Translations under genes and position numbers: made by a program
Assembly: GCA_944393695.1 (NCBI GenBank)
Contig: CALYAY010000002.1
Location: 46,244 to 110,243, forward strand
DNA length: 64,000 nt
Direction: 5' to 3'
Source of the DNA: an uncultured Alphaproteobacteria bacterium
Lineage (GTDB): Bacteria; Pseudomonadota; Alphaproteobacteria; RF32; CAG-239
Shown here: one piece after another, positions 1 to 64,000 of the stretch
How positions within the stretch are numbered: the stretch's first letter is position 1
Layout: every line of letters begins with the position of its first letter
Notes under the pieces: model-generated
What the model was told of the DNA's origin: nothing
Databases searched by the model: none
The model's input: the letters and a program-made list of their open reading frames with translations, nothing else

Positions 1-493
1 TAGGAGCATCCGGGGTTTTATTTTGAGCAGCCGGAACATATCCGTTGCCGGTATTAACCGTCAGTTCCATATTCAGCTTGGCACCGGCATCAAGATTGCA
101 GATAACCAGCTCCGGATTTTTAATTTCCACATCATGACCCGTCTCAATCATTGCAGCGGTAACCTCACACGGCCCTTCCGCTTTCAGAGTCATTGTTTTC
201 GGACCTTCTCCGTTTACCGCCACGGCCAGACATTTAATGTTCAGCACAATATCGGTAACATCCTCTCTCACGCCGGGGATGACTGAAAATTCATGCAACA
301 CACCGTTAATCTTAATCGCGGTAACCGCACCGCCCTGCAGCGAAGATAACAAAATTCTTCTCAATGCATTGCCCAGCGTTAAACCAAAGCCGCGTTCCAA
401 AGGTTCAACCACAATCTTGGCCTTCTTTCCGCCCTCGGAAGTAACGTCCAGATTTGTCGGTTTAATCAATTCTTGCCAATTTTTTTGAATCAC
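1..493 (-). CDS. rpoA: DNA-directed RNA polymerase alpha subunit, N-terminal portion (runs off the window; GTG start)
   Basis: Minus-strand translation from the GTG at 493 gives [69 protein letters not shown]... and stays open to position 1. AAGAGGA SD 7 nt upstream. Canonical position after rpsM-rpsK. Not in the ORF track because it is partial. Confidence 0.85.
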
Positions 494-583
494 TGGTATG
501 TCCTCTTATTAGTGCATATGCAATTGTTAAAAACCGAAGAAGACGAGACTTTCAAAAGTCTCATCATCTTCAATAAACATAAA

Positions 584-973
584 TTAGACGCGACGTCTTT
601 TTCTCAAGCGACAGCCATTATGAGGAATAGGAGTAACATCACGGATTGTTGTAATGGTAAAACCTATTACCTGCAATGCTCTAATCGCAGATTCTCTACC
701 AGAACCAGGTCCTTTAACTTCAACTTCCAGAGTTTTCATACCATTCTCCTGAGCCTTTCTGCCGGCTTCCTCTGCGGCAATCTGGGCGGCATACGGAGTA
801 GACTTTCTCGACCCCTTAAAACCGTTAGCTCCTGCGGTTGACCAGGAAACCGTATTTCCCTGGGCATCGGTAATGGTTACTCTGGTATTGTTAAAAGTCG
901 AATTCACATGCGCAACACCGGCAGTGATATTCTTCTTTTCTTTTTTCTTTACACGTTGTACTGCTTTTGCCAT
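584..973 (-). CDS. rpsK: 30S ribosomal protein S11
   Basis: 129 aa with typical S11 sequence (..[27 protein letters not shown]..). Position between rpsM and rpoA. Confidence 0.95.
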
Positions 974-986
974 TTGGGATTACCTC

Positions 987-1355
987 TTATTTCTTCTTAT
1001 TTGCCACAGTCTTACGTTTACCTTTGCGGGTACGGGCATTTTGTTTTGTGCTTTGTCCGCGCACCGGCAAACCTTTGCGGTGTCTCAAACCTCTGTAGCA
1101 GCCGAGATCCATCAGTCTTTTGATATTAACACCGACCTCACGACGCAATTCGCCTTCGACCAGATAATCATGGTCAATAACTTCGCGAATTTTTGCAACA
1201 TCTTCATCAGACAACTGATGAACCCGCAGATCTGGGGAGATTCCCGATTTTGCGCAAATATCTTGAGCAGTTTTTCTTCCGATACCATAAATATAAGTCA
1301 GAGCGACTTCAATTCTTTTGGCAGTTGGAATATTTACACCAGCTATACGAGCCAA
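987..1355 (-). CDS. rpsM: 30S ribosomal protein S13
   Basis: 122 aa, [10 protein letters not shown]...[23 protein letters not shown], the S13 signature. Confidence 0.95.
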
Positions 1356-1417
1356 ATTAACTCTCCATTTTATTTAATTATTACCACATTTAAAAAGTTG
1401 ATCACCACTTTTCAAAA

Positions 1418-1454
1418 TTAAGCCGGATTATAGGCTATAATTTAATTGTGTCAA
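1418..1454 (-). promoter_or_regulatory. Candidate sigma70 promoter for rpsM-rpsK-rpoA
   Basis: Minus strand reads TTGACA - 16 nt - TATAAT about 60 nt upstream of the rpsM start. Confidence 0.45.
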
Positions 1455-1611
1455 CCTCCATTCGCAAAATTTTCTGAAAAAGTTCAATTTTTTCCAGAAA
1501 AATCTCATTTTAATAATATACAAAGTCAGTCTAAAGAGCTTTTTTTCATAAAAATCAATCGTTATTTCACTGCCTTCTGGCGATTCGCCGATTCTTTTTT
1601 TTCAACAAAAC

Positions 1612-2283
1612 TCAGGCGATTCCCAATACACTGTCGATTTTCTTGCTGACCGCCTCAATTGTGCCCGTCCCGTCCACACAACGCAACAATCCCTTCTTTT
1701 CAAAATAAGGAATTGTCGGATAGGTCAGAGCCCGGTAATTAACCAGACGATTCTGCACCGTTGTCCGGTTATCATCCACCCGGCGGTAAAAATCCGTTCC
1801 GCCACAAACATCGCAAACCCCGTAAATCTTTGGTTTTTGAAACTTGTCATGATAACCGGCACCGCACTTCATGCAGGCATAACGCCCCAAGATACGTTCC
1901 ATAATAATCTCATCGGGAACCTGTATCTCAATCACCGCATCAAGACTGATCCCTCTCTCGGCCAGCATCTTGTCCAGAGCCTCGGCCTGAGGCAGCGTCC
2001 GGGGAAAACCGTCCAGAATAAAACCGTTCTGGCAGTCTTCCTCATCGATTCTCTTGGCCACCATGTCAATAATCATCTCATCGGTAGCAAACTCACCCCG
2101 GTCAAGCAGGGCTTTCATTTCCAGCCCCAACGGCGTTGCCTTGGCAGCTTCCGCCCGCAGCATTTCTCCGGTTGAAAGATGCGGAATAGATAATTTCTCT
2201 TCCAGGATTCGCGCCTGAGTTCCCTTGCCGCAGCCGGGAACCCCGGTAAAGATAATATGCCGTCCTCTGCCGTTCTTATCCAT
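1612..2283 (-). CDS. adk: adenylate kinase with zinc-binding lid
   Basis: 223 aa. P-loop GxPGxGKGT, lid with CMKCGAGYH...CDVCGG (CxxC..CxxC). The secY-adk-rpsM order is typical of alphaproteobacteria. Confidence 0.9.
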   Translation of the reverse strand: MDKNGRGRHIIFTGVPGCGKGTQARILEEKLSIPHLSTGEMLRAEAAKATPLGLEMKALLDRGEFATDEMIIDMVAKRIDEEDCQNGFILDGFPRTLPQAEALDKMLAERGISLDAVIEIQVPDEIIMERILGRYACMKCGAGYHDKFQKPKIYGVCDVCGGTDFYRRVDDNRTTVQNRLVNYRALTYPTIPYFEKKGLLRCVDGTGTIEAVSKKIDSVLGIA

Positions 2284-3635
2284 TAGCGTTTTTTCCCTTT
2301 GTTGGCCAGAGCTGCTTTTTTAATCAGCCCTTCATATTGATAAGCAATCAGATGCGACTGCAGTTGTCCGACAAAATCCATCGTCACCTGCACCACGATG
2401 AGCAGCGTCGTTCCGCCCAAGACAAACGGCACCGACAGCTTGGAAATCAGGATTTCCGGCAAAATGCACAAAGCCACCAGATAAACGGCCCCCACCACCG
2501 TCAGACGGGTAATGACATAATCCAGATATTCCGCCGTATTTTTTCCGGGACGGATACCGGCAATAAAACCGCCGTGTTTTTTCAGATTATCCGCCGTTTC
2601 TTCAGGATTAAACACCACCGCCGTATAAAAGAATGCAAAAAACGCGATTAAAAAGGCATACAGTGCCAGATACAACGGCTGCCCGTGTCCCAGCAGCTGG
2701 CTCAGAGTCTGCACCCATTCCGGCCCGTTTTCTGCCGACAAATTGGCAATCGTAATCGGCAACAGCAGCAGCGAGCTGGCAAAAATCGGCGGAATAACCC
2801 CCGTCGGATTAATTTTCAACGGCAAATGCGAACTTTCCGCCGCCGTCATCCTCATCCCCATCTGGCGTTTCGGATATTGAATAATAACTTTGCGCTGAGC
2901 TCTTTCAACAAAAACAATAACATAAATCAGCACCAGCACCATAACCATCAGCAGGGCAATCAACCCCAGCGACATTGAGCCGACGCGTCCCAGTTCAAAA
3001 GTCTGAGCCAGCGCCGTCGGAATATTGGCGATAATACCCACGGTAATGATTAAAGACGAACCGTTGCCCACGCCGCGCGAAGTAATCTGCTCACCCAGCC
3101 AGACGATAAACATCGTTCCGCCCACCAGCGAAACAATTGTCGTAAACTTAAACACAAATCCCGGATTCACTACTGCCGAGATTCCCGCGCTCCCGGTCAT
3201 GCTCTCCAGACCGACGGCAATACCGTAACCTTGCACAATTGTAATCAACACCGTCAGATAGCGCGTCATCTGGGTAATCTTGCGATGCCCGGCCTCACCT
3301 TCTTTTTTCAAAGCAGCCAACGACGGAACTACAGATTGTCCCAGCTGAATAATAATGGATGCCGAAATATAAGGCATAATGTTCAGAGCAAAAATGGTCA
3401 TACGTTCCAAAGCGCCGCCGGCGAACATATTAAACATTCCGAGGATTCCGCCGGAATTTCTTGCAAAAATGTCCGACAAAACATGCGGATCGATTCCCGG
3501 CAGCGGAACAAACGTCCCCAGACGGAAAACAATCAAAGCAAAAACCGTAAACCACAATCTCTTTTTCAGTTCTTCAGCTTTGCTGAAAGCCCCGAAATCC
3601 ATATTCGATGCCATTTTTTCGGCTAAAGATACCAT
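2283..3635 (-). CDS. secY: preprotein translocase subunit SecY
   Basis: Multi-TM protein with conserved SecY blocks. The ORF is open to 3668, but an AAGGA SD precedes Met-12 (MVSLAEKMASNMDFGAFSKAEELKKRLWF...), so the start is placed at 3635. Stop overlaps the adk start. Confidence 0.9.
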   Translation of the reverse strand: MVSLAEKMASNMDFGAFSKAEELKKRLWFTVFALIVFRLGTFVPLPGIDPHVLSDIFARNSGGILGMFNMFAGGALERMTIFALNIMPYISASIIIQLGQSVVPSLAALKKEGEAGHRKITQMTRYLTVLITIVQGYGIAVGLESMTGSAGISAVVNPGFVFKFTTIVSLVGGTMFIVWLGEQITSRGVGNGSSLIITVGIIANIPTALAQTFELGRVGSMSLGLIALLMVMVLVLIYVIVFVERAQRKVIIQYPKRQMGMRMTAAESSHLPLKINPTGVIPPIFASSLLLLPITIANLSAENGPEWVQTLSQLLGHGQPLYLALYAFLIAFFAFFYTAVVFNPEETADNLKKHGGFIAGIRPGKNTAEYLDYVITRLTVVGAVYLVALCILPEILISKLSVPFVLGGTTLLIVVQVTMDFVGQLQSHLIAYQYEGLIKKAALANKGKKR

Positions 3636-3821
3636 TTCTATATCCTTATTATTCAATTTAAAAAACATAATCCGGGCACAAAAACCCTTTAAGCTAAGAT
3701 ATTAATACACTAAAAATTTTTTAATTCAACCCTTTTAATAAGGCTTTGGCATAATTTCTTAATAAAAAACGGCGAAAGAGATTTCCCTTCCGCCTGACTG
3801 ACTTTTTCCAGCCGTCTAATT

Positions 3822-5813
3822 CTAAAACTCGATCACCGGCCGGACGTCATACTCTTTATCTTTCTGCGGATAATTGGTTAATCCGTATGTTCCGCCGAAA
3901 AACGACCTCCAGGCCCCCAGATCGGCCGTATATTCCGTTGACGTCCACAAGAAAGAATTACTCCCCAACTGCACACCACCGGCTCGTAAGAAACCGGCAT
4001 TAACAGCAGACATATTATTATTAATGCTGTACATAATTCCCGCCGCCGGCAGGCACCAGGCGCTCATTCCTCCGGCACTGTAACCGTCAGCCGCCCAGGC
4101 CGCCGGATAATGAAGATGATTTCCGGCATCAAGTATCTTATCCGTATTGCCGCAACTGTCAAAATCCCCGCTGGCCGCCGAAGCTGACCCGTATCCTGGT
4201 AAATCGCCGATATCTCCGTAATCACCCCACTGATATGCCCCAATAGACTTCAAAGCCATTGCCCAGCATATCTCTTTATCTCGACTCTTATATCTGTACA
4301 CCACAACGCCAACCGGAGTTTTTCCGGAAACTTTTTCTGTACCGCAACTTCCGTCGCTGAAAAAAATATCTCCGATTTGACAATTCGCCGTACACCCTTT
4401 GTCTTCCTGCACAACCACCTTTTCGCAAATTCCGTTTTTCCAGACATATCCCGAGGCGCAACGGCATGACTGATATTTTCCGTCGCAGGATGAGCCGGAA
4501 CCGCCGGTTTCGTTGGCACCGCTGCAAGTATATTTATATGAGGAATCGCAGGTGCAGGTTTGAGAACTTGCATTCCAGACATAGCCCGACTGACAGCCGT
4601 TTTTGCAGTATTTGTTGGAACATTCCTCTTTCTTACAGGTGTAAGGGGATGGACATGAATCCATGGAACATTCATTGGGACAAGGTTTGCAGTTGTCATA
4701 TTTAATTTCAGTTCCCGATTGACAGGTGTTTGCGCCGGCTTCGGGCCCCATGCTGCCGCAATCCATATATCCCTCACAGGGATTAGGTTTGATTTTGTAC
4801 TTGGTCTTGCCGTCGCAGTCCAGACAAGCCTCGCCGTCTTGTACATAGCCTTCGGGAATGGTCGTATAATCATATCCCGCACCGCAGGGTGTACATTCAC
4901 AGGAAGCATATTTTCCGTCGCAGGCCTCTCCCACTCCATGATAAGGAGGCTCGCAAGTGACGTAATCACTGGGGCAAAGGGCCCGACAATATTCGAAATA
5001 ACGATTATCATACGGGCAGAAATTAACCGCCTCATATCCTTCTGGACAGGAGGTTTTCGTGTATCCTTCTTCTTCGCAGCGTTTCTCGTCATCAAGTTCA
5101 TAATCATCACCGCCGCCGGGAGGCACCCCGCCATTATCCTCATCGGCATTATTCCCAACAAACTCATTCCCGGAACAGTTGGTTATATCCGTCACAAAAC
5201 ACGCCGCCGCAAGTTGGATAAGATTGTTGTTGTCTCCCTCACCCTGCCCCTCTCCCCTCAAGGAAGAGGTATTTCTTTCAATGTCATACTCCAACTTGAT
5301 TGGAGTATCCAGGTCAGATAAAGCAGCTGATTTATTCCACCTGGATCCTCGGGTTAAACCCGAGGATGACTGTTTTGTTTTTTCTTCCCTCCCTAAAGAT
5401 TTAGGGCTGGAGGCAGAAAATATCTCCGACGGAGATATTTTCAACGACAGGCGAGAGTTTGTTAACTCATAAGCTAGCGGCAGCGAAGCGAAATGAGCGT
5501 TACAAACCGAATGACCGCAGCGACTTAGTGTTGCCCTTCCGGCAACACTTACGGAGCCAGAGGTAAGGGAGGGTTTGAAACCCTCTCTGTCTCTCCCTGA
5601 GTTTTCAGGGAGAGTAAGTTCGGCAAAATCTTCAAGTGAAGACAAATGTCCGGCCGTGAGGTGTGAAGTGTGTGTAGAAACATGTGATTTAAGCAAAGCC
5701 GGACTTAATGACAAAGGCGTATCATCAGGATTAAAACCAGCGTAACACAAATCAGCTCCGGCAATGAAGGGCATGCACGAAACCGACAACATGAGAACAG
5801 TCTTATTCATCAT
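3822..5813 (-). CDS. Secreted Cys-rich protein with a DUF1566/Lcl-C-like C-terminal domain; its N-terminal linker is built from palindromic repeats
   Basis: The ORF is open to 5849, but its paralog at 61996 starts at the homologous MMN... and shares the upstream motif ATAAGATTCGTGAAGACAA, so the start is placed at 5813. Signal peptide, many Cys (CP.GY..C, CEPPY.GVGEAC.GKYASCE), C-terminal block WCLPAAG...WTST...VRPVIEF resembling DUF1566 (family name from memory). Inserted between secY and rplO. Confidence 0.7.
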   Translation of the reverse strand: MMNKTVLMLSVSCMPFIAGADLCYAGFNPDDTPLSLSPALLKSHVSTHTSHLTAGHLSSLEDFAELTLPENSGRDREGFKPSLTSGSVSVAGRATLSRCGHSVCNAHFASLPLAYELTNSRLSLKISPSEIFSASSPKSLGREEKTKQSSSGLTRGSRWNKSAALSDLDTPIKLEYDIERNTSSLRGEGQGEGDNNNLIQLAAACFVTDITNCSGNEFVGNNADEDNGGVPPGGGDDYELDDEKRCEEEGYTKTSCPEGYEAVNFCPYDNRYFEYCRALCPSDYVTCEPPYHGVGEACDGKYASCECTPCGAGYDYTTIPEGYVQDGEACLDCDGKTKYKIKPNPCEGYMDCGSMGPEAGANTCQSGTEIKYDNCKPCPNECSMDSCPSPYTCKKEECSNKYCKNGCQSGYVWNASSQTCTCDSSYKYTCSGANETGGSGSSCDGKYQSCRCASGYVWKNGICEKVVVQEDKGCTANCQIGDIFFSDGSCGTEKVSGKTPVGVVVYRYKSRDKEICWAMALKSIGAYQWGDYGDIGDLPGYGSASAASGDFDSCGNTDKILDAGNHLHYPAAWAADGYSAGGMSAWCLPAAGIMYSINNNMSAVNAGFLRAGGVQLGSNSFLWTSTEYTADLGAWRSFFGGTYGLTNYPQKDKEYDVRPVIEF
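5282..5640. repeat. Mosaic of short palindromic repeat units lying inside the 5' coding region of the 3822-5813 gene
   Basis: 5282-5371 is near-identical to 63121-63209, and 5387-5530 to 61491-61632. Hairpin units include GGATCCTCGGGTTAAACCCGAGGATG, CATACTCCAACTTGATTGGAGTATG, CCCTCCCTAAAGATTTAGGGCTGGAGG, GTTGCCGGAAGGGCAAC, GGGTTTCAAACCC, CTCCCTGAGTTTTCAGGGAG. Confidence 0.8.
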
Positions 5814-5839
5814 AATAGCACCTCTGTTATTAATTACAT

Positions 5840-5858
5840 TTGTCTTCACGAATCTTAT
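5840..5858 (-). promoter_or_regulatory. Conserved upstream motif ATAAGATTCGTGAAGACAA shared by the two Cys-rich family genes (copy 1)
   Basis: Identical 19-mer about 25 nt upstream of the MMN start here and at 61956-61974. Confidence 0.45.
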
Positions 5859-5962
5859 AATAACAGAAAATTTGAGCGTTGTAAATCACTATTTTAATCT
5901 AAAGACCATAATTTAAACTAAAAATGAGGTTCCTTTTCGAAACCTCATTTTTTCTAAACATC

Positions 5963-6157
5963 CTAGTCCTCCAAATAGCGGAAATGCAATTTACCAATTC
6001 CCAGGCAAATCAAAGCAATCCATGCAAAAAGACCACCCATAAAAAATGCCCATTTAGCCACATCAAATTGACCTTGACATCCTGCCATCCAAAAGACCAA
6101 AACAGCAATTTCTGCAATAGTAACTCCTACCCAGAAAAAATTCTCACATTTTCTCAT
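5963..6157 (-). CDS. Small hypothetical membrane protein (2 predicted TM helices)
   Basis: 64-aa ORF with two hydrophobic stretches. No clear SD. Lies inside the secY|rplO insertion. Confidence 0.25.
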   Translation of the reverse strand: MRKCENFFWVGVTIAEIAVLVFWMAGCQGQFDVAKWAFFMGGLFAWIALICLGIGKLHFRYLED

Positions 6158-6244
6158 AATAAAAAAATTAATACATTAACAAAAATAATTGTACCATATT
6201 TGTCCACTGAACACAAGAACTTTTCTCCCCACTTTTTTAATTAC

Positions 6245-6269
6245 AAAAAAGCGGAGCTTCCGCCCCGCT
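6245..6269 (-). terminator. Rho-independent terminator just after rplO
   Basis: Minus strand AGCGGGGCGGAAGCTCCGC followed by TTTTTT. Confidence 0.5.
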
Positions 6270-6290
6270 CTGACAATCCTTTAAGGCTGA

Positions 6291-6752
6291 TTACGCAATA
6301 GTAACCTTGCCGCCGGCTTTTTCAACCGCGGCAATCGCTGCCTTGGAAGCCGAATTAACGGTAATGTTAATACTTGCCGTCACCGCACCGCGGGCCAGCA
6401 AACGAACACCATCCAGCTTCTTGCTGATAAGGTTCGATTTCAACAAATTTTCAACCGTAATCTCATTCGCAGACAACTTGCCGGCATCAATAGCCTTCTG
6501 AATGGTATCCAGATTAACAACGGCAAAAGTCTTGGCGAAATGATTTTTGAAACCGCGTTTCGGCAGTCTGCGGTACAAAGGCATCTGCCCGCCTTCAAAG
6601 GCGTTAATGGCAACACCGGAACGAGCTTTCTGGCCTTTCTGTCCCTTACCGGCAGTTTTTCCTGAACCGCTGCCGATACCGCGGGCCACACGCTTACGGC
6701 TCTTTCTGGCGCCTTCATTATCTCTGATTTCATTAAGTTTCATTGTGTTCAC
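6291..6752 (-). CDS. rplO: 50S ribosomal protein L15
   Basis: 153 aa, Gly/Lys-rich N-terminus ([20 protein letters not shown]) typical of L15. Confidence 0.95.
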
Positions 6753-6841
6753 CTAATTTTCTTATTATTAAACTCAGCATAAAATTTCAAAACCCGGTTC
6801 GGAGGATGTCTCTGCCTGAACAGAACATCCTCCTTTTCCGA

Positions 6842-7024
6842 TTATTCCGAAACCTTAACCAGATGACTGACTTTTTTAATCATCCCGCGGATAGCCGGAG
6901 TATCTTCAAGCTCTCTGGTCTTGCCCACTTTATTCAGCCCCAGACCGATAAGCGTAGCTTTCTGGCTGTCCGGACGACCGATAGTGCTTCCCGTCTGAGT
7001 AACTTTTATTGTTTTCTTAGCCAT
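6842..7024 (-). CDS. rpmD: 50S ribosomal protein L30
   Basis: 60 aa, [30 protein letters not shown]. Confidence 0.9.
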
Positions 7025-7027
7025 CGG

Positions 7028-7591
7028 TTAAGCCTCCTCTTTTTCCATCTTGATGTTTGAAGAGTTTTCACGGCGGCTCACAATATCGCCAACTTTCTTA
7101 CCGCGCTTGGCAGCAACCATTCTTGGCGAATTGATCGACAGCAGGGCGTCAAAGGTCGCTTTAATCATGTTATAGGGATTATTTGATCCCAATGATTTCG
7201 CAACCACGTCCTGAACACCGAGAACTTCAAAAATTGCACGCATCGGGCCGCCGGCAATAACACCGGTACCGGCAGGAGCAGTTCTGAGAATAACTTTTCC
7301 CGCACCGAAACTGCCTTTCACATCATGGTGCAGAGTTCTTCCCTCACGCAGAGGAATGCGAACCATGTTTTTCTTGGCCTCATTGGTAGCCTTGGTAATA
7401 GCATCGGGAACTTCGGTTGCTTTTCCGGAACCATAGCCGACCCGGCCTTTCTGGTCACCGACCACAACAACCGCAGCAAACGACATATTACGTCCGCCTT
7501 TAACGGTCTTGGCCACACGGTTAATATGAACCAGTCTCTCGACCAATTCTTCTTTCTTTTCTGTTTTACGACGATCTACAGCTTGTGCCAT
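7028..7591 (-). CDS. rpsE: 30S ribosomal protein S5
   Basis: 187 aa, [29 protein letters not shown]. Confidence 0.95.
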
Positions 7592-7601
7592 CTTACATCT
7601 C

Positions 7602-7964
7602 CTAGAATTTCAAACCGGCAGTACGAGCTGCATCGGCCAAAGCCTTGACACGGCCGTGATAAAGATATCCGCTCCGGTCAAAAACCACTTCGCTAACACC
7701 GTTCTTAACAGCCCGTTCGGCAATAACTTTACCGACAAAACCGGCCGCTTCAACCGTAGACGATTTTTTAATGCTGTCGCGGACTTCTTTATCCAAAGTC
7801 GAGGCAGAAACCAAAGTGGCACTTTTCAAATCGTCAATAATTTGCGCATAGATATGCTTACCACTGCGAAAAACAGACAGCCGGGGCTTTCCGTTCGAAG
7901 CGTTTTTCAAAGCTGTTCTGATGCGCGCTCTTCTCTTTTCAAATAACTTTTTTGGCGTATTCAT
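7602..7964 (-). CDS. rplR: 50S ribosomal protein L18
   Basis: 120 aa, [18 protein letters not shown], typical L18. Confidence 0.95.
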
Positions 7965-7974
7965 TTACTTATCC

Positions 7975-8511
7975 TTATTTCTTCTTGCCTTCTTTACGAC
8001 GGATATTCTCGCCTTCAAATTTAATACCTTTTCCTTTATAAGGTTCCGGCATTCTGTATTTGCGAATATTCTGGGCGACCTGTCCGACCAGCTGCTTGTC
8101 AGCACCGGCAATAGTAAGCTGCGTCGGGCTGGAGCAGGTAATCGTAATGCCCTGAGGAATAGCAAAGTTAACATCATGAGAAAAGCCCAGAGACAAAATC
8201 AACTCTTTTCCGGCAACGCGGGCTTTATAACCAACGCCGACCAGCTCCAGATTTTTCTTAAAGCCCTCATGAACACCTTTAACCAGGGTATTGATTTCGG
8301 CTCTGGTTGTTCCCCACAAAGCCCGCGCGGTCTTGGACTGCGACAGGGGAGAAACGACAACTTTGCCGTCTTCCAGCTTAACGCTGACATGAGAAGTGTC
8401 AAATTTAACACTGAGTTCACCCAGTTTACCTTTAGCCTTAACAATATCGTTCTCAACAGCCACGGTAACATCGTTCGGGACAACAACAGGATATTTACCA
8501 ATTCTAGACAT
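7975..8511 (-). CDS. rplF: 50S ribosomal protein L6
   Basis: 178 aa, MSRIGKYPVVVPNDVTV... Confidence 0.95.
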   Translation of the reverse strand: MSRIGKYPVVVPNDVTVAVENDIVKAKGKLGELSVKFDTSHVSVKLEDGKVVVSPLSQSKTARALWGTTRAEINTLVKGVHEGFKKNLELVGVGYKARVAGKELILSLGFSHDVNFAIPQGITITCSSPTQLTIAGADKQLVGQVAQNIRKYRMPEPYKGKGIKFEGENIRRKEGKKK

Positions 8512-8523
8512 CCATTTTCTCCC

Positions 8524-8922
8524 TTAAAATACCTGACAAAGAACTTCACCGCCGACATTAGCTTTACGGGCTTCATTATCACTCATCACACCCTGCGGCG
8601 TGGAAATAATAGAAATACCCAAGCCGTTATACACTCTCGGCAGATCTTTAACAGAAGAATACACTCTTCTGCCCGGAGTGGAAACGCGGTAAATTTCAGT
8701 AATTACGGAAGTACCTTCATGGTACTTCAATTTAATATGAAGTTCATCGATTCCGGGCTTGACATTAACACGTTCATATCCGGCAATGTACCCTTCTCTC
8801 TTCAAAACTTCCAAAACATTTTCACGCAGGCGAGAAGCCGGAGATACGACCTCATTCTTCTTCGCTCTTTGTGCGTTTCTAATGCGTGTGAGCATATCGC
8901 CCAAAGTATCAGACATAGACAT
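8524..8922 (-). CDS. rpsH: 30S ribosomal protein S8
   Basis: 132 aa, [14 protein letters not shown]. Confidence 0.95.
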
Positions 8923-8936
8923 AGTCTTATCCCTCC

Positions 8937-9242
8937 TTACCAGCTTGACTTAACCAAACCGGGAATTTCACCAAAGTTGGCCATGTCTCTCAGGACATTG
9001 CGGCACAACCCGAACTTCCGGTAAACACCACGTGAACGTCCGGTAATCTTGCAACGGTTCTTAATTCTGACCCGAGAAGAATTACGCGGCAATTCATTCA
9101 GCTTCTGACTGGCCTGAAATCTCTCTTCCGGAGACGCATTCTTGTCATCAGCAATTTTCTTTAACTTAAGACGGCGGTTAGCATATTTCTCAGCCATCTT
9201 AATTCTTTTCAAGTTTCTGTAAACTGAACTTGTTTTTGCCAT
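8937..9242 (-). CDS. rpsN: 30S ribosomal protein S14
   Basis: 101 aa, [13 protein letters not shown]...CRNVLRDMA. Confidence 0.95.
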
Positions 9243-9256
9243 TCTACAATCTCCGT

Positions 9257-9796
9257 TTATTTCTTGTAAGGCAGGTTAAAAGCCGTCAGCAGGAACTTTG
9301 CTTCTTCATCGGTTTTGGCCGAAGTGCAGATAACAATATCCATACCTCTTACATTTTCAACCTTCTCATAGTTGATTTCCGGAAAGATAATCTGCTCTTT
9401 GATACCAAAAGCAAAATTACCTCTGCCATCGAAGTTTTTGCCGGTAATACCGTGAAAGTCCCTGATACGCGGCAAAGCCATGTTAACCAGTCTTTCAAGA
9501 AACTCATACATTCTGTCCGAACGCAGAGTAACCTTGCAGCCGATCGGCATATCTTCTCTCAGCTTAAACGTAGCAATTGATTTGCGGGCTTTGGTAACAA
9601 CCGGCTTCTGACCGGCAATCAAAGCCATTTCTTCAACAGCATTGTTCAGTTTCTTCTTATCGGTAACGGCATCACCGATACCCATATTCAAAACGATTTT
9701 AGTCAGCTTCGGAATCTCGTGGGGATTTTTGTAACCGAATTTTTCCACCAGAGATTTCTTAATGACTTCGTTATAAAGTTTTTCAAAATTTGTCAT
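9257..9796 (-). CDS. rplE: 50S ribosomal protein L5
   Basis: 179 aa, ...[11 protein letters not shown]...FHGITG... Confidence 0.95.
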
Positions 9797-9807
9797 TAGA
9801 TTTTCCC

Positions 9808-10128
9808 TTACTTATCGATTACTTCACCGGACTTACGAGCAACACGGACTTTTTTGCCGTTCACTTCTTTATAGCCGACTTTGGTTGCCTTATTGGTCTT
9901 GGGATCAACAATGGCAACATTGGAAACATGAATCGGTGCTTCTTTGGTAATAATGCCGCCGGTAGTAGTTTGGCTGGGTTTGGTGTGTCTCTTAACCAGA
10001 TTAACACCCTGAACAACCACTTTACCTTCCTTCGGCATGGCTTTAACAACCTCACCGGTTTTGCCCTTGTCGTCACCCGACAGAACAATAACCTGATCAC
10101 CTTTTTTAATTCTAAGTTTAAGGCTCAT
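9808..10128 (-). CDS. rplX: 50S ribosomal protein L24
   Basis: 106 aa, [21 protein letters not shown] (KOW motif). Confidence 0.95.
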
Positions 10129-10496
10129 TATAAAACCTCCGGTGCTAATGAAATTATCTTCATAAATTTCTTCGCACGCAGTTCCCTCGTAACAGGCCCG
10201 AAAATACGGGTGCCGATAGGCTCGCCGTCTTTATTGATAAGAACTGCTGCATTGGTATCAAAACGAATGACACTGCCGTCTTTGCGTCTGATATCACTAG
10301 CGGTGCGAACGATTACAGCTTTAAGGACATCGCCTTTTTTCACACGTCCTTTCGGCATAGCGTCTTTAACGGAAACGACTATGACATCACCGACCGTTGC
10401 ATGCATTCTCTTAGACCCGCCGAGGACCTTAATGCACTGCACCTGACGTGCTCCTGAATTGTCTGCAACATCCAGGTTGGTTTGCATCTGAATCAT
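10128..10496 (-). CDS. rplN: 50S ribosomal protein L14
   Basis: 122 aa, [17 protein letters not shown]... Confidence 0.95.
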
Positions 10497-10515
10497 TTCT
10501 TACTTTCCTTTTCTC

Positions 10516-10752
10516 TTAGGCGTTATCAACGATCACAGTCCATTTTTTGGTCTTGGAATAAGGTTTTGCTTCCTCAATGGAAACCTTATCGCCGATCTTG
10601 AACTGATTGTTTTCATCATGAGCCGCAAACTTTTTGCTTCTCTTAACGAATTTCTTATAAACAGGATGCATAATCTGACGCTCAACGCTGACCACGACGG
10701 TTTTATCCTGTTTATCACTCACAACAACACCTTGAAGAATTCTTTTAGGCAT
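10516..10752 (-). CDS. rpsQ: 30S ribosomal protein S17
   Basis: 78 aa, [20 protein letters not shown]. Confidence 0.95.
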
Positions 10753-10763
10753 ATTTTTTCTCC

Positions 10764-10961
10764 CTAACTATTCTTCTTGCGCTCAGCAATGAGCGTGTTG
10801 ATTTTTGCTATTTCACGACGGACATTTCTGATAACCGAAGTATTCTGCAATTGTCCGGTAGACTGCTGGACTCTCAAATTGAACTGTTCTTTTTTCAGAT
10901 CAATCAACTTGGTTTCCAGTTCATCCAGTGACATAGCACGAAGATCTTTTGTTTTAACCAT
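10764..10961 (-). CDS. rpmC: 50S ribosomal protein L29
   Basis: 65 aa, [24 protein letters not shown]. Confidence 0.9.
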
Positions 10962-10965
10962 ATTA

Positions 10966-11391
10966 TTATTCTCCCAAATCCGAGTTCAGACGTTTAACAA
11001 ACTTGGTCTTAATGCCCAGTTTGGCAGCACCCAGGGCAAAAGCCTGCCGTGCGGTATCTTCGTCAATATCTCCGGCTTCAAAAATAATGCGGCCGGGTTT
11101 AACTCTTGCGCACCAGTATTCAACCGATCCCTTACCTTTACCCATACGGACTTCGGCAGGTTTATCCGAAACCGGCACATCCGGGAATATTCTGATCCAT
11201 AATCTTCCGGCTCTCTTCATTTCTCTGGTAATAGCGCGTCTGGCAGCTTCAATCTGACGTGCAGTAACGCGATCCGGAGTAAGAGCCTTCAATCCATATG
11301 AACCGAAACTTAATTCAGATCCGCCTTTGGCCAAACCGTGAATACGGCCCTTATGCTGCTTGCGGAACTTTAATCTTTTTGGACTTAACAT
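10966..11391 (-). CDS. rplP: 50S ribosomal protein L16
   Basis: 141 aa, [16 protein letters not shown]. Confidence 0.95.
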
Positions 11392-11536
11392 TTCTTATAT
11401 TACCTTTATTTCCAATCTCAATCAGGCTTATTAAGAAGCCCGGGCAGAAAAATTTTACCGACACTATACATTTATAGACGAATTTTGTCAAATATATTTT
11501 TTCTGCCTCGGTATAACTCCTTAAACACCTGTTGAA

Positions 11537-12205
11537 TTATTTTTGTTCAGCCAACTTTTTATCCTGAGCCATGGGATCATGGGTCATAATTTCACCCTTA
11601 TAGATCCACACTTTCACGCCGCAGGCGCCATAAGTTGTATGAGCCGTAGAGGTTGCATAATCAATGTCAGCGCGCAGTGTATGCAAAGGAACGCGCCCTT
11701 CGCGATAGTATTCCGTTCTGGCAATTTCGGCGCCGCCGAGACGACCTGAACAGCAAACCTTGATACCTTCTGCACCCAGACGAAGAGCCGACTGCATAAC
11801 TCTCTTCATTGCCCGGCGGAAAGCCACGCGGCGTTCCAGCTGCTGGGCAACGGAATCAGCAACCAGCTGAGCATCCAGCTCGGGTTTTCTGACTTCCAGA
11901 ATATTCAACTGGACTTCGGAATCAGTCATCTTCTGAATCTCTTTTCTCAGATTCTCGATATCCTGCCCCTTCTTGCCGATAACAATACCCGGTCTTGCAG
12001 AATGAATGGTAACTCTGGCTTTCTTAGCCGGACGTTCAATCACGATTCTGCTGACACCGGCCTGAGCCAGTTTATTTTTCAAGAATTTCTTGATTTTAAC
12101 GTCTTCGTGGAGATAGTCGGTGAACTTATCGTCGGCATACCAACGAGAATCCCATGTACGGTTAACTCCTAAACGAAGACCTGTCGGATTTACTTTTTGT
12201 CCCAT
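11537..12205 (-). CDS. rpsC: 30S ribosomal protein S3
   Basis: ORF is open to 12232, but the canonical S3 N-terminus [13 protein letters not shown] begins at Met-10, giving a 12205 start with no overlap on rplV. KH domain present. Confidence 0.93.
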
Positions 12206-12209
12206 TAAC

Positions 12210-12584
12210 TTACTCCCCACGCTCAGTAACAACGATGGTCAGGTTAGAGAACGGCTTCAAAACTCTGGCGCCTCTGCCGCGACCACGTGCGTGCATACGT
12301 TTCATAACTAAGCCCTTACCGACATAAGCTTCACTGACATAAAGCTTGTCGATATTGAGCTGGTGATTGTTCTCGGCATTTGCAATTGCAGACTGCAAAA
12401 CACCCAGAGCGGTTTTGGCAATTCTCTTCTTAGAAAAGCTAAGTTCGGCAACAGCCTTCTCGGCACTCAGACCGCGAATAGACCGTGCAACCAGATTCAG
12501 CTTACGAGGCGAAGTACGAATAGAGTTGCAATAGGCCATAGCCTGATTAGCTTCAACTCTTCTTGTCATTTTAGTCTTGCTCAT
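12210..12584 (-). CDS. rplV: 50S ribosomal protein L22
   Basis: 124 aa, typical L22. Confidence 0.95.
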
Positions 12585-12586
12585 AA

Positions 12587-12865
12587 TTAACCTCTCTTAG
12601 CTTTCTTGTCGCCGCCATGACCATAGAAAGTGCGGGTGGGGGCAAATTCGCCAAACTTGTGGCCGACCATATCTTCGGTAACCAATACCGGAATAAATTT
12701 ATGGCCGTTGTGAACGCCGAAAGTCAACCCGACAAACTGCGGCAGCATGGTAGATCTGCGAGACCAGATTTTAATAACTTCATTACGACCTGAACTTCTC
12801 GCCGCATCAGCTTTCTTAAGAAGATAGCCGTCAACAAATGGTCCTTTCCAAACGGAACGTGTCAT
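12587..12865 (-). CDS. rpsS: 30S ribosomal protein S19
   Basis: 92 aa, SVWKGPFVD...HNGHKF. Confidence 0.95.
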
Positions 12866-12877
12866 TAGCTTTTCTCC

Positions 12878-13714
12878 TTATTTCTTTTTGTTTTCATGAC
12901 GGGATCTCATAATAAAGCGATCCGTCTTCTTGTTGGAACGAGTCTTATAACCCTTAGTCGGCTTACCCCAAGGTGTCGTCGGATGACGACCGCCGGAAGT
13001 GCGACCTTCACCACCACCCATCGGGTGGTCAACCGGGTTCATGGCGACACCGCGTGATACAGGACGATTACCCAGCCAGCGGTTGCGACCAGCCTTGCCG
13101 AGCATATTGTTCTGATTGTCCGGATTGGAAACCGCACCAACGGTTGCCAGACATTCTTCGCGGACAATACGCAGCTCACCGGAACTCAGCTTCAGCTGGG
13201 CATAACCGGCATCCTTACCGACAACCTGGGCATAACAGCCGGCCGAACGCACCAACTGACCGCCCTTTCCGGCCTTCAGTTCGATATTGTGAACAATCGT
13301 ACCGACCGGCATGCTCTTCAACGGCATAGCATTACCCGGCTTAATATCAGCCTTTACAGCCGAAATAACCTTATCACCGGCTTTCAGTCTCTGCGGAGCC
13401 AGAATATAAGATTTTTCACCGTCTTCATAGCTGATCAAAGCGATGAAAGCTGAACGGTTCGGATCATACTCAATTCTCTCGACTGTCGCTTCTGCATCAA
13501 ATTTATTACGTTTAAAGTCAATGATACGGAGCTTGCGTTTGTGACCGCCGCCAATTCTGCGACTTGTAACGTGTCCGTAATTGTCACGCCCACCGGTCTT
13601 GGTCAGACCGATTGTCAAAGACTTCTCCGGAGCCCCTTTATACAGCTCGCTTCTGTCAACGATAACAAGCTGACGCAGTCCCGGGGATGTGGGCTTATAA
13701 TTCTTCAAAGCCAT
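12878..13714 (-). CDS. rplB: 50S ribosomal protein L2
   Basis: 278 aa, ...[20 protein letters not shown]... Confidence 0.95.
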
Positions 13715-13717
13715 GTC

Positions 13718-14038
13718 TTAAATTCCTGTTGTAACATCAATATTTTGACCCTCGGCAAGTGTAACCACAGCCTTTTTGTAGTCAGAACGCTGACCGACAA
13801 ATCCTCTGAAGCGCTTTTCCTTGCCGAACTGACGAACTGTATTCACCTTTGTAACTTTAACGTTAAAAATAGCCTCGACAGCTGCCTTAACTTCATCCTT
13901 GGAAGCGCTCAGCGGAACCATAAAGGTCACCTTGCCGGCTTCCGAAGATGTCATTGACTTTTCGGTGATTACAGGACGAATTAATGTATCATACATTTTA
14001 GCAGTAACATTACTTGCGGTTTTCTTGGATTTTATCAT
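13718..14038 (-). CDS. rplW: 50S ribosomal protein L23
   Basis: L23 sequence ([13 protein letters not shown]...). The ORF is open to 14059, but the start at Met-8 abuts the rplD stop with no overlap. Start is uncertain. Confidence 0.85.
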
Positions 14039-14661
14039 TTCAATCTTTCCTCCAGGCAATTAACTGCATCTTTGGTCAACACTAATTTGTCTCTTCTCAA
14101 GATGTCATAAACATTGGCTCCAATAGTCGGCAAAACATCAACGTTTGCAATATTTCTGGTTGCCAATGCAAAGTTTACATCAACTTCCTTGCCGTCAATA
14201 AACAAGCAATTTTTCAACCCGCAAAGATCAAGCTTGGCTTTCAGATCTTTGGTTTTCGGAGCTGACAATTTTGCTTCGTCAATAACAACAAGGTTACCCT
14301 CTTTGGCCTTGGCCGAAAGAGCGGTTTTCAGACCAAGCTTTCTGAACTTCTTGGTCAACTCGTGTGAATGGTCACGAACAACCGGACCAAACACCACACC
14401 ACCTTTTCTGAACTGGGTACCCTTGCGTGAACCCTGACGGGCATTACCGCTGCCTTTTTGCTTAAACGGTTTTGCCGGGGTCAGTGCCACGTCGGAACGT
14501 CCCTTTGTTTGGTGGTTGCCGGACTGCAACCTGGCCAGCTGCCAGTTTACAACCCTGTGCAAAATATCGGCACGAACTTCAAGCCCGAAAATGGCATCAT
14601 TAAGCTCGATGGAACCGACATTTTTATTTTCCAGATTTAAGATGTCCTGTTTCATATTCAT
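14035..14661 (-). CDS. rplD: 50S ribosomal protein L4
   Basis: 208 aa, typical L4. Confidence 0.95.
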
Positions 14662-14674
14662 TAATCCTTATCAC

Positions 14675-15403
14675 TTATGCATTTTCAGCCGGAGTTTCGT
14701 TTTCGGCTTTAACTGCAACAGGTTCATCAGATTTCTTCAATCCGGCAGGCATCGGCAGTTCAACCGGGCTGGCAATTTTAACGGCATCGGTAACGCGAAC
14801 CCAGGCATTTTCACCTCCGGGAACACCACCCTTAACCATCAGCAGGCCCTTGCCCGCATCAACCGCAACAACCTTCAGGTTCTGAACGGTAACCCGCTCG
14901 TCACCGAGATGTCCGGCCATTTTCTTACCCTTGAATACCTTACCGGGATCCTGTCTTTGTCCTGTAGAACCGTGTGCACGGTGAGAAATCGACACACCGT
15001 GAGTTGCTTCCAGACCGGCAAAATTATGGCGTTTCATAACACCGGCAAATCCCTTACCTTTTGATGTTGAGCAAACATCAACATACTGACCTGCAACAAA
15101 ATGTTCTACAGATAATTCATCACCGACGGACAGCAGACAGTCATCACTGACTCTGAATTCTGCAAGTTTCTTTGTCGGTTCAATATTAGCTTTGGCAAAA
15201 TGTCCTTTAAGAGGCTTGGATACATTTTTCTGTTTAACAGCACCGGTACCGAGTTGTACGGCAGTATATCCGTCGCGCTCTTTGGTTCTTACGTCGACAA
15301 CTTTCAGCCCCTCAACGCTCAAGACCGTCACCGGAACATGGGTTCCGTCGGCTTCAAAAATGCGGGACATTCCAAGTTTCTTTGCGATTAAACCCGTACG
15401 CAT
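14675..15403 (-). CDS. rplC: 50S ribosomal protein L3
   Basis: 242 aa, L3 with a C-terminal extension. Confidence 0.95.
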
Positions 15404-15507
15404 TATTATTTTTTCCTTTTCAATTGGTTGATTTTATCTTTCAAAAACCAACATTGTTTTATAACCTCTTTAACCCTGACCGCCCGTTTTCGGCCGGCTG
15501 TACTGGA

Positions 15508-15819
15508 TTAAAGCTTAATTTCAACATTAACACCGGCAGCCAGATCCAGCTTCATCAAAGCATCGACTGTCTGCGGGGTCGGATCCACAATATCCAGAAG
15601 TCTTTTATGAGTACGGATTTCGAACTGTTCACGGGATTTCTTGTCAACGTGAGGAGAACGGTTAACCGTAAATTTCTCAATTCTGGTCGGAAGAGGAATA
15701 GGACCTCTTACATTAGCACCTGTTCTTTTGGCCGTATGCACGATTTCTTTGGTAGAAGCATCAAGCAGACGATGATCAAAAGCCTTCAGGCGAATTCTTA
15801 TATTTTGAGCTTCAATCAT
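15508..15819 (-). CDS. rpsJ: 30S ribosomal protein S10
   Basis: 103 aa, [20 protein letters not shown], the S10 signature. Confidence 0.95.
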
Positions 15820-16196
15820 TAAATAACGATTCCTTTTATAACTAGAACCCTGCGATTCTAACTGATTAAAAACATGGCAAACTCTTGTATTACAAGTTTT
15901 TGCATTATAAACAAGTTTATCTGCGGACAGACGGATTCCTCCCTTTCCGCTAACAACCGTGCGCCCCTTGTATCATAGACAAACAAACTTTGCAAGCAAA
16001 AAATGCACAAAAAAGCAAAATAAATTTCGTTGAATCGCCGACTCAGAGTCACATTGAGTCAAATCGCTGTTTTTAAAATGTTTTTAAAATCGAGTCGTCC
16101 GAAGCGTCATTTTAGACAAATACCACTAAAAGAGTCAAAAAAAACAGATACAAAAAAAAGCACCTCACTTTTGCAAGTGAAATGCTTTTGATAATC

Positions 16197-16556
16197 TCAT
16201 TGCTGAAAACAATAACGCTCAAAAATATCATAAACATCAGCAACCGTTTTAATACGCAAACCATCTTCGGCAGAAACAATTTTGCCATACTTTTCTTCAA
16301 AAGACATAACAAACTCTGTTATGTACAAATCATATTGCCCAAATTCGCCCAGACCTAAATCATTTTGAAAAGAAAGATTTTGAGAAACAACCCAATATTT
16401 CTCTCCCAAAACATTATCCCATTTTCCATAAAACTTTTTTAAATTCTTATCTGAAACTCGGAATAATAAAAAGTCATAAATAAATTTATTGGCCTCTCTG
16501 ATAAGTTTAGGACTATAAGTTTTTTCCGCCTGTAACTTTTTTTTTGAATTTTCCAT
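16197..16556 (-). CDS. hypothetical protein (119 aa), unrecognised
   Basis: Complete ORF followed by a hairpin plus T-run terminator (16160-16195). Only 35 bp downstream of the 225-aa ORF. No family recognised by eye. Confidence 0.5.
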   Translation of the reverse strand: MENSKKKLQAEKTYSPKLIREANKFIYDFLLFRVSDKNLKKFYGKWDNVLGEKYWVVSQNLSFQNDLGLGEFGQYDLYITEFVMSFEEKYGKIVSAEDGLRIKTVADVYDIFERYCFQQ

Positions 16557-16590
16557 AATGATATTTTTATGAACTAATAATAAAATAATT

Positions 16591-17268
16591 TTACATCAAA
16601 TTGTTTTGCACCAGATAGTTATGTGCCATAACCTTAATCAGCTCCTTAGGCATAGGCGCGTTCTTTTCATTTCCGACATAATTTCGCACCTGTTCTTTGG
16701 TATCATCCGGCAAAGGCAAAAGTTCCGCCTTTGTTACCAAGGGAACATCTTGTTCGGCATCATTGCTAAAACACCAAACGCCGTTTTTCTTCATCAGCAC
16801 CAAAAGGGCCAAAAAATAGCCGCAGTCTTCATAAGCGAACGAAAGCGTAAAAACAAATACATCCGGCCTTATGCGAACAACTTTCTTGCCACCCTCCTGA
16901 GTTTCAATCCAAGAAGTTTCCTCATTGAGCGAACTTTTCAAAATAAGGCTTTTTTCAATATCAACCTTATCCCAATCAATACGCTTTTTCACTTCGGAAT
17001 GATGTTCCACATCCCGAGCAAAAATCGCCCAACCAAGCGCACGCATATAATCTTTAACCTCACGCCCGAAATAAACGGACTTAGGAGCTTTTGATAAAAG
17101 CTGTTGTCCTATTTCAAGCTCTTCTTTAGATAATGCATACACCGCCTCATGAACCTCCAAACGGTCAAACTGATGTTTTTTAAGCCAAGCATAAGCCTTA
17201 TCCGATGCATCATATCTCCGCCGAAGCGAACATTTTTTTACAAACAATTTTTTGATAAATCCAGTCAT
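16591..17268 (-). CDS. hypothetical protein (225 aa), unrecognised
   Basis: Complete ORF with no SD. Located in the rpsJ|tuf insertion. Confidence 0.5.
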   Translation of the reverse strand: MTGFIKKLFVKKCSLRRRYDASDKAYAWLKKHQFDRLEVHEAVYALSKEELEIGQQLLSKAPKSVYFGREVKDYMRALGWAIFARDVEHHSEVKKRIDWDKVDIEKSLILKSSLNEETSWIETQEGGKKVVRIRPDVFVFTLSFAYEDCGYFLALLVLMKKNGVWCFSNDAEQDVPLVTKAELLPLPDDTKEQVRNYVGNEKNAPMPKELIKVMAHNYLVQNNLM

Positions 17269-17504
17269 AATTATAAGTTTAAGTTAATAATAAATTTTAT
17301 CGCTCCCACCTTATACGACGCCTTCACTTTTGTCAATAGACAAAACCACACCTTTCAACCCCTCACAGAAAAACGCAAAGAGAAAATCCCCTTGCGCCGC
17401 AATAAAATTATCAATAGCAATTTCTTGATAATTCAAATGATTAAGCTTTGCAATTTCTTGTACAATTTGTAGGCTCAAAGATAACACCTATTTTGTTTTC
17501 ATCA

Positions 17505-18176
17505 TCACCTCCTTAATACCTTCTTTGCCCAAAACATCGGCCGCCAATGACGGCGAACATAAAACACAACCAGCAGCCCATATAAAAGCCCAAGCCCCCA
17601 TAATCCCCAAAAACGCAAATCCCGGCCGTCCCATTCCCGGGTAATTTCATTCACGTTCAGAGCACTGCCCTTAATTTCAATTCCTGTCGTCGGCTTCTCG
17701 TGCAACACCGCAACCGCAATCTGATACTCAGGATTCAACAGATCAAAATTTATCAGCAGCTCGCCTTCCTGCTCGGTTAAAGAGGCGGTAATTGCCTCGG
17801 TTGTTTCCGTATTATCCAGAACAAAATGCACCATACCCGCCTCTTCCGGCACCACAATCCGGATCGGATCATGCCCCGGCTTCGAAACATCCCGTCCGGA
17901 CAAAGCCTGTTGTCCGTAATTGCGCAGATAAACCTTTGTCTGATATAAATCCTTATATTCCTTTCCCTTAACCGTCACTTTATATTGGTTCTCATTGGCC
18001 GAAGAAATAAAAGACACACTCTGCGTATCATATTTCAAAATCGGATTATTGATATATGCCAGATACCAGGCCAGCACGATTGCCGACACCCCGATGATAA
18101 AAGCCCCGGTCTGACTGGTCCAAAAATTCCAAAAAGCTCTTGCCGCATAACGGACTTTCGTTGCAAAATGCGTCAT
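17505..18176 (-). CDS. hypothetical bitopic membrane protein (223 aa; N- and C-terminal TM helices flank a ~150-aa domain)
   Basis: Good SD (ACGGAGGA - 4 nt - ATG). Hydrophobic segments AFIIGVSAIVLAWYLAYI and FWGLWGLGLLYGLLVVFYV. Confidence 0.55.
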   Translation of the reverse strand: MTHFATKVRYAARAFWNFWTSQTGAFIIGVSAIVLAWYLAYINNPILKYDTQSVSFISSANENQYKVTVKGKEYKDLYQTKVYLRNYGQQALSGRDVSKPGHDPIRIVVPEEAGMVHFVLDNTETTEAITASLTEQEGELLINFDLLNPEYQIAVAVLHEKPTTGIEIKGSALNVNEITREWDGRDLRFWGLWGLGLLYGLLVVFYVRRHWRPMFWAKKVLRR

Positions 18177-18217
18177 TTTTTCCTCCGTTTTTTAGAGCTA
18201 TATAATCATTTTTAAAT

Positions 18218-18247
18218 CAAAAAAAAGAGTCTTCTTCAGACTCTTTT
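18218..18247 (-). terminator. Rho-independent terminator after the 210-aa gene
   Basis: Minus strand AAAAGAGTCTGAAGAAGACTCTTTTTTTT. Confidence 0.5.
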
Positions 18248-18261
18248 CATTTAACATCTCG

Positions 18262-18894
18262 TTAAAACAGTGAAATAATTTGCTGACCGTCGAACCCCAG
18301 ACTTGCCGCGGTTTTCCAACACTTGGGAAGTTGCGCACGCCAGTCATCTTCTTCAAAGGGAATTTCAATCAGACTGTCACTCTGCACACCATACTGCCGG
18401 TAAATTCCGCCATCCGAAACAAACAAGTTGCCATAAGCATTAACAAAAATTTCCGCACAAGAATTCAATTGCGGAAAACAACATGTCAGCTCATGCCCGT
18501 CAACACTGCTGAACGCCTTTACCTGAAGCAGATCAAAGACATCATCCTGAAAAAACATCTGCCTGACAACAACACAGGCGGCAAAAACCACGGCCGAATC
18601 AAGCAACCAGATACCGGCATCTTCCGCAAACTCGCATCCAACCAGCAAGCGGCGCCTCCCGTCAGAAGTCTTTTTCACGACCAGATACGTACTTTTCCCT
18701 TCCTTGCCCTTTGAAAAACTAAAAACATCAATATCTGCGCTTTTAGCCACCGGGTTGCATTCAGAAAGAATAACTTTTTCGGCAAAAGCTTCCGCCACAC
18801 AATTTACCGCCACGAACAAACGGCAGTCATCCGACATCAACACCAGGCTCTCAGGTTCGGCACAGTTTTTCCAAGTTTTTATAACTTTTTTCAT
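18262..18894 (-). CDS. hypothetical Cys-rich cytoplasmic protein (210 aa), unrecognised
   Basis: Complete ORF, 11 Cys, no signal peptide. First gene of the rpsJ|tuf insertion on the minus strand. Confidence 0.5.
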   Translation of the reverse strand: MKKVIKTWKNCAEPESLVLMSDDCRLFVAVNCVAEAFAEKVILSECNPVAKSADIDVFSFSKGKEGKSTYLVVKKTSDGRRRLLVGCEFAEDAGIWLLDSAVVFAACVVVRQMFFQDDVFDLLQVKAFSSVDGHELTCCFPQLNSCAEIFVNAYGNLFVSDGGIYRQYGVQSDSLIEIPFEEDDWRAQLPKCWKTAASLGFDGQQIISLF

Positions 18895-19051
18895 AATACA
18901 AATTTTTTAATAAACATAAAAATAAAAATTTACGTCCATACTACACATCTTTCACCAAAAGTCAATCGCTTTACCCCCATAAAAAAGCACAAAAGATTAA
19001 ACTTGCAAATCACTTTTTTATATGCTATTATAGACACAATTAAGTATAATT

Positions 19052-19435
19052 ATGTCAAAAAAAAAGAAAACTATGGCAACAAAAAGATTTTTATGGGTCG
19101 TTCTTGCCGGCATTATCGGAATTCTCCTCGGTGTAAGATGTTCCGGCCCGGCCAACGAACAAGCAAGAAACTTAGTCGTTAATGACAGTCTGTCCGTTGA
19201 AATATGCGACAAGAACGTCATTAACAAAAGCGTCTCCGACCTCTATGACAAAAAACAGGAGATTATCGGCGACACACTGTTCTCCTCCGCCCAGGTGACA
19301 ATCATGCTGGACTACAAGGATTCCACCGTGGTTGAAACCTATCGGGTCGGCAGCCGGACAAACATCAAGACCGGTCAATCCCGGCAAGATAAAGTCCAAA
19401 AGCTGGAACACACCGTCCAGTCGGCACAAAATTAA
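19052..19435 (+). CDS. hypothetical exported protein (127 aa; alternative start at 19073)
   Basis: N-terminal hydrophobic signal/anchor (FLWVVLAGIIGILLGV). Divergent from the 210-aa gene. Followed by a strong terminator. Confidence 0.45.
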   Translation: MSKKKKTMATKRFLWVVLAGIIGILLGVRCSGPANEQARNLVVNDSLSVEICDKNVINKSVSDLYDKKQEIIGDTLFSSAQVTIMLDYKDSTVVETYRVGSRTNIKTGQSRQDKVQKLEHTVQSAQN

Positions 19436-19440
19436 AAAAA

Positions 19441-19471
19441 TCCCCCGGAAACACCTTTCCCGGGGATTTTT
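19441..19471 (+). terminator. Rho-independent terminator
   Basis: TCCCCCGGAAACACCTTTCCCGGGGA followed by TTTTT. Confidence 0.6.
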
Positions 19472-19482
19472 CTTTCACCCAC

Positions 19483-19516
19483 AAAAAAAACTCCGTTCCC
19501 AAAGAACGGAGTTTTT
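19483..19516 (-). terminator. Rho-independent terminator downstream of tuf (bidirectional hairpin)
   Basis: AAAAAAAACTCCGTTCCCAAAGAACGGAGTTTTT. Confidence 0.6.
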
Positions 19517-19545
19517 AATTAATGGAGTTTCAAAATTATTTCAGA

Positions 19546-20736
<1,191 letters not shown>

Positions 20737-20835
20737 TTAGAATTACTCCAAATTAAATTAATTAAAAAAACAAAATTCTGTTCCGAAGGGCAGACCGGAT
20801 AACTTTTCCGCCCTGCCCTTCCGCAACAAACTCAG

Positions 20836-22911
20836 TTACGCATTTTTAGCCTTTACCTTATCCGCCACATCCTTCGGAACTTCGGCATAATGATCAAAGA
20901 CCATCGTAAACTGTGCACGTCCCTGCGACAGAGAACGCAGCGTATTTACATAACCGAACATATTGGCCAAAGGTACGCTGGCATCAATAACACGGGCATT
21001 GGCGCGCTGATCCATACCGCTGACCAAACCGCGGCGTGAATTCAGATCACCAATAATATCGCCCATATATTCTTCCGGCGTAACCACTTCCACCTTCATA
21101 ATCGGTTCTAGAAGTTTCGGGTTAGCCTGACGCATACCCTCGCGGAAAGCAGCACGGGCAGCAATTTCAAAGCACATAACGTTAGAGTCGACTTCGTGAT
21201 AGGCACCATCATACAGATTGCACCGTACGCCGGTCACCGGATATCCGGCAATAACACCGGCTTCCATCGCCGAACGCAACCCTTTTTCAACACCGGGGAT
21301 ATATTCTTTCGGAACATTACCGCCGACAACCGTGCTTTCAAACTCAAAACCGTTATAACCTTCAATCGGTTCAAACTTGATTTTGACCTTGGCAAACTGA
21401 CCGGCACCACCGGACTGCTTCTTGTGTGTATATTCAATATCACACGGCGCAGTAATGGTTTCACGGTAAGCAACCTGGGGTTCACCCACATTGCACTCAA
21501 CCTTAAACTCGCGCTTCAGACGGTCAACGATGATTTCCAGGTGAAGTTCGCCCATACCCTTAATAATCGTCTGTCCGCTGTCCGGATCGGATGATACCTT
21601 AAAGGAAGGATCTTCCATTGCCAGACGGGACAAAGCCAGCCCCATTTTCTCGACATCGGCCTTGGTTTTCGGTTCAACGGCCAGTTCAATAACCGGATCC
21701 GGAAATTCCATGTTTTCCAACACAATCGGACGAGACTGATCGCACAGGGTATCACCGGTTGTCGTATCTTTCAGGCCGGCCAGAGCGATAATATCACCGG
21801 CAAAAGCCTCTTTCAAATCTTCACGCTTGTTAGCATGCATCAAAAGCATACGGCCGATGCGTTCTTTCTTGTCCTTAACCGAGTTATAAACATAAGAACC
21901 GGCATTCATCACCCCAGAATAAATACGGGTAAATGTAAGAGAACCTACAAACGGGTCGTTCATAATCTTAAACGCCAGAGCAGCCAGAGGTTCACTGTCG
22001 CTCGGATGTCTGACTTCCTCTTTATCCGTATTGGGATTAATGCCTTTAATAGACGGAATGTCAACCGGAGAAGGCAGATAATCGATAACCGCATCCAGCA
22101 AAGGCTGCACGCCTTTGTTCTTAAATGCCGTTCCGCAGAACACGGGAACGAAATCGCGGGCAATGGTACCCTTGCGGATACAGGCTTTCAAAACTTCCGG
22201 AGAAACTTCTTTGCCTTCCAGATAATCTTCCATTGCCTTTTCATCTTCTTCCACGGCCATTTCGACCAGTTCATGATGATATTTCTCGGCCTTTTCCTTC
22301 AAGTCAGCCGGAATTTCCTGAATTTCAATCGGAGAATCCGCCGTATCGCCGGTATAAACGATAGCGTTCATATTCAGCAGGTCAACCACGCCCTTAAAAT
22401 CGGCTTCCGAACCGATAGGCAGCTGCAGCACCATCGGACGGGCCCCCAGACGGTCGACGATCATATCCAGGCAACGATAGAAGTTGGCACCGATTCGATC
22501 CATTTTGTTACAGAAACAAATGCGGGGCACACCATACTTGTCTGCCTGTCTCCAGACGGTTTCGGACTGCGGCTCAACGCCGGCAACAGAATCAAACACC
22601 GTAATGGCACCGTCCAGAACGCGCAGCGAACGCTCCACTTCAACGGTAAAGTCAACGTGTCCCGGAGTGTCAATAATATTGATTCTGTGGCCCTTCCAAA
22701 AACAGGTTGTCGCAGCGGAAGTAATGGTAATACCGCGCTCTTGTTCCTGTTCCATCCAGTCCATTGTAGCGGCGCCTTCATGAACTTCGCCGATTTTATG
22801 ATTTTGTCCGGTATAATACAGAATACGTTCGGTAGTCGTTGTCTTGCCGGCATCAATATGAGCCATAATACCGATGTTTCTGTACAATTCCAGTTTATGA
22901 GTACGAGCCAT
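20836..22911 (-). CDS. fusA: elongation factor G
   Basis: 691 aa, [15 protein letters not shown]..., DTPGHVDFT. Confidence 0.98.
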
Positions 22912-22932
22912 TTTATTATTCCTGTCTTAGCG

Positions 22933-23415
<483 letters not shown>

Positions 23416-23790
23416 TTATTTAGGTCTCTTTGCGCCGTACAGAGAACGACGTTGACGACGTTTGGAAACACCTTGAGTATCCAAGGTACCACGAATGATA
23501 TGATAGCGAACACCTGGCAAGTCTTTGACACGGCCTCCTCTAATCAGCACCACTGAGTGTTCTTGCAAGTTGTGACCTTCACCAGGGATATAGCTGATTA
23601 CTTCAAAGCCGTTCGTCAAACGAATACGAGCCACTTTACGCAAAGCGGAGTTCGGTTTTTTCGGAGTAGTTGTATAAACTCTCGTACAAACACCGCGTTT
23701 CTGTGGACACGATTTCAAAGCCGGAACTTTGTTTCTCTTAACTTTGGGTGTTCGTGATTTACGAATTAACTGATTAATTGTAGGCATCAC
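23416..23790 (-). CDS. rpsL: 30S ribosomal protein S12
   Basis: PTINQLIRK...[11 protein letters not shown]. Confidence 0.95.
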
Positions 23791-24242
23791 TAATTTCCTT
23801 ATTTATTATTATTAACACAAAAACCCGATTCACCATGCCTCCCGGCTTTTGGTAAAACAGGAAAACCTTTCCGGATTTCGGAAAAAAAGCCTGATTCGTC
23901 TCCTCTTCAGAAACGCCATACGCTTTCTTTCCTTCACATCCTTATGATTTATTCCCTTCTCTTGCAGCGTGTCGCCTTTGAAAGAATTAAGCGCATATTA
24001 ATGACACTTCCCCCCGAAGTCAACATCTTTTTTACAAAATTTTTGATTTTGAGTCCAAAAAGCTTTTACTTTTGCTTAACCTTTGTTCCCTTGCGATTCG
24101 CAAAGTCTTTCTCTGACTCGCCGCATAGCTTTTTCCGCTTTTTGCCCTCAAGGCCTTTTTGAGTCAAATTGAGTCCATAATATATAAGAAGTTTAACCAA
24201 GTTTTAAGCAATTACGGTAATGATACAAAGCGGAGGAACCCA

Positions 24243-24641
24243 ATGTTTAAACAATTCGGCTTAACATTTCTCGCCCTTTTGTCCGGAGCCTGCACCAGCT
24301 CTTACCGCCTGGCAGAGCTTGGCGTCATATCTCCCGACATAACCGGCATTGACCCCGTACAGCTGCAAAAAGCCCGGATAATTCCCAATGTGACCGGAAC
24401 CGACACAACTCCCGTCGTTTTCATCTTCCCTCAGGGATATCCTAATCTTGAATATGCCGCCCGCCGGGCTTTACAATCCTCCGAAGCCGACATCCTGGTA
24501 AACGTCCGGGCCGAATACAAAAGCTCATGGTACCTTTTCGGCGGTCAAAATTCCATCACCGTAACCGCCGACGCCGTCCGGCTGGCGCCGTTGTTCTCCG
24601 CTCCTGAAGAAAATACCGAGGCCGCCCATGACCATGAATAA
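24243..24641 (+). CDS. small lipoprotein (putative)
   Basis: SD GGAGGAA precedes the start. MFKQFGLTFLALLSGAC has a lipobox Cys. The ORF track shows an unsupported N-terminal extension from 24159. Confidence 0.5.
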   Translation: MFKQFGLTFLALLSGACTSSYRLAELGVISPDITGIDPVQLQKARIIPNVTGTDTTPVVFIFPQGYPNLEYAARRALQSSEADILVNVRAEYKSSWYLFGGQNSITVTADAVRLAPLFSAPEENTEAAHDHE

Positions 24642-24978
24642 AATCTTTCTGGCTTCACTTTTTTTGCTCAGCGCCTGCACCACCCGGGAAGGCCTCTACG
24701 GTGTTTTAAGTTCCCGGCCGATGAGCCTCTACACGCTGACCGAACCGGCCCAAACCGTTGCCTCGCAGGTTCACGCCGAAGTATCTTACACGCAGTTTCT
24801 GCTGATTCCGCTTGACGACGCTCCGAAAATTGACAACGCAATAGAAGAACTGGTGCAAAAATATCAGGGCGACTACATGAGCAACATTGAAATCAAATAC
24901 CACACCGTCCGCCTGCTTCCCTTTTATGGCAAAAGCACCTGGTCCGTCACGGGAGATATCATGCGTGTTTCTCAATAA
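24628..24978 (+). CDS. small lipoprotein (putative), paralog-like of the preceding gene
   Basis: MTMNKIFLASLFLLSAC lipobox. Overlaps the upstream gene by 14 nt. Similar predicted beta-rich C-terminus. Confidence 0.5.
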   Translation: MTMNKIFLASLFLLSACTTREGLYGVLSSRPMSLYTLTEPAQTVASQVHAEVSYTQFLLIPLDDAPKIDNAIEELVQKYQGDYMSNIEIKYHTVRLLPFYGKSTWSVTGDIMRVSQ

Positions 24979-25063
24979 ATCATAAAAAAACTTGCTTTTA
25001 AAAACCAAACATCATATCTTTAGCTTATTGCTGAATAATATTATTGAAGGAACATGATATATT

Positions 25064-26026
25064 ATGGAAAACAAAGACCTTATCTCTGCCAAACACACCA
25101 TTGACAAAGAAGTCGAAGCCTTGCGCATAATGGAAGATTCTCTCAACCAAAATCTGACCCGGGCGCTTGATCTCATGCAAAAGACCGAAGGACGCGTCAT
25201 TGTCACCGGCATGGGCAAATCCGGCCATGTCGGCAGCAAAATCGCTGCCACCCTGGCCTCCACCGGCACCCCGTCGTTTTTCGTTCATCCCGGCGAAGCC
25301 AGCCACGGCGACCTCGGTATGATCACCACCAAAGACTGCGTCCTGGCCATTTCCAATTCCGGCGAAACCCGGGAACTCTCCGACATTATCATTTACTGCA
25401 AACGCTACAGCATCCCCTTAATTGCCATGACCAAAAATCCCGACAGCGCCCTGGGCAAAGCCGGCGATATTTTGTTGCAGCTTCCCGATGACGGTGAAGC
25501 CTGTCCGCTGGGACTGGCCCCCACCTCATCCACCACTGCCACCATGGTTTTCGGCGATATTCTGGCCATTGCCCTGCTTGAGCGCCGCGGCTTTTCCAAA
25601 ACCGATTTCAAACAGCGTCATCCCGGCGGCAAACTGGGGGCTTTTTTGCAAAAAGTTTCCGACATCATGCACAAAGGCGACGAAATCCCCCTGATTTCCG
25701 AAAACGCCCCCATGCCTGATGCCATTCTGGTCATGACCGCCAAAATGCTGGGCTGTGTCGGTGCCCTTGACGACCAGGGAAATCTCATCGGCATCATCAC
25801 CGACGGTGACCTCCGCCGTTATATGGACGGCAGCATCATGACCAAAAAAGTCAAAGATGTCATGACCGTTCATCCCAAGTCCATCCCTGCCGACACCATG
25901 GTGGCCGAAGCGCTCAACATCATGAACAACACCGGCAAAGGCATCACCCAGCTGTTTGTCATCGACGGACAAAAACCCGTCGGCATTGTCCATATGCACG
26001 ACTGCTTAAAAGCCGGAGTTGCCTGA
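25064..26026 (+). CDS. kdsD: arabinose-5-phosphate isomerase (SIS + tandem CBS), KdsD/KpsF family
   Basis: 320 aa with an SIS domain (VTGMGKSGHVGSKIAATLASTG) and C-terminal CBS pair. Canonical neighbour of lptC/lptA/lptB/rpoN. Confidence 0.85.
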   Translation: MENKDLISAKHTIDKEVEALRIMEDSLNQNLTRALDLMQKTEGRVIVTGMGKSGHVGSKIAATLASTGTPSFFVHPGEASHGDLGMITTKDCVLAISNSGETRELSDIIIYCKRYSIPLIAMTKNPDSALGKAGDILLQLPDDGEACPLGLAPTSSTTATMVFGDILAIALLERRGFSKTDFKQRHPGGKLGAFLQKVSDIMHKGDEIPLISENAPMPDAILVMTAKMLGCVGALDDQGNLIGIITDGDLRRYMDGSIMTKKVKDVMTVHPKSIPADTMVAEALNIMNNTGKGITQLFVIDGQKPVGIVHMHDCLKAGVA

Positions 26027-26029
26027 GCC

Positions 26030-26710
26030 GTGGTAAACCATAAGGAAATCGACATATATTTCAGCCAGACCGGAAAAAACACCGCCCGCGCCCCCCGCGA
26101 CAAAATTGCCCTCCGCAGCCGGGCGGTCAAACTGATTGAGCTCATTTTTCCAAGTCTGGCTGCCGTTTTGCTGGGCCTGCTGATTATCATCCCTAACTAT
26201 AAAAAGAGTCAGGACACATTCAAAGTTGACATCACCATGCCCAAAACCGGTGAGCTGGAAAAGCTCCATATTGAATCAACCGATTTCTACATCACCGACC
26301 GTAACAACAAAGTAAACAACTTCACCGCCGACAACATTGATGAAACCTCCCCCGGCTCAAAGCTCATCAAGCTCACCAATCCCCGCGGCATCATCCCCGC
26401 AGACAACGGCACCTGGTATAACATCGAAGCCCCCGTCGGCTATTATGATCAAAATCAAAACACCCTGCGGCTGGAACAAAACGCTTCCGTCATTTACAGC
26501 GACGGCCTTGAAGCCCGCACGCAACAAATCAGCTACGACTTCAAAACCGGCACCGGTCTCAGCACCACACCGACCAGCGCCGACGGCTGGCTGGGCAGTC
26601 TCACCTCTCAGGGATTAAAATTTTTCAACCGGGAAAAACTGATTATTTTCACCGGCAAAACCCACATCTCCATTGACGAAAAACAACTTAAGGAACAATC
26701 ACCGTCATGA
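26030..26710 (+). CDS. lptC: LPS export protein LptC-like (GTG start)
   Basis: Single N-terminal TM helix plus a ~160-aa periplasmic domain, at the canonical kdsD-lptC-lptA position. Sequence is weakly diagnostic on its own. Confidence 0.55.
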   Translation: MVNHKEIDIYFSQTGKNTARAPRDKIALRSRAVKLIELIFPSLAAVLLGLLIIIPNYKKSQDTFKVDITMPKTGELEKLHIESTDFYITDRNNKVNNFTADNIDETSPGSKLIKLTNPRGIIPADNGTWYNIEAPVGYYDQNQNTLRLEQNASVIYSDGLEARTQQISYDFKTGTGLSTTPTSADGWLGSLTSQGLKFFNREKLIIFTGKTHISIDEKQLKEQSPS

Positions 26711-27501
26711 AAAAAATCCTTGTCCTACTCGTTTCTCTGCTTACATTCACAGCACCGGCAGCACAAGCTGAAGATCTGAACATTTATGCCGACAAGCAGG
26801 TTGAAGTTCATCAAAAAGAACAAAAACTGGTTGCCGTCGGCAATGCCGTTGCCTCCAAAGACGGCAACACCGTCTACGCCGATGAGCTTTCTGCTTTCTA
26901 TCACAAAACCCCGGACGGCAAAACCGCTTTCAAAACCATGCACGGCAAAGGCAATGTGCGCATCACCTCGCCTTCGGCCAAAGCCTGGGGCAAAACGCTT
27001 GACTACGACCTGACCAAAGAAGAAATCATTCTCAAAGGCTCGCCGGCCAAAATAGAAAACACCAAAGGCGAAACCATCACCGCCGAAGACAAGATCATTT
27101 ATTATCCGCAAAAACAAATGGCCGTTGCCTTAGGCAACGTCACCGCCCACAGCAAGGAAAACACCGTCCGCGCTGATCGCATGGTCAGCTATTTTGCCAA
27201 AAACGCCGAAGGCCGGCTTGAAATGGATGAAATAAAAATCTTCGACAACGTCAAAATCACCACCCCTCAGGCCACTGCCGTTTCCGACAAAGGAACCTAC
27301 TACCCGCAGAAAGGACTTGTCTACCTTAACGAAAACGTCACCATAAATCAGGACGGCAACATCCTCAAAGGGGACACGGCCGAAACCAACCTCAACACCG
27401 GCGTCAGCCGCATGCTTTCAAGCTCCGGCGGCAAACGTGTGTCCGGCGTTTTCAAAGAAAAAGAAGATGACAAAAAATCTGCCGCGCAGGAGAAAAAATA
27501 A
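26707..27501 (+). CDS. lptA: LPS transport periplasmic protein LptA (OstA-like)
   Basis: Signal peptide. Repeating beta-jellyroll-like segments. Immediately precedes lptB. Confidence 0.7.
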   Translation: MKKILVLLVSLLTFTAPAAQAEDLNIYADKQVEVHQKEQKLVAVGNAVASKDGNTVYADELSAFYHKTPDGKTAFKTMHGKGNVRITSPSAKAWGKTLDYDLTKEEIILKGSPAKIENTKGETITAEDKIIYYPQKQMAVALGNVTAHSKENTVRADRMVSYFAKNAEGRLEMDEIKIFDNVKITTPQATAVSDKGTYYPQKGLVYLNENVTINQDGNILKGDTAETNLNTGVSRMLSSSGGKRVSGVFKEKEDDKKSAAQEKK

Positions 27502-27503
27502 TC

Positions 27504-28244
27504 ATGCTCAACAATAATTCCGCCTCCACTCTGGAAGTCTTCAATATCGGCAAAAAATACAAAAACCGCCCGGTTTTGCGCAACGTTTCGCTCAATGTCC
27601 GCCGCGGCGAGGCCGTCGGCCTGCTGGGGCCAAACGGCGCCGGCAAAACCACTTGTTTTTACTGCGTCACCGGCCTGATTACTCCGGATTACGGCGATGT
27701 TCACATTGACGGCCGCGACATCACCAACCTGCCCATGTACCGCCGCGCCCGCATGGGCATCGGCTATCTACCGCAGGAAGCCTCTATTTTCCGTTCGCTT
27801 TCCGTTGAAGACAATATCAAAGCCATTCTTGAAGTAGTGGTTGACAACATCAGCGAAAGAGAAAACATGCTTGAACAGTTGTTGTCCGAATTTTCCATTG
27901 CCCACCTGCGCAAATCTCCGGCGATTGCCCTTTCCGGAGGTGAGCGCCGCCGTCTGGAGATTGCCCGCGCCCTGGCCAGTCAGCCGAAATTCATTTTGCT
28001 TGACGAACCTCTGGCCGGCATCGACCCCATTGCCGTGGGAGAAATTCGCACGCTGGTTTCCCAGCTCAAAAACCGCGGACTGGGCGTGTTAATTACCGAC
28101 CACAATGTTCGTGAAACCCTTGATATTATTGACCGCGCCTATATCTTACACGGCGGTTCGGTTTTAATGGAAGGTTCCCCTTCCGAAATTGTTGCCAGCA
28201 AGGAAGTCCGCAAAGTATACCTCGGCGATAATTTCTCAATGTAA
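27504..28244 (+). CDS. lptB: LPS export ABC transporter ATPase LptB
   Basis: Walker A GPNGAGKTT, ABC signature LSGGERRRLEIARAL, Walker B ILLDEP. Confidence 0.9.
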   Translation: MLNNNSASTLEVFNIGKKYKNRPVLRNVSLNVRRGEAVGLLGPNGAGKTTCFYCVTGLITPDYGDVHIDGRDITNLPMYRRARMGIGYLPQEASIFRSLSVEDNIKAILEVVVDNISERENMLEQLLSEFSIAHLRKSPAIALSGGERRRLEIARALASQPKFILLDEPLAGIDPIAVGEIRTLVSQLKNRGLGVLITDHNVRETLDIIDRAYILHGGSVLMEGSPSEIVASKEVRKVYLGDNFSM

Positions 28245-28268
28245 AACCTCAGTTTTCACCTCAGGGAG

Positions 28269-29795
28269 TTGTTGCAGACCATGGCCGTCACGCCAAAACT
28301 GGAAATAAAACAATCGCAGTCGCTGCTCATGACTCCCCAGCTGCGCCAGGCCATAAACCTGTTGCAGATGAACAATATTGAGTTGGCCTCCCTGATTGAA
28401 AACGAGCTGGCCTCCAATCCCCTGCTCATCAGCGAAGCCGAAAGCCTGAACGACTTTTCCCCGGACGGACAATCATCAAAAGAGCAATCCATTGACGACT
28501 ACGATGCCCCCTCTCCCCAAAGCGAAGAGGAAACCTTTTCCCCCGACATTGATTACACCACCGCCTTTGACGACGACTTTGGCTCTGACCGTGAAGGCTA
28601 CGATTCCGCAACCGGCGACTACAACTGGCAGGATTATGCCCTGACCAAAACCCAAAACCGCGACCCTGACGGTAATTTCGATTTTTTTGAACAAAAGCTC
28701 AGCGACAAAAAATCCGTTTACCAATTAATCTCCGAACAAATTTCTCTGAAATTCACCCGGCCGGAAGAAAAGCTGATAGCCTTCCGCCTGGCCGAAAGCC
28801 TTGATGAGAGCGGCTATTTCCGCGGCAACATATCAGATATTGCCCGCCAGTTGCACATTTCGGAACCCCGCGTCGCCAATGTACTGAAAACACTCAAAAG
28901 CTTTGAACCATCCGGCCTGTTTGCCGAAAACCTCGCCGAGTGCATTGCCCTTCAGCTGGCTGACGACAACCGGCTGTCCCCGCTCATGCAGCAGCTGCTC
29001 ACCCGTCTGGACTTAATCGCCGAACATCGACACAAAGAGCTTTGCAGGCTTCTGAACATCTCCGAAGAGCAGCTGACCGCCATGCTGGCACAAATCCGTT
29101 CAGTCAATCCAAAACCTGCCGCCGGGTTTGAAACCGGCTTCACCTCTTATATCATTCCCGATGTTTTCGTCCGCCGGACCAAACCGCATTTTTACACCGT
29201 TGAGCTCAACAATCTGTCTCTGCCCCGGGTTTTAATCGACCACCGTTATTATGCCGAAATCAACCGGCTTGCACCTCAGGACAAAGCAACCCGTAAATTT
29301 CTGAAAAACAACCTCGGCAGTGCAAATTTTTTAATCCGGGCTCTTCACCAGCGCGCTCAGACAATCCTGCGGGTCAGTGAAGAAATCGTAAAAATGCAAT
29401 ATGACTTTTTCGAAAAAGGCATTGACGGCCTCCGCCCCATGACACTGAAAGACATTGCCGCTGCTGCTGAAATTCACGAAAGCACCGTCAGCCGCGTCAC
29501 CAGCGGAAAATACATGCACACGCCGCGGGGCATTTTTGAACTGAAATACTTTTTCTCTGCTGCTGCCGGCTCCTTCAGCGGAGACGACACCACCACCGTC
29601 ACCGGCATTAAACACACCATAAAAAAACTGATTGAGCAGGAAACCCCTGACGACATCTTATCTGATGACAAACTTTCCGAACTCCTGGCCCGTCAAGGTC
29701 TGAAAGTCGCCCGCCGCACCATTGCCAAATACCGCGAAAGCCTGAATATTCCTTCCTCCGCCGCCCGCAAACGAGCCAAACGGAATTTTAAATAA
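28269..29795 (+). CDS. rpoN: RNA polymerase sigma-54 factor
   Basis: 508 aa. N-terminal Gln/Leu-rich region I. C-terminal RpoN box ARRTIAKYRE. Confidence 0.95.
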   Translation: MLQTMAVTPKLEIKQSQSLLMTPQLRQAINLLQMNNIELASLIENELASNPLLISEAESLNDFSPDGQSSKEQSIDDYDAPSPQSEEETFSPDIDYTTAFDDDFGSDREGYDSATGDYNWQDYALTKTQNRDPDGNFDFFEQKLSDKKSVYQLISEQISLKFTRPEEKLIAFRLAESLDESGYFRGNISDIARQLHISEPRVANVLKTLKSFEPSGLFAENLAECIALQLADDNRLSPLMQQLLTRLDLIAEHRHKELCRLLNISEEQLTAMLAQIRSVNPKPAAGFETGFTSYIIPDVFVRRTKPHFYTVELNNLSLPRVLIDHRYYAEINRLAPQDKATRKFLKNNLGSANFLIRALHQRAQTILRVSEEIVKMQYDFFEKGIDGLRPMTLKDIAAAAEIHESTVSRVTSGKYMHTPRGIFELKYFFSAAAGSFSGDDTTTVTGIKHTIKKLIEQETPDDILSDDKLSELLARQGLKVARRTIAKYRESLNIPSSAARKRAKRNFK

Positions 29796-29849
29796 AACTT
29801 CCCGCCCTTGTCTTTCCGTTAAGAAAGAAAAAGGCAGCGGGAAAAAGGG

Positions 29850-30287
29850 TTATTCAACATCCCAGGGAAAAACTATCCACTGTTCGGGAAGAGCACGGGC
29901 AAAAATACCGGCATCCGCACCCCCCTGAGGTTTGGCATAAACACAGGCAAAATGAGCCTGCGGAAATTTTTTACGGAGAATCTGAAAAGTACGTCCGGTA
30001 TCTGCCAGATCATCAACAATCAAGGTATGCTCATCAACGACATCTATATGACACTCAAGCTCAATGTCTTCATCCCGGCGGCGTTCGTAATTGTGGTCAT
30101 AGCTGGACATGTTGATGGTCTGGGTCTTGCGGATATCCAGCTCATAGGCCAGTATTCCGGCCGGAAGCAAACCTCCCCGGCTGACCGCGATGATTTGCGA
30201 ATAATTTCCTGAAACTCTGATTTTATCGGCAAGATTCTTAACATCACGATGAAAATCCTGCCAGCTGATATAATATTTTTCGCTCAT
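29850..30287 (-). CDS. gpt: xanthine-guanine phosphoribosyltransferase
   Basis: 145 aa. AVSRGGL.P, SSYDH, and the PRPP-binding VDDLADTG motif. Confidence 0.8.
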   Translation of the reverse strand: MSEKYYISWQDFHRDVKNLADKIRVSGNYSQIIAVSRGGLLPAGILAYELDIRKTQTINMSSYDHNYERRRDEDIELECHIDVVDEHTLIVDDLADTGRTFQILRKKFPQAHFACVYAKPQGGADAGIFARALPEQWIVFPWDVE

Positions 30288-30296
30288 TACCTGTCC

Positions 30297-30824
30297 TTAG
30301 CCGTGTTGTGCTTTTATTTTGTAAATATATTCGATTACTTTGTTGTCATCCCATTCGGCAGCCCCGCGGATACGTCCGATTTCTTTGCCCTGCCGATTAA
30401 CCAGAACGGTGTTGGGCGATGTGAATATACCGAGGTCAGAGGCCAGATTGCTGTGTTCATCAGTATAAAACTCCATGCCGTCGGCTCCGAATTTGTCAAG
30501 GAACTCTCGCTGTTCAAAGCTGTCTTTCCATTCCTGGGACGGAGAAATCAGAATAACCCTGATACCGTTTTCCTGCGTTTTGAGGGCAAAATTTTTAACC
30601 TCATCCAGTTCTTTTATGCAGGGAACACAATGACGGGACCAAAACATGGCCAGAACAAAATCATCCGGAAAAGAATCAAGGCTGATTTGTGCTCCGTCAG
30701 AACGGGTGACTTTACGTTCGGGCAAATCCCGCGGCGTGTCGTAAATATTAACGCCTTTTTGTGCCGCAGCGGCCGAAAAGGTAAAACTTACGGCCAGTAA
30801 TATAGAGCATATTTGTTTTATCAT
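30297..30824 (-). CDS. TlpA/ResA-like periplasmic thiol:disulfide oxidoreductase (thioredoxin fold)
   Basis: Start placed at MIKQICSILLAVSF (signal peptide). CxxC active site WSRHCVPC. The ORF track's N-terminal extension has no support. Confidence 0.7.
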   Translation of the reverse strand: MIKQICSILLAVSFTFSAAAAQKGVNIYDTPRDLPERKVTRSDGAQISLDSFPDDFVLAMFWSRHCVPCIKELDEVKNFALKTQENGIRVILISPSQEWKDSFEQREFLDKFGADGMEFYTDEHSNLASDLGIFTSPNTVLVNRQGKEIGRIRGAAEWDDNKVIEYIYKIKAQHG

Positions 30825-30908
30825 CTTGATAACTGAAATATAAGTTTTGAGTTTATCCCTGATTAAGAGTATATAATGTTTATATTTAGAATAAAAAGGT
30901 TTCAAAAT

Positions 30909-31041
30909 TATGAATAATAAAGTGTTTTTATGTGCGGTGCTGGCCGTGGTTATTTTTGCGGGATTGACGGGATGCGGCAAAATTTCCAAGCCGGAACCTT
31001 ATGAAGGCAGCGGATATCCTCATTCATATCCGCGCTATTGA
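30909..31041 (+). CDS. small putative lipoprotein (44 aa)
   Basis: MNNKVFLCAVLAVVIFAGLTGC lipobox. Below the ORF-track size cutoff. Confidence 0.3.
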
Positions 31042-31056
31042 TAAAGGATAAAATCT

Positions 31057-31746
31057 ATGGCGGAAGAAAGCAACAAATATATTGACGAGATGATTCCCTA
31101 TGTGGAATTTGCCGATAATGCCAATGAGCGGACACCGTGCGTGCTGGTGCTGGATTGTTCAGGTTCAATGCGCGGTGAACCGATTAAGCAGCTTAACACC
31201 GGGTTGAAAGCCCTGGAAAAGGAACTGAAAGAAGACATAGACGCCAGTTCGCGGGTGCAGCTGCTGATTATCAAAGCTTTTGGCAAAGATGAAGCCGTTG
31301 TATCTTCGGACTGGATTGATGCCATGAATTTCGAGGCACCGGAGATGGAAGCCGGAGGACTGACGCCTCTGGGTAAAGCCATGGAACTGGCTTTGCAAAA
31401 AATAGAAGAGCAAAAGTGTTTGTATGACAGCTGCGGTATTACCTCCAAACGACCGTGGATTTTTCTTATCAGCGACGGAGAACCGACAGATTATGACTGG
31501 GAGATTATTGCAGAAAAGTGCCGTTATGCCCAGAAGAATAAAAAAGTCGTTATTCATGCGGTGGGAACTCAGGGAGCAAACCTGGAAAAACTGGCCAAGT
31601 TTTCAACCATAGCTCCGAAGCGTTTGAGCGGACTAAAATTTACCGAATTCTTTTTGTGGTTGTCGCGCAGTGTTTCCTGTGTTTCAAAGGCGGCACCGAA
31701 CGTTCCGGATTTGTTGGAAGATACGGATGACTGGAATGCGAAGTAA
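31057..31746 (+). CDS. von Willebrand factor A domain protein, TerY-like
   Basis: 229 aa. MIDAS motif VLVLDCSGSM, later SDGEPTD. AAGGA SD. Stop overlaps the start of the PP2C gene. Confidence 0.8.
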   Translation: MAEESNKYIDEMIPYVEFADNANERTPCVLVLDCSGSMRGEPIKQLNTGLKALEKELKEDIDASSRVQLLIIKAFGKDEAVVSSDWIDAMNFEAPEMEAGGLTPLGKAMELALQKIEEQKCLYDSCGITSKRPWIFLISDGEPTDYDWEIIAEKCRYAQKNKKVVIHAVGTQGANLEKLAKFSTIAPKRLSGLKFTEFFLWLSRSVSCVSKAAPNVPDLLEDTDDWNAK

Positions 31747-32476
31747 AGTCAGGGTAGTGGCGGCCAGTGTATGCGGCCCGATGCACCGCTACCGGAAAAT
31801 GCCTTGTCAGGATTGTTTTAAGCACAAAACCGGCCGGCGCAATTTTGTGGCCGTGGTGTCTGACGGAGCCGGATCGGCCCGGTATGGCAAAATCGGAGCA
31901 CGGGTAGTCTGCGAAACATTAACCGATTTGCTGGCGGAATGTGATTTTTCAACGGTCAAAACCCGGATTGTGCAGGCAATTGAAACCGCCCGCGGCCGGC
32001 TTATCAGACATCGGTTTAACAAACAAAAAAATACAGAAGGACTGCTTGATTTTTCGGCAACCCTGGTGGGAGCCGTATGCAACCGCGGACGAGGAATGTT
32101 CTTTCATATCGGCGACGGAGCCGGTATTGCCCTGAGCAACGGAGATTATGAACATTTCGTGGCAACCAGGCCGGAAAACGGAAATTTTGCCTGCGAAACT
32201 TTCTTTTATACCATGGATGACTGGAAAGAGAGCCTGCGTTTTACAACATTTGAAAATGCCAGCACATTATTTTTGATGACCGACGGGGTGACAAATTTTG
32301 CCTTTTCGCCGGACTACCGGCATATTGAGAAAGGTTTTATTGCTCCGATTAATGATTTTTTGCAAAAGGATATGTCAAAAGGCAAAGCCGTATGGGCGCT
32401 GAACAATACGCTGAACACACCGCAGGCAAAAAAACTGAATTCTGATGACAAGACTTTGTTATGGGCACAGTTATGA
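31727..32476 (+). CDS. PP2C-family Ser/Thr protein phosphatase
   Basis: Motifs VVSDGAGSARYG, HIGDGAG, LMTDGV. Start MTGMRSK overlaps the vWA gene's last codons. Confidence 0.75.
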   Translation: MTGMRSKVRVVAASVCGPMHRYRKMPCQDCFKHKTGRRNFVAVVSDGAGSARYGKIGARVVCETLTDLLAECDFSTVKTRIVQAIETARGRLIRHRFNKQKNTEGLLDFSATLVGAVCNRGRGMFFHIGDGAGIALSNGDYEHFVATRPENGNFACETFFYTMDDWKESLRFTTFENASTLFLMTDGVTNFAFSPDYRHIEKGFIAPINDFLQKDMSKGKAVWALNNTLNTPQAKKLNSDDKTLLWAQL

Positions 32477-33942
32477 TTGAACAGCCGGATTTGGAAAATA
32501 TAACTTATTCCGCCATTTATGCCGACGGGCGGTTTGAGCGGATTACTTTGGGCAGCATGGTTAACAAAGGCGGTGCCGCAGGGCGGATTTATCTGGTAAA
32601 GGATTATCCGTTGCTGGTGGCAAAAATTTTTCACAGCCGCAACCGGAGTTCTTCCAATCGCAAAAAGCTGGAAGCCATGCTGTTAAACCGTCCAGATTTT
32701 CCGCCGGCAGTCAAAGACGGCGTGGAATATGTGCAAATTGCCTGGCCGGTAGCGGTTTTGGAGGATGAAGACGGTTTCTGCGTCGGTTATCTGATGCCGC
32801 TGATAAAAATGGACGAGGCAGTGTCTCTGGATCATCTGATGCAAAAAGCCATCCGCAAAAAGCTTGGGCTTTCGGAAAAATATTCATATCGGATTTTTGC
32901 GGCATATAATGTGTCATCGATGGTAGCGGCATTGCATGAGGCCGGACATTATATCGTGGATTTAAAACCGTCCAACGTATCGGTATATCGTGATACAATG
33001 ATGGTCGCGATGGTAGATTGCGACGGTTTTTCGATTAAGGGCGAAAGAGGAACCCGTTATCCGGCCGATTTTGTCAGCGAAGAATATATTTATCCGGAGG
33101 GAATGGAACAGTCCTGTGACGAGATGGGCGAAGAGCAGGATAAATTTGCATTGGCGGTGATGATTTTTAAGCTGTTGAACAGCGGCATACATCCGTTTTC
33201 GGGTGTACCGCGCAAAACCGACAGCGAAATGCTGACCATTCAAAACAGAATTGCCCAATATCATTATGCCTACGGATTGTGGCCGGATACTTATCAGGCC
33301 CCGCATCCGTATTCTATTCACGAATATTTTGACAAGAAAACCCTGGAATTGTTTGAGCGGGCGTTTGTGCGCGGCGGAGTCCGGCCTTCGGCGCAGGAAT
33401 GGAAGGAACATTTGCATTATCTGCTGCATCATTTGCGGAATTGTCCGAAGAATCCCGACCATGTTTATTTTACCTCAAAGGGCTGCGGTTTGTGCATGGC
33501 AGAAGAAAGATTTCGCGGTGTCCTGCAGGATGTGAAAAAACAAAAGGAAACACCTTTGAAACTGCGGGGAATGGAGGTTTCGGAAATATCGGTAGAAAAA
33601 ATGAACCGCGAAAAAGCCGAAAAAATCAGCGAAGATGCCAAAATCAGACGCTGGACTTTGACCGGGGTGGGCGTTTATCTGCTGTTTTTCGGCCTGTTAT
33701 TCAAAATTCTGGCTCCGGCAACGGAATTTTTACAGAAAATCGGACTCGGAATCCAAGCGGTTATCGTTACTTTTATAATGCTGGGAATTAATACCTTTAT
33801 CCGTAAATACCGTGAGAAACTGCCTTTGCTGCAGAATCGGGCATTGGCACAGATGTTGCAGGTCTATGCGCTTATCTGCATCATTATCGTGCTGGTAACG
33901 CTGAACGACATTCCCAAAGGGCTGTTATTGCCGGCTTTGTAA
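32461..33942 (+). CDS. Hanks-type Ser/Thr protein kinase with three C-terminal TM helices
   Basis: 493 aa. Catalytic loop VDLKPSN, DCDGF (DFG-like), APE-like region. C-terminal hydrophobic helices. Start overlaps the PP2C stop. Confidence 0.8.
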   Translation: MGTVMIEQPDLENITYSAIYADGRFERITLGSMVNKGGAAGRIYLVKDYPLLVAKIFHSRNRSSSNRKKLEAMLLNRPDFPPAVKDGVEYVQIAWPVAVLEDEDGFCVGYLMPLIKMDEAVSLDHLMQKAIRKKLGLSEKYSYRIFAAYNVSSMVAALHEAGHYIVDLKPSNVSVYRDTMMVAMVDCDGFSIKGERGTRYPADFVSEEYIYPEGMEQSCDEMGEEQDKFALAVMIFKLLNSGIHPFSGVPRKTDSEMLTIQNRIAQYHYAYGLWPDTYQAPHPYSIHEYFDKKTLELFERAFVRGGVRPSAQEWKEHLHYLLHHLRNCPKNPDHVYFTSKGCGLCMAEERFRGVLQDVKKQKETPLKLRGMEVSEISVEKMNREKAEKISEDAKIRRWTLTGVGVYLLFFGLLFKILAPATEFLQKIGLGIQAVIVTFIMLGINTFIRKYREKLPLLQNRALAQMLQVYALICIIIVLVTLNDIPKGLLLPAL

Positions 33943-34055
33943 AGAGAAAAGAAAGATTATTTAGGGAAAATCGGCATATTTTGCTACACAAATCGTTTTT
34001 TTTATGCTAGTGTCAGCTCAGTTGTGTAAATTTTGTTAATTAACAGGAAAAAACA

Positions 34056-35444
34056 TTGATTAATTTAAATCCGATTGTCCTTTCAGGAAAGGAAGTTTTG
34101 CCGCTGATCGAGGGCGGAAAGGGCATTAATGCCAGCAACGGTTTCAGCTCGGGCGCCTGGGCCAGAGAAAACTGTGTGGGAACATTTTCCGGCGTCAGCC
34201 CCGATTTTTATGATGAAAAGGGCAATGTCGTTCTTGAAAGATTTTTCAAGAAAAACCGCAAAGAGCGTCATGAAGAAATGGTGGAATATGCCATCAGGGG
34301 CGGTGTGGCTCAGGCGGAAGTGGCTCATGAACTGTCAAACGGAAACGGCCGTATCCACATGAACATGCTCTGGGAAATGGCGGATTCCGAAAGAATGCTG
34401 ACCGGTGTTCTGGAACGGGCCAAAGGTTTAATCCACGGAATCACCTGCGGAGCCGGACTGCCGTATCATCTGGGCGAGCTGGCTTCAAAGTTTGGTGTGT
34501 ATTATTACCCGATTGTTTCATCGGCGCGGGCTTTTCAGGTGTTGTGGAAAAGAGCTTATTCCAAATTTACCGAATATCTGGGCGGTGTGGTATATGAAGA
34601 TCCGTGGCTGGCCGGCGGACATAACGGTCTGTCAAATGCCGAAGATCCCGATAAGCCGCAAAAACCTTATGAACGGCTGGTGGAGCTGCGCAGATTCCTG
34701 ACAAGCATTAATCTGAAAGAACTGCCGATTATTCTGGCCGGCGGCGTGTGGTCGCTGGACGAATGGAAAGATTATATTGATAATCCGGACATCGGAAAAA
34801 TTGCTTTTCAGTTCGGCACCCGGCCGATGATTACCAAAGAAAGCCCGATCAGCGATGCCTGGAAAAAAGTGATGATGCAGGTTAAGAAGGGTGATGTCAT
34901 TTTGCAGAAATTCAGCCCGACGGGATTCTTTTCTTCAGCAATTAAAAATACCTTTCTGGAACGTCTGATTGAGCGCAAACAGGGTGAAGTGGCTTTTTCC
35001 GCCGAGGCAAACACCGAGTTTTCTCATCCGCTGTCCATTAACGAGCGGAAAACGGTTTATATTAAACAGGAAGATGTTTCCAAAGCCGAGCAGCAGCTGA
35101 GCGCCGGTTTTACGGACATTCAGGAAACACCCGACAACACGGTAGTGTTTATGACCCCGGAAGAAGTTAAGCAGATGAAACAAGACCGTGCAAACTGCGT
35201 GGGATGTTTATCGCAATGCCAGTTTTCCACCTGGTCAAAAGCCAGCGGAACCACGGGAAAACTACCGGATCCGCGTTCATATTGCATTCACAAGACGCTT
35301 TATGAAGTGGGACACGGCGGCAGCGTGAAAGATCACCTGTTGTTTGCCGGACATCAGGTTTACCGGTTTGCAACGGATCCGTTGTATCGAAACGGGATTC
35401 CCTCGGTGAAAGAACTGATTGAACGGATAAAAACCGGACAATAA
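34056..35444 (+). CDS. FMN-dependent TIM-barrel oxidoreductase, nitronate monooxygenase (NMO)-like (TTG start)
   Basis: 462 aa. Gly-rich N-terminal motif PLIEGGKGINAS and later ILAGGVWSLDEW resemble NMO/FabK-type proteins. Family assignment is from memory and is uncertain. Confidence 0.45.
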   Translation: MINLNPIVLSGKEVLPLIEGGKGINASNGFSSGAWARENCVGTFSGVSPDFYDEKGNVVLERFFKKNRKERHEEMVEYAIRGGVAQAEVAHELSNGNGRIHMNMLWEMADSERMLTGVLERAKGLIHGITCGAGLPYHLGELASKFGVYYYPIVSSARAFQVLWKRAYSKFTEYLGGVVYEDPWLAGGHNGLSNAEDPDKPQKPYERLVELRRFLTSINLKELPIILAGGVWSLDEWKDYIDNPDIGKIAFQFGTRPMITKESPISDAWKKVMMQVKKGDVILQKFSPTGFFSSAIKNTFLERLIERKQGEVAFSAEANTEFSHPLSINERKTVYIKQEDVSKAEQQLSAGFTDIQETPDNTVVFMTPEEVKQMKQDRANCVGCLSQCQFSTWSKASGTTGKLPDPRSYCIHKTLYEVGHGGSVKDHLLFAGHQVYRFATDPLYRNGIPSVKELIERIKTGQ

Positions 35445-35663
35445 TCAAAAACGGGCCTCGGATGATGATTTGAGGCCCGCTTTTGATGAACGGAAAAAAC
35501 AAAAGAAGTAAATCCCGCTTACCCGGTAAATCAAAGATAAAAAACAAATCCACGAGTTTTTTATTGACTTTTAGCTAAATTTAAGCTTGATTATACACAC
35601 TGACCGGTGTTAAGATTAATGCCTGAGAAGTAAGATTTTTTAATATTTTGTAAGGAATAAATT

Positions 35664-36239
35664 ATGAACATTACATTGACTGGAAAACAGGTTGATATTG
35701 GTGACAGACTGCGCAAACATGTTGAAGAAGGTATCTTAAGCTCCGTCAACAAATACTTTCCTGCCCCGATCAGCTGCACCGTGGCTTTTGCCAAAGAAGG
35801 CGAAGAATTTCTTGCGGAAGTAACGGTTCATCCTGCAAAGAATATCGTATTAAAAGGCTCCAGCGAAGCTTGTGCCGATCCTTACTCTGCTTTTGATTCT
35901 GCCAATCAGCACATCGCCATCCGCCTGCGTCGTCACAAAAACAAACTCAATGACCACAAAGGCAAAGCCGGCCTGGCCGAAGCCGAGATTGCGCACGAAG
36001 CCGTTTATCCTTTAATCGAAACCGAAGATGAAATGGACATCAATATGGATGCCCCGCTGACCATTGCCGAGACCGAAGCCAATATTCCGGTTTGCACCGT
36101 CAGTGAAGCCGTAATGCACATGGATCTTGCCGATGAATGCGCCATTTTGTTCAAAAACAGTGCCAACGGCCATATCAGCATGGTATACCGCCGCAAAGAC
36201 GGCAACATCGGATGGGTCGAACCTAAATCCGACAACTAA
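35664..36239 (+). CDS. hpf: ribosome hibernation promoting factor (long form)
   Basis: 191 aa, MNITLTGKQVDIGDRLRKHVEE.... Canonical neighbour of rpoN and ptsN. Confidence 0.85.
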   Translation: MNITLTGKQVDIGDRLRKHVEEGILSSVNKYFPAPISCTVAFAKEGEEFLAEVTVHPAKNIVLKGSSEACADPYSAFDSANQHIAIRLRRHKNKLNDHKGKAGLAEAEIAHEAVYPLIETEDEMDINMDAPLTIAETEANIPVCTVSEAVMHMDLADECAILFKNSANGHISMVYRRKDGNIGWVEPKSDN

Positions 36240-36267
36240 TGTCGCAATTACAAAGGCTTAACTTTAA

Positions 36268-36711
36268 ATGAAAATTTCTGATATTATCAAAAAAGACCGC
36301 ATTTTTATCGGACTGAAAGCGGGAAGCAAGCGCCAGTTGCTGCAGGAGCTGGCACAAAAGGCAGCCCAAGTTACCGGTCTCAGCGACCGCACTGTTTTTG
36401 ACGCTCTTTTGGAACGTGAAAATCTGGGATCTACCGGTTTTGGCGGCGGAACGGCTTTGCCGCATGCCCGTCTTGAAGACCTGAAAGAAATTTACGGTTT
36501 CTTCGTCAGATTAAATTCTCCGATAAACTTTGATTCCGTAGACAACCGGGCTGTTGACCTGGTTTTCATGCTGTTGTCGCCGGATGCCAGCGGGGCTGAT
36601 CATCTGACCGCTCTGGCTCAGGTTTCCCGCCTGCTGAAAGATGAAGGCACTTGCGAAAAACTTCGTCAGGCTGTTTCGGAAGAAGAAGTTTATGCTTTGT
36701 TAAACAACTAA
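36268..36711 (+). CDS. ptsN: PTS IIA-Ntr nitrogen regulatory protein
   Basis: 147 aa with the PTS EIIA type-2 fold motif (GSTGFGGGTALPHAR). Confidence 0.85.
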   Translation: MKISDIIKKDRIFIGLKAGSKRQLLQELAQKAAQVTGLSDRTVFDALLERENLGSTGFGGGTALPHARLEDLKEIYGFFVRLNSPINFDSVDNRAVDLVFMLLSPDASGADHLTALAQVSRLLKDEGTCEKLRQAVSEEEVYALLNN

Positions 36712-36732
36712 CCGTTCAAACTTCTCTGTCTT

Positions 36733-36776
36733 CCCCTTAAGTCAATCGTCTTAAGGGGATTTTTTATTTTTTTTAA
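36733..36776 (+). terminator. Rho-independent terminator after ptsN
   Basis: CCCCTTAAG...CTTAAGGGG followed by a T-run. Confidence 0.6.
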
Positions 36777-36841
36777 TCATTATTTTAGATATTTCCCTTA
36801 AAATATCTCCCAGATTATAACAACGTTTTAAGGACTGTTTC

Positions 36842-37897
36842 ATGCTCACTTTTATGACTGACCTTGTCCCGGTGCGGGCACTTTGGGCTTTTTTTACGGC
36901 ACTGATTATTGCTTTGGCAGTCGGAAGTCGTTTTATTGAATTTTGCCGTCATCACCAAGGCAAAGGCCAGCCTATTCGCGAAAGCGGTCCTCAAAGCCAC
37001 CTGCAAACCAAAAAAGGTACCCCGACCATGGGCGGCCTGCTCATTATCGGCGCCTCACTGACTTCGGCTCTGCTATGGTGCCGGCTCGACAATATTCATT
37101 TGTGGAGTTGTCTTTTTGTTTATCTGGCTTATGCCGCCATAGGCTTCACTGATGATTATCTCAAAGTCACAAAAAATACCAGCATAACCATCAGCGGCAA
37201 ACTCCGCCTCATTCTTGAATTTACCATTTCGCTGGCGGCTGTTGCAGCAGTTTCCTGGCTGAACCGCGGCCAACCGGATCAATTTGAACTAAACATCCCC
37301 TATTTCACGGATTTGAGTCTCAACCTTTGCTGGTTTTATATTCCTTTTGCCATGTTTGTCATTGTCGGCAGTGCCAATTCGGTCAACCTCAGTGACGGTC
37401 TTGACGGTCTGGCCGGCGGCCTGTGCATCATCGCTTTTGCCGCCTTTATGATTATTGCTTATCTCTGCGGCTCGGATTTTTATGCTTACTTCAATCTTTC
37501 CCCTGTTTTCCAAAGCAGCGAACTGGCCGTTCTTTGTGCGGCCGTGATCGGCGGTTGCGCCGGATTTCTGTGGTTTAATGCGCCGCCCGCCAAAATTTTC
37601 ATGGGAGACACCGGCTCGCTGGCTCTGGGCGGCCTGCTGGGCATGATTGCCGTCTGTACCCGGCATGAAATCATTCTCGCGGTCATCGGCGGTATTTTTG
37701 TTATTGAAGCACTTTCCGACATTATTCAGGTTTTCTGGTATAAACGCACCAAGCGCCGCGTTTTTCTGATGGCACCGATTCATCATCACTTTGAACAGCT
37801 GGGCTGGAAAGAAACCACGGTGGTTCTGCGCTTTTGGCTTGTTGGTCTGATGCTGGCGCTTCTCGGCCTGGCTTCTCTCGGCTGGACGGGAGCCTGA
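36842..37897 (+). CDS. mraY: phospho-N-acetylmuramoyl-pentapeptide transferase
   Basis: 351 aa multi-TM protein with MraY motifs (KKGTPTMGG, NxxNxxDGxDGL). Confidence 0.9.
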   Translation: MLTFMTDLVPVRALWAFFTALIIALAVGSRFIEFCRHHQGKGQPIRESGPQSHLQTKKGTPTMGGLLIIGASLTSALLWCRLDNIHLWSCLFVYLAYAAIGFTDDYLKVTKNTSITISGKLRLILEFTISLAAVAAVSWLNRGQPDQFELNIPYFTDLSLNLCWFYIPFAMFVIVGSANSVNLSDGLDGLAGGLCIIAFAAFMIIAYLCGSDFYAYFNLSPVFQSSELAVLCAAVIGGCAGFLWFNAPPAKIFMGDTGSLALGGLLGMIAVCTRHEIILAVIGGIFVIEALSDIIQVFWYKRTKRRVFLMAPIHHHFEQLGWKETTVVLRFWLVGLMLALLGLASLGWTGA

Positions 37898-37901
37898 TAA
37901 C

Positions 37902-39032
37902 ATGCGTTTTTCCCGCAACAGCCGCAATATTTTCAGCAACTGGTGGTGGACCGTTGACAAGGTTCTGCTGGCGATGATAACCATTTTGCTCATCATCGGT
38001 ATTTTTCTGAATTTTTCTGCCAGTCCCGCCGTGGCCAACCGTATCGGTGCCGCCACTTTTCACTTTGTCAAACGTCAGCTGTTTTTCATTCCGCTGGCTT
38101 ATGCGCTGATGTTGTTTTTATCCGTACAAAAGCTCAAAACCATCCGCCGTATTGCCATTATTGGTTATTTTGTGGTTATTGCCCTTATGGTACTGACCTT
38201 GTTTTGGGGAGAAGAAACCAAAGGTGCCTCCCGCTGGATTCGCATCTTTGGTTTTTCATTGCAGCCCTCCGAATTTGTAAAACCGATGTTTGCCGTTGTT
38301 GCCGCCTGGCTGTTTAACGGCCAGAAGCAGCATAGCGATTTTCCGGGAGACACTTTGTCTTTCGGACTTTATTGCCTTACCATTTTTTTGCTGGCTCTTC
38401 AACCGGATATCGGTATGTCCATTGTTATTACCGCCATTTGGGGATTCCAGTTTTTCTTAAGCGGTTTGTCGCTGTTGTTCGTCGGCTTGCTCATCGGCGG
38501 CGGTCTGGGACTTTTGGTCATTGCTTATTTTTCATTTGACCATGTTCATACCCGCGTCAACCAGTTTCTGGCCTCTGACGGCGAACTCAGCTATCAGGTG
38601 CGCAAATCGCTGGAAGCTTTTTCCAATGGTCACTTTTTTGGCATGGGCCCGGGCGAAGGCATCGTCAAAGTAAACATCCCCGATGCCCACACCGATTTTA
38701 TTTTTGCGGTTGCCGGAGAAGAATTCGGCCTGTTTCTTTGCCTTATCATTGTCGGAATTTATGCCGCAATTGTGATTCGCGCCATGCTTATAGCCATTCG
38801 CGAGAACAATATGTTTATCATGCTGGCCGCGGCAGGACTGGCTGCTTCTTTCGGTCTGCAAGCAATTATTAACATGGCATCAACTCTTCACCTGATGCCC
38901 ACCAAAGGCATGACTCTGCCCTTTATTTCTTACGGCGGTTCCTCTCTGCTGGCGTCCGCCCTGGGCATGGGCATGCTTTTGGCCATTACCCGGAAAAATG
39001 TAAACGCGGAGGATAAAGATGAACTCGACTGA
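37902..39032 (+). CDS. ftsW: cell division protein FtsW (SEDS family)
   Basis: 376 aa, 10-TM SEDS pattern, sits between mraY and murG. Confidence 0.85.
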   Translation: MRFSRNSRNIFSNWWWTVDKVLLAMITILLIIGIFLNFSASPAVANRIGAATFHFVKRQLFFIPLAYALMLFLSVQKLKTIRRIAIIGYFVVIALMVLTLFWGEETKGASRWIRIFGFSLQPSEFVKPMFAVVAAWLFNGQKQHSDFPGDTLSFGLYCLTIFLLALQPDIGMSIVITAIWGFQFFLSGLSLLFVGLLIGGGLGLLVIAYFSFDHVHTRVNQFLASDGELSYQVRKSLEAFSNGHFFGMGPGEGIVKVNIPDAHTDFIFAVAGEEFGLFLCLIIVGIYAAIVIRAMLIAIRENNMFIMLAAAGLAASFGLQAIINMASTLHLMPTKGMTLPFISYGGSSLLASALGMGMLLAITRKNVNAEDKDELD

Positions 39033-40155
39033 CAAAACAGATACACCCCAAACTTCTTCGGAAGAAAAAAAACTGATTATACTCACCGCAGGCGGTACCG
39101 GCGGTCACGTTTATCCTGCCGAAGCATTGGCTGAAGAACTGTTGCGTCGCGGCTACCGGTTGGCTCTGGTTACCGATTCCAGAGGAAAAGACAACTACCG
39201 CGGCACTCTGGGAAAAATTCCCAATTATGCCGTTATGGCCGGCGGCATGGTCGGCAAATCCGAACTCACCAAACTGCAAAGCTTGGGCAAAATCTTTATC
39301 GGCATTCTGCAATCCTGCCTCATTCTACTCCGCCACAAACCGGCCTGCGTTATCGGCTTTGGCGGCTATGCTTCCTTTCCCTGCGCCATGGCCGCGGTGT
39401 TGCTGGGCATCAAACTGATTATTCACGAACAAAACTCGGTCATGAGCCGCACCAACCGTTTCTTGAGCAAATATGCCGTGCTCATCGCCCAAAGTTTCAA
39501 AAAAGTCAAACATACACCGGCAGGAGTAAAAACCGTCCTCACCGGCATGCCCGTCCGCCAGAATATTGTTGAGCTCAACAAACGCGGTTATCCCCGGCCC
39601 GGAGCAAACGATCCGCTGCAGCTTCTCATTCTGGGCGGCAGTCAGGGCGCCAAAATTTTCGGACAGATTCTGCCTTCGGCTTTATCCCTCTTGCCCCCGG
39701 AGACTGCAAAGCGGCTGAAAATTTATCAGCAATGCAACAAAGACATGAAAGACGATCTGAAAAAAATCTACAAGGAAACATCTCTGAATGTCACGGTTTC
39801 TCCGTTTTTTGAAAACATGGCCGAACTTTATGCCTCGACCAACGTTATCATCTCACGGGCCGGTGCTTCCTCGGTCAGCGAAATTGCCGTTGCCGGTATT
39901 CCATCGATTCTGGTGCCGCTGCCCACTGCCGCTGATGACCATCAGACCGGCAATACTCATGACCTGGCTGCCGTCGGCGGGGCAATTGTCATCCCCCAAA
40001 CTGACTTTACTGCCGGCAAAGTAGCCAATATCCTGACATCCCTCTTAACCGACGGCGAACAACTTGAAAAAATGTCCCGGGCTGCCCGCCAGGTGGCCAT
40101 TAGTGATGCGGCGATTCGTTTTGCCGATGCCGTGGAAACCGAAATTCAAGCCTGA
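39019..40155 (+). CDS. murG: UDP-GlcNAc:lipid I GlcNAc transferase MurG
   Basis: 378 aa, GGTGGHVYPA N-terminal motif. Confidence 0.9.
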   Translation: MNSTDKTDTPQTSSEEKKLIILTAGGTGGHVYPAEALAEELLRRGYRLALVTDSRGKDNYRGTLGKIPNYAVMAGGMVGKSELTKLQSLGKIFIGILQSCLILLRHKPACVIGFGGYASFPCAMAAVLLGIKLIIHEQNSVMSRTNRFLSKYAVLIAQSFKKVKHTPAGVKTVLTGMPVRQNIVELNKRGYPRPGANDPLQLLILGGSQGAKIFGQILPSALSLLPPETAKRLKIYQQCNKDMKDDLKKIYKETSLNVTVSPFFENMAELYASTNVIISRAGASSVSEIAVAGIPSILVPLPTAADDHQTGNTHDLAAVGGAIVIPQTDFTAGKVANILTSLLTDGEQLEKMSRAARQVAISDAAIRFADAVETEIQA

Positions 40156-40168
40156 AAGACCCCAAAAC

Positions 40169-41098
40169 ATGTTTAACCGCCTCTTTGAAAAAAAACATTC
40201 CGACAGCCTGATTGATCTTTTGCCCGGGGTACGCGGCCGCTACAAAAAAGACGAGCCCCTGAAAAAATACACCTGGTTTGCCGTCGGCGGCCCGGCAGAA
40301 GTTATGTATATTCCGGCAGATATTGAGGATTTGGCTTTTTTCATGAGCACCCGCCCGCATAATCTGCCGATTCTGGTTCTCGGCGGCGGCGCCAATCTTC
40401 TGGTGCGTGACGGCGGAGTTCCGGGCGTAGTCATCAAGCTGGCCTCTCCGGAATTCAAAAAATATTCCCTCGGAGATCATACCATTACCTGCGGCTGCGG
40501 TATGTATAATGTTGATTTGCAAAAAATCATGATTGAAAACCGCATCGGCGGCCTGGAATTTTTATCTACCATTCCCGGAACCATCGGCGGCTCGGTCAAA
40601 ACCAATGCCGGTTGTTATGGACGTGAAGTCAAAGACGTTATTATCAGCGTCCGCATTGTCAACGGCACCGGTGAAATCCGCGACATTCCCGTTAACGAGC
40701 TGATGCTTTCTTACCGCAGCAGCTTCTTTCCTGAAGACTGGATAATCACATCCATCACCTTCCGTACCACCCCAGACACTCCCGAAAACATTGCCCGAAC
40801 CATTGCCGAACAAAAGAAAAAACGCTTAAAAAGCCAGCCCCACAATGTGAAGACGGCCGGTTCGACATTTAAGAATCCGGAAGGACTTAAAGCCTGGCAG
40901 CTGATAAAAAAAGCCGGCTGCGACCATCTCAGCATCGGCAAAGCCAAAGTCTCCGAAGTACACTGCAATTTTCTGGTAAACACCGGCGGTGCTTCAGCCC
41001 GCGACATTGAAACCCTCGGCGAAGAAATCATCCGCCGCGTCAGGGAACAAACTTCCATTACATTAGAATGGGAAGTCAAACGCGTCGGAGTTTATTAA
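40169..41098 (+). CDS. murB: UDP-N-acetylenolpyruvoylglucosamine reductase
   Basis: FAD-binding domain (WFAVGGPAE..., LGGGANLL). Start placed at MFNRLFEK just after the murG stop. The ORF track's extension overlaps murG. Confidence 0.85.
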   Translation: MFNRLFEKKHSDSLIDLLPGVRGRYKKDEPLKKYTWFAVGGPAEVMYIPADIEDLAFFMSTRPHNLPILVLGGGANLLVRDGGVPGVVIKLASPEFKKYSLGDHTITCGCGMYNVDLQKIMIENRIGGLEFLSTIPGTIGGSVKTNAGCYGREVKDVIISVRIVNGTGEIRDIPVNELMLSYRSSFFPEDWIITSITFRTTPDTPENIARTIAEQKKKRLKSQPHNVKTAGSTFKNPEGLKAWQLIKKAGCDHLSIGKAKVSEVHCNFLVNTGGASARDIETLGEEIIRRVREQTSITLEWEVKRVGVY

Positions 41099-41103
41099 AA
41101 ACC

Positions 41104-41949
41104 ATGCCCCGGTCTGCCAAAGAAAATAATCGCATCAGTCTGCCCCTGGAATGGCCTTATCGTCTTCTGGGCAATCTGGTTATTCTCGGTATTATTTTTT
41201 TTCTGGCCTCAATAACCGTTACGATCAAAACCGATCTGATTAACAAAAAACTGCTCAATCTCCAGGATTCTTTTTATCGTTTTACCACTGATCTCGGTTT
41301 TACCGTTGAGGATATTGTCGTCAGCGGCCGCCGTCACACCGGCATGGACGAAATCCGCTCGGCACTGAACATTGACCGCCGCACCAATATCCTCCGGCTT
41401 AATCTGGATGAAATTCGTGAACGTCTGGAGCAGCTGCCCTGGATTCGCAAGGTTGTTGTCCGCCGCAGTTTTTTTCCTCATACCCTTTATATCGGAATTC
41501 TCGAATATACGGTTAAAAGTCTCTGGCAATACAACGGAAAATTTCATCCCATCGGCGAAAACGGACAAATTATCAATGCTGATTACATTCCCCGCCGCCC
41601 GGTTTTGCTGATTGTCGGCGCCGGGGCTCCCGAAAACATCAGCAAACTTCTTCCCGTCATAGAAAAAGACAAAGATATCTTCCGCCGTGTGAAAGTGGCC
41701 GTTTATGTTTCCGGCCGCCGGTGGAATCTCATTCTTGACCACATCAGTCACGGAATCGTTATCAAACTCCCCGAAACCGGCGTCCGGGAAGCTTGGGAAA
41801 AACTGATTAAATTAAACCGTTCCAAAAACATTCTTAAACGTAAATTAACCAACATTGATTTAAGATTAAAAGGAAAAGTTATCGTAAAGCTTGAAAAGTC
41901 GGATTCTGCGGCCGCCAAAAAGCGCAAAGCCAAAGAAAGCAAAATCTGA
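41104..41949 (+). CDS. ftsQ: cell division protein FtsQ
   Basis: N-terminal TM helix then a POTRA-like region. Start at MPRSAKENN just after the murB stop. Confidence 0.75.
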   Translation: MPRSAKENNRISLPLEWPYRLLGNLVILGIIFFLASITVTIKTDLINKKLLNLQDSFYRFTTDLGFTVEDIVVSGRRHTGMDEIRSALNIDRRTNILRLNLDEIRERLEQLPWIRKVVVRRSFFPHTLYIGILEYTVKSLWQYNGKFHPIGENGQIINADYIPRRPVLLIVGAGAPENISKLLPVIEKDKDIFRRVKVAVYVSGRRWNLILDHISHGIVIKLPETGVREAWEKLIKLNRSKNILKRKLTNIDLRLKGKVIVKLEKSDSAAAKKRKAKESKI

Positions 41950-41962
41950 GGAAAGGAAGAAA

Positions 41963-43216
41963 GTGACACATTCATTTAACCGTCTGACCACCATTGCCGC
42001 TCTGGATATCGGTTCATCCAAAGTTTGCTGCATCATTGCCAAAATCAGCCGGGACAAACGAATCAATGTTGTCGGTTATGGTTATAACGCTTCCAAAGGC
42101 ATAAAAAACGGCGTTATCACCGATCTCAACCAGGCCACGCTTTCTGTCTGCAATGCCGTAGAAACCGCCGAACAAATGGCCAACGAACGCATCGACCGGG
42201 TTATTGTGAATATTTCCGGCGATAAAATCAAAAGCGTTATCAAAAGTGCCTCTATTTCGCTGAACAAAAACCACCCCGTCAATGAAAACGACATAAACAA
42301 AGTCATCAGCAAAGGCATCAACAAAATTAACGTTGAAGGCAATGAGCTGATTCACTGCCTGCCCATGAGCTACCGCTGCGACCGGGGAGAAGAAATCAAA
42401 GATCCGCGCAACATTTTCGGCGAAGAACTTTCCGTTGACATTCTGCTGGGACTTATCCCCGACAACATGTTCAAAAACATCGGAACCGTTATCGAAAACG
42501 CCCATCTTGAAATTGCCGAAAAAGCCTTCACGGCTTATGCCTCCGGCCTTTCCTGCCTGGTTGAAGACGAAATGGAACTCGGCGCCACGGTCATTGACAT
42601 CGGCGGCGGCACCACCAGCATCTGTTCGTTTAAGCACGGCCATCCCACTTATTTTTCGGCGCTTCCCGTCGGCGGCAACAATGTCACCAACGATATTGCT
42701 TGGGGACTGACCACTTCGACAACTCATGCCGAACGTCTTAAAACCCTTCATGGCTGTGCTTTTCTCACCAGCAAAGACAAGGAAGAAACCATCAACGTTT
42801 ATCCCGTGGGCGAAGAAGACGACAGTTCCATCAAACAGGTTCCCAAAGCCGAACTCATCAGCATTATCACGCCCCGCATTGAAGAAATCTTTGAGCTTGT
42901 TAATCACAAACTTGAAAAACATGGTCTCCGTGGCATATCCAGCCACCGTATTGTCCTGACTGGCGGCGGCAGCTGCTTGTCCGGAATCCGCGATGTTGCT
43001 TCCATGGTGCTCGACAAACAGGTACGCCTCGGCCGCCCGCGCAACATGCTTAACCTGCCGGACAATCTGTGCAATCCGGCTTTTTCAACGGCTGTCGGAT
43101 TACTGCTGTTTGCCCTGAACTATACCGAAAAGAAACCCGGCAAAATCATTAATAAGCCAACACGCTCGACAACCGGACTGGGGCATATTTTCGGCTGGAT
43201 GAAGCAAAATTTCTGA
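41963..43216 (+). CDS. ftsA: cell division protein FtsA (GTG start)
   Basis: Actin-like ATPase (ALDIGSSKV...). The GTG at 41963 follows an AGGAAG SD and the ftsQ stop. The ORF-track start at 41891 overlaps ftsQ. Confidence 0.8.
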   Translation: MTHSFNRLTTIAALDIGSSKVCCIIAKISRDKRINVVGYGYNASKGIKNGVITDLNQATLSVCNAVETAEQMANERIDRVIVNISGDKIKSVIKSASISLNKNHPVNENDINKVISKGINKINVEGNELIHCLPMSYRCDRGEEIKDPRNIFGEELSVDILLGLIPDNMFKNIGTVIENAHLEIAEKAFTAYASGLSCLVEDEMELGATVIDIGGGTTSICSFKHGHPTYFSALPVGGNNVTNDIAWGLTTSTTHAERLKTLHGCAFLTSKDKEETINVYPVGEEDDSSIKQVPKAELISIITPRIEEIFELVNHKLEKHGLRGISSHRIVLTGGGSCLSGIRDVASMVLDKQVRLGRPRNMLNLPDNLCNPAFSTAVGLLLFALNYTEKKPGKIINKPTRSTTGLGHIFGWMKQNF

Positions 43217-43259
43217 TAACAAAAAGGCCGGGGGAATAATCTTCCCTCAGCCCTTTTTT

Positions 43260-43817
43260 TTATTCTCCCTCCAGATACATCACCGGCCGGACATGACATA
43301 ATTCTCCGCCGCCGTAAATGTCCGAGGAAGCGTTGTCAAAACCAATAATCCATGGTGCAATACCCGGTCCTCTTTTTCCGCTTGCAGTATCGGCCCAATA
43401 ACCTTTATGGTCTGTTTTTATAGCCACCAAGGGTTTCCCGCCGACACTTTCCAGCTTTTGATTCAGAGCCTCAAAATAAGGTGCAACCTTTTGCTCCAAA
43501 CCGGCACGTGGCAAGGTAGTTGCTCTTCCTGCAATTTCAACCTTACGGCAATAATCACAGGCCCGGTCAAAATTCATCAGAGTATCAGCATCCTTCAGTG
43601 CAAAAACCACCAGGCCGCAGCGCACTCCTTCAATTTTTCCGTTCTCTCCGCGATAAGGCTCAATCAATTTTCCGAGGTCAACATTTTTTTCTTCGTTTTT
43701 GGGTTCTTTGAACTGTACTTTTGTCACAGTTTTCTTTCCGAACTTTTCAAACAATCTGTCGGCAAACACTCCGGCAACAAAAGAGACAAAGCTGGTAAAC
43801 AAAATTTTTTTATCCAT
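43260..43817 (-). CDS. Secreted/anchored single-domain DUF1566/Lcl-C-like protein
   Basis: 185 aa. N-terminal hydrophobic anchor. C-terminus TLPRAGLEQ...YWADT...APWIIGFDN...CHVRPV is homologous to the VRPV(I/L)EF-ending domains at 3822 and 49130. Lies on the opposite strand between ftsA and ftsZ. Confidence 0.55.
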   Translation of the reverse strand: MDKKILFTSFVSFVAGVFADRLFEKFGKKTVTKVQFKEPKNEEKNVDLGKLIEPYRGENGKIEGVRCGLVVFALKDADTLMNFDRACDYCRKVEIAGRATTLPRAGLEQKVAPYFEALNQKLESVGGKPLVAIKTDHKGYWADTASGKRGPGIAPWIIGFDNASSDIYGGGELCHVRPVMYLEGE

Positions 43818-43980
43818 AATTGTACAATTTAATAATAAAACGATACAGTCGGTATACTCGCTGTTAACATTTTTGTCAACTCAAAAAACTCTCAAAAAAA
43901 TCCCTTCGCTAACCATTGCTTAATCAATTTTTTTTATACTGAACCCAATCAAAAAAGACCTATTTGGGAGAAGAATAATA

Positions 43981-45672
43981 ATGTCAATAAAATTAGCCGT
44001 TCCGGAAACAAGCATAACCCACCTGAAACCGCGCATCTCCGTTATCGGAGTCGGCGGCGGCGGCGGTAATGCCGTCAACAACATGATTGCCCAAAATCTG
44101 GAAGGAGTCGATTTTATTGTAGCCAACACCGATTCTCAGGCTTTGGCTCATTCTTCGGCCAGCCGCAAAATTCAACTCGGCCTTCAAACCACACAGGGAC
44201 TGGGAGCCGGCGCTCGTCCGGAAGTAGGCAAAATGGCAGCGGAAGAAGCCAAAGAAGAGATCGAAAAAGAGCTTGAAGGCGCCAACATGGTCTTTATCAC
44301 TGCCGGCATGGGCGGCGGCACAGGCTCCGGTGCGGCTCCCGTGGTGGCCAAACTGGCCAAGGAAAAAGGCATTCTGACCATCGGCGTTGTCACCAAACCA
44401 TTTCAGTTCGAGGGCCGCAAACGCATGGAAACTGCCGAAACCGCGGTTGAAGAATTTACCAAATCCGTCGACAGTATCATCATCATCCCCAACCAGAATC
44501 TGTTTCGCATTGCCGACAAAAACACCACTCTGGCCGATGCCTTTGTCATGGCGGACAATGTTTTGTATTCCGGCGTCCGCTCCATTACCGACCTGATGAT
44601 GATGCCCGGCCTGATAAACCTTGACTTTGCCGACATCAAATCTATCATGCAGGATAAAGGCAAAGCCATCATGGGCACCGGCGAGGCCGAAGGCGACGAA
44701 CGCGCCGTTAAAGCCGCCGAACAAGCTCTGTCCAATCCGCTGCTGGATGACTGCAATATGCACGGTGCCAAGGGTGTTTTGATTAACATCACCGGCGGCT
44801 CCGATATTACCCTTTTTGAAATCGACGAAGCTGCCAGCCGCATTAAGGAAGAAGTTGACGAAGAAGCCAACATCATTTTCGGTTCCAGCTTCGATGAAAC
44901 GCTTAAAGGCAAGATTCGCGTTTCCATTGTTGCCACCGGTATCGGTGATGCCGGCAAAAAGCAACAACCCCAGCCGCCGCGTGCGGCCAAAGTCGCCAGC
45001 TATATTGAACAAAGTTACAATATTGCCGGAGCGGAAAAAACAGCTGTCGCTTCTGCTGACGCCGAAATGGATTCCGATCTTGAAAAATTTTCGGCCACCA
45101 AACCGGCCGAACGGGAAGAAACCGTTTCTGTCATTGCAACCGAAACTTTTTCTGCTCCCGACTTGAACCAGACTGAACCCACGGCCGTTTCCGACACTCC
45201 TGCCGAAGAAAAAATTGAAGAATTCAATAATTTTGATGCTTCTTCGGTCATGTCTGAAATGCCCAAAGCTTCCTCTTTGTTCAAGGCTATTATTAACAAC
45301 AAACCGGAAGACGCCAGCGTCAGCGCCCAGCTTGAAACCGCCCTGTCTTCCAATGAAAACGTCTTCACGGCCAAAAGCACTGTTCGCACCGTTGAAGAAG
45401 AACCCGAATTATTTCCCAATCAGACGCCGCCTGCCTTCACGGCAAGACCGGCCGAAGAACCCGAAAAACTGATTGTCGAAGATGACGACGAAGAATACAC
45501 GCCGACGCTGATTGAACGCGTCACCGGCTTCTCCATTGCCAAGCGTAACCGCAAAAAGAAAGAAGCCGCCGAACGTTATGAGCAGATTGCTCCGTCTTTT
45601 TCATCTGACGGCAACGGCACCGATGACGAACGGATGAATCTGGAGATTCCGTCTTTTCTGCGCCGGCGCTAA
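43981..45672 (+). CDS. ftsZ: cell division GTPase FtsZ (long C-terminal linker)
   Basis: 563 aa, [26 protein letters not shown] tubulin signature. Long disordered linker as in alphaproteobacteria. Confidence 0.97.
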
Positions 45673-46125
45673 AAAAACGTACTATTATCCTGACACCAAA
45701 GGTTCCGTGTTTTCGGAACCTTTTCTTTTTCCGGACACAAAAAAAGGTTTCCTTTTGAGGGGAAACCTGAGAGAGTTTTTTGCTGATTAACAAGTTAAAA
45801 AACCTCCTTCATCCAACATGTCTGGTATCAGTTCTTCACCGGCAGCCATGTTCATAATAAGTTCTTCAACCATTGAATAATTTTCATCAGCATAAATTTT
45901 TTTTGTTTCCATATATTTATTTTTTTTAGTTAATAATAATTCTGCTCTAAAGCAACTATGAAAACATTTTTTGATGTTTCTGAATAATTGCTATAATAAT
46001 TTCTTTATGATTTTAATATAGCACATTTCGCGTCTCCCGCCAACAACAATTATATGAACTTTTTGTTACAGACATAAAAAAACACCGCCGGGCCGCAAAG
46101 CCGGGCAGTGTTCTTTAATTTGCTG

Positions 46126-46821
46126 CTAACGCACAGGAGTGGGCGGAATATATCTCAGGTTTTCATCCTTCCAGTTCACCGACCCGGTGCTTTGGTGCCA
46201 ATAAACCACTTTCGGATGCATATTTGGCAGATGTTTGTCGGTCTTATACAAGGGCGGATATATCACATGCGGATAATAGCCATTCTTGATGCCTTCCATT
46301 ATGAAATACACAATTTCCGGCAGATAATTCTCCACCCCGGTAACTGCCTCGCCATATTTAAAATACACTTCCGGAATTTCATACAAATACAAACAGGCAA
46401 AACCGTTCCCATATGCATGATACCATTCGGCAAACGGAAAATTCTTATGCATATTCTCAGGAATAAATGCTTCAATTTCCCCTGTCGGAAAAACGGCACA
46501 CCATGAAAACTTCGCCGGACAATATCTCCCCGTCAGCAAACGGCAAATCTGATTTAAAGAATAAAAGCGGCAATCCTCTGCATTATCGCACAAAATAAAC
46601 GAATTCATCTGTTCATACGTACAGATATAGATTTCCACCATTTCCCTCAAATCTTTGATTTTTTCGCCTGGATTGGAAATTTCCAAAGCTTCCAAAGACT
46701 TCTCTCGCAAATCAAAAAATATAACCGGACCTTTGCCGCTATACTCTGATTTCTCGACAACTCTCAAAAACTCCACCCTCAAAAGGGCGTACAGCTCCTT
46801 AAATCTTTCTAATGTATCCAT
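46126..46821 (-). CDS. hypothetical protein (231 aa), unrecognised, Tyr/aromatic-rich
   Basis: Complete ORF, no recognisable motifs. Confidence 0.45.
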   Translation of the reverse strand: MDTLERFKELYALLRVEFLRVVEKSEYSGKGPVIFFDLREKSLEALEISNPGEKIKDLREMVEIYICTYEQMNSFILCDNAEDCRFYSLNQICRLLTGRYCPAKFSWCAVFPTGEIEAFIPENMHKNFPFAEWYHAYGNGFACLYLYEIPEVYFKYGEAVTGVENYLPEIVYFIMEGIKNGYYPHVIYPPLYKTDKHLPNMHPKVVYWHQSTGSVNWKDENLRYIPPTPVR

Positions 46822-46953
46822 TTGAAAAATTTTTTATGGTTAATAAATAATAAAAAAATAATAAGTCTCTAATCAGATTAATATAATTTTCAAACTTTAA
46901 AATCAAGATATTTTAACCCCCGCGGCCAAAATTTATACGCATAACTGCCCGCA

Positions 46954-46989
46954 AAAAAAGCATTCCGAAGAAGGAATGCTTTTTTTTCT
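46954..46989 (-). terminator. Rho-independent terminator after the M20 peptidase gene
   Basis: AAAAAAAGCATTCCGAAGAAGGAATGCTTTTTTTTT (symmetric). Confidence 0.6.
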
Positions 46990-47006
46990 GTCGATAAAAG
47001 CCGGGC

Positions 47007-48122
47007 TTACCTGACCAAATCGGCGGCCAGCTTATCCAAAAAGCGAATCTGGATTTCCGCCAGTTTTTTTACGCTTTCCACTTCCACATATTCGCCCTTG
47101 GCATGCATGCCCTCGCCGCTGCCCGAATGCATAATCACAATCGACCCGCGCACGGCAAAAGCCCGGGAATCGGTCGCTCCGCCGATATGCTCAAATTCAA
47201 TTTTCTGCCCCAGAATTTCTTCGGCAAAATGCTTGTAATCCAAAATATGCGGATTATCTTCCGCCATCACCACCGGTGTGCTCTCCGACACGATTTTATA
47301 GCTCACCCCCGGCACCATGCAACCGTCCAGATTCTTCCGCAGTTCCGCCACGCTTGAATTTTCCGTCAGCCGGAAGTCAAGCAGCGCCTCGGCATGATTG
47401 GAAATCACGTTGGCAACATCCCCGCCCTCGATTCTGGCAAAATGCACCGTATCAAACCAGGTATCTTTGGGTTGCGGCAGTTCCTTGGAATAATAAGGAT
47501 AAATCCGGCGGATTTTTTCCCAGGTCTGCATCAGTTTTTCGTTGGCATCAATCCCTTCCCACGGTGTCGAGCCGTGAGCTTCCTTGCCCTCGGAAATAAT
47601 TTTGACAAACACCGGATTCTTACACTTACTGACGATTTTCAAAATATCACCGCCCACATCATTATCCAGCACAATTTTAGCCCGCAGCTCGGGATGAGCT
47701 TCCATAAAGGCATGTGTGCTGGCGCTTCCTTTTTCCTCGTCGGTAGAAAGAATCACCGCAAATTTCAACGGCAGTTTTTTCTCCAGCACATGAAACATCG
47801 AATTAAAGGCCACCGCCGCAAACGACTTCATATCCAGCGTGCCGCGCCCGAACATTTTACCGTCTTTGATATAAGGCTCAAACATTTCGTCTTCCGCCGG
47901 CACCACATCCAGATGCCCCAGACACAAAACATCATATTCATTGCTGTCCGCATTACGCACAAACAACACCGGTGAAGCCTTTTCACTGCGAAAAATGCTC
48001 ACTTCCGCCCCGCTCCCGGCAAACAGCTTCTCCGCATAAGCCAGACATTTGTCAATCTCGGCAGCGTTTCCCGTTTCTGTCCGAAAACGGATTAAATCCT
48101 CGCTTACTTTAATCAAATCCAT
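47007..48122 (-). CDS. M20 family metallopeptidase (ArgE/DapE-like deacylase)
   Basis: 371 aa. LGHLDVVP, GRGTLDMK and metal-binding His/Asp/Glu pattern of M20 enzymes. Confidence 0.75.
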   Translation of the reverse strand: MDLIKVSEDLIRFRTETGNAAEIDKCLAYAEKLFAGSGAEVSIFRSEKASPVLFVRNADSNEYDVLCLGHLDVVPAEDEMFEPYIKDGKMFGRGTLDMKSFAAVAFNSMFHVLEKKLPLKFAVILSTDEEKGSASTHAFMEAHPELRAKIVLDNDVGGDILKIVSKCKNPVFVKIISEGKEAHGSTPWEGIDANEKLMQTWEKIRRIYPYYSKELPQPKDTWFDTVHFARIEGGDVANVISNHAEALLDFRLTENSSVAELRKNLDGCMVPGVSYKIVSESTPVVMAEDNPHILDYKHFAEEILGQKIEFEHIGGATDSRAFAVRGSIVIMHSGSGEGMHAKGEYVEVESVKKLAEIQIRFLDKLAADLVR

Positions 48123-48219
48123 TTTTCATTTTCCTTTTTTACGCTTTTTTCACTATCTGTGAATATTATTAAAATCAAATCAATAAAAAATAATTAAAAA
48201 GGATTGAGGGGAATATACA

Positions 48220-48723
48220 ATGAAAATGTTCTTAACAGCCATATTCGGCTTATTTCTTTTTATAGGCACCGCCAGGGCCGAACAGTCCGACGGCAGTGAA
48301 ACCGGCCTGGCTCTGCCGCGCATGGTTTCCCTGCGTTCAAATCTGATTAATGCCCGGTCCGGTCCCGGCGCGCGTTATCCGATTGAATGGGTCTATCAGC
48401 AAAAAACCGCCCCGGTGGAAATTATTGCCGAATTTGAACTCTGGCGCAAAATCAAAGACTGGGAAGGCTCGGAATCCTGGGTGCACAAAACCATGCTCTC
48501 CGGCCAGCGCACCATCAAGATGACAGCCAAAGGCGAAAGCAACATATACAACAAAGATGATTACAAATCTCAGGTCATTGCCAAAGTTGAAGACGGAGTT
48601 GTCGGGCTGATCAAAAAATGTTCGTCCGGCAGCGAATTCTGCCTGATTCAGTTTGACAATGTTGAAGGCTGGGTTCCCCGCCGCAATTTCTTCGGCACCT
48701 ACCCTGACGAAGCAATCAATTAA
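48220..48723 (+). CDS. SH3 domain-containing periplasmic protein
   Basis: Signal peptide plus a ~60-aa bacterial SH3-like segment (LRSNLINARSGPGARYPIEWVYQQK). Common small alphaproteobacterial protein. Confidence 0.6.
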   Translation: MKMFLTAIFGLFLFIGTARAEQSDGSETGLALPRMVSLRSNLINARSGPGARYPIEWVYQQKTAPVEIIAEFELWRKIKDWEGSESWVHKTMLSGQRTIKMTAKGESNIYNKDDYKSQVIAKVEDGVVGLIKKCSSGSEFCLIQFDNVEGWVPRRNFFGTYPDEAIN

Positions 48724-48729
48724 CACATT

Positions 48730-49076
48730 CACAAGCCCGGCCTCCGGGCTTTTTTCTTTCCTCTCATCCCCATCCTCTTTTCCTCACCCTCCTTTCTTCA
48801 TGCCACCCTCAGTCTCTTCTCTTTTGTCATCCTCGGGTTAAACCCGAGGATCCAAGTAAAAAAATCATCCTTTTATCCTCCCCTAAAACATTAGCCCCCT
48901 AACTTATTCTCCCCCTATAGTTATAGGGGGAATTAGAGGGGGTATGGCAATGTCATCCCTCGTTCAGCGTCAGTCTGAACGTCAGGGGATCTTCCTTATT
49001 GCCCTCTCCCCTTTCAAAAGGGGAGCCGGTGGGGTCAAATATCAGCCGCTTTTCTCACCTCTCCTCTCAAGGGTGA
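48730..49076. repeat. Intergenic cluster of the same palindromic repeat family upstream of family copy B
   Basis: 48826-48853 is the CCTCGGG..CCCGAGG hairpin. 48951-49047 is near-identical to 61693-61788 (hairpins CGTTCAGCGTCAGTCTGAACG and CTCCCCTTTCAAAAGGGGAG). Also CCCCCTATAGTTATAGGGGG and CACCTCTCCTCTCAAGGGTGAGG. Confidence 0.8.
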
Positions 49077-49129
49077 GGATATAAGGAGAAACAAATATTA
49101 TTAACAACTAATATAAAAGGAGAAAGGTT
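49077..49129 (+). promoter_or_regulatory. Duplicated 5' leader/RBS region of the DUF1566-like genes (copy at 63395-63448)
   Basis: GGATATAAGGAGAAACAAATATTATTAACAACTAATATAAAAGGAGAAAGGTT then ATG. Near-identical at 63395-63448. Confidence 0.5.
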
Positions 49130-49945
49130 ATGAAGAAGATATTATTGGCGAGTGTCGGAATTATAATAAGCACAGGAACAACATATGCCGCGTGTATCCC
49201 GACGCCGAGTTGTTCAAGTTTGGGATATGAAAGCTCCTCATCCTGCGAGGGCGGGCTCAAATGTCCGTTCGGCAATGCCTGGAACTGCACTTTGGTAAAC
49301 AAAATTACTGAAATCACTACCGAGATAACCGAAATCAAAAAAGTGATTGAAGAAGGCGGTGTCGGAGGTGGTAATAAAAACTGCCAGATTGGAAACATCT
49401 ATTATTCTGACAAAACCTGTTCTGTATCTTTGGACAGTTCCAAAACCCCGATTGGCGTGGTGGTTTATGTCGATGGCCAGGGACATGGGCAAGTGATGGC
49501 GTTGAAGTCAATAGGTAAGAATCAATGGGGATCAACGAATGTTGATATTCCGACCTTGACTAACTTTAGCAGTGATGAAAGTGCGAGTTACGATTTGAGC
49601 AGCTGTGCTAATACCCAGAAGATTATGACAGCCGGTGATAAGAGTACTTATCCGGCGGCTTGGGCGGCACACGAGTATAAAACCGAGGGAACGGAAGCCG
49701 GTGACTGGTGCCTGCCAGCAGCCGGTGTATTTACTTCATACTACAATAATCAACAGTTGGTTAATATCGGTATGACGAACGCCGGAGGCACTCAGATAGG
49801 TGAGTATACCTATATCTGGTCGTCTTCCGAATGCGGTAGCGGCAACGTGTGGACCTCGGATTTCCGCCACGACTACGGGGTGAGCGACGGCTATGGCAGT
49901 AAGCTTAGCAGAGGCAACGAGGTTCGACCGGTGCTGGAATTTTAA
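49130..49945 (+). CDS. Secreted DUF1566/Lcl-C-like protein (family copy B)
   Basis: 271 aa. Signal peptide, short Cys-rich N-terminus, C-terminus DWCLPAAGVF...IWSSSE...EVRPVLEF. 5' region and upstream 53 bp nearly identical to the gene at 63449. Confidence 0.7.
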   Translation: MKKILLASVGIIISTGTTYAACIPTPSCSSLGYESSSSCEGGLKCPFGNAWNCTLVNKITEITTEITEIKKVIEEGGVGGGNKNCQIGNIYYSDKTCSVSLDSSKTPIGVVVYVDGQGHGQVMALKSIGKNQWGSTNVDIPTLTNFSSDESASYDLSSCANTQKIMTAGDKSTYPAAWAAHEYKTEGTEAGDWCLPAAGVFTSYYNNQQLVNIGMTNAGGTQIGEYTYIWSSSECGSGNVWTSDFRHDYGVSDGYGSKLSRGNEVRPVLEF

Positions 49946-49986
49946 TCAAGAAATCCCGGAAATGAAACCCGGGATTTTTTTTATCA

Positions 49987-50424
49987 TTACAACTCCTTCA
50001 CCATCCGGGCAAAGGTAATACCGCTTTCCTCAAAAATATCGCCTTCCTGATGAAAACCAAGCTTTTCATAAAAACCGACCACTGACAGCATCGCATGCAT
50101 CACCAGCCGTGAATATCCGGCTTCTTTGGCGCGTTTTTCAGCATATTTCACCAGCTCATGGCCCACGCCCTCTCTTTGATATTCCGGTTCAACCGCCACC
50201 TGCATCATCCGGATTTCCTCATTATCGACCGGCGCCAAAATCAACCCGCCCAACAGCTTGTCATCCAGCTGCTCCACACAGCCGATATGCAGATACCCGG
50301 CTTCTTTGGGACGATGCATATCCAAAAACTTCAACCCCAGGGGTTCCAGAAGAACTTTATAACGCAGCTCAACCAGCTCGTCATACCGCGACGATCCAAA
50401 CGTAATATCAACCATTTTTCTCAT
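49987..50424 (-). CDS. GNAT family N-acetyltransferase
   Basis: 145 aa with an acetyl-CoA binding motif (QVAVEPEYQREGVGHELV). Confidence 0.8.
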   Translation of the reverse strand: MRKMVDITFGSSRYDELVELRYKVLLEPLGLKFLDMHRPKEAGYLHIGCVEQLDDKLLGGLILAPVDNEEIRMMQVAVEPEYQREGVGHELVKYAEKRAKEAGYSRLVMHAMLSVVGFYEKLGFHQEGDIFEESGITFARMVKEL

Positions 50425-50581
50425 TGCTGCCCCCTTTGCCTGCTCTCCATAACTTTATACTTAACAGTTATAACACAAAATTACCCCGCCCTCAACATTT
50501 TTATCATAACATTTATATTGCCTTAAAAATTTTTTTCATTTATTTATAAATTCATCAAAAGAAACAAAGGAAAAAAACAAT

Positions 50582-52387
50582 ATGGGAACCGACTTAAGCT
50601 TAATCCGCAACTTTGCCATCATCGCCCACATCGACCATGGCAAATCCACTCTTGCCGATCGTATCATCGAATATTGCGGCGGCCTTGAACGGCGCGAAAT
50701 GCAGGAACAGGTTCTCGACTCGATGGACATTGAGCGTGAACGCGGCATCACCATCAAGGCCCAGACCGTCCGCCTCAACTATCATGCGAAAGACGGCAAA
50801 ACCTATCAGCTGAATCTGATAGACACGCCCGGCCATGTTGACTTTTCTTATGAAGTTTCGCGTTCTCTGGCCGCCTGCGAAGGCTCTGTTCTGGTTGTTG
50901 ACGCCACCCAAGGTGTTGAAGCCCAAACCCTGGCCAATGTTTACCTGGCGCTCAATGCCGACAATGAAATTCTGCCGGTTCTAAACAAAATCGACCTCCC
51001 CTCGGCCGAGCCCGAACGGGTCAAAGCCCAGATTGAAGACGTTATCGGCGTTGACGCTTCGGATGCCATAGAAACCTCCGGCAAAACCGGTCTCGGGGTT
51101 GACCTCCTGCTGGAAGGCATTGTCAACCGCCTGCCCGCTCCGCAAGGCGACAAAGACGCCCCCTTAAAAGCCCTGTTGATTGACAGCTGGTATGACAGCT
51201 ACCTCGGTGTTGTCATTCTGGTACGTATCAAAGACGGCTCTTTAAGCAAAAAGCAGCAGATTCGCATGATGTCCAACAATGCTGTTTACACCATTGACCG
51301 GGTCGGTATCTTCACCCCCAAAATGCAGGACATCGACAGCCTCGGCCCCGGAGAAGTCGGCTTCATTACCGCCAGCATCAAAAGCGTCGGCGATTGCCAC
51401 GTTGGTGACACCATTACCGACAACCGCACCCCCTGCGCCGAGGCGCTGCCCGGCTTTAAGCCTTCGGTACCGGTTGTTTTCTGCTCTGTTTTTCCCGTAG
51501 ACAGCAGTGAATACGGCCTTTTGAAAGACGCTCTGGCAAAACTCAAGCTGAATGACGCCAGCATTGATTATCAAAACGAAAACTCCGCTGCTCTCGGCCT
51601 GGGCTTCCGCTGCGGTTTTCTCGGCCTGTTACACATGGAAATCATTCAGGAACGCCTGAGCCGCGAATTTGACCTCGACCTGATCACCACCGCGCCTTCC
51701 GTTGCCTATCACATCAATATGACCGACGGCAGTCAGATAACTTTGCACAATCCCGCCGATATGCCCGACATCACCAAAATCGCCGGCATCGAAGAACCCA
51801 TGGTACGCGCCACGATTCTTGTTCCCGACGAATATCTCGGCGGCGTGCTCAAACTCTGCACCGAGCGCCGCGGCGAACAGCTTGACCTGACTTATGCCGG
51901 CAACCGTGCCATGATTGTTTATAAAATCCCGCTGAATGAAATTGTATTTGATTTTTACGACCGGCTCAAATCCATTTCCAGCGGTTACGCCAGCTTTGAT
52001 TACGAACTTATCGGTTATGAAGTTTCCGACCTGGTAAAAGTCCAGATTCTGATTAATGAGGAACCGGTTGACGCCCTGGCCTTTCTCTGCCATCGTCAGG
52101 AAGCCGAAGCCCGCGGACGCCAGATATGCGAAAGACTGAAAGACCTGATTCCCAGACATCTGTTCAAAATTCCGCTGCAGGCCGCCATCGGTGGAAAAAT
52201 TGTCGCCCGCGAAACCATTTCCGCCCTCCGCAAAGATGTCACCGCCAAATGCTACGGCGGCGACGTTACCCGCAAGCGCAAGCTCCTTGACAAACAAAAG
52301 AAAGGCAAACAGCGCATGCGCCAGTTTGGCAAAGTAGAAGTACCGCAATCCGCATTCATCGAAGCCCTGCGCATCGGCGACAAATAA
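50582..52387 (+). CDS. lepA: elongation factor 4 (LepA)
   Basis: 601 aa, [21 protein letters not shown], and the LepA-specific C-terminal domain. Confidence 0.97.
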
Positions 52388-52427
52388 CAAACCGGGCTGT
52401 CCCCAAACAGACAGCCCGAATCATAAA

Positions 52428-52646
52428 CTAATATGCCTTAATCATCTGCACATTGCACGCCATTTTTTTGCCCCGGTCATTACACAAATCAAACCCCACT
52501 TTCTGCCCGGGATGAAGATTTCGTATCTTGGTACGGTCAAAAGCCGTCACATAAACAAAAATGTCATCCTGCGTATCCTCCCGGGTAATAAAACCAAAAC
52601 CCATTTTAATGTCAAAATTTTTCACAATACCCGTATACATAGACAT
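52428..52646 (-). CDS. cspA: cold-shock domain protein
   Basis: 72 aa, GIVKNFDIKMGFGFI, the RNP1-like CSD motif. Confidence 0.85.
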   Translation of the reverse strand: MSMYTGIVKNFDIKMGFGFITREDTQDDIFVYVTAFDRTKIRNLHPGQKVGFDLCNDRGKKMACNVQMIKAY

Positions 52647-52825
52647 GACATTTCTCCTTCAACGTAAAAAAACAAGGCTGAAGAATAGCATCTGAACCTG
52701 AGAAAAAATCCCGACTGCTCAAACCTATTCCCTGTGACTTAGACCTGGTTTATTAGTCACGCTTAATATATATGAATTTGTTTGGCAAAAACCACCCTAT
52801 ACTTTTGGCTAGGTTTTCTCTGCTT

Positions 52826-53059
52826 TCAATGAACGCTTTGCGGGTTCAAATCATTTTGCCGGGCAACGATAAAGGCATAATCCCGGTTATCGGTAGCCGC
52901 CAGCCTCGTCCCGTCTGCGGCGCAAATCAGCCACATATTTTTACCGTTCTGCATTTCCGGCTTAATAAAGGCCGTATTCTTGTCTTCCCATACCGGCAAA
53001 TCATCAAAAAACTCTGCCCTCACACCCCGATACTGGTCAAATTCCTTCTGTTTTTGCAT
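52826..53059 (-). CDS. small conserved hypothetical protein (DUF1150-like; family name from memory)
   Basis: 77-aa ORF with the pattern ...AFIKPE...DGTRLAATDNRDYAFIVARQNDLNPQSVH. Confidence 0.4.
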   Translation of the reverse strand: MQKQKEFDQYRGVRAEFFDDLPVWEDKNTAFIKPEMQNGKNMWLICAADGTRLAATDNRDYAFIVARQNDLNPQSVH

Positions 53060-53149
53060 CTTCTTACACTTTCTGTATATTATTTATATATTTCTTAACC
53101 TATTTCCATTTTATTAAATAATAGCTAACATGACAGAATAAGGATAAAA

Positions 53150-54787
53150 TTGATGTTTTTCAGCTTAAACAAAAAGGTTATTTATACCATTGCCGCATTT
53201 TTCATCGCGATATCAATCATTTTCCTTTATTCTTTTTACATCGCCTACGGCAACAAAATCCAAAACGAACAGATAAACATCTTCCAGCGCAACCAGCAAT
53301 ACCTGGAAATGCTTTATGAAAACATCAACCTGCGCAAACGCCTGAGCCAGATTGACAGTCACGAACTGGTCAACATCCGGCAGCGCGAAGCCGAACTCAG
53401 CAACGAAAAAAAACTGACCGAAACCGCCATCCGCAATTATGACATCCGTTATGAAACCATCAAAGACGGTATCATGATAATTCTCTTCAGCGCAGCCCTG
53501 ATCTCATTTTTAATGATAATCTTGGGCATTCTGATTCGCCGGCTGGTTATCATTCCGATAAACACCCTCGCCGAAATCAGCCAGAAAATATCCGAAGGCG
53601 ACCTTTCCCTGCGCGCCCCCGTTGCCTCCGACAAACAAACCCATGACGAGCTTGATATTTTATCCTCGGTTTTCAATGAGATGATTTCCAATATTGAAAA
53701 TAACACAATTGAAACCAAACGCCGCGAAAAATTTCTCCAGTCGCTCATCGACAGCATTCCCGACGGCATCTGCGTTCTGCATCCGGACGGAACCATCGCC
53801 GTCGCCAACAAAGAATACTACCGCCAGATAAACACCCGCAAAGGCCGCTCCCAACACAAATGCTATGCTCTCAACCACCGCCGGAACGATATGTGCACCG
53901 ATCTCAGCTGCCCGATTAAAGAAATCATTCACAACGGACAAAGCAATTTCCGCGGCGTCCAGCAATTCAGCAACACGCCGGGACACCACTTCTCCATCAA
54001 TGCCGCTCCCCTGCATATTACCAACAACAACGGTCAAAAAGAAACCCTGGTCGTCACCTCCATCCGCGACCTGAGCGACGATATCCGCTTTTCTCACCAG
54101 CAAAAACTGTTTTCCCTCGGTTTTCTGGCCACTTCCGTCGCCCATGAGATGAAAAACCATCTCGGCTCCATCCGTATGATTGTCGAAGGCATGCTCGACA
54201 AATTCTACCCGGGCAGAAAGAAAAGCGAAGAGAAAAAATATCTGCAAATGATAGACAAACAACTGATCGAATGTATCGACGTCCCCGAGCGCCTGCTCAA
54301 ACTGGCCCGTAACAATTCCCAAACCATGAGCCCCACCAACTGTGCCGAAAACATCAATGATGTCATCAGCCTGCTTGACTACGAGGCCAAACGCCGCGGC
54401 ATCATTGTCAAAACCCGCTATGAAGATTCAAACATCAGCATCCTGGGTAATGACACCGATTTCAAGATGGTTCTTATTAATCTGATTCAAAATGCTTTCC
54501 ATGCCATGGACGACGACGGAAAACTCGACATCAGCGTCCGCCGGGAAAACAAAAAACATATTGCCATCACCGTTTCCGACAATGGCAAAGGCATTCCCCC
54601 GGCCAACCTGCCGCACATCTTTGAACCTTTCTTTTCTGACGGCCACAACAGTCCCGATAAAGGCAATGGTCTTGGCCTGACAATTGTCAAATCCGTCGTC
54701 GAAAGCTTTGGCGGCACCATCACCGTTAAAAGCACGCCCGGCAGCGGAACAACCTTTACCATGACTTTTCCGCAGATAAAAGCCTGA
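53150..54787 (+). CDS. sensor histidine kinase (TM-HAMP-PAS-HisKA-HATPase)
   Basis: 545 aa. Two TM segments, HAMP, PAS-like region, H-box SVAHEMKNHLGSI, N/G boxes (NLIQNAFHAM, GLGLTIV). No response regulator is adjacent. Confidence 0.8.
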   Translation: MMFFSLNKKVIYTIAAFFIAISIIFLYSFYIAYGNKIQNEQINIFQRNQQYLEMLYENINLRKRLSQIDSHELVNIRQREAELSNEKKLTETAIRNYDIRYETIKDGIMIILFSAALISFLMIILGILIRRLVIIPINTLAEISQKISEGDLSLRAPVASDKQTHDELDILSSVFNEMISNIENNTIETKRREKFLQSLIDSIPDGICVLHPDGTIAVANKEYYRQINTRKGRSQHKCYALNHRRNDMCTDLSCPIKEIIHNGQSNFRGVQQFSNTPGHHFSINAAPLHITNNNGQKETLVVTSIRDLSDDIRFSHQQKLFSLGFLATSVAHEMKNHLGSIRMIVEGMLDKFYPGRKKSEEKKYLQMIDKQLIECIDVPERLLKLARNNSQTMSPTNCAENINDVISLLDYEAKRRGIIVKTRYEDSNISILGNDTDFKMVLINLIQNAFHAMDDDGKLDISVRRENKKHIAITVSDNGKGIPPANLPHIFEPFFSDGHNSPDKGNGLGLTIVKSVVESFGGTITVKSTPGSGTTFTMTFPQIKA

Positions 54788-54859
54788 AAATTTTAATTGC
54801 ATAAAAAAAATTTATGGTTTATATAAAAAGCAATCAGAAATAATAATAAGGAAAATTTT

Positions 54860-55081
54860 ATGAGTAAAGAAGAACTTCTGGAGCTTACCGGCGAAGTAAT
54901 TGAAAAGCTTCCCAATGCCATGTTCCGGGTCAGACTGGAAAACGGTGTTGAAATTTTGGCTCACACGGCCGGCAAAATGCGCAAATTCAGAATTCGGGTC
55001 ATGGTTGGCGATAAAGTTGATATTGAAATGACCCCTTACGATTTAACCAAAGGGCGTATCACTTTCCGTCATAAAGACTAA
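54860..55081 (+). CDS. infA: translation initiation factor IF-1
   Basis: 73 aa, S1-like; ...[35 protein letters not shown]... Confidence 0.9.
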
Positions 55082-55090
55082 AATTCTCCT

Positions 55091-55118
55091 CCCCCGCTCC
55101 CGCGGGGGATATTTTTTT
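55091..55118 (+). terminator. Rho-independent terminator after infA
   Basis: CCCCCGCTCCCGCGGGGG followed by ATATTTTTTT. Confidence 0.65.
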
Positions 55119-55194
55119 GCCACGCCCTGAATTATTGAACATAAATCTTCAGATACGAAAAAGACGCTTTATCCAAGCGTCTTTTAAATTAAAA

Positions 55195-55284
55195 TGGCGG
55201 AGAGAGAGGGATTTGAACCCCCGGTACGCTTACGCGCACAATTGATTTCGAGTCAACCGCATTCGACCACTCTGCCATCTCTCC
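55195..55284 (-). tRNA. tRNA-Ser (anticodon CGA)
   Basis: Minus strand reads GGAGAGATGGCAGAGTGGTCGAATGCGGTTGACTCGAAATCAA...GGTTCAAATCCCTCTCTCTCCGCCA. Long variable arm, CGA anticodon loop, CCA end encoded. Confidence 0.85.
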
Positions 55285-55339
55285 GACGGCCCTTATTTAA
55301 TAGAATTTTTATTTTATTTTTGCAAGCATTATTTTCGTT

Positions 55340-55834
55340 TTATTCGCGCCCTTGATTAAAAAATTCCTCCTGCTCAATCATCTGCCTCACGCGCACCTTT
55401 TCTGCGGCCCCGTCTTTCACTCTGGACGACTGCCGGCCCACCGGCACATTAACCTCGTCTTCAATTCCGTTTCCCTCACGATACCGGCCGGCTCCCCCTC
55501 TGTCCAGACACTCAATGATAATCCCCATCACCCCGTATTTCAACTGAGCCTCTTTGGGAAACAAACGCCGGAGTCGCACCCTGATTTCCTCTCTGTTGTC
55601 ATAACCGAACAAAGACGGCGGCAACACATCCACCATATTATCGGCCGTATCAAAAACCAAAAATGCCTTTACCACACACATCAAACGCTCGTCAAGCTCC
55701 CGGCAGACAAACTCAATCAAATCGTTCGGCCGGATCATCTGCCTTTTCTCGTCAAACAAGCGCACATCAATTTTTTTCGAACCGTTCAAAATCTTTTCAA
55801 ACGAAAAACGCTGTAACGACATAACATGTTTCAT
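55340..55834 (-). CDS. ASCH (PUA-like) domain protein
   Basis: Start placed at MKHVMSLQRFSFEKILNGSKKIDVRLFDEKRQMIRPNDLIEF, which resembles ASCH/YqfB-type domains. The ORF-track extension is unsupported. Confidence 0.5.
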   Translation of the reverse strand: MKHVMSLQRFSFEKILNGSKKIDVRLFDEKRQMIRPNDLIEFVCRELDERLMCVVKAFLVFDTADNMVDVLPPSLFGYDNREEIRVRLRRLFPKEAQLKYGVMGIIIECLDRGGAGRYREGNGIEDEVNVPVGRQSSRVKDGAAEKVRVRQMIEQEEFFNQGRE

Positions 55835-55951
55835 GACAAGCCTCCGGATTTTTATTACACTATAAAACAAAAATCGCTCTCTGCCAAATATTTTATTCAA
55901 CACAAAAAAAGGAGATACATCCCGTATCCCCTTTTTCTGATTTAATTGCCG

Positions 55952-57121
55952 TCAGGCAAGTTTAGCCCTGATTTCTTCTTCGTCATAATGTCCCTCACCG
56001 GAAACAACAATCGTCGGTGCGGAAGTAAAGATATCCTGGGCAATTTCCCGGACATTGCGGGCAGACACCAGGAAAGTTGCATTGATACGCTCATCAATGT
56101 CGTACATTCCGGCACGTCCCAATTCTTGCCATGCGGCCTCAACGGCGGCGTCTTGCGGCTGCGAGAACTGAGCCAGCTTTTCGGAAGCAGCCCGTTGACG
56201 AGAAGTCTCCATCCGGCGATCCGAAGCCAAGGTATTCTTCAAACGGACAATATTGGCACATAAAATGTCAATATAAGGATTAATATCCTCACCGTTCTTC
56301 AACACAATCGACACACGCAGTGTCCGGGCTCCGTAATACCCCGCAATTTTAACTTCCCGCGTTGCTTCTGTTCCGACCAAAGAACGCTCCAAACGTCCCG
56401 ACAACATCGACATCAGCACATTTGCTTCCGCCACATTGTACAGGTTGGAAACATCCCAGCCCAAAGCAATCGTCTGATAGTTTCCGATCATTGGCAACTC
56501 GCCAAAACCGCCGGTATATTCCACGCGTTCAAAATTTTGCTTTTTACCGGCAGGAATATCACCCAGATACTGCTCTGCCAATGCGCGAACATCCTTCAGC
56601 GGCAGAGAAGACGAAACCCCAACCACCAGGTTCTTCCCGGTAAAATAGGTGTCAATCAATGCTTCCAAATCTTCCGTCTTAAACGACTGGACAGAAGCAA
56701 TGTAAGCATCAGTATCCCACACCAGCTTGCTGTTTCCAAAAGCCAGATGTTTATAGAACAATTTCCACTGGCGTTCCGGCAGCGGTGCAAGATCTCGTGT
56801 ATGCTGCACAATATCCGCAGCAGCGTTGTCAATCAAACTCTGGGACAAATCCGGATTTTTTAATACATCGGACGCTTTTTTCAAAAGAGACTCAAAATCC
56901 TTTTGAAAACCTCCGGTCAAAAAAGAGGTAATTGTCCCGCCCTGAATAGCCGTTGCATTTTCCAATTGCTGAAGCAATACGGATTCACAAACAGCAGCCA
57001 AACCAAGCGCCGGTTCATTCAAGTGACCAACGCCAACAGTGATTGCCAAACTACACGGTGCTTCTTTCTTCGCTTTAACAACAGTCAACACCAGACCGTT
57101 TTTCAAAACTATCTTTTTCAT
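55952..57121 (-). CDS. M16 (pitrilysin/insulinase) family peptidase-like protein, probably the non-catalytic form
   Basis: Start placed at MKKIVLKNGLVLTVVK. Two-lobed M16 fold pattern. No HxxEH zinc motif is visible. Confidence 0.55.
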   Translation of the reverse strand: MKKIVLKNGLVLTVVKAKKEAPCSLAITVGVGHLNEPALGLAAVCESVLLQQLENATAIQGGTITSFLTGGFQKDFESLLKKASDVLKNPDLSQSLIDNAAADIVQHTRDLAPLPERQWKLFYKHLAFGNSKLVWDTDAYIASVQSFKTEDLEALIDTYFTGKNLVVGVSSSLPLKDVRALAEQYLGDIPAGKKQNFERVEYTGGFGELPMIGNYQTIALGWDVSNLYNVAEANVLMSMLSGRLERSLVGTEATREVKIAGYYGARTLRVSIVLKNGEDINPYIDILCANIVRLKNTLASDRRMETSRQRAASEKLAQFSQPQDAAVEAAWQELGRAGMYDIDERINATFLVSARNVREIAQDIFTSAPTIVVSGEGHYDEEEIRAKLA

Positions 57122-57292
57122 AAATAATATGAATAAAACGTAAAACATAAAAATTAACAATCTCGTATTTATGGATACTACTCTACAAAATTTTTGTCAA
57201 CACATATTTTTAAATTTATTTAATTTCTTGCCGATTGCAGCAAGAAACGGCCAAAGAATTTGCCAAAACAAATAAGATTTTTAATAAAAACA

Positions 57293-57343
57293 AAAAAACC
57301 GCCCTTTCGGACGGCCTTTTTAATTGGAGCGGGCAATGGGATT
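57293..57343 (-). repeat. Direct-repeat copy 1: tRNA-Gly 3' terminal 20 nt plus its downstream terminator
   Basis: AAAAAAACCGCCCTTTCGGACGGCCTTTTTAATTGGAGCGGGCAATGGGATT is identical to 57470-57520. Confidence 0.8.
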
Positions 57344-57469
57344 GGCTTCGCTTCGTTTCGCCGCACGGGCGCTCATCAGCTTCGCTGACCGCGATACTCC
57401 CGTCTCGCTTTCGCTGGTTGTCGGACCACTCCTTCGTGGGTCCAAATCCGTTGCCGCTTTACCAATAAA

Positions 57470-57520
57470 AAAAACCGCCCTTTCGGACGGCCTTTTTAAT
57501 TGGAGCGGGCAATGGGATTC
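57470..57520 (-). repeat. Direct-repeat copy 2: native tRNA-Gly 3' end and terminator
   Basis: See copy 1. The hairpin GGCCGTCCGAAAGGGCGG plus T-run acts as a terminator on the minus strand. Confidence 0.8.
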
Positions 57521-57575
57521 GGACCCACGACATCAACCTTGGCAAGGTTGCGCTCTACCCCTGAGCTATACCCGC
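57501..57575 (-). tRNA. tRNA-Gly (anticodon GCC)
   Basis: Minus strand reads GCGGGTATAGCTCAGGGGTAGAGCGCAACCTTGCCAAGGTTGATGTCGTGGGTCCGAATCCCATTGCCCGCTCCA. Confidence 0.88.
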
Positions 57576-57713
57576 ATCATCAGAACGAAATATTAAATAA
57601 CATATTCAAAAAAAATTGCAAGCACTTTTTTACGTCTTTTCAAAAAAAATTTGTTCCCGGCACAAAAAAACAGAGCCCGCCCCAAGGCAGACCCTGTTTT
57701 TTTCTTCAGACGG

Positions 57714-59381
<1,668 letters not shown>

Positions 59382-59403
59382 TCAATTGATAAATTTTTCA
59401 CGA

Positions 59404-59703
59404 TTAATCGCTGATAACCGCCAGAATATCCGATTCTTTAACGATCAGCCGGTCTTCGCCGTTAACTTTAACCTCGGTTCCCGACCATTTGGCAAACAAA
59501 ACCTTATCGCCTTCCTTAACGCTCATCGGCACGATTTTTCCGTCCTCAGCGCGAAAACCATTACCGACAGCCTCCACAATCCCTTCGCTGGGTTTTTCTT
59601 TTGCCGTATCGGGAATAATAATTCCGCCCGCGGTTTTTGTCGTTGCTTCAATGCGTTTAATCAAAACGCGGTCATGCAATGGTTTAATATTCATCAGTAT
59701 CAA
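59404..59703 (-). CDS. groES: co-chaperonin GroES
   Basis: 99 aa, [14 protein letters not shown]... Confidence 0.97.
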
Positions 59704-59800
59704 CTCCTTAGTTTGAAAGTTACTTTTATGTCTGAACTATACTTAGGGAGTAATTATTTATAAATCAAGAAGCCGGCTCAAAATTTTTGCACTTTTTACA

Positions 59801-59828
59801 AAAAAAACCGCGAAATCAAATCCGCGGC
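59801..59828 (-). terminator. Rho-independent terminator after the channel gene
   Basis: Minus strand CCGCGGATTTGATTTCGCGG followed by TTTTTTTT. Confidence 0.6.
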
Positions 59829-59849
59829 ACAAAATTTTCATTTTTATCT

Positions 59850-60584
59850 TTATATTTTCACTTTCGGCGCCACACCGGTTGCCTTGCGCGTCACCTCGGC
59901 CACGGCACTGATAACAAAGCTGACCACCAGCAAAAACGAAATCAGAATAAACGAAACAAAGAAAACCCATGCATACGAAAATTCCATCATTACCGGCAGC
60001 GCCACACCTCCAAACCAATTGTCCAGCGTAAAAACCCTGAGCAGCGTAAACAACGAGGCCCCCAATGTAGCAAACTCCGGAAAAACGCCCCCGAACAAAC
60101 TGACGCCCATAATGGCAAACACATAAAAAAACACACCCAACACCGTCAGCATAGCCGCAAAACTCGGCATCAAACCGAGAAAAATCCCGATAACCTGCCG
60201 CAGCCGCGCCAGCCGGTTAACATAACGCAGCAGCAAAAACAAACGGAACGTCCGCAACACGATAAAATACCCTGTCACCGGAATTGCCGACAAAGCCACC
60301 ACCACCAGGTCAAAAACATTCCAGCCTGACTTGAAAAAATCGCGCTTTCCCGCATAAATTTTCATCAGCATTTCAACAATGAAAATCGCCAGGCACAACC
60401 TGTCCAGCAAAAACAAAATATTGCCGTACACCTGCATTTTGTCAGTGGCCATCAACCCCAGCACCACAGCATTAAACAAAATCAGCGACATAATCAGCCA
60501 GTCAAAATTCCGGCCGCTGACCAGTTTTTTCACTTTGCGTCTGTCCTGCTTGGATGATTTGATAAACCTGTCAATAAACCGCAT
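59850..60584 (-). CDS. voltage-gated cation channel, BacNav/NaChBac family (single 6-TM domain)
   Basis: 244 aa. S4 with periodic Arg (RTFRLFLLLRYVNRLARLR). Pore region LLRVFTLDNWFGGVALPVMME aligns to the NaChBac/NavAb FxxxTLESW filter but reads TLDNW. Confidence 0.75.
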   Translation of the reverse strand: MRFIDRFIKSSKQDRRKVKKLVSGRNFDWLIMSLILFNAVVLGLMATDKMQVYGNILFLLDRLCLAIFIVEMLMKIYAGKRDFFKSGWNVFDLVVVALSAIPVTGYFIVLRTFRLFLLLRYVNRLARLRQVIGIFLGLMPSFAAMLTVLGVFFYVFAIMGVSLFGGVFPEFATLGASLFTLLRVFTLDNWFGGVALPVMMEFSYAWVFFVSFILISFLLVVSFVISAVAEVTRKATGVAPKVKI

Positions 60585-60599
60585 TATTTTATTTCCTCT

Positions 60600-61274
60600 C
60601 TAAAGAAAAGCCATAACCAGCGCCCCGCCGGCAATAGCCGGGCCAAACGCCCCGTCTCTTTTTTTCCGGCACAAAGCATACAGACCGAACAAAACGCAGG
60701 CCAGCAAAATAACCGCCGGCAGTTTTTCCGGCCCCAGCCATGCCCCCGTTGCCGCCAGATACTTAATATCTCCGCCGCCGAACACGTCTTTGTTTTTCCA
60801 CACCAGAAGCAAACTGGCCACCACCGGCAGCACATAGCCGGCCGCTGCCCCGATAAAACTTTCTCCCGGCCCTGCCCAGCTGCCGCCAAACACCGCATAG
60901 CCAAAACCGGCAATCAACAGCGGCACCGTAATAATATCCGGCAAAATCTGCCACCGCAGATCCACCTCCGCCAACAGCAGCGCCGACCACACAAACAACA
61001 ACTGCCAGCCGATATGAGCTTCACCGTATTTCCAAAACATCGCATAAGAAAGTCCGGCTGCAGCCAAGGCATACAACAGCTTTCTGCCCCGATATTCCCG
61101 AACCTTTTGTTGATATTTTGGATTCTCCTTTGCCTTTTTACGGGACACTCCGGGCAACGGTTTAAAAATACGGTACAAAGCATAAGCCATTGTCGCCGGC
61201 ATAAACTTTCCGAACCGCCGCGCCGCATACGGAACAAACCAACCGAAAACCAATCCCGCCAAGGCATAAATCAT
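60600..61274 (-). CDS. A24 family prepilin peptidase (TadV/CpaA-like)
   Basis: 224 aa multi-TM protein with the conserved active-site region GGGDIKYLAA. Confidence 0.75.
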   Translation of the reverse strand: MIYALAGLVFGWFVPYAARRFGKFMPATMAYALYRIFKPLPGVSRKKAKENPKYQQKVREYRGRKLLYALAAAGLSYAMFWKYGEAHIGWQLLFVWSALLLAEVDLRWQILPDIITVPLLIAGFGYAVFGGSWAGPGESFIGAAAGYVLPVVASLLLVWKNKDVFGGGDIKYLAATGAWLGPEKLPAVILLACVLFGLYALCRKKRDGAFGPAIAGGALVMAFL

Positions 61275-61289
61275 TATACAACTCCTGTT

Positions 61290-61955
61290 TTTCCTCTTAA
61301 AGCTTACCCGCCAACTATAAAAAAAAGATTAATCTGCTGCAAAATTTCCTGTTTCTGATTTTTCTCCCTGAAAACTCATCCTCTCTCCCGTCATCCCCAC
61401 CCTTTCCTTCTTTATGTCATCCTCGGGTTTAACCCGAGGATCCAGGTCAAACCTATTATCCTCCCCCCTAAAACCTTTTCTCCATATTTCCCCTCCCTAA
61501 AGTTTTAGGGCTGGAGGCAGAAAATATCTCCGGTGGAGATATTTTCAACGACAGGCGAGAGTTTGTTAGCTCATGAGCTAGCGACAGCAACGCGAAATGA
61601 GCGTTACAAACCGAGTGACCGCAGCGACTTAGCAAACGCAGTGAGCTTAGGAGCCAGAAGGTCGGGAAGGGTTTCACATTCAAATAAAAACTGTCATCCC
61701 TCGTTCAGCGCCAGTCTGAACGTCAGGGGATCTTCTTTATTGCCCTCTCCCCTTTCAAAAGGGGAGCCGGTGGGGTTAAATATTAGCCTTATATCCTCTC
61801 CCTCACCCACGTCACTCCGTTCCGCGACCTCTCCCCTCCCTAAAGACTTAGGGAGGGGTTGGGGAGGGTTTCATTCATACTCAAATAAAACCCCGTCCAT
61901 TTTCCCGTCATTATATTTAAAATATACATTGATTATTTGTAAAATATCTGCTAAT
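61290..61955. repeat. Palindromic repeat cluster (with a relic gene 5' fragment) upstream of the 61996 gene
   Basis: Contains copies of units seen at 5344-5371, 5387-5530 and 48951-49047, plus CCCTCCCTAAAGACTTAGGGAGGGGTTGGGGAGGG. The minus-strand ORF at 61468-61683 is the translated repeat. Confidence 0.8.
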
Positions 61956-61974
61956 ATAAGATTCGTGAAGACAA
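61956..61974 (+). promoter_or_regulatory. Conserved upstream motif ATAAGATTCGTGAAGACAA (copy 2)
   Basis: See 5840-5858. Confidence 0.45.
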
Positions 61975-61995
61975 CAACAAGACAAAGGTGATATT

Positions 61996-63057
61996 ATGAT
62001 GAACAGTAACAAAGCATTATTGCTTATTTCAGCATCAGGGCTGCTGCTTATGCCCTGCGGCATATCTTTGGCAGCTTATTTGCCTCAGTCATCTCTTCCG
62101 GATGCGATTACATCTGTCTATAACACACACTTCACACACACCTCTCACCCGGGGGAAGTGTTGTTGTCTTCTGCCTTTTATCCTCTCCCTGAAAACTCAG
62201 GGAGCTCTCTATTCTACCCCCTCCCTAAAAACTTAGGGAGGGGTTGGGGAGGGTTTCACAACACCACCCTTATCCAACTCGCTGCGACTTGTTTTGTGAC
62301 CGATACCTCGGCCTGTTCGGGCAACGAGTTTTCCGGCAATAATGCCGATGATGACGGACATGGTGCTCCCGGCGGTCCCGGAGACGGTGACGATTATGAG
62401 CTTGATAATAAAGAGCGTTGCAATAAAGAGGGCTATTATCTGACTTCATGCCCGGACGGACAAGAGGGTTCAGGTTTCTGCCCCTATGACAACGGTTATT
62501 TCGAAAAATGTGTTTCGTCCTGTCCTTCAAATTATGTGACCTGTGAACCGCCTTACTATGGCGTGGGTGAGGCTTGTAACGGTAAATATGCCTCTTGTGA
62601 AAAAGACACTGAGCGCGCCTGTCAGGAATTAAACCCCGGTTATGTCGATGAATGCGGCACCGGACAACAATTAAGCGATGACAGATGTTCTTATGATAGC
62701 TCTTACGGCACCTGTTGTAATACTTGTGAGGGTTACGATAACACCACTATTTCCGAGGGCTATGTGCAAGACGGCGAGGCCTGCACCGGCTGCGACGGTC
62801 AGGAACATTATAAGATAAAACCCAACCCGTGTGACGGATTTATGGACTGCGGCTCCATGGGCGGCGAAGCCGGAGCGAAGACCTGCCTGTCGGGGACAAC
62901 CACCATGTACGACAATTGTAAGGCCTGTCCCAACTTGGGAGAATACACTACCTGTCCGAGCTGTACCATATGCCAGTATGAAGAATGCTCCGGTCTGTGG
63001 TATGCCACCGGCTGTGCCACGAATTGTACGGATTATTGTGACTTCTGCGGCGGGTGA
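61996..63057 (+). CDS. Secreted Cys-rich protein homologous to the N-terminal two-thirds of the 3822-5813 protein; lacks the DUF1566-like domain
   Basis: 353 aa. Signal peptide. Shared blocks THTSH, LPENSG, LIQLAATCFVTD, CSGNEF, DDYELD, FCPYDN.YFE.C, CEPPYYGVGEAC.GKYASCE. Same upstream motif ATAAGATTCGTGAAGACAA. A palindromic repeat is translated in-frame as PLPKNLGRGWGGFH. Confidence 0.65.
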   Translation: MMNSNKALLLISASGLLLMPCGISLAAYLPQSSLPDAITSVYNTHFTHTSHPGEVLLSSAFYPLPENSGSSLFYPLPKNLGRGWGGFHNTTLIQLAATCFVTDTSACSGNEFSGNNADDDGHGAPGGPGDGDDYELDNKERCNKEGYYLTSCPDGQEGSGFCPYDNGYFEKCVSSCPSNYVTCEPPYYGVGEACNGKYASCEKDTERACQELNPGYVDECGTGQQLSDDRCSYDSSYGTCCNTCEGYDNTTISEGYVQDGEACTGCDGQEHYKIKPNPCDGFMDCGSMGGEAGAKTCLSGTTTMYDNCKACPNLGEYTTCPSCTICQYEECSGLWYATGCATNCTDYCDFCGG

Positions 63058-63394
63058 GGGGATTGCTGCTTATTTCCTCGCCCTTGAGGGGAGAGGTAAG
63101 GAAGGAGGAAAAGTAAACACTGTCATACTCCAACTTGATTGGAGTATCCAGGTTAGATAAAGCAGCTGTTTCATTCCACCTGGATCCTCGGGGCAAGCCC
63201 GAGGATGACAAAGAGAGAGGGTGAGGATGGCAGAGAAAGAAAGGAGCCGGGAATGACATTGTCCCTTTTACCTCTCCCTTGAGGGGAGAGGTCGCGAAAC
63301 AGAGTGACGCGGGTGAGGGTGAAGAAAAAGCCCCCCCCTCCAACTCCCCCTAAGATTTTAGGGGGAGGGGGTAGAGCCCTAAGGTTTTAGGGAG
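63058..63394. repeat. Palindromic repeat cluster between the 61996 gene and family copy C
   Basis: CCTCGCCCTTGAGGGGAGAGG, the 63121-63209 composite unit, CCTCTCCCTTGAGGGGAGAGG, CCCCCTAAGATTTTAGGGGGAGGGGG. Confidence 0.8.
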
Positions 63395-63448
63395 AGGATA
63401 TAAGGAGAAAAAATATTATTAACAACTAATATAAAAAGGAGAAAGGTT

Positions 63449-64000
63449 ATGAGAAAGATATTATTAGCGGGTGTAGGAATTATAATAAGTACAGGAACAG
63501 CATATGCAGCCTGTATCCCGACGCCGAGTTGTTCAAGTTTAGGCTATGAAAGTTCCTCATCATGTGAAGGCGGGATTAAATGCCCCTTCGGCAATGCCTG
63601 GAATTGCACTTTGGTAAACAAAATTACTGAAATCACTACCGAGATAACCGAAATCAAAAAAGTGATTGAAGAAGGCGGCATTGGAGGAAAAGGCGACACT
63701 TCAAACTGCGTTGTCGGCTCAATTTTCTACTCTGATTGGACTTGTTCATACGGAAGTGTTATTGCAACCAAAGCACCTATCGGTGTCGTGATTTACAGCG
63801 ATAATGCCGGACATGGACAGGTTATGGCTCTGAATAGTATCGGTACTTATAAGTGGGGTGGATATGGCACGGATATTCCAACGCTTCAGAACTTTACATC
63901 AGCTTCGGTTGCTTCTCAGGATTTGGCAAGCTGTAAAAATACAGCTAAAATTATTGCAGCCGGTGATAAGAATAAATATCCAGCAGCTTGGGCAGCACAC
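63449..64000 (+). CDS. Secreted DUF1566/Lcl-C-like protein (family copy C, 3' partial at the window end)
   Basis: N-terminal ~80 aa and upstream 53 bp nearly identical to the gene at 49130. Diverges after EEGG. PAAWAAH at the window end matches the family. Confidence 0.65.
   Translation, partial: MRKILLAGVGIIISTGTAYAACIPTPSCSSLGYESSSSCEGGIKCPFGNAWNCTLVNKITEITTEITEIKKVIEEGGIGGKGDTSNCVVGSIFYSDWTCSYGSVIATKAPIGVVIYSDNAGHGQVMALNSIGTYKWGGYGTDIPTLQNFTSASVASQDLASCKNTAKIIAAGDKNKYPAAWAAH

Follow-up and report, generated by a model that had tools for sequence, protein, structure and literature searches.

In the window, the whole 64-kb stretch of DNA analysed, rplO and secY both lie on the minus strand and are kept apart by 2,655 nt (positions 3636-6290). 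The gene order from rplP to rpsK is fully retained on one strand, and rplO and secY keep their order despite the insert. The spacer contains two genes, one for a 64-aa protein with two transmembrane (TM) helices and one for a 663-aa secreted Cys-rich protein, each with its own predicted terminator; three predicted terminators and two promoter-like sites are present between rplO and secY. The features, in the direction of transcription, are as follows.

6291..6743, minus strand: rplO (ribosomal protein L15; Pfam Ribosomal_L27A, E 3.1e-20)
6248..6271, minus strand: predicted intrinsic terminator directly 3' of rplO (10-bp stem with 6 GC pairs, T-run; -18.5 kcal/mol)
5963..6157, minus strand: 64-aa two-TM-helix ORF, with homologues in the same spacer of relatives
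5920..5952, minus strand: predicted terminator hairpin of the 64-aa gene (14-bp stem and U-run; -19.7 kcal/mol, z -5.7)
5857..5885, minus strand: sigma-70-type promoter-like TTTACA-17-(TG)TATTAT of the large gene (10/12 consensus positions, extended -10 TG)
5636..5849, minus strand: structured 5' leader of the large gene (perfect inverted repeat, folding, covariation)
3822..5813, minus strand: large ORF for the 663-aa secreted Cys-rich protein, ATG at 5813
5407..5561, minus strand: palindromic repeat module of 153 nt (51 codons), in frame in the linker, missing in the L081 allele
3771..3794, minus strand: predicted intrinsic terminator of the large gene (10-bp stem and T-run; -22.7 kcal/mol, z -4.5)
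3669..3737, minus strand: clade-conserved block upstream of secY (TTGAAT 3729-3724, 17 nt, (TGT)ATTAAT 3706-3701)
2283..3635, minus strand: secY, 450 aa (Pfam SecY, E 2.5e-107)
1612-2283, minus strand: adk, next after secY (Pfam ADK, E 8.5e-52)

The rplO gene is the last ribosomal-protein gene of spc, and its 150-aa start is also called in three related assemblies (L081, L082 and L099). The start of secY is almost certainly ATG 3635, because the AAGGA ribosome-binding site is conserved and relatives have the same gene calls; the candidate ATG 3668 was rejected, as it is not conserved. The true spacer therefore begins at 3636 and not at 3669, where an earlier note on this DNA had begun an otherwise real insertion. 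The same note rightly gave rplO its own terminator, a few bases off at 6245-6269, rightly saw a 64-aa two-TM ORF behind it, and recognised the large secreted Cys-rich gene, whose product has 663 rather than 664 residues; in this form, with its start at ATG 5813, it is identical to the database protein P0001. The upstream motif that the note ascribed to the large gene is upheld as a promoter common to a gene family (see below), and the hairpin that it placed downstream, at about 3775-3805, is a terminator at 3771-3794.

ORF and Pfam inspection revealed no integrase or transposase ORF in the window spacer, no direct repeats were found flanking it, and a tRNA scan of the window gave none near the locus, the nearest tRNAs being at 55-57 kb. 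Spacer GC is 0.41-0.50, like the surroundings, and composition is continuous across the region. The spacer does not qualify as a genomic island or integrative mobile element. An Rfam search of positions 3400-6900 at E<=1 gave no match.

The rplO-secY junction across the clade

The junction was surveyed with one genome per species, in an ingroup of 59 species with SecY at least 75% identical and an outgroup of 21 species; eight ingroup species gave no call, leaving 51 informative. The window is from an uncultured gut alphaproteobacterium, whose relatives carry the database labels 'uncultured Azospirillum/Alphaproteobacteria' and Candidatus Scatocola. The spacer is no longer than 300 nt (a tight junction) in 12 of the 51 informative ingroup species and measures 301-4,742 nt, with unrelated insertions, in 20. 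In the other 19 secY is unlinked, with no rplO within at least 3 kb upstream; the ingroup genomes are metagenome-assembled and some of these secY genes could reflect binning or scaffold errors, though the contigs are contiguous. Outgroup spacers are no longer than 300 nt in 20/21 species (median 150 nt). Among 16 consecutive junctions from rplP to rpsK, used as a control, only rplO-secY varies in the ingroup, with 20/32 spacers longer than 300 nt and the partner absent in 16; at the remaining 15 junctions no spacer exceeds 300 nt except at adk-rpsM (2/49), and medians are -2 to 163 nt. Breakage of the rplO-secY linkage, which the earlier note called rare, is so in bacteria generally (PMC8046335) but not in this clade, where 39/51 informative species have it interrupted or broken. 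The exact arrangement of the window is not common to all relatives, and the large gene is present at this seam in one species-level group only.

The cargo varies even among the four closest other species: none in L008, an HD-domain gene in L001, a member of the large gene's family in reverse orientation in L002, and an IS200-like TnpA with an HD-domain gene in L011. Further species have ankyrin, NUDIX, GNAT or peptidase S51 genes at the seam. Where secY is unlinked, the genes upstream of it mostly occur there in one species only, which points to many independent events, their number being approximate. The 64-aa ORF has homologues (34-47% aa identity) in the same spacer of L003, L005, L007, L009, L010 and L015; it has a dN/dS of 0.09 (window vs L082) and matches no Pfam or NCBIfam family. 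The 64-aa gene is an older resident of the spacer than the large gene.

The large gene belongs to a sizeable multicopy family, which is wholly unannotated. Members are also found at ruvC/exbB, at pyk/ABC-F and after rpoA, and rpoA/rplQ is a second seam hit in the clade by this same surface-protein family. Alignment shows the family promoter and 5' region to be near-identical at all such sites, the promoter also in other species, and at three different loci the 5' cassette starts right after the T-run of the preceding gene's terminator. A family-internal 19-mer matched eight metagenome contigs, one of them labelled seawater.

The signals flanking the seam are widespread in the clade. A terminator is predicted 3' of rplO at 26/32 ingroup loci vs 1/21 outgroup loci, and the secY promoter motif at 38-43/59 vs 0/21. 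Throughout the clade the motif reads TTGNAN-17-ATTAMN, has an extended -10 TG and is located 40-75 nt before secY; in the alignment it is kept whatever the spacer size, with rplO at 112 nt, kilobases off, or absent. Its version in the window, TTGAAT-17-ATTAAT, is the only match in the 64 kb (0.03 expected by chance), and is not the new promoter that the earlier note had supposed. We infer that secY-adk is driven by this predicted extended -10 promoter of its own; some read-through past the predicted rplO terminator into secY may still occur.

Proposed uncoupling of the spc operon

We consider it likely that spc was uncoupled into two units and that the resulting neutral seam then became a hotspot for insertion and rearrangement, into which a self-contained adhesin-like gene was inserted. 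The rplO terminator and the promoter of secY-adk would cut the clade's spc operon into two transcription units, freeing secY of read-through from the ribosomal genes and rendering the rplO/secY seam selectively neutral. The seam could then be left empty, filled with unrelated accessory genes, or broken by rearrangement, depending on the species; in the window species it would hold two autonomous monocistronic units, the older 64-aa gene and the family member. Because it is self-contained, with promoter, leader, signal peptide and terminator, the family gene could be inserted between a terminator and a promoter with its neighbours undisturbed. Uncoupling would have preceded the insertions, an order read from the presence of both signals in tight-junction species.

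That the insertions were targeted, with a transposase or recombinase recognising hairpin terminators and mobilising the family gene or its modules, and with this seam as a preferred target, appears rather unlikely. The start of the 5' cassette directly behind a terminator T-run at three loci fits such a mechanism, as do the palindromic modules that accompany family genes in both orientations in coding and non-coding DNA, the IS200/Y1 transposase in the same spacer of L011, and the hit by the same family at rpoA/rplQ in the same clade. The window spacer, however, is without transposase, integrase, tRNA or flanking direct repeats, and the cargo elsewhere consists mostly of ordinary metabolic genes lacking any family or repeat signature. 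Targeting would also be compatible with the uncoupling proposed here, and would not exclude it.

A functional coupling is improbable. In this case the large protein, the 64-aa protein or both would owe their place by secY to shared regulation with the Sec translocon or to an action on it, and the 64-aa protein could serve as an accessory subunit or as a leader that monitors secretion. Although at least seven species have the 64-aa ORF conserved in this spacer, oriented like secY and under purifying selection, and the large protein is predicted to be a Sec substrate, predicted terminators part all three units, many relatives are without the 64-aa ORF, and L003 and L005 have other genes between it and secY. 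The large gene's restriction at the seam to a single species-level group, with paralogues beside unrelated genes, likewise speaks against coupling.

The large gene, its leader and its product

The leader of the large gene is predicted to be highly structured. Its helix would form between a 14-nt stretch where the mRNA is predicted to begin (5849-5836) and codons ~55-59 of the gene (5649-5636); in the loop between them lie the ribosome-binding site, GAGGTG at 5824-5819, ATG 5813 and the signal-peptide codons. The computed folding energy is -73 kcal/mol (z -5.95), and in this predicted structure the ribosome-binding site is base-paired. Covariation analysis of the helix finds 88.7% of cells paired vs 40-53% in shifted registers, and four pairs with compensatory changes. 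Inverted repeats of 11-14 nt surround the segment with the ribosome-binding site, ATG and signal peptide in all copies, and this segment has a single orientation among 11 assembled copies. An RNA helix is favoured for the inverted repeat because five copies have G-T (G-U) pairs. Two candidates for an inverted (OFF) orientation were rejected: L094 (P0108), among family proteins starting at or after the 3' arm, has a deletion of ~70 nt, and the second copy of L081 has a frameshift.

The 153-nt module in the linker is missing from the 97%-identical allele in L081 and is thus a presence/absence polymorphism. Non-coding DNA contains copies with 93-94% identity, one at window positions 61491-61632 and one, reversed, in L085 (5602-5753); the module's predicted fold has -54 kcal/mol (z -4.4). 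Being dispersed, polymorphic, and located both in non-coding DNA and within ORFs, it is an RPE-like in-frame palindromic element. Rickettsia palindromic elements (RPEs) were reportedly shown by Ogata and colleagues in 2000 to insert in frame into protein-coding genes. Like them, the modules here are about 90-155 nt long, palindromic, dispersed, non-coding as well as in-frame, and alphaproteobacterial; unlike them, they cluster in and around one gene family rather than in diverse genes genome-wide. They sit in a disordered linker, and the likeness drawn here is one of features.

The predicted parts of the large protein are a signal peptide, a linker that is disordered and derived from repeats, a stalk rich in disulfides and a C-terminal head; of its 42 Cys, about 32 are in the stalk and 6 in the head. 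The putative signal peptide, judged by inspection, reads MMNK followed by TVLMLSVSCMPFIAGA and D, which would fit n-, h- and c-regions and an AxA-type cleavage site between AGA and D, and is conserved in the family. Pfam and NCBIfam searches with the protein, its two halves and two paralogues assigned no family, not even with cut-offs of E<=10 or E<=1. A single-sequence search of PDB sequences matched only cytochrome cL (E 0.21), which is spurious. The gathering threshold of Pfam Lcl_C (PF07603, DUF1566), 34.9 bits, is not reached: neither the large protein nor its C-terminal domain has a match at E<=10, and family members ~50% identical in the head domain score 12.5-28 bits. A profile comparison with the C-terminal domain (CTD) of the Legionella pneumophila Lcl adhesin (PDB 8q4e) gives E 0.072 with the W-LP, WSS-E and VR-V motifs aligned, and viral DUF1566 proteins match at E 3e-8 to 6e-6. 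Matches at E 4e-14 to 1e-5 come from predicted phage proteins, among them tail fibres and DUF1566 proteins of crAss-like phages.

The head is predicted to have an Lcl_C/DUF1566-like C-type-lectin fold with its core motifs. It shares W-x-LP, WSS-E and VR-V with the Lcl CTD, and the two proteins are alike in being secreted (predicted here) and in their layout of stalk and head, but here a disulfide-rich stalk replaces the collagen-like one, and the head has 6 Cys whereas the Lcl CTD has no disulfides (PMC11162425). The Bacteroides ovatus 'fimbrial protein' BACOVA_04982 (PDB 4eps) and gut-phage tail-fibre/DUF1566 proteins are 13-24% identical; their N-terminal parts are unrelated, and the large gene is without their pilus or phage gene context. 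Most likely, Sec exports the large protein, which would then act, either displayed or released, as an adhesin or a glycan binder built of stalk and head, a reading based on fold similarity at 13-24% identity.

Between the window and L082, dN/dS of the large gene is 0.19 overall and 0.09-0.12 in the folded domains, which are under purifying selection, and the Cys-rich segment has a dS of 1.84 vs 0.30 for secY. The protein's diversity arises mainly from the exchange of segments with paralogues and from palindromic modules that are gained or lost in frame. That the long ORF fails to encode a single genuine protein, with the true start lying past the repeats or the frame being a decaying pseudogene open by chance, is very improbable: residues ~85-200 are translated palindromic repeats predicted to be disordered, and some other family copies are frameshifted or have 5'-region deletions, yet dozens of members are open from the conserved signal peptide across linkers of about 25-153 aa, no alternative start codon or ribosome-binding site is found near the CFVTD motif, the promoter and ribosome-binding site are conserved at the upstream start only, and the folded domains have the low dN/dS given above.

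The dispersed repeats within the large gene and the metagenomic source would be the grounds for suspecting an artefact or chimera, in which a repeat-rich family gene was misjoined into the ribosomal cluster, but this is extremely unlikely, given identical junctions on both sides in four independent assemblies, made from separate samples with different assemblers, a composition continuous through the region, and homology with relatives that restarts exactly at the rplO stop codon and the secY promoter block (at about 3737 for L008, L001, L002, L011, L004 and L007). L099, from a different ENA sample, is 99.987% identical over window positions 1-15813, and L081 and L082, from two further samples and assemblers, have SecY 99.6-99.8% identical. 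All three show the order rplO, 64-aa ORF, large gene and secY, in agreement with the 2.6-kb insertion that the earlier note had described.

A broader possibility, put forward tentatively, is an undescribed contingency system of gut alphaproteobacteria, a repertoire of modular surface proteins with stalk and lectin head, encoded in portable units, with leader-gated or inversion-switched expression and with variation by exchange and modules. Portable promoter-to-terminator genes would colonise terminator/promoter seams, two of them inside the ribosomal super-operon, which is otherwise close to inviolable. Pairing of the mRNA 5' end with codons ~55-59 would bury the ribosome-binding site and gate expression or, alternatively, the same inverted repeat would be a DNA inversion switch; diversity would come from paralogue segment exchange and the in-frame RPE-like modules.

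Comparison with known systems and significance

Relative to the canonical spc operon (rplN ... rpmD-rplO-secY-adk, within S10-spc-alpha), the gene order is the same and the other junctions are tight, but here a predicted terminator follows rplO, secY has a dedicated predicted promoter, two unrelated genes are inserted over 2.65 kb, and the junction is hypervariable or broken across the clade. Among the Gammaproteobacteria and Bacilli studied by Brandis (2021, PMC8046335), secY lies outside spc in one species, Bacillus selenitireducens. Insertions into ribosomal operon clusters, such as tusDCB between rpoBC and str, bfd-bfr between str and S10, and nrdHEF between rplL and rsmC, tend in that study to precede loss of linkage in descendants, and are interpreted as relaxing selection for synteny (PMC8046335). 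The present case resembles these in having a few unrelated genes at a seam and in that linkage is often wholly lost. It differs in that the seam lies within a normally single operon, that the cargo is species-specific and not one ancestral insertion, and that the events are far more frequent (39/51 species), with the second seam, rpoA/rplQ, behaving alike.

Few bacterial gene arrangements are as conserved as the S10-spc-alpha cluster, and this clade forms a natural series in which one internal junction is intact, filled with varied cargo, or broken. The presence of the predicted terminator/promoter pair in all of these junction states fits a rule by which uncoupling would lift the operon constraint, with insertion and dispersal following after. 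This bears on work with gut metagenome-assembled genomes in which synteny of the ribosomal cluster serves as a marker for phylogeny or binning. The cargo also brings to light, in Alphaproteobacteria of human and animal guts, a family that lacks annotation and probably consists of surface adhesins; it has a candidate new cis-regulatory leader and in-frame palindromic repeats, and could be relevant to host or phage interaction in this uncultured lineage.

The rplO-secY junction in the window

The spc operon of the window is interrupted between rplO and secY by two open reading frames, each with its own putative signals.

Features at the rplO-secY junction
7028-7591, minus: rpsE
6842-7024, minus: rpmD
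6291-6743, minus: rplO
6271-6248, minus: rplO terminator, stable hairpin and U-run (-18.5 kcal/mol, z -2.4)
6157-5963, minus: 64-aa ORF with two hydrophobic helices
5952-5920, minus: second terminator, hairpin and U-run (-19.7 kcal/mol, z -5.7)
5885-5857, minus: promoter-like TTTACA-17-TATTAT with extended -10 TG
5824-5819, minus: ribosome-binding site GAGGTG
5813 (ATG) to 3822 (stop), minus: 663-aa ORF
3794-3771, minus: third terminator (-22.7 kcal/mol, z -4.5)
3729-3701, minus: promoter-like TTGAAT-17-ATTAAT, followed by secY and adk

A conserved ribosome-binding site and ATG, together with the gene calls in relatives, place the secY start at 3635 and not 3668, and the rplO-secY spacer is therefore 2,655 nt. 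With these small corrections, the insertion described in an earlier note is confirmed. It is no assembly artefact, as the gene order is identical in three further assemblies of the species: L099, which derives from an independent ENA sample, matches window 1-15813 at 99.987% identity with the arrangement unchanged, and L081 and L082, from two other samples, encode SecY proteins 99.6% and 99.8% identical to that of the window. Homology with insert-free relatives ends at the rplO stop codon and restarts at ~3737, roughly 100 nt 5' of the secY ATG.

The cargo genes and their family

At least six other species carry homologues of the 64-aa ORF (34–47% identity) in the rplO-secY spacer, the shortest such spacer being 608 nt with nothing else inside. 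The dN/dS of the ORF relative to L082 is 0.09. It is a real gene and an older resident of the spacer. Directly upstream (window 6160-6200), GTTAATGTATTAATTT repeats by eye the secY -10 core TGTATTAAT, with only ~10 nt separating the core copy from the ATG; the gene is possibly leaderless, or driven by a copy of the secY promoter.

Of the 217 homologues of the 663-aa protein, none is annotated and every one derives from a gut metagenome. An AlphaFold2 model from an alignment of 79 sequences, numbered one ahead of the true residues, shows disorder over residues 1-240, a beta-rich module with 32 Cys predicted with confidence over 241-470 (pLDDT 83–90), and a head of very high confidence over 480-664 (pLDDT about 95). 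The beta-rich module has only weak EGF-, TNFR- or Pfs25-like matches. The head matches generic C-type lectin domains, and gut-phage tail-fibre and DUF1566 proteins with E values of 4e-14 to 1e-5; matches to Pfam Lcl_C are sub-threshold only, and come only from relatives. Lcl-CTD is a trimeric C-type-lectin-like head that contains DUF1566 and binds glycosaminoglycans (PMC11162425). From the predicted fold we infer an adhesin or glycan binder with a stalk-and-head layout, secreted or at the surface, and a putative new addition to the C-type-lectin / Lcl_C-like adhesins with partly unusual genetics.

Paralogues elsewhere occur as single copies between housekeeping genes (ruvC|exbB in L083 and pyk|ABC-F in L085), and also directly 3' of rpoA in the species of the window. 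Those in the window are listed below; the copy between rplO and secY has the look of a stalk-only and head-only pair of this kind fused into one gene.

Other family genes in the window
49130-49945, plus: head-only member, 271 aa
61996-63057, plus: stalk-only gene, 353 aa, adjacent to the head-only gene at 63698
63698-64000, plus: head-only gene, running past the window end

Copies share 79–99% DNA identity over the promoter and leader (~110 nt of upstream sequence) and through codon ~60, and only about 40–55% protein identity in the mature parts. In the rplO-secY copy the predicted mRNA 5' end (5849-5836) forms a perfect 14-nt inverted repeat with codons ~55-59 (5649-5636); the predicted long-range helix between them has the ribosome-binding site, the ATG and the signal-peptide sequence inside its loop. 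Folding of the 227-nt leader is predicted at -73 kcal/mol (z -5.95), and both the ribosome-binding site and the start codon are paired in that structure; further arm pairs lie at window 61967-61979 / 62160-62172 and at L097 6-204. Ten family copies retain the helix through three complementary arm pairs (AAATGT / ACATTT, AACAACA / TGTTGTT and AAGCT / AGCTT) and G-U variants. In the leader alignment A7, 88.7% of cells pair versus 40–53% in shifted registers, four pairs have changes on both sides, and the covariation score is reached by none of 500 shuffles, the sample being small and the sequences related. An Rfam search of the leader gave no match. The helix is a good lead as a candidate cis-regulatory RNA, and a DNA inversion site is less likely.

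The large protein is 80% identical between conspecific genomes (SecY, 99.8%), with a dN/dS of only 0.09–0.19. Between window 3822-5813 and L082 6001-7875, dS is 1.84 in the Cys-rich segment and 0.41 in the head domain; for the flanking genes it is 0.30 in secY, with secY and adk both at about 0.3. By the high dS in the Cys-rich segment and the low dN/dS, the source of variation is exchange of diverged segments, not relaxed or positive selection on point mutations; the dS values indicate that a diverged paralogue or allele replaced this segment through recombination. The linker from 'THTSHL...LSSLEDF' to 'AACFVTD' spans about 25–153 aa across family members, in frame throughout. That of the window copy contains a 51-codon palindromic module, which is missing from the 97%-identical L081 allele and has copies in non-coding DNA elsewhere (93–94% identity, either orientation).

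Dispersed palindromic modules of ~90–155 nt (window 5279-5561, 48822-49047, 61412-61853 and 63118-63209; L085 5602-5880) lie 5' and 3' of family genes and, in frame and translated, in the linker of the large gene, a pattern that resembles Rickettsia palindromic elements. Several family copies carry disruptions at or close to the CA-rich tract encoding 'THTSH' (L081 12446-12700, L094 2409-2470 and the database protein P0100), by a frameshift at the tract in the second L081 copy and in P0100, and by a ~70-nt deletion just 5' of it in L094; pseudogenes, noise in the assemblies and on/off variation of the slippage type are possible readings. Elsewhere in the window a perfect 52-nt direct repeat (57292-57343 and 57468-57519, 176 nt apart), whose second copy overlaps the end of tRNA-Gly(GCC) (57501-57575, minus), could mark, as an att-like scar, an integration or excision event at the tRNA.

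The junction across the clade

A SecY scan of one genome per species gave 80 loci. The 59 with SecY identity of at least 75% constitute the ingroup, which comprises metagenome-assembled genomes from gut and rumen, deposited as uncultured Alphaproteobacteria, 'Azospirillum' and Candidatus Scatocola (placed by NCBI in Rhodospirillales); 21 more distant Rhodospirillales-like loci serve as the outgroup.

Spacing of rplO and secY (ingroup, n=59; outgroup, n=21)
300 nt or less: ingroup 12, outgroup 20
301-1,000 nt: ingroup 6, outgroup 1
1,001-2,500 nt: ingroup 11, outgroup 0
More than 2,500 nt: ingroup 3, outgroup 0
rplO not within at least 3 kb upstream of secY: ingroup 19, outgroup 0
Too short to tell: ingroup 8, outgroup 0

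In a control that measured each of the 16 consecutive junctions between rplP and rpsK, rplO-secY is the only variable one in the ingroup, exceeding 300 nt in 20 of 32 spacers and missing its partner in 16; no other exceeds 300 nt save adk-rpsM (2 of 49). Three unlinked ingroup species carry rplO inverted downstream of secY. Spacer cargo includes an ankyrin-repeat protein, HD-domain proteins, an IS200-type transposase, a NUDIX, GNAT and peptidase S51 trio, and several large proteins without known function; in L002 the family of the window's large gene is represented in reverse orientation. Because the four closest other species (SecY 94–95%) have four different spacer contents, and the upstream neighbours of unlinked secY genes are mostly species-unique, the sequences indicate many independent events. 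The transposase, a Y1 gene in the spacer of a sister species (L011 4551-4886; Pfam Y1_Tnp, E 4.7e-19), may be relevant to DNA gain by hairpin-rich seams.

The clade has a second hotspot at the rpoA|rplQ junction, viewed downstream of rpoA in the survey loci L001-L080. In the ingroup rplQ follows rpoA within 300 nt in 11 species, after gaps of 412–4,228 nt in 13, and is missing within at least 1.5 kb in 12; in the outgroup the pair is tight in 18 of 18. Just past the left edge of the window, L099 15321-19000 has rpoA, two family genes and htpG, without rplQ, the family genes being a 416-aa Cys-rich type (database protein P0099) and a 279-aa head-only type.

The element upstream of secY, earlier taken for a new promoter, was not made by the insertion: in the cross-species alignment A3, GTTGAATTAAA...TAGTGTATTAATA is conserved in the clade across spacers of 155–261 nt, kilobase inserts and unlinked secY. 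Its core RTGTATTAM is present in 43 of 59 ingroup and 0 of 21 outgroup loci, 17–74 nt (mostly 39–74 nt) 5' of the SecY tblastn match start, and the full TTGNAN-16..18-ATTAMN element in 38 of 59 and 0 of 21. An intrinsic terminator lies 3' of rplO in 26 of 32 linked ingroup loci versus 1 of 21 outgroup loci. We propose that the spc operon was transcriptionally split in the clade ancestor, after which the seam would have been free to take up DNA and also to act as a rearrangement breakpoint. At other ribosomal-cluster seams, lineages with insertions are described as having descendants in which the linkage is lost completely (PMC8046335), a pattern that rplO-secY in this clade matches; secY lies outside spc in only one of the Gammaproteobacteria and Bacilli examined there (PMC8046335). 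The insertion is real but not the singular breach of a universal linkage that it had seemed, and is one species-specific filling of a seam opened by the whole clade. The rplO-secY seam of these bacteria is an unusually clear case of known operon-cluster erosion.

Follow-up and report, generated by a model that had tools for sequence, protein, structure and literature searches.

We analysed a stretch of 64,000 nucleotides (hereafter the window) from a contig of an uncultured Alphaproteobacteria bacterium, whose features are collected in Table 1. The ORF at 3822..5813 to which a preliminary description had drawn attention exists and lies on the minus strand between rplO (6291-6752) and secY (2283-3668). 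Its product, gene A below, has 663 aa with the ATG at 5813 and is protein P0001; an alternative GTG start at 5849, upstream of the ATG, would give 675 aa. Gene A joins a Cys-rich region, here called the stalk, to a C-terminal module, here called the C module or head, in one chain. Gene B carries the stalk without the head, and genes C and D carry the head without the stalk. Gene D, which the window end cuts, is complete on a copy of this contig that extends further (L005 6454-7275), where it encodes 273 aa.

Table 1. Features of the window, numbered from its first nucleotide.
Feature	Position	Strand	Description
Gene A, fused form	3822..5813	-	Signal peptide, repeat-laden leader, Cys-rich stalk and DUF1566-like head; ORF identical to P0001
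Gene A signal peptide (predicted)	5736..5813	-	aa 1-26, MMNKTVLMLSVSCMPFIAGADLCYA; read from sequence
Gene A leader	5223..5735	-	aa 27-197; conserved THTSH motif, then ~330 nt of palindromic repeats translated in frame
Palindromic repeats inside gene A leader	5279-5528 and 5593-5612		
Gene A Cys-rich stalk	4386..5222	-	aa 198-476, 33 Cys, pI 4.3; alignment A3
Gene A C module (head)	3825..4385	-	aa 477-663; DUF1566/Lcl_C-like C-type-lectin-like fold with extra N-terminal beta subdomain
19-nt motif TATAAGATTCGTGAAGACA	5841..5859	-	Upstream of gene A; overlaps promoter-like site 5885-5857
Palindromic repeat cluster	48822..49047		Upstream of gene C
Gene C	49130..49945	+	271 aa, architecture of gene D; C module 49379-49942
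Palindromic repeat cluster	61409..61880		Upstream of gene B
19-nt motif TATAAGATTCGTGAAGACA	61955..61973	+	Upstream of gene B
Gene B	61996..63057	+	353 aa; signal peptide, leader and Cys-rich stalk only (stalk from 62269)
Palindromic repeat cluster	63118..63394		Fills B-D spacer
Gene D	63449..64000, cut by window end	+	Signal peptide, 'C..PSC..LGY..C..KCP..NC' motif, linker, C module

Signal peptides of all family members were assigned by eye. That of gene A is predicted to be of the type I Sec kind, without a lipobox, and the N-terminus of gene A recurs in many homologues. A lipoprotein reading of genes C and D through 'AYAAC' was rejected, since relatives differ in how far the first Cys lies from the end of the signal peptide (AQSINC, AADVQC) and the -3 position is unsuited to a lipobox; 'LIQLAAAC' was likewise discarded as a lipobox because no n- or h-region precedes it. 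The 19-nt motif occurs exactly twice, upstream of genes A and B as had been reported (0.02 expected by chance), and a 58-nt similarity upstream of the same genes corresponds to the inverted-repeat pair I3 of a repeat search in the window. The signal peptide region said to be shared by A and B shows only a loose likeness.

The modular similarity between the loci was borne out for four of the five genes. Gene B matches the Cys-rich part of gene A with 52% identity over 290 aa (E=1e-78), gene C matches its C-terminal 187 aa with 45% identity (E=3e-43), and gene D is a separate head gene with 74% identity to gene C. For gene E (43260..43817, minus strand, 185 aa), which had been counted as a further DUF1566-module gene, membership could not be demonstrated (BLASTP E=1.1): it is the best non-member ORF of the window in an hmmsearch with the C-module family profile (E=0.2), hhalign gave a probability of 44% over the stretch LP.AG...W...VRPV, and a homologue search yielded just 3 matches and was uninformative.

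We weighed the possibility that shared repeat elements alone had created the similarity between loci. Among the six conserved blocks of the preliminary description, LPENSG is not a protein-family block, because the palindromic repeat CTCCCTGAAAACTCAGGGAG translates to it (5593-5612, 62185-62204), and much of the gene A leader is repeat-derived as well. The repeats nevertheless stop before aa 198 of A, and both the A-B and the A-C alignment fall entirely within coding sequence that has invariant cysteines and no repeats, so that the similarity is not confined to repeats; the blocks LIQLAA.CFVTD, CSGNEF, DDYELD, FCPYDN.YFE.C and CEPPY.GVGEAC.GKYASCE represent real coding similarity. We regard the repeat-only explanation as practically untenable.

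The repeats themselves form clusters that, in all the sequence examined, are confined to these genes and their surroundings, including the cluster announced between B and D, which is present at 63118-63394. Element copies of several nested kinds occur in intergenic DNA as well as within A and B, the gene B leader having its in-frame repeats at 62185-62258. A 142-nt element is stop-free in one of its six frames, the one that gene A uses, and the orthologues P0001, P0002, P0003 and P0015 differ by whole elements in the leader. Multi-copy hairpin elements (z=-3.5) are thus found in an intact ORF, in a stop-free frame and variably present among orthologues, as expected of elements of the Rickettsia palindromic kind. 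From the repeats to the start of the stalk, gene A has no Met and no further signal peptide; carriage of the repeats in frame through the leader would explain why the N-terminal third of A is hypervariable. The leader of a distant relative of gene A is short and repeat-free. An Rfam search at the repeat elements returned nothing, and a metagenome scan with a 25-nt palindrome gave 27 matches, all in unrelated organisms (GC 37-72%) without family genes, from which we conclude that the hairpin core is generic. Paralogues at different loci have a 5' identity of 0.86-0.96 versus 0.78-0.90 in the core, a modest excess that is too weak a basis for claiming gene conversion.

The head had been assigned to DUF1566/Lcl, and this holds for the fold and for distant homology, not for a direct HMM match. 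Pfam and NCBIfam HMMs run on proteins A-E of the window gave no DUF1566/Lcl_C match even at E<=10, nor did Pfam PF07603 (gathering cut-off 34.9 bits) on the isolated C module at the same threshold. As these libraries were silent, structure and a transitive profile search were used to show the relationship to Lcl_C. The AF2 model of the head (pLDDT 96.5, pTM 0.91) has the C-type-lectin-like alpha/beta core that defines the Lcl C-terminal fold, and Foldseek matched it to 4eps (E=1.7e-5) and to 8q4e, the Lcl C-terminal domain (E=1.8e-4). A profile search with the C module among PDB sequences found 4eps alone (E=0.065). The C-module profile A1 matched 4701 cluster representatives (50% identity), the best of them including P0241, P0244, P0250, P0261, P0318 and P0381 at E<=1e-39. 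All six exceed the PF07603 cut-off (36.7-113.8 bits), and their Pfam match covers the C-terminal ~118 aa of the module; two further relatives score below it (P0211, 28 bits; P0156, 12.5 bits). The Pfam match lies inside the A1 match in P0241 and P0250, and in P0244, P0261, P0318 and P0381 the best listed stretches are different module copies. Homology of the head to accepted PF07603 members is thereby established transitively through the family profile. The Pfam Lcl_C/DUF1566 model misses a whole sub-family of ~4,700 representatives with a high-confidence structural match, and the extended 187-aa module, which 4EPS also has, could serve for better annotation.

Taken as whole modules, the heads of A and C are negatively charged on balance, with a pI of 4.7, and on direct reading the EPN, QPD and WND motifs of canonical Ca2+-dependent C-type lectins are absent from the head. 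For these reasons neither glycan binding in the manner of Lcl nor that of classical lectins can be assumed.

Of the 279 aa of the stalk, 33 are Cys; an alignment of 20 sequences (A3) shows more than 20 of these to be invariant, and the sub-repeats of the stalk vary in copy number. As a whole the stalk model is only moderately confident (pLDDT 69, pTM 0.34), with local stretches at pLDDT 80-90 that contain beta hairpins. Foldseek found no significant match to this model (best E=0.024, probability 0.18), the weak structural neighbours being Pfs25, TNFR1 and DcR3 (E 0.02-0.5) and no others. Pfam recognised no stalk domain in A and B, EGF-like and TNFR cysteine-rich domains included, and RANK_CRD_2 and EB-module matches were sub-threshold in relatives. 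The stalk is a bacterial disulfide-rich repeat without a described relative. Together with the invariant cysteines, the model partly supports a fold as a string of beta hairpins.

At the cluster level, a collection of 5.8 billion proteins contained 217 homologues for A and 890 for C; the 240 listed for the two are all unnamed, and a precomputed Pfam domain is attached to one of them. Among the 120 listed homologues of A, 76 combine the stalk with at least one C module and 40 have the stalk without it, the latter comprising ~12 short B-like proteins and ~25 with other C-terminal tails. A signal peptide followed by a single C module is found in 117 of the 120 listed homologues of C. Some stalks carry this head, some two heads, some one of several unrelated heads and some no head at all, and the head also occurs alone behind its own signal peptide. 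A scan of a genome collection yielded three loci only, all in MAGs of uncultured Alphaproteobacteria or Pseudomonadota.

A family with fused and split forms, as first proposed, was recovered, and the split into B and D is not a recent, strain-specific fission. A stalk gene and a head gene, each with its own signal peptide, are paired at four different chromosomal loci or lineages, and it is this recurrence that argues against such a fission; the B locus was never encountered in fused form. More radically, B and D could be decaying halves of a recently broken A-like gene, a pseudogene interrupted by a stop or a repeat insertion, their separation being functionally meaningless. Frameshifted members do exist, P0041 and the next ORF of 120 aa together making up a broken P0013-type gene, and the spacer between B and D is 391 nt long and filled with repeats. 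Against decay, the pairs of the other lineages are separated by 21-23 nt or overlap, with a ribosome-binding site, D begins with a complete signal peptide of its own, and the head-only architecture predominates among the listed homologues of C. The C-terminus of gene B (...CATNCTDYCDFCGG) is also kept in P0077, P0086, P0095, P0099 and P0100, and this ending (...CATNCxDYCDFCGG) is preserved in at least six protein clusters with three kinds of N-terminus; an exact-sequence look-up of P0099 and P0077 returned no record. The broken-gene explanation is largely refuted by these observations, and we consider it extremely improbable. Alongside the fused form A, the two-gene form B+D persists as a stable alternative and, judging from gene order, is probably a bicistronic pair whose products act together. 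The family offers a clean natural case in which the same stalk-and-head protein exists both as a single chain and as a pair of genes that is conserved.

The copies might instead be phage receptor-binding parts or targets of a diversity-generating retroelement (DGR), with the heads as tail-fibre tips or hypervariable targets. Yet they sit singly amid housekeeping genes (rplO/secY, Peptidase_A24/rpoC, alaS, kdsA, rpmG), another copy being flanked by genes for an SH3-domain-like protein (by eye) and a GNAT protein. A tblastn search of 50,697 phage records with the gene C protein gave no match, B and C had no PHROG match, and no repeat in the window pairs with the head 3' ends (3822-3950, 49800-49945 and the end of D). 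With no template-type repeat and no phage match, both readings were rejected for this window, and we hold them to be very unlikely.

In the explanation that we favour, and consider reasonably probable, the genes encode modular, disulfide-rich proteins for export, a family restricted to a lineage of uncultured Alphaproteobacteria; the head would bind ligands and the family would diversify by module exchange. Each protein would pass through Sec by means of its type I signal peptide, which would be followed by a short and probably disordered leader. In the periplasm, where conditions are oxidising, the acidic Cys-rich region of ~280 aa would fold into the stalk, an extended row of small beta-hairpin units knotted by disulfides. 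Ligand binding, whether for adhesion or for recognition, is the most likely task of the head, as Lcl, leptospiral DUF1566 proteins and the DUF1566 targets of DGRs suggest by analogy; an adhesin or lectin-like role, as had been suggested, would follow from the modelled fold, and since the module is acidic, the ligand is probably unlike that of Lcl. In this lineage, short palindromic repeats would have accumulated upstream of the family genes, in their leaders and in the spacers between them. Under a bolder extension, which we think quite unlikely, the conserved 5' cassette, made up of promoter motif, signal peptide and the leader with THTSH, and the repeat clusters would be a recombination substrate that swaps stalks and heads among scattered loci, resulting in repeat-mediated surface variation in an uncultured, host-associated alphaproteobacterium, with translated repeats lengthening and varying the leader and split pairs assembling into heteromeric stalk-head complexes.

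An exported modular family could also be non-adhesive, serving as a structural component of the periplasm or envelope, as a secreted effector or toxin scaffold with exchangeable C-terminal payloads, or as a binder of surfaces that are bacterial and not those of a host. In keeping with this, the ~25 tailed proteins among the 120 listed homologues of A bear unrelated tails of 90-350 aa on the same stalk, a pattern that polymorphic effector families typically show as well; the heads, besides being acidic, are devoid of lectin motifs, and the family proteins have no recognisable signal for surface sorting, be it an outer-membrane anchor, a lipobox, an autotransporter or another known kind. On the other hand, a Pfam scan of ten homologues with other C-termini found nothing significant, with no alternative tail matching a Pfam toxin or enzyme family, no immunity-like small gene lies consistently downstream, and the closest relatives of the head with a characterised function are ligand binders. 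We judge a non-adhesive role unlikely. With a ligand-binding head, the family would supply candidate recognition or adhesion proteins for uncultured Alphaproteobacteria without known surface biology.

Though undescribed, the family varies a known design and introduces no new principle; it extends known themes without overturning current understanding. In Legionella pneumophila Lcl (8q4e, PF07603), a DUF1566-containing C-terminal domain forms a GAG-binding trimer head on a collagen-like stalk, and its strongly basic upper surface binds sulphated GAGs (PMC11162425). Here, a Cys-rich beta-hairpin array takes the place of the collagen-like triple helix, no collagen-like GXY repeats being present in A-D by direct reading or by Pfam. 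The head adds an N-terminal beta subdomain of ~70-85 aa and has conserved cysteines whereas the Lcl C-terminal domain is without disulfides, its pI of 4.7 contrasts with the basic GAG-binding face of Lcl, and the window proteins fall short of the PF07603 threshold. Among the variable proteins of DGRs in human microbiomes, DUF1566 is also the most frequent domain, and gut microbes use the same kind of domain as a diversifiable ligand-binding head (PMC4159848); in contrast, no template repeat or reverse transcriptase is seen in the window, and diversity here comes from paralogy and module exchange, not from mutagenic retrohoming.

The C-terminal domain of the Bacteroides ovatus 'fimbrial protein' BACOVA_04982 (4eps) is 16% identical to the head and follows fimbrillin-like N-terminal domains in place of the Cys-rich stalk. 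That of the Bdellovibrio mosaic adhesive fibre tip Bd2740 (8oks) is 7% identical, and the Bdellovibrio fibres are trimeric coiled-coil or beta-helical, not Cys-rich; the stalks show no homology. The stalk resembles eukaryotic EGF-like and TNF-receptor cysteine-rich domains as an elongated series of disulfide-bonded hairpin units, by analogy only. Finally, Rickettsia palindromic elements, which Ogata et al. in 2000 reportedly described, are short palindromic repeats that sit in frame in protein-coding genes. The elements described here are likewise short multi-copy hairpins that leave the frame of ORFs unbroken in an alphaproteobacterium, a likeness of kind, and would be a second alphaproteobacterial example of repeats tolerated within coding sequence. 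In this case they are limited to a single gene family, where they lie in its flanks and in the leader that separates the signal peptide from the first domain.

The ORF described earlier for gene A, the fused gene, exists but lies on the minus strand; its product, identical to the database protein P0001, joins a cysteine-rich module (stalk) to a C-terminal DUF1566/Lcl_C-like module (head, or C module). We aligned it with the stalk-only gene B and the head-only genes C and D, yielding similarity that is real and far beyond chance: B matched the cysteine-rich part of A over 290 aa with 52% identity (E=1e-78), C matched the C-terminal 187 aa of A through its residues 84-271 with 45% identity (E=3e-43), and C and D were 74% identical. 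The four genes are thus paralogues, and their similarity extends beyond the palindromic repeats, which refutes the reading that the repeats alone account for it. The 64 kb contain exactly two copies of the 19-nt motif TATAAGATTCGTGAAGACA (0.02 copies expected by chance), one upstream of A and one upstream of B, 25-30 nt before the respective start codon. The interpretation in the preliminary description, a modular secreted family with fused and split forms, is largely right, but in the signal-peptide region, called the same, A and B resemble each other only loosely, and "LPENSG", listed as a conserved block, is a translated 20-nt palindrome (CTCCCTGAAAACTCAGGGAG) with relatives at 8 places in the window. 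For a fifth proposed member, gene E, membership could not be established (BLASTP E=1.1; family profile E=0.2): hhalign against the C module gave a probability of 44%, with weak likeness in the C-terminal half of E, and its three homologues were uninformative. E is an orphan ORF that lies between ftsA and ftsZ and is oriented opposite to both, found at 99% identity on 83 contigs and with almost no homologues otherwise.

Positions of the family genes, neighbouring features and related loci (window coordinates unless a locus is named)
Feature	Position or locus	Strand	Remark
Gene A	3822-5813	minus	663 aa from ATG at 5813
Gene A, alternative start	GTG at 5849, upstream	minus	would give 675 aa
Gene B	61996-63057	+	353 aa
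Gene C	49130-49945	+	271 aa
Gene D	from 63449, past window end	+	partial in window
Gene E	43260-43817	minus	185 aa
Terminator-like hairpin	6271-6248	minus	after rplO; consensus match only
Terminator-like hairpin	5952-5920	minus	after small ORF; consensus match only
Promoter-like site	5885-5857	minus	overlaps shared 19-nt motif upstream of A; consensus match only
Repeat cluster	5279-5612		within gene A leader
Repeat cluster	48822-49047		upstream of gene C
Repeat cluster	61409-61880, 62185-62258		upstream of gene B; within B leader
Repeat cluster	63118-63394		B-D spacer
"THTSH" leader motif	5655-5690, 62119-62150		genes A and B
"MMNKT.." gene A	rplO-secY
"MMNKT.." P0013	adjoins OmpH and LPG_synthase
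"MMNKT.." P0022	comEC-kdsA
"MMNKT.." P0055	after alaS
Two-gene pair	L002, distant MAG		ORFs overlap; leaders repeat-free
Two-gene pair	L010, after alaS		23-nt spacer
Two-gene pair	L039, adjoins rpmG		21-nt spacer with ribosome-binding site
Two-gene pair, B+D	window, Peptidase_A24 gene to rpoC

Scanning proteins A-E against Pfam and NCBIfam gave no match, even at E<=10, so the DUF1566 label could not be checked by a simple HMM run; it held at the level of fold and distant homology. The AlphaFold model of the gene A C module (mean pLDDT 96.5, pTM 0.91) had two significant Foldseek matches in the PDB, BACOVA_04982 of Bacteroides ovatus (4eps, E=1.7e-5, TM 0.71) and the C-terminal domain of the Legionella adhesin Lcl (8q4e, E=1.8e-4). 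A profile built from an alignment of 50 diverse copies of the C module (A1) was searched against 1.84 billion representatives, yielding 4701 proteins, 253 of them at E<=1e-30. Six of the nine long matches scanned passed the gathering score of PF07603 (Lcl_C); in P0241 and P0250 the match covered the C-terminal ~118 aa of the C module, and the closer relative P0211, with 28 bits, fell short of the cut-off (34.9). Because of the Foldseek matches and these PF07603-passing relatives, we assign the C module to DUF1566/Lcl_C as a divergent, longer form whose additional N-terminal beta subdomain is also present in 4eps.

The stalk spans residues 198-476 of gene A (279 aa). It contains 33 cysteines, of which more than 20 are invariant in an alignment of 20 sequences; its sub-repeats (profile positions ~180-232 and ~213-266) differ in copy number among homologues. 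Its model (pLDDT 69, pTM 0.34 overall) was confident only locally (pLDDT 80-90 at residues ~90-150 and ~190-270) and consisted of short beta hairpins, as would be expected of an elongated rod. Foldseek with this model returned no significant match; the weak neighbours, EGF-like Pfs25 and TNF-receptor cysteine-rich domains (E>=0.024), are an analogy only. The module is regarded here as a new disulfide-rich stalk.

A collection of 5.8 billion proteins contained 217 homologues of A and 890 of C, all from NCBI or ENA metagenome assemblies; the 240 listed were all unnamed, and all but one lacked a precomputed Pfam domain. The relatives in a species-level genome collection numbered three, all MAGs recorded as uncultured Alphaproteobacteria or Pseudomonadota. 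Using two profiles, we classified the architectures of the best 120 homologues of each. Among those of A, 72 had a stalk and one head, 4 a stalk and two heads, 40 a stalk without this head, and 4 another architecture; a signal peptide with one head was found in 117 of the 120 for C. About a dozen of the 40 were short and B-like, with ...CATNCxDYCDFCGG or a "C..LGY..C..KCPYD..C" motif at the end, and ~25 carried other tails of 90-350 aa, of several recurring kinds; a Pfam scan of ten homologues with such tails found no significant match. Some of the tails (P0022, P0107) resemble additional, divergent lectin-like heads, the tail of P0022 matching A1 at E=6.6e-14. Proteins with an "MMNKT.." N-terminus occupied quite different loci across assemblies (see table), and the family is dispersed, multi-copy and made of exchangeable modules. 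At one locus (L007 4001-5520), P0041 (386 aa) and an overlapping 120-aa ORF make up a frameshifted P0013-type copy, which is a true pseudogene or an artefact of assembly.

The two-gene form of B and D recurs in other assemblies, but a fused orthologue of B was not found among the loci examined. The recurring pair is a stalk-only gene followed directly by a second gene that encodes a separate signal peptide, an "LGY" cysteine motif and a head. The same motif is internal in the fused P0070, P0081 and P0091, between stalk and head, so the split falls at what corresponds to a module boundary. That B and D are products of recent pseudogenisation is contradicted by the conservation of the pair across loci and by the signal peptide that D has of its own. 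In L005, a longer copy of the same contig, D is complete at 273 aa and is followed by rpoC. These comparisons indicate that the split form is an old, maintained alternative architecture rather than recent decay.

The window contains alphaproteobacteria-like housekeeping genes. A phage or diversity-generating retroelement (DGR) origin of the family draws some support from the kind of domain and from a PHROG match of unknown function (E=7e-9), but is contradicted by the housekeeping context of the family genes, by the lack of a template repeat in the window and by tblastn with the gene C protein, which found no match in 50,697 phage records. Gene A and a 64-aa hydrophobic ORF (5963-6157) form an insertion between rplO and secY (2283-6752, minus), which most bacteria have side by side in the spc ribosomal-protein operon; the consensus-matched hairpins and promoter-like site suggest that A is transcribed as a unit of its own. 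Divergent from and upstream of gene B lies a prepilin peptidase gene (60600-61274, minus; Pfam Peptidase_A24 in L005), which hints at type II secretion or type IV pilus-like machinery in the organism; Lcl is a type II secretion substrate. Elsewhere, a 52-nt perfect direct repeat (57292-57343 and 57468-57519, copies 176 nt apart) comprises the 3' end of tRNA-Gly(GCC) (57501-57575, minus) and its terminator-like hairpin, and looks like an integration or excision scar at the tRNA.

Short elements that form hairpins, of several kinds, are confined to four clusters in the 64-kb window. In related loci (including L009 2651-3281 and L010 2837-3299) the motifs lay only just upstream of family genes or inside their leaders, the stretch between signal peptide and stalk, and none were seen in flanking housekeeping DNA there or in the window. 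Orthologues of A vary by whole elements: the leader of P0015 is short, P0003 and P0002 have further elements, and P0001 has an extra 51-aa insert encoded by a 142-nt element, with an intergenic copy at 61491-61632, that is stop-free in only one of six frames, the frame read in A. Neither a Met nor a second signal peptide lies between the gene A repeats and the stalk, so a functional A product needs the repeats to be translated. The leader of the distant relative in L002 is ~40 aa and repeat-free, and the insertions are therefore secondary. In-frame palindromic elements are known from Rickettsia; those of gene A are similar in kind. The 25-nt hairpin core of one element, CATCCTCGGGTTWAACCCGAGGATC, is generic: it occurred on 27 JGI metagenome contigs (L011-L037; GC 37-72%) in which the family is absent, usually with GT...(ATGAC) flanks and often beside the similar hairpins GTCATTCTCGGCC and GGTCGGGCTTGACCCGGCC, and looks like a widespread short palindromic element common to distant bacteria. 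The conserved "THTSH" leader motif comes from a CA-rich low-complexity stretch (ACACACACTTCACAC) in A and B; its counterpart in the distant relative in L002 is "THTHL", and it may serve in metal binding or sorting or be a tract prone to slippage.

The N-terminal n/h/c regions, AxA-like sites and lack of a lipobox suggest export by Sec, after which the stalk would fold oxidatively in the periplasm and could present a ligand-binding head. The ligand-binding role is proposed by analogy with Lcl, with gut microbial DUF1566 proteins diversified by DGRs (PMC4159848) and with leptospiral DUF1566 proteins, which others have examined for interaction with host components. A non-adhesive role, as effector scaffold or envelope component, is a less likely alternative. 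In Lcl, a basic face binds sulphated GAGs (PMC11162425); the C module, by contrast, is acidic (pI 4.7), is set apart by its conserved cysteines and contains no EPN, QPD or WND lectin motif. Exported proteins that carry a lectin-like head of DUF1566 type on a stalk are a known design; this unannotated variant combines a new stalk with stable fused and two-gene forms and with leaders invaded by repeats.

Follow-up and report, generated by a model that had tools for sequence, protein, structure and literature searches.

A gene for a putative surface protein, found in a 64,000-nt stretch of DNA from an uncultured alphaproteobacterium (hereafter the window), has a reading frame that passes through a block of small palindromes (Table 1). 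The locus raises the question of whether these palindromes are read as protein, to which class of element they belong, and why they gather at one gene family. The reading that we favor, with a probability of about 0.75, is that small stem-loops (a CGTC REP dimer, a 155-nt composite element, and untagged hairpins) make up the protein linker as a BIME-like mosaic, which is tolerated in a disordered tether, with frame-breaking alleles removed by selection.

Table 1. Coordinates of the mosaic, its units, and associated features in the window.
Feature	Position	Strand	Remarks
Host gene CDS	3822..5813	-	663 aa + stop
In-frame repeat mosaic (AELTLPENSG...SSLRGEGQGE)	5238..5624	-	387 nt, 129 codons; bounds from empty-site homologs
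Stem-loop CCTCTTCCTTGAGGGGAGAGG, read TSSLRGEG	5249..5269	-	Related copies 63269-63291, 63082-63096
CGTC-type REP B: tGTC-ATACTCCAA-CTTGA-TTGGAGTAT-CCAGG, read LDTPIKLEYD	5283..5314	+	Structure-based scan
CGTC-type REP A: aGTC-ATCCTCGGG-TTTAA-CCCGAGGAT-CCAGG, read SSSGLTRGSRW	5339..5372	-	Structure-based scan
Stem-loop CCCTCCCTAAAGATTTAGGG(AGGG), read (L/S)PKSLGR	5386..5411	-	Arm split by E153; one frame per strand open
Composite element E153 (TCTGGCTCC...CTGCCTCCAG), encodes SGSVSVAGRATLSRCGHSVCNAHFASLPLAYELTNSRLSLKISPSEIFSASS	5407..5561	-	155 nt, three hairpins
Untagged stem-loop GAGGGTTTCAAACCCTC, read REGFKPS	5569..5585	-	Motif in 29/88 homologs
Untagged stem-loop CTCTCCCTGAAAACTCAGGGAGAG, read LPENSG	5591..5614	-	Copies 62183-62204; partial copy 61363-61378
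Inverted-repeat right arm, mRNA sense ACATTTGTCTTCAC, codons ..HLSS..	5636..5649	.	14 nt perfect, 12 nt upstream of mosaic
Inverted-repeat left arm, mRNA sense GTGAAGACAAATGT	5836..5849	.	In 5' untranslated region
Promoter-like site TTTACA-17-TATTAT	5885-5857	-	Just outside left arm
Intergenic mosaic	48760..49090	.	Upstream of gene 49130-49945
Intergenic mosaic	61330..61905	.	Upstream of paralog promoter; stops in all six frames
Inverted repeats of the 61996 paralog	61967-61979 and 62159-62171
Paralog, 353 aa	61996..63057	+	Mosaic insert of 29 codons at 62173-62259 = AFYPLPENSGSSLFYPLPKNLGRGWGGFH
Intergenic mosaic	63058..63405	.	Between paralog stop and next head-only gene; REP dimer copy 63118-63209

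Host Gene and Predicted Product

The host gene was called from the ATG at 5813 and not from the GTG at 5849 to which the mechanical ORF extends; its product is identical to P0001 (663 aa). From the N- to the C-terminus, the protein comprises a signal peptide, an N-terminal segment, the repeat mosaic, a Cys-rich stalk, and a lectin-like head. It is probably a secreted adhesin-like protein with an Lcl-like lectin head, a domain identity that comes from structure comparison alone; searches of Pfam and NCBIfam with the full protein and with its separate domains gave zero matches down to E = 10. In the AlphaFold model, pLDDT is >85 in the domains and <50 at residues 1–238, where the alignment is gappy and the low pLDDT is no proof of disorder. 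The motif LAAAC at the end of the linker was considered as a lipobox and dropped, because it lies far from any N-terminus and has no hydrophobic stretch before it.

The In-Frame Mosaic

The bounds of the mosaic were set against empty-site homologs (P0007, P0014, P0023, P0026, and P0047), which read ..LSSLEDF-NK-GDNKLVQLAAACFVTD across the insertion point. This point is flanked by the N-terminal signal segment on one side and, on the other, by the Cys-rich stalk, which bears the Lcl-like head. The first-pass annotation had described a block of hairpin units at 5282–5640 (~135 aa), read in frame downstream of the signal peptide and between two conserved blocks, LPENSG and LIQLAA. The hairpins are borne out, and so is the in-frame position, behind a signal peptide and an N-terminal segment that are both conserved. 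The extent is corrected to that given in Table 1, and LPENSG is itself encoded by a hairpin and missing from the empty-site homologs.

RNA folding of the minus strand of 5230–5660 gave -181 kcal/mol vs. -128 +/- 5.5 in shuffles (z = -9.55; 0/100 shuffles as good), the fold consisting of 11 separate stem-loops over 311 of 431 nt; the mosaic itself is a chain of ~10 stem-loops. Its gene frame has 0 stops vs. 3–10 in the remaining five frames, and is open in just 0.165% of 20,000 dinucleotide shuffles. The N-terminus and body occupy a single ORF in 84/88 homologs, a set drawn from gene callers, which report open frames by construction. Tryptic linker peptides predicted from the mosaic are CGHSVCNAHFASLPLAYELTNSR, ISPSEIFSASSPK, and SAALSDLDTPIK. 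Rfam, applied to the whole window and in a permissive scan of 5200–5900, returned two tRNAs and one sub-threshold chance match and nothing else, and a distant blastn search of a plasmid collection with the mosaic as query gave no match.

Units of the Mosaic

CGTC-tagged REPs are defined by a CGTC tag (TGTC and CCTC variants allowed), an 8–9 bp stem beginning A-T, a 4–5 nt loop, and a CCA tail (PMC3733652). By these sequence features, the two tagged units (REP A and REP B) are CGTC-tagged REPs rather than a new family. The six window copies all have tags ending in GTC (TGTC in five, AGTC in one (5345-), canonical CGTC in none), with 9-bp perfect stems starting AT (ATCCTCGGG or ATACTCCAA), 5-nt loops, and CCAGG or CCAAG tails; canonical cGTC is common among motif matches in reference genomes. 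REP B is inverted relative to REP A and forms with it and the spacer hairpin 5309–5344 a REP dimer with tags outward (5279–5372), as at 63118–63212, and the same layout occurs at many alphaproteobacterial loci (e.g., L012, L017, and L032). The exact REP A motif is present in >120 reference-genome DNA stretches, mostly from Alphaproteobacteria and mostly intergenic.

CGTC REPs have no known transposase (PMC3733652), and the window encodes none. Small GIY-YIG nuclease genes are flanked by CGTC REPs in three alphaproteobacterial loci (L010, L030, and L101), and such nucleases may mobilize the REPs that flank them; the window contains no GIY-YIG gene. Because CGTC REPs are without a known mobilizing enzyme, loci with strain-datable insertions are useful for finding one.

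The untagged hairpins have a G/C stem and an A/T loop. Mosaic units are found in both orientations and in whichever frames are stop-free: the 5591–5614 hairpin is read in a second frame, as LSLKTQG, in other family members (P0100, P0119, and P0121), and in others a REP with a stem nearly identical to that of REP A runs the opposite way and yields LDPRI(R/K)SEDD. In L135, the stems of the REP dimer differ and are fully compensated.

The composite element E153 folds as hairpins at 5527–5549, 5456–5508, and 5413–5445. Two of its six frames are open, one per strand; the forward reading occurs in 8/88 homologs, and a peptide related to the reverse reading (..LVLPFQQHLRSQT) in P0053, P0123, and P0129. 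L002 and L003, which are syntenic orthologs, lack it (a 153-nt presence/absence in the ortholog alignment), and their empty alleles hold an uninterrupted 5386–5411-type hairpin, CCCTCCCTAAATCTTTAGGGAGGG; E153 splits this hairpin in the window, an instance of nested insertion. The ends of E153 are constant in the window, in L131, at 61491–61650, and in L133, where the element lies downstream of a tRNA and has a different right flank. Presence/absence with fixed boundaries in different contexts is as expected of a MITE. The ~15–30 bp terminal inverted repeats of MITEs are lacking, the CTGG...CCAG ends matching for 4 nt only, and comparison of filled with empty sites gave no consistent target-site duplication. 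A scan of JGI metagenomes with a 20-nt E153 core gave no match.

Copies Elsewhere in the Window

When the linker was compared with the whole window (blastn-short), unit clusters were found at 48.8, 61.3–61.9, 62.2, and 63.1–63.3 kb and no further unit copies; two leftover matches, at 4363–4375 and at the inverted-repeat arm 5836–5849, are not unit copies. The intergenic occurrence of the units and the shorter insert at the same place in the paralog, both reported in the first-pass annotation, are confirmed: 5387–5528 matches 61491–61632 at 94% (the E153 copy), and 5279–5370 matches 63118–63209 at 92% (the REP dimer copy). The 32-nt REP A unit 5339–5370 recurs at 48826, 61416, and about 63178–63184. 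The 61330–61905 mosaic comprises REP A (61416–61447), the E153 copy, a 97-nt block common to 48951–49047, and, at 61833–61875, a hairpin plus GTTGGGGAGGGTTTCA that is also the in-frame insert of the 61996 paralog. Blocks common to the four clusters vary in order and orientation (unit catalogs).

The neighboring genes belong to the same family. Gene 49130–49945 is a short paralog consisting of the lectin-like head only, and its product shares 42% identity with the C-terminal domain encoded by gene 3822; the head-only gene that follows the 63058–63405 mosaic begins at ~63450 and runs off the window.

In ~170 kb of lineage DNA, the units were found only within or adjoining this gene family, and none lies in other genes in the window or in the L130–L135 flanks. 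All 6 CGTC REP copies in the 64 kb are at family loci, with none beyond the mosaics in the L130–L132 family-gene flanks. A protein-database search with the linker peptide returned 10 proteins, all family fragments or short Pfam-less ORFs reading through the same units, and revealed no further host gene family. A JGI scan for the family found only 5 distant loci, without these units.

Variation Among Strains and Paralogs

Orthologs and paralogs differ by whole-unit gain and loss, in keeping with the linker-length variation suggested in the first-pass annotation. Between the window and L002 and L003, indels of 153, 57, 18, and 3 nt fall at unit boundaries, and the sequence outside them is nearly invariant; between the syntenic L130 and L132, a 75-nt insert occupies the same linker site. 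All indels of syntenic orthologs in the mosaic are multiples of three. In 78 homologs, the spacer measures 17 aa at its shortest, where the site is empty, and 145 aa at its longest, with the same translated units in differing combinations. Broken alleles are few (P0067/L124, P0100, P0179, P0180, and P0181); in P0067/L124, a deletion between CTTAC and CTTAT puts the gene out of frame.

Inverted Repeats and a Putative Inversion Switch

A pair of 13–14-nt inverted repeats encloses the ribosome-binding site, start codon, and signal peptide, and adjoins the mosaic. The arms co-vary over 10 loci and are 9–14 nt long (12–14 nt in close homologs). In L133 vs. L134, the outer flank aligns plus/plus at 91% and the 189-nt interior plus/minus at 94%, with joins exactly at the repeat. 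The two marks of an inverton, flanking repeats and both orientations in nature, are therefore present, the inverted orientation in one example (n = 1), the metagenome contig L133. A site-specific recombinase encoded nearby would be a further mark; Pfam found no recombinase domain in 20 scanned ORFs of the window. Searching with the N-terminal segment for OFF-orientation ORFs ending in ..LSSRIL* gave 7 candidates, none of that form, and turned up frameshifted alleles. At most family loci examined, a mosaic also lies just upstream of the promoter, and the putative switch there is therefore bracketed by repeats; no mosaic of this kind precedes the 3822 gene.

Interpretation and Alternative Explanations

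Under the tolerance reading, the mosaic would be translated as a disordered tether, and insertions, deletions, and duplications of units would be tolerated because the tether is disordered. Selection for the downstream domains would purge frame-shifting or stop-bearing alleles, so that only stop-free, multiple-of-three variants persist, and tether length and sequence would differ by strain and paralog, across the observed spacer range. New variants may arise by nested insertion in hairpins, by deletion between short repeats, and by exchange among the mosaics that flank every member. Mere tolerance does not account for the near-exclusive tie to one gene family.

A broader proposal, which we regard as speculative and rather unlikely, is that the mosaics act jointly with the inversion switch as a programmed cassette for diversifying lectin-headed surface proteins, in which each copy is turned on or off by flipping its start codon and signal peptide and the REP mosaics bracketing the switch provide portable homology for the exchange of tether modules and switch segments between paralogs. 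If so, variants of tether length and sequence would arise far faster than background. The location beside a likely inversion switch suggests contingency loci in barely studied human-gut Alphaproteobacteria.

It is unlikely that the mosaic acts mainly at the DNA or RNA level within an expression switch, with translation incidental, whether as architectural-protein sites aiding inversion, as substrates for recombination between paralogs, or as mRNA structures tuning translation or stability. Such a role would suit the extreme folding energy, the restriction of units to family loci, the conserved inverted repeat, whose right arm lies 12 nt from the start of the mosaic, and the upstream mosaics of most family loci examined. 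However, the inverted repeats are kept with an empty linker site in P0007 and P0014/L130, and the switch architecture therefore needs no mosaic; the 3822 gene, moreover, lacks the upstream copy.

The first-pass annotation had itself raised the possibility that the true start lies downstream, so that the repeats form an untranslated, structured 5' leader. Of the REPs annotated at the N-termini of ORFs, many probably lie outside genes (PMC3733652), and the gene calls P0067 and P0108 begin at or past the mosaic. Nevertheless, this is very improbable: the downstream part is Cys-rich and of extracellular type, no start codon with a signal peptide follows the mosaic, P0067 is a frameshifted allele without an alternative start, and every ortholog indel preserves the frame. 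Furthermore, whatever the length of their mosaic, 78/88 homologs have a conserved stretch of 60 N-terminal residues (signal peptide + THTSH..LSS) within the same ORF.

We give just as little credence to the units being coding repeats selected as peptides, with incidental palindromy and with intergenic copies as decayed gene fragments, even though all copies lie near family genes and the intergenic E153 and REP dimer copies are still open in the gene-equivalent frame. Taken whole, the intergenic mosaics have stops in every frame. The same DNA units yield unrelated peptides in different frames and orientations, their stems change with compensation, and REP A is widespread and mostly intergenic in unrelated alphaproteobacterial contexts; on this sequence evidence, the mosaic units are DNA elements and not peptide modules. 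That the mosaic is an artefact of metagenome assembly, from collapsed or chimeric repeats, is scarcely credible: relatives' contigs often break in or beside mosaics (L124, L133, and L135), but the same architecture, including the position of E153, recurs in other-sample assemblies (P0008, P0077, P0086, P0095, and L131), and L002 and L003 differ by clean unit-sized indels only.

Comparison With Known Systems

The BIMEs of Escherichia coli and the RIMEs of rhizobia are combinatorial mosaics of REP units and other short motifs, variable in order and orientation, and are extragenic by definition. This is exactly how the three intergenic clusters of the window look, in variable combinations, whereas 5238–5624 and 62173–62259 lie inside ORFs and are read as protein; the likeness drawn here is one of architecture. 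The Legionella adhesin Lcl has a variable collagen-like repeat stalk. In Lcl (structure 8q4e), the variable part consists of tandem collagen-like repeats, unlike the palindromic, non-coding-type mosaic described here.

Invertons, including intragenic and partly intragenic ones, are described from gut bacteria (Chanin et al., PMC10028968). The resemblance lies in short inverted repeats flanking the 5'-terminal segment of a gene for a surface protein, with both orientations in assemblies. The segment here, however, comprises the ribosome-binding site, start codon, and signal peptide and not the promoter, and the host is alphaproteobacterial.

CGTC REPs occur mainly in Alphaproteobacteria, as dimers and occasionally in intragenic clusters (Di Nocera et al., 2013; PMC3733652), such clusters encoding 43–82 aa in Thauera and Rickettsia conorii (PMC3733652). 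The (T/C)GTC tag, 9-bp AT-first stem, 5-nt loop, CCA tail, and dimers are shared. The cluster here is longer (129 aa), combines tagged REPs, untagged hairpins, and one composite element, and is strain-polymorphic at the same site throughout a paralogous family; REP families are typically dispersed over the whole genome, a pattern not seen in the DNA examined here. With CGTC REP features in the two tagged units and one motif so common in reference genomes, the "distinct family" proposed in the first-pass annotation is set aside, while the tie to one gene family that it noted holds in the ~170 kb of lineage DNA.

The superfamily includes the Rickettsia palindromic elements (RPEs) RPE-4 and RPE-6, which are the CGTC-4 and CGTC-1 REPs (PMC3733652); the link to RPEs drawn here runs through this superfamily. 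As in RPEs (Ogata et al., 2000, 2002, summarized in PMC3733652 and PMC10969869), palindromic repeats lie in frame within alphaproteobacterial genes, several orientations and frames are readable, the host ORF remains intact, and the host protein appears tolerant. The RPE-like behavior claimed in the first-pass annotation therefore stands as regards in-frame, length-variable insertion. It does not extend to spread across unrelated genes, with no units seen in these in the window or the L130–L135 flanks: RPEs are scattered over many unrelated housekeeping genes, usually one per site, whereas here up to ~10 units (129 codons) are piled at a single hot spot of one surface-protein family, in a free-living gut bacterium and not in Rickettsia.

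In-frame palindromes have so far been treated mostly as an oddity of Rickettsia and of a small number of genomes rich in REPs. This case is set apart by palindromic elements that make an entire protein segment, as long as 129 residues, by the polymorphism of this segment among close strains from gut metagenomes, and by the reuse of one site in dozens of paralogs and orthologs, with empty sites for comparison. With such a natural series, one can ask how DNA that is non-coding, whether selfish or structural, turns into protein and whether adhesin tether length matters. Palindromes read in frame are already known from Rickettsia; at the present locus they are gathered in a single hot spot, next to a probable DNA-inversion switch.

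An in-frame mosaic of hairpins

The adhesin-like gene at 3822-5813 on the minus strand (the host gene) carries an in-frame mosaic of palindromic repeats. As RNA, 5230-5660 folds to -181 kcal/mol, against -128 +/- 5.5 in dinucleotide shuffles (z = -9.55), with eleven separate stem-loops over 311 of the 431 nt. Parts of the mosaic recur within the window: 5387-5528 matches 61491-61632 (94%), 5279-5370 matches 63118-63209 (92%), and the 32-nt unit at 5339-5370 has further copies at 48826, 61416, and 63178. The gene frame contains no stop codon and the remaining five frames contain 3-10 each; 0.165% of 20,000 dinucleotide shuffles are open in the gene frame. Folding, recurrence, and the single open frame thus confirm the in-frame hairpin mosaic recognized in the first-pass annotation, though two details need correcting. 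Empty-site homologs (P0007, P0014, P0023, P0026, and P0047) read ..LSSLEDF-NK-GDNKLVQLAAACFVTD, and against these the insert is bounded at 5238-5624 (129 codons) rather than at 5282-5640. LPENSG, which had been regarded as conserved in the protein, is a translation of the hairpin at 5591-5614, and the empty-site homologs lack it.

In a sensitive blastn search of the whole window with the linker as query, unit copies are confined to the intergenic clusters and to the linker of the paralog (62183-62204, in the gene at 61996-63057 on the plus strand). Two further matches are not unit copies: 13 nt at 4363-4375, inside the host gene (E = 0.33), and 5836-5849, which is an inverted-repeat arm.

Features of the mosaic, its flanks, and homologous spacers
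Feature	Position in window	Description
Untagged hairpins	5591-5614, 5569-5585, 5386-5411, 5249-5269	G/C stems and A/T loops
E153	5407-5561	155-nt composite of three hairpins
CGTC-type REPs	5283(+), 5345(-), 48826, 61416, 63122, 63184	Short palindromic repeats from structure-based scan
Inverted repeat, host gene	5636-5649 (right arm), 5836-5849 (left arm)	14 nt, perfect; left arm in 5' untranslated region
Inverted repeat, paralog	61967-61979 / 62159-62171	13 nt
Spacer unit		LPENSG, LPKDLGRGWGGFH or LPKSLGREEK
Spacer unit		REGFKPSLT
Spacer unit		51-aa E153 peptide
Spacer unit		SSSGLTRGSRWNKSAALSDLDTPIKLEYD, or YSGLTGVSRSD..LDPRVKPEDD
Spacer unit		TSPLRGEGQGEG
Spacer unit		LFVTLTRSLRSDLSPQGRG

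Composition of the mosaic

A structure-based scan (GTC tag, AT-initiated 8-9 bp stem, 4-6 nt loop, complementary arm) identifies six short palindromic repeats (REPs) in the window, every one in mosaics. They have perfect 9-bp stems (ATCCTCGGG or ATACTCCAA), 5-nt loops, TGTC or AGTC tags, and CCAGG or CCAAG tails, a structure that fits the CGTC-tagged REP definition of Di Nocera et al. (PMC3733652). CGTC-tagged REPs are predominantly alphaproteobacterial, are usually dimers, have no known transposase, and include the Rickettsia palindromic elements (RPEs) RPE-4 and RPE-6 (PMC3733652). The pair at 5279-5372 is a dimer with tags outward, and a homologous in-frame dimer in L135, a relative's locus, has other stems, ATACTCCGG and ATCCTCGGA, in which every change is compensated. 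Among the matches listed, the motif GTCATCCTCGG-N5-9-CCGAGGATCC occurs in >120 DNA stretches of reference genomes, mostly of Rhizobiales, Caulobacterales, and further Alphaproteobacteria, with unrelated flanks and frequent inverted pairs. Given this structure and this distribution, the tagged units are not the distinct family that had been proposed.

Small GIY-YIG nuclease genes adjoin CGTC-type REPs at 3 of 120 loci among the matches listed (L010:3467-3850, L030:1500-2010, and L101:864-1200); inverted REP copies with tags outward lie on both sides of the gene in L010 and L030, and L101 has a copy on one side. These loci resemble the REP-plus-transposase arrangement known for GTAG REPs. For CGTC REPs no dedicated enzyme is known (PMC3733652), and the literature searched held no paper combining 'GIY-YIG' and 'repetitive extragenic palindromic'.

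Rfam gives no family for the untagged hairpins or E153, and nothing in the plasmid collection matches the mosaic. E153 is inserted within a hairpin that the syntenic orthologs L002 and L003 keep intact; its terminal inverted repeats are only 4 nt, and no target duplication is visible at the sites compared. It has one open frame per strand. The forward peptide (51 aa) occurs in some family proteins, and P0053, P0123, and P0129 carry ..LVLPFQQHLRSQT, matching the reverse-frame reading ..LVLPFRQHLRSQ.

Association with one gene family

Every unit copy in the window lies inside, or within ~700 nt of, a family gene. In relatives, units occur directly upstream of the gene at 10001 in L130 (9666-9886), within the linker in L131 (10216-10418), and at 85-250 and 556-639 in L132, and the rest of these three loci (~47 kb in all) contains none. 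In L133-L136 all copies adjoin family genes; one of these copies is an E153 that follows a tRNA on its downstream side. The strong association noted earlier is supported across the ~170 kb of sequence examined.

An exact 52-nt duplicate (57292-57343 and 57468-57519), comprising a tRNA gene 3' end and terminator, brackets a 124-nt GC-rich insert beside the tRNA at 57504-57575 (minus strand). The L133 E153 likewise lies between direct ~55-nt duplicates of a tRNA 3' end and terminator. At tRNA 3' ends, such duplications may represent small elements or the scars left by integrated ones.

Elsewhere in the window, a 185-aa ORF without a Pfam match (43260-43817, minus strand) ends ..YWADT..HVRPVMYLEGE, a pattern similar to that of Lcl/DUF1566-type heads and to the VRPVIEF with which the family proteins end; judged by this resemblance, it may be a further, distant member. 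Three consecutive minus-strand ORFs of 210-225 aa (16591-18894), without Pfam match or mutual similarity, occupy the lowest-GC part of the window (38.5% at 16-18 kb).

Length variation and broken alleles

L002 and L003 are near-invariant relative to the window outside linker indels of 153 nt (E153, missing in both), 57 nt, 18 nt, and 3 nt, all multiples of three and all at unit boundaries. Between syntenic L130 (P0014, empty site) and L132 (P0013), a 75-nt, 25-codon insert occupies exactly the linker position. The motif CFVTD follows the linker in 88 of the best 120 homologs; the conserved N-terminal segment (signal peptide, THTSH, LSS) is in the same ORF in 78 of these 88, and six more are divergent yet intact (84/88 intact). 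The LSS-to-CFVTD spacer spans 17-145 aa (median 56; 78 homologs) and consists of varied combinations of common translated units, with the LPKDLG-type hairpin in 1-4 tandem copies. Such patterns are evidence for a linker that is translated and that differs in length across strains and homologs. The units behave as DNA elements rather than peptide modules; each is read in any stop-free frame (LPENSG vs. LSLKTQG; SSGLTRGSRW vs. LDPRVKPEDD).

Broken alleles are rare. In L124 the mosaic was lost by a deletion between CTTAC and CTTAT, which also put the body out of frame, and P0100, P0179, P0180, and P0181 have frameshifts inside the mosaic. Such a pattern is expected of a mutable region under selective filtering.

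P0119 and P0121 have a quite different N-terminal signal segment (MSRIHQLYVSTFLLTLIPAAAYGG...), then common repeat units, then the ..QLAAACFVTD body, which suggests exchange of N-terminal modules at the mosaic.

A probable inversion switch

The right arm of a perfect inverted repeat lies 12 nt upstream of the mosaic (mRNA sense), and the paralog's 13-nt pair is likewise perfect. In the two window genes the arms are separated by 179-186 nt; they enclose the ribosome-binding site, start codon, signal peptide, and THTSH..LSS segment. Immediately beyond the left arm is a promoter-like site (TTTACA-17-TATTAT). Ten family loci have the repeat, and both arms co-vary (GTGAAGACAAATG, GAAGACAACAACA, CGAGAAAAGG, and GATGGCAAG). 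In L133 (4566-4761) the segment is inverted relative to its close relative L134 (8800-9030): the alignment is plus/plus (91%) over the 91 nt beyond the left arm and plus/minus (94%) over the 189-nt interior. The L133 join coincides precisely with the repeat, and the end of the contig coincides precisely with the other arm's inner edge; L124 begins inside the left arm. After inversion, the body follows directly on a stop codon and lacks a start codon and signal peptide. The segment is thus probably an inversion switch, belonging to the partly intragenic class known from gut bacteria (PMC10028968); we stop at probable because there is a single inverted example and no recombinase was identified among 20 window ORFs scanned with Pfam. 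Because empty-site genes retain the inverted repeats, the mosaic is not required for the switch. The switch marks the family genes as contingency loci, and may help explain the gathering of repeats there.

Host gene, protein, and mechanism

The mechanical ORF spans 3822-5849; gene calling and conservation both place the start at the ATG at 5813, giving a 663-aa protein identical to database protein P0001. The gene lies between rplO (6291-6752) and secY (2283-3668) in a ribosomal-protein cluster, and three independent metagenome contigs keep this order. An otherwise conserved ribosomal-protein/secY cluster is here interrupted by an adhesin-like gene that is apparently phase-variable and that has a promoter-like site of its own and a terminator upstream (5920-5952). 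Among the relatives clustering with the S5, L6, and adenylate kinase proteins of the window are entries under Azospirillum sp. 47_25, Candidatus Scatocola faecipullorum, and 'Alphaproteobacteria bacterium', and human-gut metagenomes supply the more distant family loci; the source is accordingly an uncultured alphaproteobacterium of the gut.

In an AlphaFold2 model (alignment of 75 sequences), pLDDT stays <50 across residues 1-238, which comprise the signal peptide, the N-terminal segment, and the mosaic; it is ~85 in a region rich in Cys and beta structure (240-470) and >90 in the C-terminal domain (480-663). Given this profile, the protein looks like a secreted adhesin with tether, stalk, and lectin-like head. 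Head-only genes (49130-49945 and from ~63450 onward) each have their own signal peptide and an intergenic mosaic ahead.

The mosaic is an in-frame counterpart of intergenic REP mosaics (BIMEs), polymorphic by whole units, including nested insertion. Linker and intergenic mosaics have common blocks that differ in order and orientation, and deletion between short repeats occurs (L124). Units may arrive by transposition, or by recombination between mosaics alone. A disordered tether would tolerate nearly any stop-free insert, and selection for the downstream stalk and head would purge frame-breaking alleles; tether length and sequence would consequently vary between strains and paralogs.

Comparison with known systems

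Several aspects appear to lack precedent within the literature searched: the clustering of units at a single hot spot in one family of paralogous surface proteins; the insert size (129 codons) and combinatorial make-up; the strain-level presence/absence, with empty sites preserved; and the host lineage and position beside a probable inversion switch. REP clusters within genes, encoding 43-82 aa, are already known (PMC3733652), as are intragenic GTAG and CGTC REPs, and the CGTC REP superfamily includes two of the mosaic units. RPEs are the known example of palindromic repeats read in frame, and the mosaic is of the same kind; the main difference is that RPEs are scattered over unrelated genes, whereas the mosaic units, in the sequence examined, lie in or near genes of one family.

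Follow-up and report, generated by a model that had tools for sequence, protein, structure and literature searches.

The tuf-rpsJ interval of an uncultured alphaproteobacterial lineage: probably a flexible slot with a mosaic of genes

In most bacteria, the str and S10 ribosomal operons directly adjoin each other. In the stretch of 64,000 nucleotides from an uncultured alphaproteobacterium that was analysed here (the window), the rpsJ gene (15508-15819, minus strand) and the tuf gene (19546-20736, minus strand) were 3,726 bp apart, which bore out the separation of 3.7 kb noted in the original prediction. The locus raised the question of what occupied this gap and whether its five open reading frames (ORFs) belonged to one uncharacterised accessory system, for example of defence or toxin/immunity, as had been proposed. 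Our answer was that the gap was probably a flexible slot of an uncultured alphaproteobacterial clade and that, since it was filled and remodelled piecemeal, the five ORFs were not a single system but a mosaic of transcription units independent of one another.

Gene content of the interval

The five ORFs were found at the sizes and on the strands originally described, and the genes were real. Four of them were on the minus strand: p119 (16197-16556, 119 aa), p225 (16591-17268, 225 aa), p223 (17505-18176, 223 aa with two membrane helices) and p210 (18262-18894, 210 aa with 10 Cys). The p225 and p119 genes were 34 bp apart, and the GC content was low in this part of the interval. The fifth gene, p127, was transcribed divergently from p210. 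Its longest ORF (19052-19435, plus strand) encoded the predicted 127 aa, and its product had a hydrophobic stretch at the N-terminus. However, its length was probably overstated: because strain variants began with MKTKRFLWV, translation probably started at Met8, giving a form of 120 aa (19073-19435, plus strand). No paralogues of the five proteins were present elsewhere in the 64-kb window.

It could be argued that the intergenic region was decaying and that some or all of these ORFs were non-coding chance frames or dead genes. The region did contain one clear pseudogene fragment (of nadE, see below), a key residue was lost from p119, and four of the five ORFs had no clear Shine-Dalgarno sequence, the only strong one being the GGAGG of p223. 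Nevertheless, the dN/dS ratios of p225 (0.20-0.36), p223 (0.09-0.35), p210 (0.13-0.17) and p127 (0.12-0.23) were well below one, and these four genes were under purifying selection. Moreover, the five-ORF arrangement recurred in seven other metagenome contigs (L001-L006 and L012), and the ORFs were intact in all seven of these own-lineage contigs carrying the region. The p223 protein also yielded a confident structural model and was a member of a broad family. Thus, chance or dead ORFs were an extremely improbable explanation, except perhaps for p119 alone.

The proteins had been called unrecognisable, and this held for four of the five: none of p225, p223, p210 and p127 matched a described family in Pfam, NCBIfam, PADLOC and PHROG searches. 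The only family match of p127 was a weak one to an unannotated PHROG, and neither p210 nor p127 matched any PDB sequence. No relatives of p225, p210 or p127 were found in plasmid and phage record collections, and none of p225 or p210 in IMG/VR. The exception was p119, a relative of acyl carrier proteins (ACPs) according to its NCBIfam and PDB matches and its orthologues.

Probable remodelling of the slot

The 236 bp that separate p223 from p225 were partly filled by a feature that had been overlooked, namely a 207-bp fragment of the NAD+ synthetase gene nadE (17341-17547, minus strand), recognised by tblastn, blastn and sequence reading. The fragment corresponded to residues 58-126 of the 277-aa NadE of relatives (68% identity, E = 4e-23 in tblastn) and had 80-81% nucleotide identity to nadE of L007, L008 and L013 in blastn. 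It was truncated at both ends and contained an in-frame TAG. No complete NadE ORF with the SGGxDS motif was left at this place, as the fragment lacked both the C-terminal half and the region with SGGLDS (residues ~46-52 in L007).

Relatives had an intact set of three genes at this place, encoding an NMN/NaMN adenylyltransferase-like protein (NMNAT), the nicotinamidase PncA and NadE, which carried the Pfam domains CTP_transf_like, Isochorismatase and NAD_synthase, respectively. This cluster, located upstream of p225, was likely to have been destroyed in the lineage of the window. A deletion of ~850 bp would have taken the 3' part of nadE, and everything 5' of nadE codon ~58 would have been replaced by p223, whose last ~13 codons were nadE-derived DNA read in another frame (blastn, sequence reading).

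The comparison of gene orders, which for most relatives rested on short flanks, pointed to variation of the slot. L012 had an order identical to that of the window. The order was tuf-238aa-283aa-p210 homologue-NMNAT-PncA-NadE-p225 in L007, NMNAT-PncA-NadE-72aa-p225-ACP-rpsJ in L013 and L014, and tuf-178aa-p225-p210 homologue-rpsJ in L009. No integrase-like ORF was detected in the interval, no tRNA gene within 35 kb and no significant flanking repeats. A by-eye guess of DUF1566 in the 238-aa protein of L007 and in the window ORFs at 49130-49945 and 43260-43817 was not confirmed by Pfam. The synteny of this junction had been suggested as a check on the original prediction, and its outcome was mixed: the slot content varied among relatives, but it included ordinary NAD-salvage genes, which came near to the housekeeping homologues that had been named as evidence against a novel system.

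The constant element of the slot was p225, a conserved orphan that was confined to this clade and present in every relative found. In all relatives whose contig reached rpsJ, it was placed one or two genes upstream of rpsJ, and its residues Cys149, Cys166, His89 and His216 were invariant. It could be a factor of the clade that is functionally tied to the S10 operon it always precedes. A kinship between p225 and p210 was rejected (hhalign probability of 7%). The ancestral core of the slot probably consisted of p225, then a stand-alone ACP paralogue and then a terminator shortly before the S10 promoter. A terminator-like hairpin of this kind (16156-16189, minus strand; 15-bp stem with a T-run) closed the p225-p119 unit and preceded the promoter/leader region of rpsJ, and blastn gave 79% nucleotide identity to L008 over 16322-15400 and 79% to L009 over 16144-15508.

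By its sequence, p119 is a degenerate ACP paralogue, and its homology was clear via the orthologues. The protein itself had no Pfam match at E ≤ 1, its best NCBIfam ACP model reached 27.9 bits (E = 1.5e-6) against a curated cut-off of 71, and it matched ACPs of the PDB at E = 5e-5. The L008 orthologue, whose DSL motif was intact, matched ACPs in the PDB at E = 1e-10, and PF00550 was on record for the L014 orthologue. In the codon alignment, GAT of the window stood opposite TCT of L008 and L014, so that the Ser bearing 4'-phosphopantetheine was replaced by Asp and the motif read EFGQYDL instead of DLGADSL. In addition, the middle third of p119 had diverged, and the protein carried an N-terminal extension of ~55 aa. 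With the prosthetic-group Ser lost and the middle third diverged, p119 would have no canonical acyl-carrier function and was either decaying or retained for a non-carrier role. An ACP-like gene was present in some relatives, and a p210 homologue took its place in L009. We infer that p225 and the ACP paralogue were an ancestral pair in which the ACP partner later became dispensable.

An alternative would be that p225 and the ACP paralogue form a working enzyme-carrier pair for acyl or aminoacyl transfer, yielding a lipid or a small-molecule product, with p119 of the window serving p225 without a prosthetic group. In the window and in L008, L012, L013 and L014, the two genes were neighbours separated by a short gap, the four invariant residues of p225 could form a catalytic set, and the ACP recognition helix (TEFVMSFEE) was kept in p119. 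On the other hand, p225 occurred without an ACP gene in L009 and L010 (within 3-12 kb of sequence), and the Ser-to-Asp change would abolish the attachment site. Furthermore, p225 had no detectable similarity to any known ACP-dependent enzyme, and its structure model was of low confidence. We considered such a pair unlikely.

The mosaic reading agreed with the distribution of putative terminators. In addition to the one following p119, terminator-like hairpins were located between p223 and p225 within the nadE remnant (17372-17398, minus strand; 12-bp stem with a T-run) and at the end of the p210 transcript (18222-18248, minus strand). A bidirectional terminator common to tuf on the minus strand and p127 on the plus strand was found at 19436-19471, with 16-nt arms of 94% complementarity flanked by an A-run and a T-run. 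Predicted hairpins thus matched the terminators described earlier after p119, after p210 and between p127 and tuf. The region had 14 terminator-like sites, compared with 4.5 ± 1.9 in shuffles; all of them were predicted from sequence as consensus matches. With these hairpins, the genes of the minus strand would fall into at least three units.

These data bear on the proposal that the four minus-strand genes, alone or together with p127, make up one uncharacterised accessory system of defence or toxin/immunity. Its appeal came from the compact layout on the same strand, the membrane component, the 34-bp gap and the low GC content of the p119/p225 part. However, it was contradicted by synteny, as the gene sets failed to co-vary in relatives, and by the internal terminators and the pseudogene fragment between p223 and p225. 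There were no hallmarks of mobile elements. Pfam and NCBIfam searches revealed no domain of a toxin, an antitoxin or an immunity protein, p119 was an ACP derivative rather than antitoxin-like, and the p225-p119 pair was broken in L009, all of which spoke against toxin/immunity. In the defence-model check that had been recommended, none of the five proteins matched PADLOC-DB v2 at E ≤ 1. Thus, the idea survived in that the genes were accessory and lineage-variable, with distant relatives of p223 in restriction-modification (R-M), defence and prophage settings, but a single system was very unlikely.

The p223 family and the polymorphic p210 gene

Hydrophobic 19-mers of p223 started at residues 22-26 and 187-189. 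AlphaFold2 (pLDDT 94.5) gave an N-terminal transmembrane (TM) helix, a beta-sandwich of ~125 aa and a C-terminal TM helix, and the sandwich probably sits in the periplasm between the two membrane helices. The family was rare, with 71 relatives found by phmmer, 27 of them at E ≤ 1e-10. The window protein shared the family traits, namely the N-terminal TM, N-x-G, DP(I/L)RI, F(D/N)(Y/F)LNP, H(E/T), a G-S after the last strand and at least one C-terminal TM; the conserved columns were N86, G88, F144, H159 and G170. A relationship to DUF2207, of which p223 might have been a short relative, was rejected (hhalign probability of 0.3%).

No family of Pfam, NCBIfam, PHROGs or PADLOC covered this group, and among 44 members compared with PADLOC a single marginal match was obtained (PycTM, E = 0.005). 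Relatives of p223 and of the proteins P0036 and P0063 were absent from plasmid and phage record collections, and none was found in metagenome contigs scanned with p223 as a single-protein query. Among the slot relatives, p223 occurred solely in those of the window's lineage (L001-L006 and L012) and not in L007-L010, L013 or L014.

The second variable gene, p210, was fast-diverging, had the conserved motifs FVNxxGNL and QxG, and showed no signal peptide, so that its product is probably cytoplasmic. The description of this protein as Cys-rich lost its functional meaning because its 10 Cys were not conserved in the homologues. Among relatives the gene shifted in both position and allele, with homologues in L007, L008 and L009. 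Between near-identical flanks, its alleles were 100, 95 and 67% identical. The 67% allele was sharply bounded in an otherwise near-identical contig: the flanks and the first ~29 codons were 96-100% identical, and the remainder was 55-82% identical (dS = 1.14, dN/dS = 0.23 in the divergent part). The p210 hairpin was 98% conserved even beside the divergent allele. It was likely that alleles were swapped by homologous recombination between the conserved flanks. All p127 genes found were from the lineage of the window, L026 and L027 included, and the N-terminal signal-like or anchor helix of p127 would make it a small exported or anchored protein. Both p210 and p127 were likely niche- or conflict-related accessory proteins.

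The p223 protein is probably an accessory envelope protein, and it may be involved in phage exclusion. In its fuller form, this idea would make p223 the membrane-anchored sensor or effector of an undescribed beta-sandwich family acting in phage exclusion or abortive infection, maybe working with or guarded by the polymorphic cytoplasmic p210, with p225 standing apart as the S10-tied factor. In a sample of eight loci, mostly on short contigs, five p223-family genes were associated with type I R-M operons, with a defence island or with the edges of prophages. Two were inside independent type I R-M operons (L020 and L021), between hsdR/hsdM and hsdS and each with a 99-aa partner gene. The L022 member belonged to a defence island that also contained PDC-S57, two Dcm methylases and a type II REase. 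The members in L024 and in the IMG/VR contig L025 were at prophage edges, the latter beside a putAbiC gene. One viral protein was structurally similar to p223, the deep allelic polymorphism of p210 was typical of conflict genes, and p210 and p223 were same-strand neighbours in the window lineage.

However, the defence and mobile association was restricted to distant members, and closer relatives (L015 with 42% identity to p223, and L019) adjoined the housekeeping genes rpsD and a mutY-like gene. In the window, p223 had neither the 99-aa partner nor R-M genes nearby, its neighbours being p210 and the nadE remnant. It was also covered by no PADLOC, Pfam, NCBIfam or PHROG family, its fold was a generic beta-sandwich, and guilt by association came from eight loci. 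A terminator separated p210 from p223, and p210 occurred without p223 in L007, L008 and L009. For these reasons we regarded a phage-exclusion module, of p223 with or without p210, as distinctly unlikely, and we retained the mosaic of independent units as the preferred reading.

Significance and comparison with known systems

The claimed new multi-gene system was not upheld, and the locus does not belong in a ranking of true candidate systems. Its value is that a flexible, recombining slot was documented at one of the most conserved bacterial gene junctions. It also captured gene loss in progress, with a NAD-salvage cluster down to a 207-bp stub and an ACP paralogue minus its active serine, a pattern that informs on metabolic streamlining in this lineage. 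The p210 gene was a clean case of deep allelic polymorphism maintained by recombination. The one new lead was the p223 family, which, given its confident fold and its genomic contexts, is a cheap candidate for defence-gene screens.

In comparison with known systems, the window segment 17341-17547 was homologous to the nadE interior of the NAD salvage/amidation cluster. Relatives kept all three genes of this cluster in the slot, whereas the window retained 207 bp of nadE with a stop and had lost PncA and the NMNAT-like gene. Similarly, p119 aligned to helices II-IV of AcpP-type ACPs (PF00550; FVMSFEEKYG...IKTVADVYD) but differed from them (PF00550/TIGR00517) in the missing phosphopantetheine-bearing Ser, the score below the curated cut-off, the diverged middle third, the N-terminal extension and a location outside any fab or secondary-metabolite cluster. 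The cohesin, CBM and Ig-like beta-sandwich modules had 4-13% sequence identity to p223, a generic fold similarity, and cellulosomal modules are secreted whereas both ends of p223 are anchored by a membrane helix. Distant p223 relatives occupied places comparable to those of accessory genes in type I R-M loci and defence islands (PrrC-type and Abi-type inserts), although p223 was related to none of the described defence proteins in sequence or fold. Finally, the slot resembled flexible genomic islets in its conserved tuf and rpsJ flanks, its differing content between close relatives, and the replacement of p210 alleles with sharp boundaries and without integrase, tRNA or flanking repeat. It differed from them in its position between the str and S10 operons and in the constant presence of p225, an ancestral core gene.

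Genes between rpsJ and tuf

In the window, the rpsJ gene (15508-15819, minus strand), with the S10 operon (rplC, rplD, rplW, rplB and so on) downstream, and the tuf gene (19546-20736, minus strand), with fusA, rpsG and rpsL upstream, were separated by a slot of 3,726 bp. The original prediction had described five ORFs within 3.7 kb between tuf and rpsJ, and we recovered all five as listed. Namely, p119 (16197-16556), p225 (16591-17268), p223 (17505-18176) and p210 (18262-18894), named by their length in amino acids, were located on the minus strand and p127 (19052-19435 as the longest ORF) on the plus strand. All five were genuine genes. The p225 protein was identical on six further metagenome contigs that had the gene order of the window, and the Nei-Gojobori dN/dS values of window genes against strain variants on same-order contigs were 0.20-0.36 for p225, 0.09-0.35 for p223, 0.13-0.17 for p210 and 0.12-0.23 for p127.

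The slot region had 14 terminator-like sites versus 4.5 +/- 1.9 in shuffles. Terminator-like hairpins were located 3' of p119 (16189-16156) and of p210 (18248-18222), within the spacer between p223 and p225 (17398-17372) and, as a bidirectional one, between p127 and tuf (19436-19471). The only strong Shine-Dalgarno sequence in the region belonged to p223. The GC content of p119 (30%) and p225 (41%) was below the window average of 46.7%, and p223, p210 and p127 (46-47%) had no AT excess relative to it. Since the acyl carrier protein (ACP) orthologues of relatives were likewise AT-rich (34% GC), the low GC of p119 and p225 was no mark of recent foreign origin.

The rpoB and rpoC genes were absent from the ~2.6 kb upstream of rpsL (23416-26026, of which 23791-26026 was read). 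The latter stretch contained two small lipoprotein-like ORFs and then kdsD-lptC-lptA-lptB-rpoN-hpf-ptsN look-alikes, recognized by eye only, and it may be another break in the usual ribosomal-cluster synteny of this genome. Farther along, three consecutive and partly overlapping genes (31057-33942) encoded a VWA-domain protein (Pfam E=1e-6), a 268-aa ORF and a 493-aa protein with a protein kinase domain (Pfam E=1e-9) and C-terminal hydrophobic helices; they could form a VWA/kinase signalling or conflict module.

Slot content in relatives

Among species-representative genomes, two MAGs with the label 'uncultured Alphaproteobacteria bacterium' (L007 and L008) encoded p225 with 82-83% identity. 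The p225 protein search returned just 14 clusters (52-100% identical), none of the 14 with a Pfam domain. Five of these clusters were followed to contigs L001-L006 and L009-L014, and p225 was closely upstream of rpsJ in every contig that reached rpsJ. The gene order in L012, with p225 at about 90%, was the same as in the window. In L007 the order was tuf, a 238-aa gene, a 283-aa gene, a p210 homologue (29% identity), an NMN/NaMN adenylyltransferase-like (NMNAT-like) gene, the nicotinamidase gene pncA, the NAD+ synthetase gene nadE and p225. L008 had the slot without an adjoining tuf: a DUF2207 protein, a p210 homologue (25%), NMNAT-like, pncA, nadE, p225, an ACP-like gene and rpsJ. The order in L013 and L014 was NMNAT-like, pncA, nadE, a 72-aa gene, p225, an ACP gene (PF00550) and rpsJ, and in L009 and L010, where p225 was 52% identical, it was tuf, a 178-aa gene, (an 86-aa gene), p225, a p210 homologue (24%) and rpsJ. 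Thus, only p225 was a constant member of the slot, and since its content differed among relatives, the slot was both old and variable.

In the p225 alignment, His89, Cys149, Cys166 and His216 were invariant and the core AYEDCxYFLALL / WCFSN was strongly conserved. A kinship between p225 and p210 was considered and rejected, the two proteins being unrelated. Several p225 alleles looked mosaic (P0003, P0004, P0005, P0008 and P0010): the N-terminal half of P0003 was of the L007 type and its C-terminal half of the window type, and P0004, P0008 and P0010 had in common an alternative N-terminal segment of 25 residues, ARIDAVRSKDEAPDVVED. These mosaic alleles suggested that recombination in the slot was frequent.

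The neighbouring p119 was related to ACPs. NCBIfam ACP models matched its residues 56-112 (E=1.5e-6, far under the cut-off), solved ACPs matched at E=5e-5, the L008 orthologue gave an ACP match of E=1e-10 with a canonical DLGADSL motif, and the L014 orthologue had PF00550 on record. The ends of the p119 gene were about 80-86% identical and its middle third (about 16322-16468) had diverged past nucleotide recognition. In the nucleotide alignment, GAA TTT GGG CAA TAT GAT TTG of p119 (EFGQYDL) corresponded codon for codon to GAT TTA GGA GCG GAT TCT TTG (DLGADSL), and the phosphopantetheine-bearing Ser was accordingly replaced by Asp. Because p119 lacked two defining ACP features, we regarded it as an ACP derivative rather than a true ACP; judged from its sequence, this paralogue would no longer be capable of acting as a canonical carrier. 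The constant place of p225 by the ACP gene in most relatives (the available L009 contig had no ACP gene) suggested, without proving, that the two were once functionally paired.

A broken nadE and the p223 family

The original prediction had passed over a nadE pseudogene fragment on the minus strand (17341-17547). It was 80-81% identical in nucleotides and 68% in amino acids to the interior of relatives' nadE, corresponded to residues 58-126 of their 277-residue NadE and had an in-frame TAG where they encode Tyr. Directly 3' of it, window 17345-16468 aligned at 86% to the L007/L008 region that begins 77 bp upstream of p225. Since the remnant abutted this region, with an overlap of a few bases at the junction, ~850 bp (the 3' half of nadE and the spacer) had been deleted. 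On the 5' side, the similarity ended at 17547, within the p223 ORF, and the last ~13 codons of p223 (WRPMFWAKKVLRR) were nadE-derived DNA in a different frame, pointing to placement of p223 into, or fusion with, a broken nadE. It appeared that p223 took the place of the NMNAT-like gene, pncA and the 5' end of nadE. This event predated the split of the window and L012 lineages, and the window region searched contained no integrase, tRNA or flanking repeat. The p223 gene was found solely in the window's own lineage (L001-L006 and L012).

An exhaustive HMMER search identified 71 cluster representatives related to p223 at E<=1e-3 and 27 at E<=1e-10. The family had an N-terminal TM helix, a ~125-residue domain and one or more C-terminal TM helices; the domain motifs were N-x-G, DP(I/L)RI, F(D/N)YLNP and H(E/T), with G-S past the last strand. 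We considered the context of eight family loci. The family gene was part of a type I R-M operon in L020 and L021; in L022, a 414-kb gut contig, it was found amid a type II REase, two Dcm methylases, a PDC-S57 candidate and a HATPase_c_3 protein; in L024 it adjoined prophage head genes; and in the IMG/VR contig L025 a confirmed member (hhalign 98.3%) had a putAbiC gene and AntA/GIY-YIG prophage genes as neighbours. Elsewhere, the gene adjoined a mutY-like gene annotated by eye (L019) or one of no assigned family (L018), and in L015-L017 a homologue with 42% identity was located between a DUF2207 protein and rpsD. Thus, the association of distant members with defence and mobile contexts was real but thin, and it did not hold for the closest relatives.

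In L020 and L021, whose type I R-M operons are unrelated, a homologous 99-aa gene stood directly before each p223-like gene (L020:3427-4688, L021:1923-3062), with a boundary base common to or overlapped by both genes. The membrane proteins were 31% identical, and the 99-aa proteins were clear mutual homologues (METNFKLS...KLLICEIKDK) that matched nothing in Pfam or PADLOC. The pair looked like a conserved two-gene insert of R-M loci. In L015 (L015:2-2682) the p223 homologue, and in L008 (L008:4523-7564) the p210 homologue, had a DUF2207-type membrane protein as its immediate upstream neighbour, the call being Pfam-confirmed for L008 and resting on visible similarity to it for L015. In this bacterial group, the surroundings of ribosomal-protein genes (rpsD, rpsJ) seemed to draw on the same few accessory genes in changing arrangements.

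One system or a flexible islet

Homologues of p210 were 67% (P0016), 29%, 25% and 24% identical, compared with 82-83% for p225 and 92% for rplC in L008. Its ten cysteines were not kept in the homologues, and it had no match among the family libraries and the PDB. In L026, a contig of the window's lineage, the tuf end was 100% and p127 92% identical to the window, and the p210 upstream region with the first ~29 codons was 96-100% identical. Codons 30-210 fell to 55-82% nucleotide identity (dS=1.14, dN=0.27, dN/dS=0.23), and identity was back to 98% just past the stop codon. The sharp edges of this divergent allele (window 18262-18808 versus L026:841-1390) pointed to recombination-driven allele replacement within one population; homologous recombination, acting between the conserved flanks, had exchanged one p210 allele for another. 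Each allele class was old and under purifying selection. Genes related to conflict or niche typically show such a pattern, which alone identifies no function.

The start of p127 was most likely Met8 (19073; 120 aa) because strain variants begin MKTKRFLWV. This small protein had a signal-like or anchor helix, its LLGVRC was not a canonical lipobox in our reading, and its sole match, a weak one (E=4.8e-4), was to an unannotated PHROG. The p127 gene turned up on contigs of the window's own lineage alone (L001-L006, L012, L026 and L027); none was found in L007-L010, L013 or L014. Other exported or Cys-rich proteins without Pfam matches were present at window 49130-49945, 43260-43817 and 61996-63057, at L007:500-1216 and at L008:209-910; DUF1566 had been a guess by eye for window 49130-49945 and 43260-43817 and for the L007 protein and had no Pfam support at E<=1e-3. 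The 238-aa protein 3' of tuf in L007 had a C-terminal domain in common with window 49610-49846 (tblastn E=4e-6).

The original prediction had read the five genes as compatible with a single new accessory system, for example for defence or toxin/immunity. This reading did not hold: the genes did not travel together among the relatives compared, at least three terminator-like hairpins and one pseudogene stub separated them, and none of the five proteins matched any defence or toxin model. Its hint of defence survived as a weak lead for a single gene, p223, and not for the rest. We considered p223 to be probably an accessory envelope protein, put in place recently and possibly linked to phage exclusion; that its family represents a new membrane protein associated with defence, with p210 as a possible partner, was improbable. 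Still, the p223 family was the sole slot element with some potential as a new entry in catalogues of defence genes.

The slot was remodelled by deletion, replacement and allele exchange. It was likely a flexible islet flanked on either side by a conserved operon. Its ancestral content was presumably p225 and an ACP paralogue, the latter now apparently degenerate, the NAD-salvage cluster was probably lost in the window's lineage, and p210 and p127 would be lineage-variable accessory proteins. The slot was a new instance, in an unusual place, of phenomena that are already known: flexible islets, orphan genes, gene decay and polymorphic loci.
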